IMG/VR virus record: IMGVR_UViG_3300027744_000070
Location: 1-32,010 of that record
DNA length: 32,010 bases
From: a virus
Taxonomy: Duplodnaviria > Caudoviricetes
Strand: one strand, 5' to 3'
The notes below the pieces were generated by a model. The model saw only the letters and a program-made list of their open reading frames with translations, was not told the DNA's origin and did no database searches. The number at the start of each line of letters is the position of its first letter. The first letter of the stretch is position 1. Made by a program: the position numbers and the translations under genes. This document shows, piece by piece, positions 1 to 32,010 of this stretch.

Positions 1-1
1 G

Positions 2-3000
2 ACTACGTATGCAAGTCCTAAGACTGCTGGCACAAGGAATTTGTTTGGATACGATATTGCGTTTTCCGAGTCAGCAGATATTTTTGTAGCATCTGCTCCT
101 GTAGATTTAGCTAATACAGAATCATCTTATGAAGGGAAAGTTTATGTGTATAGATTAGCTAACAATTTATATACTTTAGAAACTACCCTAGATAGTACTA
201 CAGTTGATTTAACAGCAAGAGCCAAGTTTGGGCAATCAATATCGCTATCTACAAACGGAAAGTACCTAGCAGTTGGTGCTCCATTTACAGATGCCGATAG
301 TGTAGATGCTGGAAAAGTTTTTGTATTCGATGTAGCTGATAATTTTAATCTGCATCAAACAATAGTTAGTAGTAAAAAAGAACTCAATGCAAAATTTGGA
401 TACACTGTTAATTTTATGAACACCGATGAGTCGTTAGTAATATTTTCAGCTAGCGGTGACATTGAAAAATTAACAACATTCATCGAAGGTGGCTTAACTA
501 CGTTTGATAATAACACATTAAGAATTGTTGATTATCAAGTAGACTCTGGTAGAGTTGATATATTTGATAGATACGCTACTAAATTTATATTTGGCGAAAG
601 TCTTACTTCTGATTCTACTAGCATCGATCTATATGGAACATCTATAGCAATAGCTACCGATTATATTCTAATTAGTGCTCCAGAAGATTCATTAACTTAT
701 GATCGTCAAGGTTCAGTATACGCTTATACAAGACCGCTAACTGCTAGATCGTGGATTGCAGAATATACAGAAACTAGTAGACCTGATGTTTATAAAATTA
801 AAAAAGCATTTATTTATAATAGAACTAAAAATGTTTTAACGTCTTACATAGACGTAGTAGATGCAAGCCAAGGAAAGATTCCAGGACCTGCTGATCAAGA
901 AATTAGTTATAAAACATATTTTGACCCAGCTACTTATTCTGTAGGTAATAGTACAGTTAATGTTGATGACGGAATGAATTGGACTAAAGATCAAGTTGGC
1001 ATGTTATGGTGGGATTTGACCCGTGCTAGATTTTTAGACAATCGTGCAGGCGGAGTTGTTTACCGATCAACTACATGGAATACTTTATATGATACTGCTA
1101 GCATTGATATTTACGAATGGGTAGAAACAAAATACTTACCTTCGGAGTGGGACAAGTTATCGCCTACCGATAAAGGAAACTCTTTAGGTATAAGCGGAAC
1201 TAGTCGTTATGGCGATGCGGTATACAGCGTTAAAAAGAGATATGATGCAGTATCTAAAACATTCCAAAATACCTATTACTATTGGGTAAAGAATCCAACT
1301 GTTGCTCCTAATGTTATTGGAAGATCACTGTCAGCATACAATGTTTCTAAATTAATTTCTGATCCTATCTCAGAAGGATACTCATGTCTTGCACTAACAG
1401 GTGCTGACTCTTTTAGTCTAGTAAATGTTACTGGTCTAATAGACAGTACTGATTTTAATTTAACAGTTCAATATTGGACAGTGTCGTTAGATTATATAGG
1501 CACCAACGCACACAGCCAGTGGAAGATAATTAGTGAGCATCCTAATACTATACTTCCTGTTGAGCTTGAAAATAAATGGATTCATAGTCTAGTTGGTAAA
1601 GATGAAAACGATAGACTAGTACCTGATATTAAATTACCATTTAAGCAACAATATGGTATTAATTTTAGACCTCGTCAAAGTATGTTTATCAATCGTGTGG
1701 AAGCACTAAAACAATACATTGAACGTGTTAATGCAGTTTTAGCTACAAATTTAATTGTTGATGACTACGACTTAACTGATCTAGAAGGTTATAATTCTCC
1801 TCCTAGTACAGTAACTGGCCAGTGGGATATAACAATTGACACTAATGCTGAATTACGTTTTGTGGGAGTAGCAACATTAGAACAAGCCCGCTTAACGCCA
1901 GTTATTGAAAATGGTAGAATTATTGGAGCAGACATTGTGTCAGCAGGTCGCGGCTACGTTAATGCTCCATATGTAATTATTTCTTCAACCGGTAAGAACG
2001 CAGTAGTTAAAACCAAAATAAATGCGGCTGGCCAAGTGACGGGAGTTGAAATAATCAATAAGGGAGAAGGCTACCAACCCAACACTACATTTACAGTTCG
2101 TCCGTTTGCTGTACTGGTATTAAGCGACTCTAACACTTTTGATAAGTGGACTACTTATACATGGAATAGTACAGAATTAATTTGGGATAGAGAAAAAGGA
2201 CAAGCCTTTGATGTAACAAAATATTGGGACTACATGGACTGGTATGCTACAGGATATAATCAATTTACAAAAATTGATCATCTAGTAGACAACACATATC
2301 AATTGGCACTATTAGAATCTAATGTCGGTAGTATTGTACGAGTTAAAAATATTGGATCAGGCGGCTGGCTGCTACTAGAAAAATATAATAATATAGCCAC
2401 TATTGATTATACGCAAAACTATTCTGTTGTTGGCCGTGAAAACGGAACGATACAGTTCTCTAGCAACCTCTACAACTATTCGGCTATAGGATACGATAGT
2501 GTGTTATTTGATTCAGCACAATATGACGATCTAGCAACCATTGAATTAAAAATAATTATTGATACAATTAAAAATAAAATTCTTATTGACGAATTTAAAG
2601 TTGAATATTTGAAGTTATTCTTTGCATCTTTAAGATATGCACTACATGAACAAACTTTTATTGACTGGGCATTTAAAACTAGTTTTGTAAAAGCAACTCA
2701 CAATGTAGGAAACTTATCTCAGAAAGTAACGTATAACAATGACAATTTAGAAAATTTTGAAGATTATATCAAAGAGGTTAAGCCTTATAAGACACAAATT
2801 CGTGAGTATGTAAGTTCATACACTGGAATAGAATATTCACAAAGTTCAGTTACTGATTTTGATTTAATTCCAACTATCAATTCTAAATTTGAAGTTGCAC
2901 CAGTGACTGTGACAGTTTCTTCTACAGGTGAAATTGAAACATCTTCACCAGAAATTACATCGTATCCATGGAAACATTGGTACGATCATGTTGGCTTCAC

Positions 3001-6000
3001 TGTACAAAGCATTGCACTTGTTGACGGTGGCTCTGGATATATAAGTAATCCAGTTGTTAGAATTGAAGGCGGGTACGGGACAGGCGCGACAGCTAAAGCC
3101 TATATTGCTAATGGTCGTGTTAATAGACTTGTATTAATATCAAAAGGTACAGGTTATCTTAAAGCACCGACAATTATAATAGATGGTGGACTATCAGTTG
3201 ATGGCGTTGCTGCCCGTGCAGCAGTGGTAATTGAAAGCGAAGTAGTTAGATCTAATAAAATTGCAATTAAATTTGATAGAATTTCAAGAACATATGTAGT
3301 TACTGAGCTTGAAGAAACAGAAACATTTACTGGAACTGGTTCACAATTGCAATTTGTTTTAAAATTTAGTCCTAATGGAGATCGTAGTACAAGTTCTGTA
3401 ACAGTTAATAACATTGATGTGTTAAGAAACGAATATACTCTGCAGACTAAAACAACTGCTAGTAGAGGATTTACTAGTTATTACGGAGTGTTAATATTAG
3501 AAACCGCTCCTGCTCAAGGCGAAATTGTTAGTGTTACGTACACTAAGAATTTTAATCACTTATCAGCAACTGATAGAATTAATTTTTATTACAACCCAAC
3601 TAGTGGTATGTACGGTAAAGACCTTGCGCAGTTAATGACAGGTATTGATTACGGTGGTACACAGATAACTGGATTAGGATTTAATGTTAGAGGCGGTTGG
3701 ATGGTAGGCACAAACGGAGAAGACATTGCGCCAGACGCATGGGAATCGTTTGATGCTACATTTGATGATAAAATCTTTTCAGCAGGTGCATCACAATATA
3801 CATACGATTTAGATTATTCTCCTACAGACGGAGAAGAAATAAACGTGTATGTAAACGGACAAAGAATTGACGATTCTGAGTTTGTAACGTACCCGATGCC
3901 AGGTAAGCCATATGTAGTAATGACGCCAATTATCGGTGATGGCACCACACAGGTCTTTACTTTACCTAACTTAAATTTAACAATTAATGTAAATGACAAA
4001 GTTATCTTCCGTAAGAGTACCAGCGATGGCAGTTATACTCCGCTTGAGAATGAGTACGATACGCAGTTAAGTGGCGGAGCATTTGAAGGAACAGCACTGA
4101 CATCTGCAACAGGTATAGCACCTGATGACATTATTTTAGAAGGGTCTGGCTTAGTTACTCCGTTGACCAGTGCTGCTCCTGAAGAAATTGTTCCAGGACA
4201 TATTTCAGATGCTGTAGCAATTAAAGTTTATCAGTTACCAACTGCTGGTTCTGCTAAGATAATGTTTAAGAATTTTATCTGTGATGGAGCAACAAATGAA
4301 TTTAACATGGGTCAAATTCCTGGCAATCTTGCATCTATATTTGTTAAGGTGGATAGTAATATTCTGAGACAAGGTATCGATTACACAGTAAACTGGCAAG
4401 ATAGTACAGTTACTCTATTAACAGCACCACCGCCTGCAGATAAAGAAATTTTAAGTGTAATTACATTTAGTGTAGCCAGTGAATCATTATTAGATTCTGA
4501 CTATTTTATATCAGATGGCGCAACATTAGAGTACGTAACTAATGCGCCGTGGATTGAAGGAATAGGATCAGTAGTGTTAGTTGACGGGCTAGCTGTTAAT
4601 TACGAGCTATTTCAGACTACAGACGCATACGCATCATTAGATAAAGTTGGTATTAGATTTGCAGCAGCTCGACCTGTTAACGAATTAATCACTTATATGA
4701 TAACTGCTGATGAAAATCAAACAGCATCTATTATTAAAATTGAAACACTGCCAACAGATGGTGTGCTAGACACCTTTACACTAGCAAATCCAATAGGCAC
4801 TACCGAACCATATGCAAATAATGTTTTAGTAAGTGCTGGAAATTTTATATATAGAACAACTGTAAATGAATATTTTGTTTTAGAAAATAATACATTAGAT
4901 TATACATTAGCTGCCTATAAGTCACCTCCTTATGTTCCAACACCTACAGATTTTGCAATCTTTGTAAACGGAGCCCAGTTAACATATGGATCTGGTTATG
5001 TAATTGATTACTCTGGAGTTACAATTAATCTAAGAGCAGAAGCATATGTAGAAGGAGCAACCTTAACTGTAGCTAAGTTAGCATATGAAAACTATACAAT
5101 AAATGGTAATCAAATAAATTTTACAACTCCACCAACGGGCACTGTAGAAGTAATATCTTTTTACAATCATTCTGTTGAAGCTATTCAACGTGAAACAGAG
5201 TATACTAGTCTAAGCGGGTCATTAGTTAGCGGAACATACGATTATTTTAGAGCTAAACACTTAGTTGGCGGTAAATTTAAATTAAGTAGATCAGTTGTTA
5301 CTGACGATTACGTTTGGGTTATTAAGAATGGTAAAATTTTAACACATAGCGTTGACTATTATTTAGATGCAGATCATGTTACAGTGAAATTAGCAGCTCC
5401 TATGGAAACTACAGATTATTTAGACATAGTTTGTTTTAGTGACCAACATATTAAATCTAGTTATGGTTACATGCAGTTTAAAGATATATTAAATCGCACA
5501 CACTATAAGAGAATTTCTAAAGCTAAGTCTACACGATTAGCTAGAGATTTACTGCAGAAAGATGCAGAAATTCTACTAGTCGACGGATCAAAACTAAGCT
5601 CACCTAATCCTGTATTGAATTTGCCTGGCATTATTGAAATTAATGGCGAGCGTATTGAGTATTTTACGAAAGTAGGCAATACTTTAGGGCAATTACGCCG
5701 TGCTACATTAGGTACAGGAGCACCTACTGTACATTTAGAGCACACATTAGTGTTAGACATTGGACCAACAGAAACTATTCCGTATGCTGACACTCATGTT
5801 ATTGAAACTTCTATAAGCAATGGTAGTACATCTAATGTAGCATTACGATATATACCAACTAGTGTAAATGAAATTGACGTATTTGTAGGCGGATATAAAT
5901 TAAAGAAAGTAGACTATACGTTATTTGAAGAGTCAAACGGCTATCCTTACAGCCCGGAAGGCGACTCTAACTTTACTGCTGAGTTCTCAGTAAATGGAGT

Positions 6001-6205
6001 TGCCAGTAGTATTAGTTTAACAGATCAGGCAGCAGCAGACACACGAATTGTAGTGATTAAAAAGACAGGCACCCAGTGGGGCGAAACTGATCTACATAAC
6101 TCTAACAGTGAGATTGCTAATTTTATTAAAAATTCAGAGGCAATATTTCCAGAATATTTGACAGATAAATATCAGTACACGCTGTCTAATAATCAAAATG
6201 ACTAA
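2..6205 (+). CDS. Giant virion structural protein, probably baseplate wedge/hub (5'-truncated by the window)
   Basis: The frame is open from position 2 (TTYASPKTAGTRNLFGYD...), so the TTG at 41 is unlikely to be the real start. FG-GAP-like repeats occur at the start (FGQSISLSTNGKYLAVGAP, YGTSIAIATDYILISAP). GxGY..P repeats (GRGYVNAP, GSGYISNP, GTGYLKAP) resemble myovirus baseplate wedge proteins, and beta-rich G(D)G....F.L modules recur. The gene lies directly upstream of the fibre genes. Confidence 0.75.
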   Translation, partial: TTYASPKTAGTRNLFGYDIAFSESADIFVASAPVDLANTESSYEGKVYVYRLANNLYTLETTLDSTTVDLTARAKFGQSISLSTNGKYLAVGAPFTDADSVDAGKVFVFDVADNFNLHQTIVSSKKELNAKFGYTVNFMNTDESLVIFSASGDIEKLTTFIEGGLTTFDNNTLRIVDYQVDSGRVDIFDRYATKFIFGESLTSDSTSIDLYGTSIAIATDYILISAPEDSLTYDRQGSVYAYTRPLTARSWIAEYTETSRPDVYKIKKAFIYNRTKNVLTSYIDVVDASQGKIPGPADQEISYKTYFDPATYSVGNSTVNVDDGMNWTKDQVGMLWWDLTRARFLDNRAGGVVYRSTTWNTLYDTASIDIYEWVETKYLPSEWDKLSPTDKGNSLGISGTSRYGDAVYSVKKRYDAVSKTFQNTYYYWVKNPTVAPNVIGRSLSAYNVSKLISDPISEGYSCLALTGADSFSLVNVTGLIDSTDFNLTVQYWTVSLDYIGTNAHSQWKIISEHPNTILPVELENKWIHSLVGKDENDRLVPDIKLPFKQQYGINFRPRQSMFINRVEALKQYIERVNAVLATNLIVDDYDLTDLEGYNSPPSTVTGQWDITIDTNAELRFVGVATLEQARLTPVIENGRIIGADIVSAGRGYVNAPYVIISSTGKNAVVKTKINAAGQVTGVEIINKGEGYQPNTTFTVRPFAVLVLSDSNTFDKWTTYTWNSTELIWDREKGQAFDVTKYWDYMDWYATGYNQFTKIDHLVDNTYQLALLESNVGSIVRVKNIGSGGWLLLEKYNNIATIDYTQNYSVVGRENGTIQFSSNLYNYSAIGYDSVLFDSAQYDDLATIELKIIIDTIKNKILIDEFKVEYLKLFFASLRYALHEQTFIDWAFKTSFVKATHNVGNLSQKVTYNNDNLENFEDYIKEVKPYKTQIREYVSSYTGIEYSQSSVTDFDLIPTINSKFEVAPVTVTVSSTGEIETSSPEITSYPWKHWYDHVGFTVQSIALVDGGSGYISNPVVRIEGGYGTGATAKAYIANGRVNRLVLISKGTGYLKAPTIIIDGGLSVDGVAARAAVVIESEVVRSNKIAIKFDRISRTYVVTELEETETFTGTGSQLQFVLKFSPNGDRSTSSVTVNNIDVLRNEYTLQTKTTASRGFTSYYGVLILETAPAQGEIVSVTYTKNFNHLSATDRINFYYNPTSGMYGKDLAQLMTGIDYGGTQITGLGFNVRGGWMVGTNGEDIAPDAWESFDATFDDKIFSAGASQYTYDLDYSPTDGEEINVYVNGQRIDDSEFVTYPMPGKPYVVMTPIIGDGTTQVFTLPNLNLTINVNDKVIFRKSTSDGSYTPLENEYDTQLSGGAFEGTALTSATGIAPDDIILEGSGLVTPLTSAAPEEIVPGHISDAVAIKVYQLPTAGSAKIMFKNFICDGATNEFNMGQIPGNLASIFVKVDSNILRQGIDYTVNWQDSTVTLLTAPPPADKEILSVITFSVASESLLDSDYFISDGATLEYVTNAPWIEGIGSVVLVDGLAVNYELFQTTDAYASLDKVGIRFAAARPVNELITYMITADENQTASIIKIETLPTDGVLDTFTLANPIGTTEPYANNVLVSAGNFIYRTTVNEYFVLENNTLDYTLAAYKSPPYVPTPTDFAIFVNGAQLTYGSGYVIDYSGVTINLRAEAYVEGATLTVAKLAYENYTINGNQINFTTPPTGTVEVISFYNHSVEAIQRETEYTSLSGSLVSGTYDYFRAKHLVGGKFKLSRSVVTDDYVWVIKNGKILTHSVDYYLDADHVTVKLAAPMETTDYLDIVCFSDQHIKSSYGYMQFKDILNRTHYKRISKAKSTRLARDLLQKDAEILLVDGSKLSSPNPVLNLPGIIEINGERIEYFTKVGNTLGQLRRATLGTGAPTVHLEHTLVLDIGPTETIPYADTHVIETSISNGSTSNVALRYIPTSVNEIDVFVGGYKLKKVDYTLFEESNGYPYSPEGDSNFTAEFSVNGVASSISLTDQAAADTRIVVIKKTGTQWGETDLHNSNSEIANFIKNSEAIFPEYLTDKYQYTLSNNQND

Positions 6206-6246
6206 TATTTAAGTGGGTAGACGGTATAATCTACCCACTTATTAGT
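6201..6246 (+). terminator. Strong stem-loop directly after the giant structural gene (terminator or RNA-processing/stability element)
   Basis: Perfect 12-bp inverted repeat TAAGTGGGTAGA (6210-6221) / TCTACCCACTTA (6230-6241), extendable across a bulge by ACTAAT/ATTAGT. No clear poly-U tail. Confidence 0.55.
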
Positions 6247-6252
6247 ATTAGG

Positions 6253-6258
6253 TAAATA
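6253..6258 (+). promoter_or_regulatory. Candidate phage late promoter core (TAAATA)
   Basis: TAAATA lies 17 nt before the ATG at 6276 and resembles the T4 late promoter TATAAATA. Another ATAAATA is at 6165-6171. Confidence 0.45.
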
Positions 6259-6275
6259 TAAAAAAGAGATCATTT

Positions 6276-6887
6276 ATGCAAGGTAAAGACTTATCAGGAA
6301 TACACATTGAAGGGCATATTAAAATTCACAATCCAGAAACTGGTGAAGTGTTTATTAATAAGCGCAATGCTATCCACTACGAAAACATGAGCATCTCATT
6401 AGCAGAAAGTATTGCTAATGCAGGACAGGGATTCATCTATGAGATGGCATTTGGTAACGGAGGAACTACTATAGATCCTACGGGCATTATTACCTATCTT
6501 ACACCTAATAGCACAGGAACTAGTGCAAGTTTATACAATGAAACTTATTCTAAAGTGGTAGATGACCGTGCTAGTGTAAACACTGATCCTATTCGCAATA
6601 AAATTGAAACTAGACACGTAACCGGCACAAATTATACTGATGTGTTTATCACTTGTTTATTGGACTACGGCGAGCCTAGCAGTCAAGAAGCATTTGACAA
6701 TGCTACTAGTGCTGATGGTACATATGTATTTGATGAATTAGGATTAAAATCTTATGCTACAGATGGCACTGGCCGACTATTAACTCATGTGATCTTTCAT
6801 CCAGTACAAAAGTCTCTAAATAGATTAATTCAAGTTGATTACACAGTGCGTATTCAGAGTTTAACTGGCCTTAGTGAGGTAGCATAA
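6276..6887 (+). CDS. Virion structural protein (baseplate / tail-fibre anchoring protein)
   Basis: 203 aa. The MAFGNGG and FDELGL...GRLLTHVIFHPVQKS...DYTVRI pattern resembles phage tail-collar/fibre attachment domains. TAATG coupling to the next gene. Confidence 0.6.
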   Translation: MQGKDLSGIHIEGHIKIHNPETGEVFINKRNAIHYENMSISLAESIANAGQGFIYEMAFGNGGTTIDPTGIITYLTPNSTGTSASLYNETYSKVVDDRASVNTDPIRNKIETRHVTGTNYTDVFITCLLDYGEPSSQEAFDNATSADGTYVFDELGLKSYATDGTGRLLTHVIFHPVQKSLNRLIQVDYTVRIQSLTGLSEVA

Positions 6888-9031
6888 TGCCATATCAAAT
6901 TGACCATTTTGACCAACCTAACAACGGAAGTATTACAGTTAACGATTTAGACTTAAATCAAACAACTGATTTAAGTTTTGTAGGAAAGAATCTTCCAGGA
7001 TATGCCCAAGCAATTGGAGAAAATTTCCTACATTTACTAGAAAATTTTGCTAGTTCTTTCATTGATCGTCCAACAAAACCTGTATTAGGACAACTATGGT
7101 ATGACACTGGTACTACTTCGAGCCCACCTCAACCACAATTAAAAGTTTGGGATAGTACTAAATGGGTAGCTGCAGGCAATGTAACAAAAAGTATTGCCCG
7201 TCCCACAACAGCAGTCATTGGAGATCTATGGGTCGACACAAGTAATCAACAATTATACTTATGGTCAGGATCTAACTGGTTACTAGTCGGACCTCAATTT
7301 AGTGAAGGAACGCAGTCAGGACCTAAAGTAGAGTCAATTTATGATACAGCAAACTTACCACGCATTATATTAAACTTTATCATTGCTGGTGAAGTTGTTG
7401 CAATTATTAGTAAAGATACATTTACACCAAAAATAACAATTGATGGATTTTCAGTAATCAATCAAGGTGTTAACATGTCAACTAAAGACTTTGATCTTAA
7501 TGGAATTGTACTTAACAAGTTTTGGGGAACAGCTGATCGTGCAACAAAACTTGTAGTATCAGGGTATGCTGATGGTCTTGATGCAAATAATTTCCTTAGA
7601 GGTGATGTTGCAAGTACTACTGACTACGGTCTTACTATTAAAAACAATGCCGGATTAATTGTAGGTGCCGATCTTAATACTACACTAACTAACACATTAA
7701 ATGGTGCTACAGTTTTAACTAATAAAATTGAAGGTTCTAGTATATTCCTTAGAGTTAATCAAGCAGGAACTTCTAGTGATGTGTTGACAGTCACCGGAAC
7801 AAGCGTAGGTATAAACAAAACAAATCCTGCAGAAGCATTAGATATTAATGGTAAACTACAAGTTAGTAATGATATAATTGTTACCAGCACAACAGATAGT
7901 ACAACCTTAAGTAATGGCAGTATTAAAACTGCAGGTGGCGCAAGTATTGCAAAAACTCTGCGTGTAGGCACCGGTGCTCATATTACTGGCACACTAACTT
8001 CAAATTCTATCACTCCAGTAGCAAACAATGTACATAATATTGGTACTAATTTGTTACGTTACAACACAATTTATGCTAATAACATTGGCAATCCAGACCT
8101 TAGTACAATTTTTACTGGATCTTTTAACGGTGCATTTAATGGTTCAGTTACTGGAACAGCAACTCGACTAGTTAGCTCTACAGATTTTTCTTTAACTGGC
8201 GACGTTATTAGTACTAACACAATTAGTTTTGACGGTCAGCAAGTTGGCGGCACTGCAATTTTTACAACTGCATTAAGTTCAGACGTTATTGGTAATAAGA
8301 TTGAATTGCTTGATTTTCTTTCTACAGATGAACTGCTAGTAAACAGACCATTAACTGGCCTAAGAAAAATAACAAAAACAACGTTCCTATCTACAGTAGC
8401 GACAGTGCCTATTGGATCTCTTGTGTCATTTGCAGGAACAACATTACCCAATGGTTACCTATTATGTGACGGTGCAGAGGTATCAATTAGTTCATACCCC
8501 GAACTGTTTGCAACCATAGGCACCAGTTATAATGGGTTAGTACCATTAGTAGGTATTGCAACATTTAGATTGCCTGATCTAAGAGGTAGGATGGCCATTG
8601 GTGCTGATAATATGAATAATGGTATATCAGTTCCTTTATTACCATCTGGCGCAACATCAGGAACAACTACGTTAGATAAAGACGGAATCCCTGGACCAGT
8701 AGCTAACAGAGTTACTGCAGTATCAGCGGATACTGTAGGGTTATCAAACGGTAATGAAGAACAATCAATTAATATTACAAACCTTCCTGATCACGTTCAC
8801 GACTTTACCGGAGATACCGGCACCCAGTTTTACTCAGTCACTGATTCAACAGATCCTGGATCTATTGCAGACTCTGAAGCGGTTGGCCGTTCAGTACAAT
8901 TACAAACTGGGTACAGTAAGTTTATGGTAAACAGCGGCAGCGTAGATTCAACAACTACTGATCTACCTTTGAATATTATGAATCCTTACTTAACAATAAA
9001 CTACATAATTTATACTGGTAGGATTGTATAA
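6887..9031 (+). CDS. Tail fibre protein with C-terminal tail-collar domain
   Basis: Tail-collar motif VPIGSLVSFAG...GYLLCDG....SYPELFATIG...FRLPDLRGR (about 8405-8590) and C-terminal NIMNPYLTINYII. The N-terminal GKN..GY...ENFLHLLENFA...GQLWYD domain is shared with the next two genes. Confidence 0.85.
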   Translation: MPYQIDHFDQPNNGSITVNDLDLNQTTDLSFVGKNLPGYAQAIGENFLHLLENFASSFIDRPTKPVLGQLWYDTGTTSSPPQPQLKVWDSTKWVAAGNVTKSIARPTTAVIGDLWVDTSNQQLYLWSGSNWLLVGPQFSEGTQSGPKVESIYDTANLPRIILNFIIAGEVVAIISKDTFTPKITIDGFSVINQGVNMSTKDFDLNGIVLNKFWGTADRATKLVVSGYADGLDANNFLRGDVASTTDYGLTIKNNAGLIVGADLNTTLTNTLNGATVLTNKIEGSSIFLRVNQAGTSSDVLTVTGTSVGINKTNPAEALDINGKLQVSNDIIVTSTTDSTTLSNGSIKTAGGASIAKTLRVGTGAHITGTLTSNSITPVANNVHNIGTNLLRYNTIYANNIGNPDLSTIFTGSFNGAFNGSVTGTATRLVSSTDFSLTGDVISTNTISFDGQQVGGTAIFTTALSSDVIGNKIELLDFLSTDELLVNRPLTGLRKITKTTFLSTVATVPIGSLVSFAGTTLPNGYLLCDGAEVSISSYPELFATIGTSYNGLVPLVGIATFRLPDLRGRMAIGADNMNNGISVPLLPSGATSGTTTLDKDGIPGPVANRVTAVSADTVGLSNGNEEQSINITNLPDHVHDFTGDTGTQFYSVTDSTDPGSIADSEAVGRSVQLQTGYSKFMVNSGSVDSTTTDLPLNIMNPYLTINYIIYTGRIV

Positions 9032-10053
9032 TGACTTATAAAATTAATAAAACAGATGGAACCTTGCTAACAGAAATTGTTGACAGTACTGTTGACCAAA
9101 CAGCCACAGACCTCACACTTATTGGTAAGAACGTTGCCGGTTACGGTGAATTTTTTAATGAAAATTTAATAAAACTATTAGAAAACTTTGCAAATACTTC
9201 AGCTCCTAATAATCCAGTAACTGGTCAGATTTGGTATGACACTGCAACCAGCAGATTAAAAGTATATGACGGCAACGGGTTTAGAATAGGAAGCGGTCCT
9301 ATCGTGCAACCTACTGCTCCTAGTATTGTAGCACAAGGTGATCTGTGGATTGACAGTACAGAAAAGCGTTTGTATTTTTATTCATCTGCAAACAACAGAT
9401 ATGAAGCAAGTAAAATATGGGGCGACAGTCAACAAAAGTCTGGATTTGAAGTTGTATCATTATATGATACAAACAATGCACTACGAGTAATTGTTGAATT
9501 ATGGGCGCAAGGTCAACTGTTAGGAATTTTTAGTAGTAGTACAATAGAATTTACACCAAAGACTGCTATAACTAATTTTACAGGCACAATTAAGCCAGGA
9601 TTTAATGCTAGTACACTTTCTGGAATGAAGTTTAATGTTACTGCTAGTAAAGCAGACACAATAACAGGACTTAGTGGAGCGACTCTAGACTATACTGATT
9701 TTATGAGTACTGGTGGTGATACTAGCACATCCGGCACAGTAGCAATTGCAAACAATCTACCGTTATTGTTGGGACCAAATCAGAATTTTGAAATAGCAAC
9801 AAATGTAAGCACATTGGCAATTACTAGTAATTTTGGAAATGCTAAAGTAGGAATATTAACTAATACGCCGGAATATACATTAGATGTTGCAGGAGGAGTT
9901 AGGGCCACGACTCAACTCCAGCTGCCAAAATACACAACAAGTGCCCGTGATCTTAGAGTAATGACTAGTGCAAATAACGGCGAGCTAATTTATAATACAA
10001 CAACTGATAAAATCCAGGCTTATGCAGCAGGAGCATGGGTTGATTTAAATTGA
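9031..10053 (+). CDS. Tail fibre protein (short paralog)
   Basis: Same N-terminal domain (LIGKNVAGYGEFFNENLIKLLENFA...GQIWYD), a VGILTNTPEYTLDVAG fibre repeat, and a C-terminal GELIYNTT...AWVDL module. Confidence 0.75.
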   Translation: MTYKINKTDGTLLTEIVDSTVDQTATDLTLIGKNVAGYGEFFNENLIKLLENFANTSAPNNPVTGQIWYDTATSRLKVYDGNGFRIGSGPIVQPTAPSIVAQGDLWIDSTEKRLYFYSSANNRYEASKIWGDSQQKSGFEVVSLYDTNNALRVIVELWAQGQLLGIFSSSTIEFTPKTAITNFTGTIKPGFNASTLSGMKFNVTASKADTITGLSGATLDYTDFMSTGGDTSTSGTVAIANNLPLLLGPNQNFEIATNVSTLAITSNFGNAKVGILTNTPEYTLDVAGGVRATTQLQLPKYTTSARDLRVMTSANNGELIYNTTTDKIQAYAAGAWVDLN

Positions 10054-10062
10054 TTTTGAAAC

Positions 10063-10068
10063 TAAATA
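10063..10068 (+). promoter_or_regulatory. Candidate late promoter core (TAAATA)
   Basis: Intergenic TAAATA followed by the RBS-like AAGGGG and the ATG at 10093. Confidence 0.45.
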
Positions 10069-10092
10069 CATAAAGTTAAGGGGTAGAACTAA

Positions 10093-11229
10093 ATGCCATA
10101 TAGTATTGATAGATATAGTGGTACAACACCAGTAGTAGTAGAAGATGGTACAATTAATAGTACATTTGATATTAAGCTAATCGGCAAAAATTACGCTGGT
10201 TACGGTGAAGTACAAAACGAGAATTTCCTACATTTGTTGGAAAGCTTCTCTGGCGGAAGTCAACCCCCTCGTCCAATTAGCGGCCAAATTTGGTTTGATT
10301 CGACTCAGAGTAAACTAAAATTCTATGACGGTAGTAGATTTCGATCTACAGGCGGCGCAGAAATTGGTGGCGATGAACCTGTAGGATTAACAACAGGTGA
10401 CTTTTGGTTTGATACTGATAATAATCAACTTTATGTTAAAAAACCGTCAACCGGATATGTATTAATCGGCCCGCAAACTGCCGGCGGCATTGGTACCACA
10501 CAGATGCGTTCTAGATCAGTAAAAGACGATCTAGGTGTATCTCATGCTATTATTGAAGCTATTATTAATGATGAACCTTTATATGTAATTTCTGCAGATG
10601 AATTTACACTTGATGATGGTATTAATCCTATTTTAGGATTTAGCGACATTAAAAAAGGTCTTACACTAACAGGTACAGATTCAACAGGAGTTACGTCAAC
10701 TGCTCACACATTCTGGGGAACTGCTAGTAATGCATTACAAACTGATGAATTACTAGTGCAAGGCACATACAGACTTGCTACTACACTAGCAACTATAAAC
10801 ACTGTTGCTGCAAGAGATGCAAGCGGCGACCTTTATGCAAATGTATTTCAAGGTACTGCTACTACAGCTAGATTTGCTGACTTAGCAGAAAAGTATCTTG
10901 CAGATGCAGAATATGCTCCAGGTACTGTTATGGTAGTAGGTGGAGAAAAAGAAATAACTGCTAGTTCATGGGGCAAACGTGCAATAGGTGCAGTAAGTAC
11001 AAATCCTGCTTACATGATGAATAGCGAATTAGAAGGCGGTACTTATGTTGCACTAAAAGGGCGTGTACCTGTTCGAGTTATTGGCGCAGTGAAAAAAGGT
11101 GACAATCTTATCGCAGCAAACAACGGGTGTGCTAGCGTAGGAGTCCATCATTCAACTGATGTATTTGCTATTGCTTTAGAATCTAGTAACGATACCAGTG
11201 TAAAGTTAATAGAAGCAATTATATTGTAA
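10093..11229 (+). CDS. Tail fibre/spike protein with a C-terminal peptidase G2-like intramolecular chaperone domain
   Basis: Shared N-terminal domain (LIGKNYAGYGEVQNENFLHLLESF...GQIWFD). The C-terminal ADLAEKY...PGTV...GAVSTNPAYMMN...VALKGRVPVRV.G.VKKGD pattern is typical of peptidase_G2-like autocleaving domains. Confidence 0.7.
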   Translation: MPYSIDRYSGTTPVVVEDGTINSTFDIKLIGKNYAGYGEVQNENFLHLLESFSGGSQPPRPISGQIWFDSTQSKLKFYDGSRFRSTGGAEIGGDEPVGLTTGDFWFDTDNNQLYVKKPSTGYVLIGPQTAGGIGTTQMRSRSVKDDLGVSHAIIEAIINDEPLYVISADEFTLDDGINPILGFSDIKKGLTLTGTDSTGVTSTAHTFWGTASNALQTDELLVQGTYRLATTLATINTVAARDASGDLYANVFQGTATTARFADLAEKYLADAEYAPGTVMVVGGEKEITASSWGKRAIGAVSTNPAYMMNSELEGGTYVALKGRVPVRVIGAVKKGDNLIAANNGCASVGVHHSTDVFAIALESSNDTSVKLIEAIIL

Positions 11230-11238
11230 GGAAAGAAA

Positions 11239-12141
11239 ATGGCAGCAGGTGTTGGACAATTAATTCAAGCAACAGACTATAACAGTATTAGAGCTGTTGT
11301 AGATACTGTGATGGGTACAGGTACTAGCGGGTATGGACAGACTTTAACTTCAGCTGATGTATCCGCCGGTAATCAAATCACCGCACTGCAGTGGCTTAAC
11401 CTGCGCACTGACATGGTAAAAGCAAGACAACACCAAGTTGGTTCTGCAGTTGGATCAACTACAGCAACAGACGGTAGAAATTTAGTGGTCCCGGCCAGTG
11501 GAGCAGCAATCACGGAAGCATTTAGATCTCAATACAGCACATTTGCTACTACTCTTAACACTAACAAGTACTCTATTGATACAGATAGTGCTGGCGGACA
11601 ATTCTCAACAGAAGGATTGCTCACTAGGACACAATCATCTACTTGGAATTCAACATTGACTCATACTGTTACTATTACTGGTAACACAGGCGGAAATGGA
11701 TCTGCAGCTAATATGCGTTATTTCTTTAATGCAGGCGGCAAAATAAGAATTAGTGCAAACATAACTACTGGCACTAGTAAGAACAATGACTGGAACACAA
11801 TGTTCACTCAAATGGGCGAATTTGTTATGAACTATACTGCTACAACATACACAGGGTCATCAGCAACTAGTTATTCAATCGGCTGGGAAGATCTAAATAC
11901 TAGCAATCAATTAATTGGTGAAAAGGCAGCACCTGCAGGATCATATGCTGAGAACAGATACTATGCGTATGCTAGAAAATCTGCTGATGGCACACAATTA
12001 ATTCTTACAATGGAATACCGCGATAATGATGCAGGCGATCCAAACTTTGACGAAGATGTACAACCAACACTAAACACAGTGGTTGCAATGTATCGCCCAA
12101 GCGGCACAAATGTTTCTGTATTAACACCAACTGCTGCCTAA
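11239..12141 (+). CDS. Ser/Thr/Gly-rich virion structural protein (fibre-associated)
   Basis: 300 aa with RBS AAGGAAAG. T/S/G/A-rich beta-type composition, contains RYFFNAGG.I, and is the last gene of the fibre block. Confidence 0.55.
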   Translation: MAAGVGQLIQATDYNSIRAVVDTVMGTGTSGYGQTLTSADVSAGNQITALQWLNLRTDMVKARQHQVGSAVGSTTATDGRNLVVPASGAAITEAFRSQYSTFATTLNTNKYSIDTDSAGGQFSTEGLLTRTQSSTWNSTLTHTVTITGNTGGNGSAANMRYFFNAGGKIRISANITTGTSKNNDWNTMFTQMGEFVMNYTATTYTGSSATSYSIGWEDLNTSNQLIGEKAAPAGSYAENRYYAYARKSADGTQLILTMEYRDNDAGDPNFDEDVQPTLNTVVAMYRPSGTNVSVLTPTAA

Positions 12142-12165
12142 TCAGGACGGCAATACCCATACCTC

Positions 12166-12199
12166 TTGACAAGATAACTACTATATTGTATAGTAGTTA
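12166..12199 (+). promoter_or_regulatory. Sigma70-type promoter overlapped by an 11-bp palindrome, upstream of the glycosyltransferase cassette
   Basis: TTGACA (12166-12171), a 17-nt spacer and TATAGT (12189-12194). Perfect inverted repeat TAACTACTATA-ttg-TATAGTAGTTA (12175-12199). GGAGG RBS at 12204-12208. Confidence 0.7.
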
Positions 12200-12213
12200 C
12201 TCTGGAGGTCTCT

Positions 12214-12561
12214 GTGGACGAACGATTAGAAAAAGCATTTCAAACAGCCAATTACATGGCTACACTTGGCAATCTTAGAAAGACTGCCTTAGAAGAATAC
12301 AACCAAAGTCTCATCTATTACTTTCAAGGATCCAGTTTTACTGTGTCTAGAGAGTTGATTGTTTTTGTGCATACATTAACTGAGCTTGGGAATACAGAAT
12401 CAATTCTATTAGATGACAACCGTATTCCTTTAAAAGTTTCAAACTTACAGGAATTTTTAGATAATATGTTGTCAGTATATAATGAAGCAACTAATGAATA
12501 TTTGGCCAAGTATGCAGACTTAAGATCTAAAAGACGAGTTGGAGATCTAGTAAATCTATGA
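12214..12561 (+). CDS. Hypothetical protein, possibly tail-fibre assembly chaperone-like
   Basis: GTG start with GGAGG RBS. Helix-beta-helix layout with LDDNRIP, loosely similar to fibre-assembly proteins. ATGA overlap with the next gene. Confidence 0.5.
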   Translation: MDERLEKAFQTANYMATLGNLRKTALEEYNQSLIYYFQGSSFTVSRELIVFVHTLTELGNTESILLDDNRIPLKVSNLQEFLDNMLSVYNEATNEYLAKYADLRSKRRVGDLVNL

Positions 12562-13394
12562 CTCGTGGTGTTCTAATTTTTGCTCAAAATAACAGTGAAA
12601 TTGACTATGCTAAAATCTCATTGTTTGCTGCCGAACAAGTTAAACGACATCTAAATGTACCTGTTAGTTTAATCACTGATAGTAAAGATTGGTTATTACA
12701 AAGTCAACCAACGGCAGCAGATGTGTTTGATCAGTTTATTACAACCTGGACCGACACACAGCAGACAAAAAGATTCTATGATGGTACACTTGCATCTAAA
12801 ACATTAACGTGGAAAAATCTAAATAGATCAGATTGCTATGATCTAACTCCCTATGATGAAACACTGGTTATTGACAGTGACTACATTATTAATAGTTCTA
12901 ATCTAGCTAAGATATGGGATAATGTTAATGATTTTTTAATCTACCAAGATAGTTTTGATCTTGCTCAGTGGAGAGATGATAGAAGTTTTAGATACTTAAA
13001 TCAATATGCTATTCCTTTCTATTGGGCAACGGCGTTTTACTTTAAAAAGTCAAAAGTAAATCAAGCGTTTTTTGATCTTGTAAAGCACGTTAAACAAAAT
13101 TGGGGTTATTTTAGAGCTCTATATAATATTGATTCAACTGTGTTTAGAAACGATTTTGCGTTTAGTATCGCAATACATATGATGGGCACTGACTTTGCTA
13201 AATCGTTACCTGGTAAAATGAACTACACTCTTGATAGAGATGTGCTAGTTGACATAGAAGATACTACGTTAAAATTTTTAGTTGAAAAGAAAAATTATTC
13301 AGGAGAATATATTGCTACTAAAACTAAGGATCTAGACATGCATGTTATGAACAAATACAGTCTAACAAGATACTTAAACAAGGAAGCACAATGA
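12558..13394 (+). CDS. GT-A-fold glycosyltransferase-like protein (paralog A1)
   Basis: N-terminal GVLIFA strand and YDLTPYDETLVIDSD with a DxD motif after a hydrophobic strand, followed by FYFKKS and RNDFAFSIA. Confidence 0.7.
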   Translation: MTRGVLIFAQNNSEIDYAKISLFAAEQVKRHLNVPVSLITDSKDWLLQSQPTAADVFDQFITTWTDTQQTKRFYDGTLASKTLTWKNLNRSDCYDLTPYDETLVIDSDYIINSSNLAKIWDNVNDFLIYQDSFDLAQWRDDRSFRYLNQYAIPFYWATAFYFKKSKVNQAFFDLVKHVKQNWGYFRALYNIDSTVFRNDFAFSIAIHMMGTDFAKSLPGKMNYTLDRDVLVDIEDTTLKFLVEKKNYSGEYIATKTKDLDMHVMNKYSLTRYLNKEAQ

Positions 13395-14215
13395 CACAGG
13401 GCTTCTTAGTTATTGCACAAAATAGCGATGTTGATTATGTTCGTCAAGCATACGCCCTTGCACTAAGCATTAAGGCTACTCAGCCAACAATTAATAATAT
13501 TAGTATTGTTACTAATGATCATGTGCCTGAAGAATATCAATCAGTTTTTGATCAAATAATTCCTATACCGTTTGGTGATGCTGCTGCCTCTAGTGAATGG
13601 AAAATTGAAAATCGTTGGAAGTTATATTATGCAAGTCCATATGATGAAACTATAGTATTTGATGCTGACATGTTAGTATTGGATAACATTGAACATGCAT
13701 GGAAATTTGTTAATGATCGTGATTTATTTTTTACATCTCGTGTAGCAGATTATAAAGATCGCACTATTGTTGATACTGTATATAGAAAAACATTTGTAGA
13801 AAATGACTTGCCTAATCTATATTGTGGAATGTTCTATTTTAGAAAATCTGAAACTGCCCTAACATTTTTTAAACTAGTTGAATTCATTACAAATAACTGG
13901 CAACGAATTTATTACGATAATGCTCCTAAACAACAGCAGAAATTTTTTAGCATGGATGTTACTGTAGCTATTGCTGCAAAAATATTAGGAATTGAAGATA
14001 CAATAGTTCACACTAATTCTCCTTTTACTTTTGTACACATGAAACCTGCATTACAAGGATGGGATCCTATTCCAGTATCGTGGTTAACTCAAATGATGAT
14101 TAATTTTAACAATCGTAGAGAATTATATTTTAATAATTTTAAACAATCAGGCGTAGTACATTATGTTGAAGATCAATTTCTTACTGATCAAATTATTGAG
14201 AAATTAAATGTATAA
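13391..14215 (+). CDS. GT-A-fold glycosyltransferase-like protein (paralog A2)
   Basis: YYASPYDETIVFDADMLV (DxD), FYFRKS, and a C-terminal FVHMK His. Visibly paralogous to 12558-13394. Confidence 0.72.
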   Translation: MTQGFLVIAQNSDVDYVRQAYALALSIKATQPTINNISIVTNDHVPEEYQSVFDQIIPIPFGDAAASSEWKIENRWKLYYASPYDETIVFDADMLVLDNIEHAWKFVNDRDLFFTSRVADYKDRTIVDTVYRKTFVENDLPNLYCGMFYFRKSETALTFFKLVEFITNNWQRIYYDNAPKQQQKFFSMDVTVAIAAKILGIEDTIVHTNSPFTFVHMKPALQGWDPIPVSWLTQMMINFNNRRELYFNNFKQSGVVHYVEDQFLTDQIIEKLNV

Positions 14216-14837
14216 TCCTGAAGAAGATATTATTCCTCCAGAACTGTTGGCACAAGCACTAGCATTGAGCAACACATCTTTAGTATATAGAGTGTACTTT
14301 GATAAAGATAACGGAAATTTGTTGTCTATTACTAACGAAGAAAATTTATCCTTTTCAAATTTTGTTGAATTTGAATATGATACAATTAGAGAATTTTTAG
14401 TTGAAAAAAAACAATTAGCAAAATATAAAATTATTTTTATAGATCAAAACACACCTAAGATTGTATCTATATATGAAGATTCAAGCACAGGAATATTTTT
14501 AACTGAAGTTCCAGTAGTTGATAATTGGGACAACATGTTTACTATTGAAAATTACCCATTACTAAAAAAATGGGGGTTTCAAATTAGGCCAGATCAAAAA
14601 CAGTCTTTATTAAAATATAATCTTAACACTAGTCTTGAGATTTATGTAGTAGACAATAGTAGCATGAATTTTATCTATAGAACTATTAAACTTTCTGTAA
14701 ATGATTTAATTAACAAAGATAGAGAGCTTGTAGATTATCAGTTAGATAAAGAAGGTGATATTATTAACATATCGGTATATGTTAAACAATTTTTTTCCAC
14801 AGTTGGATATCAAATATTATATGACACAAACAGTTAA
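14208..14837 (+). CDS. Hypothetical protein within the glycosyltransferase cassette
   Basis: 209 aa, overlaps both neighbours, very AT-rich, no catalytic motif seen. Confidence 0.7.
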   Translation: MYNPEEDIIPPELLAQALALSNTSLVYRVYFDKDNGNLLSITNEENLSFSNFVEFEYDTIREFLVEKKQLAKYKIIFIDQNTPKIVSIYEDSSTGIFLTEVPVVDNWDNMFTIENYPLLKKWGFQIRPDQKQSLLKYNLNTSLEIYVVDNSSMNFIYRTIKLSVNDLINKDRELVDYQLDKEGDIINISVYVKQFFSTVGYQILYDTNS

Positions 14838-15735
14838 AATTTTAGATTACGATATAATTTACCTTAGTTACGACGAACCAAATGCAGAAAAAAATTATGC
14901 AGATTTACTAAAGAAAGTGCCGTGGGCAAAACGTGTTCATGGCGTTAAAGGTAGCGATGAAGCACACAAGGCCTGCGCTAGATTAAGTGACACAGACAGA
15001 TTTGTCACAGTGGACGGTGATAACATTGTACGTGAAGACTTTCTTAATCAAGAAGTCAACTTTGAAGAACATAAAGACTTATCAAAGTGTGTTATTAGTT
15101 GGGCAGGATACAACGTAGTCAACGGACTTATGTACGGCAATGGCGGATTAAAGTTGTGGCCTAAACAGTATGTGCTAGACATGAAAACACATGAAAACGC
15201 ACCCGCTGACGATCCTAATGCACAGGTAGATTTTTGTTGGGATGCAGAATACATACAGATGAATAGTTGTTACAGTGATGTCTATAATAATGCTAGCCCA
15301 TTCCAAGCATGGCGAGCTGGATTCCGTGAAGGCGTAAAGATGTCACTTGATCGCGGAGTTAAGACTGCTAACAAAGAATTTAAGAAAGAAATACATTGGA
15401 AAAATCTACAACGATTACTAGTATGGCTTAATATAGGACAAGACACTATTAATGGTAACTGGGCTATATTAGGAGCAAGACACGGTTGTTATATGACTAA
15501 TTGTACAGATTGGGATTACGTGCAAGTTAGAGACTTTGAGTATCTTACCAACATGTGGAAAACAGAAATAGAAAGTATAACTGATTTAGATACTAAAATT
15601 TCTTACTATGGAAATGAGTTAAAAAACGCACTTGATCTTGAAATTGCTAACTTAGATGCAGATGCTAGTAAATTTTTTAAAGCAGTACACCTACAGCAAT
15701 ACAGAAATGGTGTTGGATTTTTGGATAAAGAATAA
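14821..15735 (+). CDS. GT-A-like glycosyltransferase (paralog B1)
   Basis: Likely start is MTQTVKILDY at 14821. Motifs DIIYLSYDEPNA, AHKACA, FVTVDGDN (DxD), YGNGGLKLW and QAWRAGFREGVK. Confidence 0.65.
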   Translation: MTQTVKILDYDIIYLSYDEPNAEKNYADLLKKVPWAKRVHGVKGSDEAHKACARLSDTDRFVTVDGDNIVREDFLNQEVNFEEHKDLSKCVISWAGYNVVNGLMYGNGGLKLWPKQYVLDMKTHENAPADDPNAQVDFCWDAEYIQMNSCYSDVYNNASPFQAWRAGFREGVKMSLDRGVKTANKEFKKEIHWKNLQRLLVWLNIGQDTINGNWAILGARHGCYMTNCTDWDYVQVRDFEYLTNMWKTEIESITDLDTKISYYGNELKNALDLEIANLDADASKFFKAVHLQQYRNGVGFLDKE

Positions 15736-16802
15736 TGTACGATCTAGTATTTTATAATTCTAAACCGTTATCAGTTGAACGCGGCAAATTACTAACAGAA
15801 AAATTTCCATTTGCTAAATTTATAGAATTTGATATTACGCTAACTAATACAGCTGAACTAGCTAAGAAAAATGTTTTTACTAACTTCTTTTGGTTCATTG
15901 ATTCTAGTTATGAATTTTTAGATGACATGTTAGTATTTGAACCTAAAAAATGGGATAGTGAATACATCCATGTTTTTAAACTCTATCAACAATATACCGA
16001 AAAATGTCAATGCTATCTTATTGCAAAAAATAGGCAAATAGATACTACGCAAGAGTTTTTCACTAGTGTAAAATATAATAATCAATATACGTTGCAAGAT
16101 ATAACATACGACATATTTTTTCTATCTTACAATGAGCCCAATAGTTGGGCAAACTGGCAAATACTAAGTAAGAGATTCCCTCAGGCAAAACGTGTATACG
16201 GAGAAGCCAATATCTATCTCAGTCACAAGGCCTGTGCTGAACAATCTACAACAGATTATTTTTGGGTAGTTGACGCTGATAATGAAGTACTAGATTCATT
16301 TAACTTTGATTATTTTGTAGAAGATTATAACTTTGATCTAGTACATATTTGGCATAGTCGTAATGAAATAAATGATCTAGAGTACGGCAATGGTGCTATT
16401 AAGCTATTGCCTAAAATGTTGTTTGGTGGAACAGAAGGTGGAGTTGACATTACTACTAGTCTTAGTAATAAACTTAAAATTATTCCTACAGTAGCAAGCG
16501 TTAATAGATTTGCATCTAGTCCGTGGAATGCATGGCGTAGCGGATTTAGAGAAGCTGCAAAGTTAGCCAGCAGTACGATTGCACGAACAAATCAAGATGA
16601 GACTGCTGAACGATTACAAGCATGGACCACTAAAGGATTAGATAGACGGTTTGGAGAATATGTAATACCGGGTGCAATGTTAGGTATGCAGTATGGAATT
16701 GAGAATAAAAATAACCAGGACGCATTAATTAAAATTAATGACTGGTCCTGGTTGTACGAACAATTTAAACTTAATGTTAAGTTGCCAATGCGCCCTGAGT
16801 AA
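15735..16802 (+). CDS. GT-A-like glycosyltransferase with a degenerate N-terminal duplicate domain (paralog B2)
   Basis: The C-terminal part has DIFFLSYNEPN, SHKACA, FWVVDADN, YGNGAIKL and AWRSGFREAAK, matching B1. The N-terminal ~115 aa is a decayed copy (FFWFIDSS). Confidence 0.65.
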   Translation: MYDLVFYNSKPLSVERGKLLTEKFPFAKFIEFDITLTNTAELAKKNVFTNFFWFIDSSYEFLDDMLVFEPKKWDSEYIHVFKLYQQYTEKCQCYLIAKNRQIDTTQEFFTSVKYNNQYTLQDITYDIFFLSYNEPNSWANWQILSKRFPQAKRVYGEANIYLSHKACAEQSTTDYFWVVDADNEVLDSFNFDYFVEDYNFDLVHIWHSRNEINDLEYGNGAIKLLPKMLFGGTEGGVDITTSLSNKLKIIPTVASVNRFASSPWNAWRSGFREAAKLASSTIARTNQDETAERLQAWTTKGLDRRFGEYVIPGAMLGMQYGIENKNNQDALIKINDWSWLYEQFKLNVKLPMRPE

Positions 16803-17460
16803 CTAGATCAGTAGCCATTGGAAAGATAGCAGCAATTGCACTAGCACATGCAACGGCTACTTCTTGATGCTCTTTCTGTGTACCATTTGCACTACGTAGT
16901 TCAATAAAATGTATCCAGCTACGTAGAGTACCGTTCATATATAAACGACTTTCAATAAGACCTTCTGGTAGTACTGCTCGAGCCTGCTCTTTTGCTATGC
17001 CATTTTTAATAGCCCATTCGTACTCTCTTTTTGCGGCATAGATAACTCTTTGTTGGGCACGAAACCATTCGTTTTGTAAATCTGTATCATCTACTTGAAC
17101 ACTGTTCTGGCGATTCTTTGGATCTTGTAGTCTTGCTTCTCTAGTGACAAAGTTAAGATCTTTAGTAGGGTCCGCATATCGTTGGCTAAATTCTTGAAAA
17201 CTAAAACTCCTATGTCTAAGAATTTGTCTAGCAATATCTCTAGTGGTAGTAATTTCAATACAGGCTGAAACCATTTCAAGTGGCGACCAGTGTTGATGTT
17301 TGACTAGATACTTAATTAGTTTCTCACTAGTTTCTGTATTAAGTTGATTGCTAGGATTGCTAACACGGGCGCAGTACGCAATAAGTTCTTGCGCATCGTC
17401 AACTCCTAAATTAGCAAATTCTTCTGTTGGTTGTGAATATGATAAAAGTTTAACGTTCAT
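16777..17460 (-). CDS. thyX: Flavin-dependent thymidylate synthase ThyX
   Basis: ThyX signature RHRSFSFQEFSQRY, plus ARVS, HWSPLE, EQARAVLP and QKEH. Confidence 0.96.
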   Translation of the reverse strand: MNVKLLSYSQPTEEFANLGVDDAQELIAYCARVSNPSNQLNTETSEKLIKYLVKHQHWSPLEMVSACIEITTTRDIARQILRHRSFSFQEFSQRYADPTKDLNFVTREARLQDPKNRQNSVQVDDTDLQNEWFRAQQRVIYAAKREYEWAIKNGIAKEQARAVLPEGLIESRLYMNGTLRSWIHFIELRSANGTQKEHQEVAVACASAIAAIFPMATDLVTQGALAT

Positions 17461-17777
17461 TTTAATTTTCGTTTTCTTAAAAAAAGATTAGTATGTTTAA
17501 TCATGTCTTTTTTAACTCTTTCTGTATCTAGTTTAAAATCAACATTTTCAATTTCGCTTTCATAAGATGCTAGCATTTCTTTAAGATTCTGTTCAAAAGC
17601 ATCCCAGTCGTCTTTTGCCTGTTTTGAACTTATTTTAATTTCCCAAACTTTTTTATTTTTAAATGTAACCGTGACTGAGTCTAAGTATACTAGGGGAACT
17701 ACGTTTAACGTAATTTCCCCAAATACTTCAGGCCAATGTTCAACAACATCTTTAGGAAATATCTTTCCTTTATTCAC
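17457..17777 (-). CDS. Hypothetical protein
   Basis: 106 aa with 4-nt ATGA overlaps with both neighbours. Confidence 0.7.
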   Translation of the reverse strand: MNKGKIFPKDVVEHWPEVFGEITLNVVPLVYLDSVTVTFKNKKVWEIKISSKQAKDDWDAFEQNLKEMLASYESEIENVDFKLDTERVKKDMIKHTNLFLRKRKLK

Positions 17778-18430
17778 GCTTTAACAGTAGCTTTTTTCTT
17801 TGTTGGCGCAAGTGCTTCAGCTTGTCTGCGTAATTCGGCCGCTTCTTTGCTTAGTCTATCAGCATCACTGCGATATTTTTTAGCAAGTGCGTCATCGGTT
17901 AACGGCTCGATGGATTCGTTAACCGACATGCTAGTAGTGCGTCCGTAATCTTCCTGATCCATTAATGGATCAGTGTTGCCAGTTTTAGGACTAATATCAG
18001 CTACTCTTGCCATTTCTTGAATTTCAACATTCTGATTTGCATTAGGCTTAATAGCAAGATCCTGTACGCTAACACCTGCTTGTTGTGCAATAATTTGATT
18101 TAATTCTGACAACATAATAGTTGTCTGCATATTAGGAACCATCTCAATAGCGTCAGTCGGAAACTTAGCCATTAGTCCTTTTACATGCAAGCTAGGTAAC
18201 ATTGTGCTACCGTCTGAAAATACAGCACGAGCTAATACTTCACTAAATTCATTTGCAGATTGAGCTGCATTAGACTCGACCAGACTTACTAGTTGATCAT
18301 GATAGCTTGAGTCAAGACTTTCTGTTTGAACAACAAGACAACTAAATGCATCGCCTGGCAATGTTCTAAACACTACCATACATCTACGACCAGTTGTTTT
18401 AATTCTTCCTACGTGTTTTAAGGATTGCAT
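17774..18430 (-). CDS. Hypothetical protein with C-terminal coiled coil and basic tail
   Basis: 218 aa with AAGGAG RBS. C-terminal helix ADRLSKEAAELRRQAEAL followed by KKK. Confidence 0.75.
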   Translation of the reverse strand: MQSLKHVGRIKTTGRRCMVVFRTLPGDAFSCLVVQTESLDSSYHDQLVSLVESNAAQSANEFSEVLARAVFSDGSTMLPSLHVKGLMAKFPTDAIEMVPNMQTTIMLSELNQIIAQQAGVSVQDLAIKPNANQNVEIQEMARVADISPKTGNTDPLMDQEDYGRTTSMSVNESIEPLTDDALAKKYRSDADRLSKEAAELRRQAEALAPTKKKATVKA

Positions 18431-18431
18431 A

Positions 18432-18653
18432 TCAAGCTCCTTGCTTTGATGTTTTTGCTACTGAATCTAAAAATGCAGACAGTTTATTGTATGTTTGCCC
18501 AACGGCTACCATTTCGTTAGGCTTAAAAGCACCGCGTGAACTAGCAATGTCAATAATAGTTTTCATAGCACTAAGATCGCTAATGGTTAAATCATTTGAT
18601 TCTTGTTGTGGCGCAGTTTCTGCCGGTTGTTGTATATTGGTTTCTTCAGTCAT
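18432..18653 (-). CDS. Small hypothetical protein
   Basis: 73 aa with a strong AGGAGG RBS. Contains IIDIASSRGAFKPNEM. Confidence 0.75.
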   Translation of the reverse strand: MTEETNIQQPAETAPQQESNDLTISDLSAMKTIIDIASSRGAFKPNEMVAVGQTYNKLSAFLDSVAKTSKQGA

Positions 18654-18695
18654 AAGACCTCCTTATATGAATTATATATGCTTATTAATTATCTG

Positions 18696-18974
18696 TTAGG
18701 TTAAATGTGGGCAGGCAAGTTTGAAGAAACTAAGTTCTTTTTCTTGCTCAAATCCAATTTTAGTAACGTAGACTATTGTATTGTCTACTAGATCTACAGC
18801 TTGTCCTACATAATAGCGACTGTTAAGATTTTGATATATCCAAGAGTCTATTGTTTTATGATAGGTAGGTGTATATTTTTCTAATAGTGTATAATGAAAA
18901 TGATGTGCTGGAAAAGAGACTTTTCTTAAATCTAATGCATTAAGTGCATTAGGTTTACCGTTTTTTAATGCCAT
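18696..18974 (-). CDS. Hypothetical protein
   Basis: 92 aa, TAATG-coupled to the upstream methyltransferase-like gene. Confidence 0.7.
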   Translation of the reverse strand: MALKNGKPNALNALDLRKVSFPAHHFHYTLLEKYTPTYHKTIDSWIYQNLNSRYYVGQAVDLVDNTIVYVTKIGFEQEKELSFFKLACPHLT

Positions 18975-19543
18975 TATTTGTAACCAATAGTCATGTGTCT
19001 AGTGTAAGGTGCATCTTTAAAATCAAAATGCAATGATCCACTAAACAACTCTTTGAGAGGCCAGAGAGATTTGAAATGTTCTAAATTTTCTGGACGCTGT
19101 ACGTGATCATCTATAACTAGGTCATTACCTTGAAACAAGCACAATGTACCGTTGGGTATACGATCGTACCATTCTCTACTGGCAAAATGTTCAGTGGATG
19201 TATTGACTACTAGGTTAATGTTATCATCGTATGTAGCTTTATTAGCATCTCTAGGAAACGACCTAAACTGCCAATCTTTTATTTCCCAAGTGTTATTGAT
19301 AAGATTTGCATCCATACACGCACTCGGATCAACATCATAAGACCTACAGTATTCAATGGCTACCCGTTCTCTAGTCTGCAGAATAAAATGCAGTAGTGCA
19401 TACCATCCGCCTAGTATAGCAATACGTAGTGGCTCAATTTTTTGTTGAGCCACTACAGTTTCTAATTCACGTGCCGCCCAAATTTTACTTTCAATTTGCC
19501 CAGCACTGAATGCATCAGGATCAATTTTTATCACTAGACTCAT
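18974..19543 (-). CDS. Class I SAM-dependent methyltransferase-like protein
   Basis: Likely start is MSLVIKID at 19543. Motif-I-like IAILGGWYA, acidic end of strand 2 (SYDVDP), and LVVNTSTEH at strand 4. Confidence 0.55.
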   Translation of the reverse strand: MSLVIKIDPDAFSAGQIESKIWAARELETVVAQQKIEPLRIAILGGWYALLHFILQTRERVAIEYCRSYDVDPSACMDANLINNTWEIKDWQFRSFPRDANKATYDDNINLVVNTSTEHFASREWYDRIPNGTLCLFQGNDLVIDDHVQRPENLEHFKSLWPLKELFSGSLHFDFKDAPYTRHMTIGYK

Positions 19544-20699
19544 AGTATGCGTGAGCACCAAATGGAGGAACAATAGTGTTATTGCCGTGGATGATGAATA
19601 CTGTATCGCAGTAGTTTTCATCACCCCAGCTGCCGTATGGATAACCGTCAGTAAACATGATAAACTTTTTAGGTTGAATATCGTTAGCTTTCATGTAGTC
19701 CCAGTTAACATCAAACTCGGTACCGCCACCGCCCTTGACTTCGTATTCCATAATGTCTTCACCGTACCCGTCAAAATCTGCTTCATTATAGACTTTGGTA
19801 TCAAAGCACCACAATTTAATTTTGTAGTCTTTGTATTCTTCCATAATACCTTTAATTTCACTAATAAAGTCTTTAGCTTGCTCGTCACTAATAGAACCTG
19901 ACATGTCAATACCAATACAAATGTCAATAGTCTCAGCATAGTTAGTGCCTGGCAAAATTGCACTCATGTGCCATGCTTTGCGGTTAGGACGCATAAAGGT
20001 ATAGTCGTTTTTAATAGTGCTTTGGATTTGCTGACGTAAAATTTCACGCCAGTTCATCTTAGGCTCTGTAAGCTCTTTAATCATGCGTCCAATCTCTGCA
20101 GGCACATTTCCCGCACCCGCTGCCTGAGCCGCTGTCATCATAGCTTCTTTGATCTCATCACGGATTTGCTTGAGCTCTTCTTTACTGTAAGCAGGCTGAC
20201 CATTTTTGCCTTCCTTCTCCCAGTCAATATGTTCGTCTAACAACTCGCCAAGTGCCGCTAATTCTTCATCATCATACTGCTCATAGATCTCATCATAGAT
20301 CTGTTCTGAGCTTTTGCCGTAGTGAGCAGTGTCGTGGAAGATTTTAATCTTAGGAGGAGCTTCACCAATACGATCACGTGTCAATGTACCGTTAACTGAG
20401 TAGTCAGCGGCAATGTTCCATATCTTACGATCACGACCTTCTACACGGAGCATGTGCTCAAAAACGTTATGCAGAATTTCGTGTGCTACTACAAACTCAA
20501 CTTGTTTAACAGATAAATCTGCAAAAAAGTCTTTATTGTAATATAAGTGACGTCCGTCTGTAGCGGCAGTAGCACACCAGTCTGACGCATCTTCAATTTT
20601 AAGACGAGTAGCCATATTGCCAAAAAACGGATGTCGTAGTAGCAATCCAACACGAGCCACTACAATTTTATCAACAATTGGGTCTAGATAATTTGACAT
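19521..20699 (-). CDS. DUF2201-type protein: HExxH metallopeptidase-like domain plus VWA domain
   Basis: TAATDG, HEILH, WNIAAD, then the MIDAS elements IDMSGS, GGGT and FTDG. Adjacent to an AAA+ ATPase. Confidence 0.88.
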   Translation of the reverse strand: MSNYLDPIVDKIVVARVGLLLRHPFFGNMATRLKIEDASDWCATAATDGRHLYYNKDFFADLSVKQVEFVVAHEILHNVFEHMLRVEGRDRKIWNIAADYSVNGTLTRDRIGEAPPKIKIFHDTAHYGKSSEQIYDEIYEQYDDEELAALGELLDEHIDWEKEGKNGQPAYSKEELKQIRDEIKEAMMTAAQAAGAGNVPAEIGRMIKELTEPKMNWREILRQQIQSTIKNDYTFMRPNRKAWHMSAILPGTNYAETIDICIGIDMSGSISDEQAKDFISEIKGIMEEYKDYKIKLWCFDTKVYNEADFDGYGEDIMEYEVKGGGGTEFDVNWDYMKANDIQPKKFIMFTDGYPYGSWGDENYCDTVFIIHGNNTIVPPFGAHAYYESSDKN

Positions 20700-20731
20700 T
20701 TTTTGCTCCTAAGTATTTACTGTATGTATAT

Positions 20732-20760
20732 ATTATAACAGGACCCGCAGGTCCTGTCAA
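20732..20760 (-). promoter_or_regulatory. Consensus sigma70 promoter whose spacer is a GC-rich hairpin
   Basis: Minus strand TTGACA (20760-20755), 17-nt spacer, TATAAT (20737-20732). Stem ACAGGACC-TGCG-GGTCCTGT spans 20757-20738. Confidence 0.85.
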
Positions 20761-20777
20761 TTGACTTTGGCTACTAA

Positions 20778-21869
20778 TTAACGCTTTTCTGTAGCCGCCG
20801 CAATGTACTTACCATATTTGGCATGGAAGTCGTCAAAGCATTTGATCTCATCTGGATCCAATGGCAACTGATATTGAGTAAGAGCAAGTTTAGTACCCAT
20901 AACAACCAATTCAGTTTCAAAATTATCCATCATAAACTGGAAGAAGTAGTTAACCTTGTCGTTAAACTTCTTGTCGTTTTTGTCGCTAGCATCTTTCAAT
21001 TCGTAGCACAATGACACAGTCAATGAATACATGGCACTGATTTCTTTAGTGTCCATTTTCTTAACCTTGCCGTTTAAGATGTCTGTAGGATCAGGCAATT
21101 TAGATGCAATCTTACGATGAGCCATAAACTTAACAGCTAGACCTTCACCAACAGCACCCGAGATCAAATCTGTCAATGTGTCTGTATCTTCCTCGTCATC
21201 AAACAACAACTCAGATACAAATGACCAGCTACGTGGTGTAGCAAAGGCACGTGATGCTGACTTAGGATCAAAGTCATACAAGTCCTTCTTAGAGAAGGTC
21301 AAGAAGCCAACTACGTCCTTATGGATCTTGTTGTCAACAGCCCAACCAAAATAATCTTCCCAGTCAACTTTCATTTCCAAGTGAACAAAACGGTTAGCCA
21401 ACGGAGCAGGCATACGATAAGTAACACCCTTGTCAGTTTCACGGTTACCAGCGGCAACAATGTGTACATTGTCTGGCAATTTGTAAGTACCAACACGACG
21501 GTTCAAAACAAGTTGATAAGCCGCTGCCTGTACAGCAGGAGCCGCAGAGTTCATTTCGTCCATGAACAAGATGATCTTGCTATGTTGAGCAGCCATCACG
21601 TCATCGGGCAATTCTACAGGCGGTGCCCATTCCATCTTATTAGATGTAGAATTGAAAAACGGAATACCTTTAATATCTGTAGGATCCCAAAGTGACAAAC
21701 GAATGTCAATAACATGGGCATTCAATTCTTCGCCCATTTGTTTAACAATATCGGATTTACCAATGCCTGGAGGTCCCCAGATGAACAATGGACGATTGGC
21801 TTTAAAAGCACGACGAAGGGATTTTTTAGCGGCTTTAGGGCCAACTGTACGTGAAAGGATCTCGCTCAT
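20778..21869 (-). CDS. MoxR-like AAA+ ATPase
   Basis: Walker A GPPGIGKS, Walker B ILFMDE, sensor AAGN, Arg finger ANRF and TPRSW. AGGAG RBS. Paired with the VWA gene. Confidence 0.9.
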   Translation of the reverse strand: MSEILSRTVGPKAAKKSLRRAFKANRPLFIWGPPGIGKSDIVKQMGEELNAHVIDIRLSLWDPTDIKGIPFFNSTSNKMEWAPPVELPDDVMAAQHSKIILFMDEMNSAAPAVQAAAYQLVLNRRVGTYKLPDNVHIVAAGNRETDKGVTYRMPAPLANRFVHLEMKVDWEDYFGWAVDNKIHKDVVGFLTFSKKDLYDFDPKSASRAFATPRSWSFVSELLFDDEEDTDTLTDLISGAVGEGLAVKFMAHRKIASKLPDPTDILNGKVKKMDTKEISAMYSLTVSLCYELKDASDKNDKKFNDKVNYFFQFMMDNFETELVVMGTKLALTQYQLPLDPDEIKCFDDFHAKYGKYIAAATEKR

Positions 21870-21918
21870 AAATACTCCTGGGTTAAAAAAGCGTTGAAGT
21901 TTAACTGTCTATGTATCT

Positions 21919-21947
21919 ATTATACTGCCTAACAGCAGTCACGTCAA
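21919..21947 (-). promoter_or_regulatory. Sigma70-type early promoter for the AAA+ ATPase gene
   Basis: Minus strand TTGACG (21947-21942), 17-nt spacer, TATAAT (21924-21919). The downstream AGATACATA resembles ATATACATA after the 20732 promoter. Confidence 0.8.
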
Positions 21948-21954
21948 CAGATTT

Positions 21955-22362
21955 TTAGGAGTTTTCGTCCGTTTGGCTATCTTTGTTTTGGCGATTTATA
22001 GCTTTGACTAGACCGTATTTTCGAATGTCGTCCGAAAACATATATAGCTCAAATGATTTACGCTCAGAAAATACAGTAATACTTTGGTTTGTAAGATAGT
22101 ATGGAAAATCCATAGTTCTATCAAAAAAGATAATAGTTTGGGGACTTAACTCAATTGGCTCTGTAAATGGAATTTCGTAACTACGTAGTTCCAATTCGTT
22201 TACCAAAAAATCAAACCCGTCATCACTTAGACGCAGACCCCCTTGATCTTTGCTTCTATGACTTTGCCACCATTTGTACATATGCAGTTTAATATTGGCT
22301 GCATCTATACTTCTTTCCTTTTGCTGTAGGAAAATTTTGGTAAAAGTCTCTTTTGAGATCAT
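21955..22362 (-). CDS. Hypothetical protein
   Basis: 135 aa with ATGA overlap to the upstream gene. Contains GGLRLSDDG. Confidence 0.72.
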   Translation of the reverse strand: MISKETFTKIFLQQKERSIDAANIKLHMYKWWQSHRSKDQGGLRLSDDGFDFLVNELELRSYEIPFTEPIELSPQTIIFFDRTMDFPYYLTNQSITVFSERKSFELYMFSDDIRKYGLVKAINRQNKDSQTDENS

Positions 22363-22643
22363 TTGATGATTTCGCCGGAGGTTAGTTTAACTACTTGGAA
22401 ATCCTCGCAGTTAAACATTTGATTGAGTTTTTTTGCAAGATTATGTGCATGTCCGGGATTACTAAATGATACTTTCTTATACTTAGGGCCGGGATAGCTG
22501 GTAATGCTACTTGCAGATTTTAAATTAAAAGGCTCATTTTTATAGAAGACAGCCCAAATTGCTTCAGCTTCTAAAATCTGTTCGCTTTTATAGTTCTTTT
22601 TGTTAACATAGTCTAACAGAACTTTTGGCTTAGGTCTTGACAT
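22359..22643 (-). CDS. Hypothetical basic protein
   Basis: 94 aa, Lys-rich (MSRPKPK..., YPGPKYKKVSFSNPGHA), AGGA RBS. Confidence 0.75.
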   Translation of the reverse strand: MSRPKPKVLLDYVNKKNYKSEQILEAEAIWAVFYKNEPFNLKSASSITSYPGPKYKKVSFSNPGHAHNLAKKLNQMFNCEDFQVVKLTSGEIIK

Positions 22644-22644
22644 G

Positions 22645-22677
22645 ATATATGCGTCCTATTATGTACGCATATATTTA
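22645..22677 (-). promoter_or_regulatory. TAAATA late-promoter motif with an RBS-occluding hairpin
   Basis: Minus strand TAAATA (22677-22672) overlaps the 5' arm of a perfect 10-bp inverted repeat ATATATGCGT/ACGCATATAT (22674-22665 / 22654-22645). The 3' arm ends 1 nt before the ATG. Confidence 0.6.
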
Positions 22678-22681
22678 TCAA

Positions 22682-22924
22682 TTAATTGGTGGAAAATCCG
22701 CCACCATCCATTTGTACAGTAACAGCCGCACCCGTACTAGATTCTAAACGTTTAAACAATATATCGTAATCTTCTAACAATTTTGCACTGACTTCTCCTA
22801 GACAATAGGCCAGTGCTTTAGCTGTCTTAATGTCTATTTTAATCTCACGCTGTTGCGTAAGATCAGCAGCCTTTACCTGCTGTATAAACTGTTGAATTGG
22901 AATAGTATTAATCGGATTTGGCAT
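22682..22924 (-). CDS. Small hypothetical protein
   Basis: 80 aa, helical, C-terminal VQMDGGGF, overlaps the upstream gene. Confidence 0.7.
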   Translation of the reverse strand: MPNPINTIPIQQFIQQVKAADLTQQREIKIDIKTAKALAYCLGEVSAKLLEDYDILFKRLESSTGAAVTVQMDGGGFSTN

Positions 22925-23384
22925 TAGCTAGCACCTGTTTCATTTCCAATTCACTCTTGAAGGGTCCTTTATAAGGGTAGCGTTCAATAGTAATCAGTTT
23001 AGGACAAAAGCTCTTAACCCAGCCTTTGTCAAATTTAATTGTATAATAGCCTGCACAATACAAGCTCTTACTTGCACTTGATTTAGTGAATAATGGCAAC
23101 TTACGTTGCACATTGAATAACGGATTATATGGACGGCAGCTAGTGGGATAGTCATACACATCACGTACTTCTTCGTGCGTAATTTTTACTTTATCACTGA
23201 CTAAAAAGAAGTCCTTGCCAAATCGTTTTGTTAGTTCATCTTTTTTGCTAAAGTATGCTTCGCCGTCTTTTGAACTTAGCATGAACTTGTTATTTTCTTT
23301 TTTATGTAGAATACCAACTTTTTCTCCATCTTCTTCTACAATCCAAAATTTACCATCTACTATGGGTTTGGCTTTTAAATTCAT
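22908..23384 (-). CDS. Hypothetical protein
   Basis: 158 aa with GGAG RBS and ATGA coupling to the exonuclease gene. C-terminal LFTKS..SKSLYCAGYY...SFCPK...GPFK. Confidence 0.75.
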   Translation of the reverse strand: MNLKAKPIVDGKFWIVEEDGEKVGILHKKENNKFMLSSKDGEAYFSKKDELTKRFGKDFFLVSDKVKITHEEVRDVYDYPTSCRPYNPLFNVQRKLPLFTKSSASKSLYCAGYYTIKFDKGWVKSFCPKLITIERYPYKGPFKSELEMKQVLANAKSD

Positions 23385-24382
23385 TGTGTCTCCGATAATT
23401 TAATATATCTTGCTTGAAATGGATGAGCAAATGATTCAATACTATCCATCATACGTTTCATGTCATACAGCTGACAAAACTTTAATAAACGAATTCCTAC
23501 TTGACTAATATTCTTAGGCTCTTGAATTTTCTCTTCAATAGTTGTTGTAATCATTTGTCTAACATCTTCAGGTTGTGCAGTTAGATCAACTAATGTTACA
23601 TTGCGGTTATAGTCGTCTAGGACCTTGTGTTCGATACCTTCGTGGTCGACCCAACGCTGAAGCATGAGATTGTTCCACGCCCAGCCTTTTTTACCTTTAT
23701 CTTCGTAGGCTTCTGTTAGGCCAACTTTATTCTTTGTGCCTTTAGTACGAACACCTGGATAAGCACTAAAGACATTATCACTGCTATCGCCACGCATACA
23801 TTTCTCAAATAAGATCCATTGTGGATTAGGTGCTGCCACTGCTTCTTTAGTTTTCTTATCAATTACACTCTTGCCTTTCTTATCAAAGACGCCTTCGTGT
23901 GTAGTAAGTGTATCTGCTACACCATTATACTGCTTAACATTGGGCGCAATCAATTGGTGAAAATCGCTGTCTGTCGAAATGATCACATGGTCATCATTAG
24001 GATGCATTTGTATAAAGCCTGCGATTAAATCATCTGCTTCTAGTTGTTTATGTTGCAAGACTGTGCAGTTAGTCTTTGTTTCAATAAACTCTTTAAACGC
24101 ATCAAACGTCTCCCAAAAGAGTTTATCTTCTTCTTGTTCACGTACAGTCATTGCCGCACGAGTTTCTGCACGATTAGCCTTGTAAGGCTTATAAAAATCC
24201 TTACGCCACGACCTACCTTCTAAGCAGAATACCACATGCTTCCCGCCAAAGTCATTCCACGCTTTTTTAATACTGTTAAAAGTAATGTGAAGGGCCATGC
24301 CTAGTTTGATGTCAGCGTCACCGCGAACAACGTGCCTAGCACGGAAGAATGTATTTGCAGTATCTACTAAAATATATGTCAT
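23381..24382 (-). CDS. rnh: 5'-3' exonuclease / T4-type RNase H (FEN/PIN fold)
   Basis: ILVDTAN, WRKDFYKPYKANR, LEADDLIA, IISTDSDFHQL and the helix-3-turn-helix GDSSDNV..PGV. Confidence 0.88.
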   Translation of the reverse strand: MTYILVDTANTFFRARHVVRGDADIKLGMALHITFNSIKKAWNDFGGKHVVFCLEGRSWRKDFYKPYKANRAETRAAMTVREQEEDKLFWETFDAFKEFIETKTNCTVLQHKQLEADDLIAGFIQMHPNDDHVIISTDSDFHQLIAPNVKQYNGVADTLTTHEGVFDKKGKSVIDKKTKEAVAAPNPQWILFEKCMRGDSSDNVFSAYPGVRTKGTKNKVGLTEAYEDKGKKGWAWNNLMLQRWVDHEGIEHKVLDDYNRNVTLVDLTAQPEDVRQMITTTIEEKIQEPKNISQVGIRLLKFCQLYDMKRMMDSIESFAHPFQARYIKLSETQ

Positions 24383-24383
24383 T

Positions 24384-25073
24384 TTATCTTTCAGATATTA
24401 GTTGTTCAAAAATTTCTCTGTTCATAAATTCTTGATGCGGTTGATTCCAGGATACAGTATATGGCACTCTAAAATCACAGGCAATACTAACTCGTGGAGT
24501 TGTTACATCTAAGTATTCTGTGGTTGTATGAGGTACGTAACTAGGGAATATAGTAAACCCGCCTTTAACATTATCAAATGAATGAGGAACAAATGGCTCG
24601 TATGGACTTCTATAAATGGTACTAGTTTTATAATCATCTAAATGCATATTACCACTTAAATATCCCATACTACTTGCATTATGCACATGTTCTCTAATTT
24701 TTTGACCTTCTCTAAGAATATTGACCCAACATACTAATACTAACTCCTGTTTAGTAGTATGGTCACTATCAACAAAATCAATATAGGACTTTTGCATAAA
24801 TTTTAATAAATCGGCGAGTTCTGGAAGTTCAGTGGTATAATCAAATAGATTATACATGCCAATTCTACTGGAAATACTATCGTTACCTAATCCAGTATCA
24901 CCAACATTGGACACTGCATAAGTTTCTTTAATGCGTTCTTCATTTGTAAGTAACCATGTTTTAATAGTGTCGATCTTTGCTGATTCTTCCCATACAGTAT
25001 TGCCGACTGAAATATTCCATGTTGGGGCATATTCTGTTCCAGGAAGATCGCTTTTAATTTTATAAATGTTCAT
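24384..25073 (-). CDS. Putative 2OG-Fe(II) oxygenase (double-stranded beta-helix)
   Basis: W.NI...G....HVH, LSGNMHL, G...IFPSYVPH and RVSIACD, the layout of phage 2OG-Fe(II) oxygenase-like proteins. Confidence 0.7.
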   Translation of the reverse strand: MNIYKIKSDLPGTEYAPTWNISVGNTVWEESAKIDTIKTWLLTNEERIKETYAVSNVGDTGLGNDSISSRIGMYNLFDYTTELPELADLLKFMQKSYIDFVDSDHTTKQELVLVCWVNILREGQKIREHVHNASSMGYLSGNMHLDDYKTSTIYRSPYEPFVPHSFDNVKGGFTIFPSYVPHTTTEYLDVTTPRVSIACDFRVPYTVSWNQPHQEFMNREIFEQLISER

Positions 25074-25501
25074 TAACTAACTTCTGACTTGCCTTGTGAT
25101 ATAGGAACAACATTAATATAGCCTGCACCTCTTGTGGTGTCCATGCCTTCCTCTGCTAGCATGTTTCTAACAATGTCTCTAAACCAACGATCTACAATCT
25201 CCTCGTCTGGGTCACCGTCAAAACCATAACCTGCTTGTTTCAATTGTACTATAAAAAGGTCGTTCCAGTCAAGCTCAAAAAAGCCATTCTTAATGTTATC
25301 TTTATTAACATGGGTATCTAAAACACTAACCCACGGCTCGCCTTTGGCAGTAGCACGTTCTTTAGGAGTAGATTTGGCCTGTGCTTCTGCAGCCTGTGCC
25401 TGTGCAGTTTCTGCTACTGCTTGATCTCTGGCTGCTTGTAAGGTTGCCTTTTCTTCTTCTAGCTTATCAATACCAACTAAGCGTTTAAAAAAGTTTTTCA
25501 T
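25073..25501 (-). CDS. Hypothetical protein
   Basis: Likely start is MKNFFKRL at 25501 (TAATG with the queE stop). Ala/Gln coiled coil, then GEPWV...GFFELDWND...EEIVDRWF. Confidence 0.72.
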   Translation of the reverse strand: MKNFFKRLVGIDKLEEEKATLQAARDQAVAETAQAQAAEAQAKSTPKERATAKGEPWVSVLDTHVNKDNIKNGFFELDWNDLFIVQLKQAGYGFDGDPDEEIVDRWFRDIVRNMLAEEGMDTTRGAGYINVVPISQGKSEVS

Positions 25502-26358
25502 TATGTACCCCACTCATTTTTAAATAACGGCACTTGCAAACGGTCACTGTATCGTAACCCATGTTTCATTGCTAACAATGCAATATTTTTATTATTCATA
25601 GCATAGACATTTTCAACACCGCCTACTGGCATCAAATAAACATGTCCAGTAAATCCAGCACGACGATATTCTTCAGTAGCACGTTGTGCATCAGCAAAGT
25701 CTTGCTCGGTGGCAATAACAAATTTTAGATATGCTGTTCCAAACCACTCATATTCGCATACAGTTTTTGGTCTAATAGCTTCTTCCCAAGATTCTCCGCT
25801 ACAGGGAAGTTTAGCACTTACGCTAAATGTAATTTCTCGATCTGTATTAGCCTTGCGCCAGTTGTACAAAAATGATCTAAATTCGTCAGTTAATGGTTGA
25901 GTACCATTTGTTTCGAATGTAATTTCTTTAAGTCCGCTCATACTAGCATGATTTAGTAAATCTGGATAAGCACGTTGCCAACCTAACAAAGGCTCACCGC
26001 CTGTAATAACTAAGTGTTCGTCCTTCCAACGACGGTGTGGAAGTATTTCCATAATGCGATTTACAATACCATTACTTTCCATCATTGGACTTAGATCTTT
26101 GAAATCAGGATGCCAACTAGCATAGCTGTCACAACCTGTGCTAACTAAAGGCAAGTCTTCATATTTTTCAAATGCTTTAATCATTGTGTGGGTCGCCGCA
26201 AGGTCTGTTGCCTCATGACTTAGTTCACCACGTGGCATACCAAAGCCAGCGCACTTAAAGTTACAACCAAAAGTGCGTAGAAACACACTAGGAACACCCA
26301 TGTAGCGACCTTCACCTTGTATGCTGTAGAACAGCTCTGCAATTTTAATTTTGCTCAT
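25501..26358 (-). CDS. queE: 7-carboxy-7-deazaguanine synthase-like radical SAM enzyme
   Basis: ELFYSIQGEG...G.PSVFLRTFGCNFKC...GCDS, ITGGEPLL, FETNGT, LKFVI and RLQV. folE lies 1.3 kb away. Confidence 0.85.
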   Translation of the reverse strand: MSKIKIAELFYSIQGEGRYMGVPSVFLRTFGCNFKCAGFGMPRGELSHEATDLAATHTMIKAFEKYEDLPLVSTGCDSYASWHPDFKDLSPMMESNGIVNRIMEILPHRRWKDEHLVITGGEPLLGWQRAYPDLLNHASMSGLKEITFETNGTQPLTDEFRSFLYNWRKANTDREITFSVSAKLPCSGESWEEAIRPKTVCEYEWFGTAYLKFVIATEQDFADAQRATEEYRRAGFTGHVYLMPVGGVENVYAMNNKNIALLAMKHGLRYSDRLQVPLFKNEWGT

Positions 26359-26642
26359 AACTTTAATTTTTCCATTGTTGCAATTTTACTAATTCGTTCA
26401 CCAAAGTCTTGATCATTAGTAATAATGTAAGTAGTAGTATCATTACGATCAATCTTACGATCATAACGTCTAAACTCTACAACCTTACCGCCTACTGCTG
26501 AGTAGACTTTAAAGTTCAAGATTGGTTCATCGCCGCATACAGCTTCAGAATCTCTTGAGGTAACTAATCCTCTAGAAACTTTAGCATTCTCTTCGCTGCC
26601 TTGTTGTGCCCAATTGGCTACTAATCGTTTTAACCATTTCAT
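26355..26642 (-). CDS. Hypothetical protein
   Basis: 95 aa with ATGA overlaps on both sides. Confidence 0.7.
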   Translation of the reverse strand: MKWLKRLVANWAQQGSEENAKVSRGLVTSRDSEAVCGDEPILNFKVYSAVGGKVVEFRRYDRKIDRNDTTTYIITNDQDFGERISKIATMEKLKL

Positions 26643-26854
26643 TTACATGTTCCTAAAAAATCATCTAATCTTTTTGCAGCCTCGTCAAAGTCTACAGCCC
26701 ACACCTTAGCTGTTATTATACTATCTTTAATCTGCATGTCAAATGGGATCTCACCATTCATCCGGAACTCATCCGGAACTTCAGTAGTAACAGTAAACTC
26801 AGTTAAGTTCTTTGCTCTAAAGATTAAATTGTTAGCCATGTCTACTGAATTCAT
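26639..26854 (-). CDS. Small hypothetical protein
   Basis: Likely start is MNSVDMA at 26854, preceded by an AAGGAA RBS. 71 aa. Confidence 0.65.
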   Translation of the reverse strand: MNSVDMANNLIFRAKNLTEFTVTTEVPDEFRMNGEIPFDMQIKDSIITAKVWAVDFDEAAKRLDDFLGTCK

Positions 26855-26862
26855 AATATTCC

Positions 26863-27342
26863 TTAATTTGGAAAAGGCCACGAATTACTAGGATCTGGGC
26901 GTGTCTTTAGTTTTACATTTTCTTCAATAACTTCTCCGGCATCGTTGCATAGATCAACTTGATATGGAGCAATAATATGTACTGCAGTATCTTCTTCGGC
27001 CCAATCATGTTCTCCGTCAAACAACCAGCCAGCACCACCTTCGTAGTATGCTTCTTTGAGTTCTTGTTGTTCAAGTTCACTAATGTCATCACTAAACTCC
27101 CACTCAACGCTGATGCTGTCATCAAACTCACAACCCCAACCACAATCGGTTCGAGCGTAGGCAACAGTATCACCTTGCCAAGGAAGATTACAATCCAAGT
27201 CACCTTCAACAAAGCCCTGCCCCCAACGATATGTTTCGTCAATGTTAAACCAACTGACGCTATCATCAGGATTCCTACGATACATTTCTACATGGTAGAC
27301 AACACTTTTCTTTTCCAGCGGCTTGATAAGATATACACTCAT
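26863..27342 (-). CDS. Acidic hypothetical protein
   Basis: Likely start is MSVYLIKP at 27342 (ATGA overlap with the small upstream ORF). 159 aa, D/E/W-rich. Confidence 0.72.
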   Translation of the reverse strand: MSVYLIKPLEKKSVVYHVEMYRRNPDDSVSWFNIDETYRWGQGFVEGDLDCNLPWQGDTVAYARTDCGWGCEFDDSISVEWEFSDDISELEQQELKEAYYEGGAGWLFDGEHDWAEEDTAVHIIAPYQVDLCNDAGEVIEENVKLKTRPDPSNSWPFPN

Positions 27343-27512
27343 TTGAACATCCTTGTATCTAAAATTATTGACGCACCTAATACTAACCATACTATGCCAG
27401 GCCAAAAACTTCCACTAGCAATTTGTACAATGCCTGAACCTACGTTAGCACCGCCGACTACATAGCCAATCGTTTTACGGTGACGGCCAAACCATTCAAA
27501 AAACTTATCCAT
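27339..27512 (-). CDS. Small membrane protein, 57 aa (not in ORF track)
   Basis: Translated by eye: MDKFFEWFGRHRKTIGYVVGGANVGSGIVQIASGSFWPGIVWLVLGASIILDTRMFK. AAGGAA RBS, two hydrophobic segments, coupled at both ends. Confidence 0.75.
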   Translation of the reverse strand: MDKFFEWFGRHRKTIGYVVGGANVGSGIVQIASGSFWPGIVWLVLGASIILDTRMFK

Positions 27513-27625
27513 TATATTTCCTTTATATAATATTTAGAAGCAGGATATTTTGCCTGCAACCACTCTAACAAGCCCTCTTCAATGGGCAAGCGAACACTAT
27601 CAAACTTGTTAGTAATGTATCTCAT
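27512..27625 (-). CDS. Small hypothetical protein, 37 aa (not in ORF track)
   Basis: MRYITNKFDSVRLPIEEGLLEWLQAKYPASKYYIKEI. ATGA overlap with the folE stop and TAATG overlap with the next ORF, so it fills the gap exactly. Confidence 0.65.
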   Translation of the reverse strand: MRYITNKFDSVRLPIEEGLLEWLQAKYPASKYYIKEI

Positions 27626-28446
27626 CGCGGCGCAAACTCTTGTTGCATTTTAATATTGTCAAAGAATTCTTTCTTAGTTCCTTGATCTTCTTTAAATGCA
27701 CCTTTTAATACTGTAGTCTGTGTAAGACTAGAATGTGCCATAATGCCACGATTCTCACAGCAACCGTGAATCGCCTGTACATAGACTGCTACGTTTTGGG
27801 AATCAGTAGCTTTGCTAATTTCGCGGGCAATGTCGTTACAAAGTTCCTCCTGGAGAGTACCTCGACGGGCACACCATTGAGCGATCCTCGTATATTTGCT
27901 AAGTCCGATGAGTTTCTGAGCCGCAATAATACCAATATAAGCAACGCCACTAACGGGTTGATGATGATGGCTACACATACTGCGGAGCTCACTACGAACA
28001 ACCAACATACCTTCATAACGGTCCTGCGAGTCGTTTGGAAATGCTGTTGCGTCTGGTGCTTGTTCATATCTACCCTCCATTATTTCATTAAAATACATTT
28101 TAGCAAGACGTCTTGCTGTGCCTTTGCTATTAGGATCATTCTCACGATCAATAAGCAAACGGTCAAGCACTAGTTCAAATGCTTCTGTAGCTTCGTCGAT
28201 TAGTTGCTCTTTGTTATAATCGTTAACATATTCACTAATGTTGTCGCCGGCCCAGAATCTTTTGCCGTCACGCTTCATCTTAGAACGAAGGTAATCTCCT
28301 AAGTAGGCTTCTTCGTATCCGCCATCACCTGCCATTGCGGCCAAGCCTGTTTCTTTTTTAACTTCTGTCTTTAAAGGTACAAACTTATCTGGTTTAAATT
28401 CTGGTGCGGGTCTAAGTGCAGGATCTGCTATAAATTTTTGTGTCAA
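27622..28446 (-). CDS. folE: GTP cyclohydrolase I
   Basis: TARRLAKMY, SMCSHHHQP, GLSKYTR, LQEE, HGCCENRG and KEFF. TTG start with GGAG RBS. Confidence 0.92.
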   Translation of the reverse strand: MTQKFIADPALRPAPEFKPDKFVPLKTEVKKETGLAAMAGDGGYEEAYLGDYLRSKMKRDGKRFWAGDNISEYVNDYNKEQLIDEATEAFELVLDRLLIDRENDPNSKGTARRLAKMYFNEIMEGRYEQAPDATAFPNDSQDRYEGMLVVRSELRSMCSHHHQPVSGVAYIGIIAAQKLIGLSKYTRIAQWCARRGTLQEELCNDIAREISKATDSQNVAVYVQAIHGCCENRGIMAHSSLTQTTVLKGAFKEDQGTKKEFFDNIKMQQEFAPR

Positions 28447-28486
28447 TTATTATTCTCCGAGTTATTGTCGTGGATGACTATTGTAC

Positions 28487-28515
28487 ATTGTACTACTTTA
28501 TTTAGGTTTTTGCAA
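28487..28515 (-). promoter_or_regulatory. Candidate sigma70 promoter for folE with an embedded TAAATA
   Basis: Minus strand TTGCAA (28515-28510), 17-nt spacer, TACAAT (28492-28487). TAAATA lies at 28504-28499 inside the spacer. Confidence 0.55.
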
Positions 28516-29289
28516 CCTAAATAGGACATTTTTCTTAATTGCTGTCTTCAATACGCTCAATTGTACGCCTAGTTTATTTGCATACTTTACCCAAGCAGTT
28601 GTATCTTTTGGAAAACACATGCCGCCAAATCCGTAATATCCATCTGGACCCGGTACCTGCATGTGACTCAACCCAATACGGTTGTCTTCTGCTAGATACA
28701 TTCTAATAGCGTCCCAGCGATATCCGTGTGCTACTGCCAGCTCACTCATTTCATTCATAAACACTACTTTGGTAGCTAGATATGAATTGATTGTATATTT
28801 GACAAAAGCAGCTTCACCTATTGAACAATGCTCTACCATTGTTATAGGTTGTACTAGTTTGATAATACGTTCTGCTTCATTTCTATAGGCAGCAATTTTT
28901 CCACCTATGATAGCATTTTGTTCTTTGAGATAATCTTGATTGGCTTTAGCGGCTGTTAAAAACTCTGGTATGTGTACAAGATTAGGATAGACAGTCTGCA
29001 TCTTTTCGTAGAACTGTGGCGTAGCAGTGGTCTTGCTGATAATTACATTTTTATAATCACTTAACATGTACAGCACAGAATTTAAAATGCTAGTGTCGCA
29101 TTCGCCGGTATCCTTTGAGGGACTAGGTACACATACAAATACTGCATCACAATCTTGTAAATCTGCATAAGTACCTGTAGATTTTTTTGGATCAATGTCT
29201 ACAACAATTACGTCAGTAAACAACGTTTCGTAGGCATTGAGTACAGCTTCTCCAACAAACCCTAATCCAACAATGCCTATTTTTGTCAT
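28498..29289 (-). CDS. ugd: UDP-glucose/GDP-mannose dehydrogenase family protein (lacks the C-terminal domain)
   Basis: Rossmann GIVGLGFVG, FVCVPSP, KTT, PEFL, KYTINSYLATKVVFMNE and catalytic GFGGMCFPKD. Only 263 aa. Confidence 0.85.
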   Translation of the reverse strand: MTKIGIVGLGFVGEAVLNAYETLFTDVIVVDIDPKKSTGTYADLQDCDAVFVCVPSPSKDTGECDTSILNSVLYMLSDYKNVIISKTTATPQFYEKMQTVYPNLVHIPEFLTAAKANQDYLKEQNAIIGGKIAAYRNEAERIIKLVQPITMVEHCSIGEAAFVKYTINSYLATKVVFMNEMSELAVAHGYRWDAIRMYLAEDNRIGLSHMQVPGPDGYYGFGGMCFPKDTTAWVKYANKLGVQLSVLKTAIKKNVLFRLQKPK

Positions 29290-29492
29290 AATCGTTCACT
29301 TAGCAGTATACGACACAAGTCGGCATCTTTTTTTGATTTAAATGTGAACGTCATAAAATCTTCAAAAGGTTTATAGACAAACCTGGTTCCAGGTAATCCA
29401 AACACTTCTAGTACCATAGCACAAGTTTCGTTCCACCATAGGTTATCTTGATTGTGCCAAGCTACTACAATTTCATGATCGTCAGTATTCAT
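29286..29492 (-). CDS. Small hypothetical protein
   Basis: 68 aa, abuts the upstream ORF and overlaps ugd by ATGA. Confidence 0.68.
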   Translation of the reverse strand: MNTDDHEIVVAWHNQDNLWWNETCAMVLEVFGLPGTRFVYKPFEDFMTFTFKSKKDADLCRILLSERL

Positions 29493-29660
29493 TTAGATAT
29501 CTTTACCACTGAGATCTTGTTGACCAGTTTGATATTTTTCTAAACGTTCTTGAAATTGTTCTTCAGTAAGGCCGTGCCATCCAACACACTTACCAGTTGG
29601 ACTGCGACCGCAACCGCACTTACCAATTTCTTCTGTATTTTCTTTAACTCTTACTTGCAT
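29493..29660 (-). CDS. CDGSH/NEET-like Cys3His miniprotein (55 aa)
   Basis: Likely start is MQVRVKE at 29660 after an AAGGAA RBS. Motif CGCGRSPTGKCVGWH. Confidence 0.6.
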   Translation of the reverse strand: MQVRVKENTEEIGKCGCGRSPTGKCVGWHGLTEEQFQERLEKYQTGQQDLSGKDI

Positions 29661-30027
29661 TTTTATAGTTTCCTTTTTCTGGTATAACGTGACGAACACC
29701 CCCACGTGGATCTTCCATATCACCCTTGCGACGTGGAATCATATGTACATGCGGATACATTACTGTTTGTCCTGCAGTTTCCCCGATGTTTTGCCCGATG
29801 TTAAAGCCATCCCATTTTTCTGATTCAACTCCTTCAAACCCAAATTTGTAGGCTGCTTTGTAACACTCCCAGAGATTGTTACTTTGTTCCTGGGTAGGCA
29901 CAAATAACAGATGCCCTTCGGTAACTGGATAAGCATCTCTGAAGATCCAGAAATCTTTTGTTCGGTATTCAATGTTTGTCCACGGTGCTCGTTTTTCATC
30001 TAATGCCTTTTCTAATGCAGTTGTCAT
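29644..30027 (-). CDS. HIT-family nucleotide hydrolase
   Basis: DAYPVTEGHLLFVP, GFNIGQNIG..AGQTV and YPHVHMIPRR.GD (histidine triad with the first His replaced by Tyr). Confidence 0.88.
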   Translation of the reverse strand: MTTALEKALDEKRAPWTNIEYRTKDFWIFRDAYPVTEGHLLFVPTQEQSNNLWECYKAAYKFGFEGVESEKWDGFNIGQNIGETAGQTVMYPHVHMIPRRKGDMEDPRGGVRHVIPEKGNYKNASKS

Positions 30028-30434
30028 TCTTCACCTTTAATGCGATTCCAGGTTCTATATTTTTCTAATTCGTTTATGTATTGATCATATAGTTTCTTTA
30101 GCTTTGGATGCTTCTTTTCTAGTTTAACATCTCTTTCAGGAATACGCAAGACTTTTTCCATAGTCTTTAAACGTTCTTCAAGATCTAGTCCGTTAAGTAT
30201 CATTTTGCCCTTGACTTCTAATGCAGCCGTTTCTTCTACAACAACTTTATCCTCACCGTAAGGTATTGTCATTATAGGATTATTATTGCTACTATTGAAA
30301 TGCGTATTTGGAATATTAGTTTGAGACCAACTAGTTCCGTTTGCGCCGGTACTTGTTAAAAACTGTCCAGCAGTACCATTAGTAGTATAAACTAAATTAC
30401 CCGCTGATTTTACGTTGTTGGAGGTAGTGCTCAT
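30024..30434 (-). CDS. Hypothetical protein (S/T/N-rich N-terminus, helical C-terminus)
   Basis: 136 aa with ATGA overlap to the HIT gene. Confidence 0.65.
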   Translation of the reverse strand: MSTTSNNVKSAGNLVYTTNGTAGQFLTSTGANGTSWSQTNIPNTHFNSSNNNPIMTIPYGEDKVVVEETAALEVKGKMILNGLDLEERLKTMEKVLRIPERDVKLEKKHPKLKKLYDQYINELEKYRTWNRIKGEE

Positions 30435-30876
30435 TGTGTATCCATTTGTTCTTTACCAGAAACCCCCATTCACGCTTTTGCGGCCCAGGCATAAACATGG
30501 TCCAGCAATCTACGCTAGGATCAAGCTCAATACGATGATAGCTGTTAGCGCCACATACACGAAAACTGCCGGGTCCTTGCCATGTAACCGTTTCAGCGAT
30601 CTGTTTACCTGATGAGTCAAAGACAGGAGTCCATTCATAGTAACCACCTTTAAGGATTAGAGTTGCATAGGGCCAAGGATGATCGTGTACATCATCCGGA
30701 TCTGATTTAAGAAACTTGTGTAAGAATACATTAAACGGAAACCACGTTCTATCTTTAAGAAATACATAGTATCGTTCAAGATATGGCTCGTTATCTACAC
30801 GATCCATGATAATTCTTTTACGATCAGCACGTTCTAAAAAACTAAAGAATTTATTTTTTAGGAGTTGGATTATCAT
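30397..30876 (-). CDS. Cupin-fold protein
   Basis: LHKFLKSDPDDVHDHPW....LILKGGYYE and HRIEL...WTMF..GP..REWGF give a cupin H-x-H...E...H metal site. Start is 30876 or 30882. Confidence 0.72.
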   Translation of the reverse strand: MIIQLLKNKFFSFLERADRKRIIMDRVDNEPYLERYYVFLKDRTWFPFNVFLHKFLKSDPDDVHDHPWPYATLILKGGYYEWTPVFDSSGKQIAETVTWQGPGSFRVCGANSYHRIELDPSVDCWTMFMPGPQKREWGFLVKNKWIHNEHYLQQRKISG

Positions 30877-31237
30877 AATCATCCTTTACTAATTGATAAA
30901 CAGTTTGAAAATTTCTAAATGCTATTTCTAGTCCCGGATACTCTTTACACATATCTTCAACTCTACGCCATTCTGGAAAACAGTCAATCCATTCTTTTGG
31001 CATATTATAAGTGAACAGCGAGCTAGAATCAATCGATATAGTGTTTACACTATTATTAGCAAACGTAGTATTGAAATTATACTGCGGGCTTATTGTAATA
31101 GTTGACATTGTAGTAGAATCAGAACTATAAGAATAGTCACTACTACCTATTACGGTAGTAGTAGGTTCTGACAAATCTATTGTTATATCTTTAAGTAAAT
31201 CGTCTAACGAGGTCTGTTGCTGAGAAGAATTGCTCAT
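30851..31237 (-). CDS. Hypothetical protein (S/T-rich N-terminus)
   Basis: 128 aa with GGAG RBS. C-terminal MCKEYPGLEIAFRNFQTVYQLVK. Confidence 0.65.
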   Translation of the reverse strand: MSNSSQQQTSLDDLLKDITIDLSEPTTTVIGSSDYSYSSDSTTMSTITISPQYNFNTTFANNSVNTISIDSSSLFTYNMPKEWIDCFPEWRRVEDMCKEYPGLEIAFRNFQTVYQLVKDDYDNPTPKK

Positions 31238-32009
31238 GTAGAGTCTCCGTTTGTTTTTTTAACATAGGCAATCTAGTTTTATAATTGTCCATATGTGATA
31301 TAATAGCACGGCATAGATCTGGCCTATAGGCAGTGTAAGTGTCATAATCTTCAGTCCACTTACTAGGATATTTGAATGCATCAAAATACATTTCACTATA
31401 ACTTAGTCTATCTGGAACCATAGGAATAGCGTCTACAATGGCACCTTCGTAACAACTAATACCTAGTGTTTCTTGTAGGTTAGCACTAAACACTAGTTTA
31501 GCTTCTCCTAGCAAGTTATGATATTCGTTTTTAGTTAGTTGTTGATCTTGACATACTACAAACTCGTATTGTGGTAACCAGTGTTTTAAATCTCTAAAGA
31601 TTTCAACTTGTTTCTCGGGAGCAATACGATGCGGGAACAATATAAGATCTCGCTTAGGCATATTTTTATATGCAGTCAACGTAGTATCCATATACTCCAT
31701 AGGCCAGCCAGTGCGGACAATCTTACTACTAAGTTGATACTCATCGTAGTCTTCTTCGTAATACGGATTTTCGCTTTTATACCCGTCTTCTAACAAGTTG
31801 TCTACAAACATTCTAATGTGAAAGTCTGTGGCAAAGTAGTTGTGATCAAATGCATGAAAAAAACTTTTCTCAGCATGCCTAACCCAAGGTTTCTTACCTA
31901 CAAGACGTCCTAGAAAGTCTTGAGGATCATAGCTGCCAGCATGCCAAAGTCCGTGTGTAGTTACCGGAATGCCCAGTAATTCACTCATGTACTTTAGATT
32001 AATGACAGT
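31191..32009 (-). CDS. GT-B (GT4-like) glycosyltransferase, 5' part outside the window
   Basis: The frame stays open to the window end (TVINLKYMSELLG). Motifs WHAGSYD, FPHRIAPEKQ, the GT4-like E-x7-E (QETLGISCYEG) and PDRLSY.E. Confidence 0.75.
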   Translation of the reverse strand, partial: TVINLKYMSELLGIPVTTHGLWHAGSYDPQDFLGRLVGKKPWVRHAEKSFFHAFDHNYFATDFHIRMFVDNLLEDGYKSENPYYEEDYDEYQLSSKIVRTGWPMEYMDTTLTAYKNMPKRDLILFPHRIAPEKQVEIFRDLKHWLPQYEFVVCQDQQLTKNEYHNLLGEAKLVFSANLQETLGISCYEGAIVDAIPMVPDRLSYSEMYFDAFKYPSKWTEDYDTYTAYRPDLCRAIISHMDNYKTRLPMLKKQTETLHEQFFSATDLVRRFT

Positions 32010-32010
32010 G

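Follow-up and report, generated by a model that had tools for sequence, protein, structure and literature searches.

Aquatic T4-like phages commonly have glycosyltransferase genes next to their tail genes; in the portions of the literature available here, these are usually assumed without tests to change host LPS or DNA. The locus described here raises the question of what such enzymes act on: the virion, the host surface, the phage genome or a small molecule. The window (the whole stretch of DNA analysed, 32,010 nucleotides) belongs to an aquatic jumbo myophage. The six coupled open reading frames that the first-pass annotation of this DNA had described are confirmed: X1-A1-A2-X2-B1-B2 occupy its + strand at 12214-16802 with overlaps of 4, 4, 8, 17 and 1 nt, and the gene s300 precedes them:

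11239..12141, + strand: s300, 300-aa virion protein (by a virion homolog and a structure model), candidate acceptor, constant upstream neighbour
12214..12561, + strand: X1, 115 aa, DUF4376-like putative adaptor (Atlas likeness to DUF4376)
12558..13394, + strand: A1, predicted GT-A, GT8-like glycosyltransferase (invariant residues; paralog of A2)
13391..14215, + strand: A2, predicted GT-A, GT8-like glycosyltransferase (glycogenin profile match)
14208..14837, + strand: X2, fast-evolving accessory protein that matches no known family
14821..15735, + strand: B1, GT-A (SpsA/GT2-like) N-domain and helical C-domain in the structure model, conserved core gene
15735..16802, + strand: B2, B1 paralog by sequence with a 110-aa N-terminal extension, variable member

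None of the six proteins has a membrane segment (maximum hydropathy 1.34). Scanned against Pfam the six gave zero matches, and against PHROGs a sole match (phrog_1903, to A2); an NCBIfam scan of the four glycosyltransferase-like proteins gave a single weak match, also to A2. The claim that these four carry DxD motifs and form two paralog pairs holds, with the motifs placed as first described and conserved. A1 and A2 are 28% identical (E 2e-14; profile-profile probability 99.9). In A1, residues D106, D108, W156-A-T, R197-N-D199, H262 and K266 are invariant (65/65), and in A2 residues D93, D189, H216 and K218 occur in 70/70 sequences and D91 in 67/70. Like glycogenin in its N-terminal half, A2 gives a profile match through the DxD (E 7.5e-8, residues 2-105); the profile of A1 itself reaches E 0.29 only. 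Unlike glycogenin and other GT8 enzymes, compared at the level of sequence, A2 has a match that ends at residue 105, and neither A1 nor A2 matches the Pfam GT8 family (PF01501). The later Asp and His..Lys positions of A2 and A1 resemble motifs of GT8, the CAZy family of glycogenin. GT8 also includes LPS-core transferases. From their sequences, A1 and A2 appear to be paralogous glycogenin/GT8-like proteins with invariant metal/nucleotide-binding-type residues.

The B proteins (B1/B2 31% identity, E 2e-28, B2 forming a clade apart from B1) are read mainly through structure. B1 probably starts at ATG 14821 rather than GTG 14755, because its homologs align from 14821, and D65 and D67 of the DxD are invariant in the family (30/30). 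In the B1 model (pLDDT 82), residues 3-159 match GT-A chains, 45 of them at a Z of at least 8. The best fold match is B4GALNT1 (Z 10.8, rmsd 2.9, 140 aligned), and the N-domain shares its fold with STIV A197 (Z 10.3, rmsd 3.6, 139 aligned), SunS/ThuS (9.4), TarS/RmlT (8.8) and the PBCV-1 capsid glycosyltransferase (7.9). Identity to the viral GT-A enzymes and to the GT2 enzymes is 10-15%, and B4GALNT1, POMGnT1 and nucleotidyltransferases are equally close; the top six in the ranking are glycosyltransferases (Z 9.7-10.8), followed by IspD and MobA at 9.6, and Foldseek ranks a cytidylyltransferase fusion first. For the helical C-half, the whole-model fold search gave no match. Neither B1 nor B2 matches PF00535 (GT2) in Pfam, weak GT2 matches in the B family being confined to two long fusion forms. 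In 4 loci B2 is joined to a B1-type domain in a single protein. The N-terminal extension of B2 looks, in the alignment, like a degenerate duplicate of the B N-domain, a likeness that BLAST does not confirm. The GT-A assignment made earlier is thus borne out by the A2-glycogenin profile and, for B1, by the model; A1 and B2 would be GT-A proteins by paralogy with A2 and B1.

The B genes also lead beyond the six-gene block, to a further candidate enzyme outside the interval first described:

18974..19543, - strand: likely SAM methyltransferase, with homologs directly after B2 in distant loci

Such a homolog follows the second B gene in 20/25 metagenome loci; its family gives only weak methyltransferase matches, in a few of 25 members (best E 0.001-0.007) and none in the PDB. 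Genes with a CxxxCxxC motif follow B1 in 51/71 metagenome loci, and the 8 picked ones pass the NF033640 cut-off. B-family genes also occur in 13/238 bacterial genomes of one class (Bdellovibrionales-class). There they lie amid GT2, GT-C-like and aminotransferase-like genes, and A, X1, s300 and fibre genes are absent from all 15 fetched bacterial B stretches, so B can serve a cellular glycan. B1/B2, the likely methyltransferase and twitch radical SAM proteins make up a newly described module, common to phages and Bdellovibrionales-class bacteria; through the B family, the phage operon is connected with a glycan-tailoring locus of predatory bacteria not described before. The grouping of the variable B2 with a likely methyltransferase and twitch radical SAM proteins, also seen in fibre-less bacterial loci, had been missed in the first-pass annotation. 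The CxxxCxxC genes and the IspD and MobA matches of B1 favour a reading of the operon as the glycosylating arm of a small-molecule or glycolipid pathway, in which radical SAM enzymes do the main chemistry and the product is not attached to protein. This is improbable: the window's own lineage keeps all six genes without an adjoining radical SAM gene, and a fibre-chaperone-like X1 would be left unexplained.

The surroundings of the operon in relatives point towards the virion. The exact order X1-A1-A2-X2-B is found in 50/60 IMG/VR, 61/63 metagenome and 4/6 distant loci; three of the misses are filter artefacts, the order being intact there on a separate look. A gene of the s300 family precedes X1 in 57/57 IMG/VR, 56/59 metagenome and 6/6 distant loci, 119/122 in total. 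The expected linkage to the virion block in related phages is therefore present, but the placement directly after fibre genes needs amending, the immediate neighbour being s300 and not a classical fibre. These loci belong to one clade and were chosen by B or A similarity, so the counts do not represent independent events. The cassette, moreover, closes the late block, a position in which cargo genes may accumulate. Its core recurs in marine contigs and in an isolate, the soil Ralstonia phage RsoM2USA, whose ORFs 348-354 (PMC8504454) are the same cassette in the same order at 25-48% identity; they differ in that a twitch radical SAM gene separates B1 from B2 and the methyltransferase comes after B2, and the record labels all of them hypothetical. 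Variation is confined to the genes after B1, the five-gene core being syntenic. The core thus appears to be kept across soil, freshwater and marine phages, i.e. on hosts whose surfaces should differ. A tblastn search with A1 and B1 found no actinophage, and a viral-contig scan with the RsoM2USA B1 as query found nothing.

A comparable arrangement is the host recognition cluster of pelagimyophages and cyanomyophages which, in the sections of PMC7029224 drawn on here, likewise has GT8-type and radical SAM genes beside tail-fibre genes in T4-like aquatic phages. That cluster is described there as non-syntenic and hypervariable, and its tail-linked GT8 genes are taken as O-chain modifiers; here, in contrast, the order of five genes is fixed across the clade, and a conserved promoter-like site precedes them.

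The upstream neighbour is a credible virion component. The s300 model (pLDDT 91) predicts a helical N-domain and a jelly-roll beta-sandwich; a fold search gives weak PDB matches (Z at most 6.8) and, in BFVD, unnamed phage proteins only. Its homolog PA5oct gp123 (E 1.4e-42) is annotated ESI-MS/MS, i.e. as a virion protein. PA5oct has s300 and the same structural gene order without a match to A2, X1 or B, so a virion of this kind can be built without the cassette. The Ser/Thr richness of the upstream virion proteins, once offered in favour of glycosylation, is real (18-24%) but is no evidence for it, because 14 homologous-block proteins from five cassette-less phages reach 13-24%. No virion glycan is reported in phages of this group, and literature searches gave no glycoproteomic data.

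Of the two accessory proteins, said earlier to have no catalytic motif, X1 indeed has no DxD, whereas the single DxD of X2 (D32) lacks conservation. The idea that X1 is a DUF4376 protein was written down ahead of the comparison with Atlas clusters, in which DUF4376 is the nearest named family (score 0.90, 166/256 features, fewer than members of one family usually share in the Atlas) and accounts for all ten best named matches. The PF14301 (DUF4376) Pfam HMM matches none of 18 X1 members and nothing in the window. DUF4376 is described as a tail-fibre chaperone domain in the passages available from PMC7882524 and PMC10579305. As there described, X1 is like DUF4376/Tfa chaperones in size, language-model features and place directly after a virion appendage gene; unlike them, it stands alone without an N-terminal fibre-binding domain, comes first in a glycosyltransferase operon and is missed by the Pfam HMM. 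The resemblance of X1 to the DUF4376 fibre chaperones is a new lead, and gives some substance to the chaperone-like role first suggested for an accessory gene. A prediction of an s300+A1+A2+X1 complex, with X1 as partner, scored 0.69 against 0.54 when s300 was replaced, and supports no binding call either way. X1 and X2 show no likeness in profile comparison (probability 0.4). Sequence-profile searches of the PDB yielded no credible match for B, s300, X1, X2 or the methyltransferase; one of X1 to syntaxin Vam3 (E 0.003) is dismissed as helical composition.

X2 evolves fast, at 23-73% identity among non-identical relatives, and a CBM5/12-like insert occurs in 11 X2, 2 A2 and 1 A1 proteins and in no other among all ORFs kept. 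That module and the adhesin-like pace of X2 would fit X1, A1, A2 and X2 being virion parts themselves, a fibre-tip or baseplate complex whose GT folds bind host glycan; a Mu-type fibre chaperone, in the portion of PMC7882524 consulted, remains on its fibre. Such a role is very unlikely, since the DxD, Asp, His and Lys residues, all invariant, speak for catalysis that uses nucleotide sugars, and these are found in the cytoplasm. There is, moreover, no late-only promoter pattern, and ORFs 348-354 are absent among the 10 identified RsoM2USA virion bands, a shallow list.

When the operon is expressed bears on its target, and two features precede X1:

12166..12194, + strand: sigma70-type promoter-like site TTGACA-17-TATAGT, 11/12 consensus match, conserved before X1
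12157..12217, + strand: predicted hairpin over the X1 ribosome site, GGAGG 12204-12208 paired in read-through RNA

The site is the top-scoring (11/12) of 50 in 5500-20000, an interval in which a loose promoter scan shows no overall excess (50 sites versus 58.8 shuffled), and its credibility comes only from its conservation. A sigma70-type site with at most one mismatch lies in 50/96 distinct X1 upstream regions, against a mean of 0.1 in shuffles, and before fibre genes in 0/179. The predicted hairpin (-22.5 kcal/mol, z -3.3) is equalled in stability by 0/200 shuffles, and across 60 X1 regions predicted pairing of the ribosome site averages 0.77 in read-through RNA versus 0.35 in a short leader. 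Inside it lies a candidate late-promoter-like TAACTA (12175-12180; motif form TAA[ATC]TA). Because of its own promoter-like site and hairpin, the cassette is probably more than the tail end of a late fibre operon. The sigma70-type site suggests that expression is early or independent. Judged from the DNA, this conserved promoter-like site with a predicted hairpin hiding the ribosome site appears to be newly described; the first-pass annotation, whose first base (12166) is the start of the site, overlooked both, although its glycosylation reading keeps the support of the GT-A folds, the linkage and X1, and loses that of Ser/Thr.

Early expression would suit enzymes that add sugar, from the cytoplasm, to host LPS core, a lipid-linked glycan or a surface glycoprotein, masking receptors from competing phages or from grazers while a long infection runs its course. 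The latent period of RsoM2USA is 270 min, bacterial B copies keep company with other glycan genes, and the accessible part of PMC7029224 proposes such a role for the GT8 genes of host recognition clusters. This reading is unlikely, though it deserves serious weight: the core is kept across phages of three habitats, none of the six proteins has a membrane anchor, and neither the DUF4376-like first gene nor the fixed s300 neighbour is explained. The early-type site would also suit glycosylation of phage DNA at a hydroxymethylated base. Such a base could be made by the product of a second, divergent gene of the thymidylate-synthase family in RsoM2USA (E 6e-25), and thyX adjoins the cassette in close relatives; thyX is, however, convergent, and radical SAM genes take its place in most distant loci. 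In RsoM2USA both the thymidylate-synthase-like gene and an annotated DNA-type beta-glucosyltransferase lie ~210 kb from the cassette, and DNA modification therefore seems to have its own genes. No hydroxymethylase or TET/JBP gene was recognised beside the cassette in the window (Pfam, PHROGs), and none of the TET/JBP type in 2 records, a weak test as the controls were silent too. We regard this target as highly improbable.

Sugar supply may be encoded nearby:

28498..29289, - strand: UDP-glucose dehydrogenase (PF00984 and PF03721; phrog_9148)

This enzyme is a possible supplier of the sugar donor, and in RsoM2USA the tail block includes an NDP-sugar epimerase/dehydratase gene, 2.8 kb upstream of X1.

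The explanation we prefer, which has about an even chance of being right, is that the operon builds a short tailored sugar chain on baseplate appendages (s300 or fibres) in the host cytoplasm before assembly, a virion protein being the acceptor we infer. Host sigma70 polymerase (in other lineages a phage late promoter) would transcribe the operon alone, the hairpin silencing X1 in read-through RNA. X1, a stand-alone fibre-chaperone-like domain, would hold the unassembled appendage protein and hand it to A1/A2, which would attach the first sugars by a retaining mechanism, the way glycogenin-type enzymes act on hydroxyl groups of proteins. B1 and B2 would extend or cap the chain, and the methyltransferase, in relatives also twitch radical SAM proteins, oxygenases and aminotransferases, would edit the sugars and so diversify them by lineage. 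A baseplate surface that is shielded, or stickier, is the likely benefit.

As would be expected of a virion glycosylation system, the cassette combines several soluble glycosyltransferases with a link to structural genes. Counted in favour are the fixed order behind s300, the core kept across soil, freshwater and marine phages, the s300 homolog in the PA5oct virion, the DUF4376-like X1, the A2-glycogenin match, the sugar gene in the RsoM2USA tail block, the lack of membrane segments and the distant DNA-modification-type genes of RsoM2USA. Counted against are PA5oct without the cassette, equal Ser/Thr without it, the sigma70-type site, bacterial B, the lack of a reported virion glycan, the LPS-core members of GT8, the O-chain view in the part of PMC7029224 used, a DUF4376 link under the usual Atlas count, the one-clade synteny sample and the late-block-end position.

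In actinophages, namely mycobacteriophages, capsid and tail-tube subunits have been shown to carry glycans (Freeman et al. 2023, as cited in the available parts of PMC12619734 and PMC10877033). As far as those parts describe it, that system is similar in having several phage-encoded glycosyltransferases and a virion protein as proposed acceptor; the present candidate system differs in belonging to a jumbo myophage, in its baseplate-appendage linkage and in the chaperone-like and tailoring genes within the unit. A fuller version, rather doubtful at present, is a chaperone-guided pathway in a clade of jumbo phages that is widespread in water and soil: X1, a tail-fibre chaperone domain put to a new use, would be the substrate adaptor of a two-subunit glycogenin-like enzyme glycosylating baseplate appendages, and a swappable module (B transferases, methyltransferase and orphan twitch radical SAM proteins, shared with predatory Bdellovibrionales-class bacteria) would make lineage-specific coats. 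The acceptor question is testable by expressing seven genes, because the cassette is small, ordered and soluble and has one obvious candidate acceptor. If the chaperone-guided pathway is true, virion glycosylation would extend to phages that infect Gram-negative bacteria, and a function would be in hand for the NF033640 radical SAM family. If the virion is the acceptor, glycan coats would not be confined to actinophages, and could influence how jumbo phages adsorb, are grazed and are recognised by antibodies.

The window belongs to a record that is 9% complete by CheckV, from which a genome near 350 kb is estimated. The late structural block lies on the plus strand and comprises genes for a 2054-aa virion protein, a 203-aa protein, three fibre-like paralogs and s300, a 300-aa virion protein. 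The features of most concern are:

11239-12141, plus strand: s300, upstream of X1
12214-16802, plus strand: the six cassette ORFs X1, A1, A2, X2, B1 and B2
18974-19543, minus strand: a likely methyltransferase gene

The first-pass annotation described six ORFs with overlaps, two paralog pairs and four DxD motifs, all of which were confirmed by ORF and profile comparison. None of the six has a Pfam family or a membrane segment. Similarity to the fibre N-domain is seen in 103 phage records, most of them jumbo phages resembling Rak2, PA5oct, XacN1 and Atu_ph07. The third fibre-like gene (10093-11229) ends in a weak match to Peptidase_G2, an intramolecular-chaperone family (E 7e-5, below cut-off). 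The minus strand carries thyX, a vWA/AAA pair, an exonuclease, QueE- and FolE-like genes and UDP-glucose dehydrogenase; at 25501-29289 the QueE-like radical SAM, GTP cyclohydrolase I and UDP-glucose dehydrogenase genes are clustered, a possible supply of 7-deazaguanine and a sugar donor.

Of 2554 candidates, 2252 are relatives of A1. Loci were fetched for the best 80 of 264 viral and the best 80 of 613 metagenome cases, plus nine from genome contigs. Loci that run from X1 through to the first B gene keep X1-A1-A2-X2-B exactly in 50/60 viral, 61/63 metagenome and 4/6 genome-contig cases; of the exceptions, three come from a filter artefact and eight carry a single extra gene behind A1. Since the loci are one clade picked by similarity, these counts measure conservation, not independent origin. 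Seven IMG/VR loci have an insert between A1 and A2, encoding a 153-aa hydrophobic protein in six (as in L059:8099-8560) and in one (L067:7689-8591) a 300-aa protein that by eye resembles a periplasmic binding protein. X1 was undetectable in two marine loci. Gene content downstream of B1 is variable: among metagenome loci, 51 of 71 continue with a CxxxCxxC-motif gene, and in 20 of 25 the second B gene is followed by a likely methyltransferase; eight picked radical SAM genes exceed the NF033640 cut-off. In the window, this likely methyltransferase is 2.2 kb from the cassette on the opposite strand.

An s300-family gene precedes X1 in 119 of 122 loci, but PA5oct has the s300 block without the cassette. 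When five relatives were searched whole by profile, s300 turned up in PA5oct (E 1.4e-42), while none of the five gave a match to A2, X1 or B, a set with no positive genome for these three. The PA5oct homolog, gp123, is annotated as a protein detected in the virion by MS and closes the same gene order as in the window. Its presence in the virion of a phage lacking the cassette identifies s300, by homology, as a virion protein family, and the cassette as optional for phages with this block. The high Ser/Thr content noted earlier is real (18-24% in the window's virion proteins) but gives no support for glycosylation, as 14 proteins of cassette-less blocks have 13-24%.

The A2 profile (70 sequences) matches glycogenin over residues 2-105 (E 7.5e-8); A1, by sequence clearly a paralog of A2, reaches only E 0.29 with its own profile. 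All or nearly all A1 and A2 sequences retain the DxD, an Asp farther along and a His..Lys pair, which resemble GT8 active-site motifs. Structure comparison, suggested in the first-pass annotation, was run on the predicted B1 model (pLDDT 82), in which residues 3-159 form a GT-A domain. Its matches include B4GALNT1 (Z 10.8, rmsd 2.9, 140 aligned) and STIV A197 (Z 10.3, rmsd 3.6, 139 aligned), with IspD and MobA at Z 9.6; Foldseek matches reach only E near 1e-3. From the model, B is placed in GT-A, unassigned as to family, and it may have a nucleotidyltransferase-type activity. A midpoint-rooted tree of 56 B domains, similarity-thinned from stored loci and with a few rows mislabelled for position owing to fusions and the overlap filter, separates B1-type and B2-type clades (support 1.0 and 0.975), each with phage and bacterial members. 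The two types are fused in L082, L174, L182, L185 and L190. The N-terminal 110 aa of B2 (15735-16060) resemble a decayed B N-domain repeat, FWFIDSS replacing FWVVDAD, and longer repeats occur in L149, L162, L175 and L186.

The closest named Atlas cluster to X1 is DUF4376 (score 0.90, 166/256 features), a kinship proposed before the comparison. PMC7882524 and PMC10579305 describe DUF4376 as the domain conserved in tail-fibre chaperones. The Pfam DUF4376 model does not match X1, so the resemblance to this chaperone domain is a lead only. X2, the most variable core gene, has no known relative in family and profile searches. A repeat with a weak CBM5/12 match (E 4e-4, below cut-off) is inserted in 11 X2, two A2 and one A1 relatives and is absent from all other ORFs kept from the loci, by a profile seeded from these insert proteins; this restriction hints that X2, A2 and A1 act together.

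The best-scoring of 50 sites across 14.5 kb, TTGACA-17-TATAGT, sits in the 72-nt gap upstream of X1. A sigma70-like site with at most one mismatch precedes X1 in 50/96 distinct regions (shuffled mean 0.1); the figures are 0/33 for copies of the 203-aa gene, 0/179 for fibre genes and 6/123 for s300 genes. TAAATA, a likely late motif, precedes 31/33 copies of the 203-aa gene versus 0/35 of thyX, and 89/95 X1 regions carry a sigma70-like or loose late-like motif. Such a pattern suggests a separate transcription unit that would be on early in about half of lineages. The gap also contains a predicted hairpin pairing the X1 ribosome site (-22.5 kcal/mol, z -3.3), and predicted pairing of this site is a trend across 60 X1 regions. 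In T4, hairpins silence certain genes on read-through RNA, and the gap hairpin resembles these. The vWA-like and AAA genes (19521-21869, and relatives) have near-consensus sigma70 sites upstream in 28/29 and 18/22 distinct regions.

In the class of G001, a genome whose contig bears the title Bdellovibrionales bacterium, B-family genes are also carried by 13 of 238 genomes. Fifteen stretches from 11 of these 13 include a methyltransferase in seven and CxxxCxxC genes in nine, and contain no A, X1, s300 or fibre genes. Loci L192-L206, from the same class, carry B-family, methyltransferase, twitch radical SAM, GT2 and GT-C-like genes and are apparently an undescribed surface-glycan tailoring locus. 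G001 is the only bacterial genome examined with s300 and the full core, behind rimM-pheS-pheT, where G+C drops from 0.47 to about 0.38; this would be either an island of phage origin or an assembly chimera. At this locus (L082:4349-17173, on G001:C21), s300 and X1-A1-A2-X2-B1 are accompanied by a fused double B gene along with five radical SAM genes. The bacterial B loci, the GT8 kinship of A1/A2 and the early-type promoter before X1 would all fit a cassette that changes the host surface, which is possible but rather unlikely.

Among 50,697 phage records, only the Ralstonia phage RsoM2USA (PMC8504454) has clear A1, A2 and B1 matches. Its cassette follows the same gene order as the window's, and an NDP-sugar epimerase gene lies within its tail block. 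This epimerase/dehydratase gene sits between the tail sheath and ORF356, and ORF355 fuses the fibre N-terminal domain and an s300 domain (the two features: L081:13642-14619 and 16178-17347). A second, divergent thymidylate-synthase-like gene (L218; MG752970.1 7607-8443) could supply a handle if DNA were the glycosylation target. That gene, however, has a deaminase and the annotated beta-glucosyltransferase in its neighbourhood, far from the cassette; the region is likely a separate DNA-modification cluster, and DNA is a very improbable target. In Synechococcus phage ACG-2014f (L207:13852-15762), the tail genes are directly followed by genes for a 2OG oxygenase, a methyltransferase and weakly GT8-like proteins; the arrangement is parallel but looser, with an A2 match of only E 0.4.

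Four points speak for a virion protein as acceptor: the chaperone-like gene at the head of the operon, its constant virion neighbour, the epimerase among the tail genes of RsoM2USA, and the persistence of the cassette in widely differing habitats. The chances of such an acceptor appear about even. No description of the cassette was found in the literature, with weak coverage of subscription journals. The GT-A operon is real, conserved and undescribed, and is tied to a virion appendage gene whose product is its candidate acceptor. It belongs, as a variant, among the tail-linked phage glycosyltransferase clusters, a known type.
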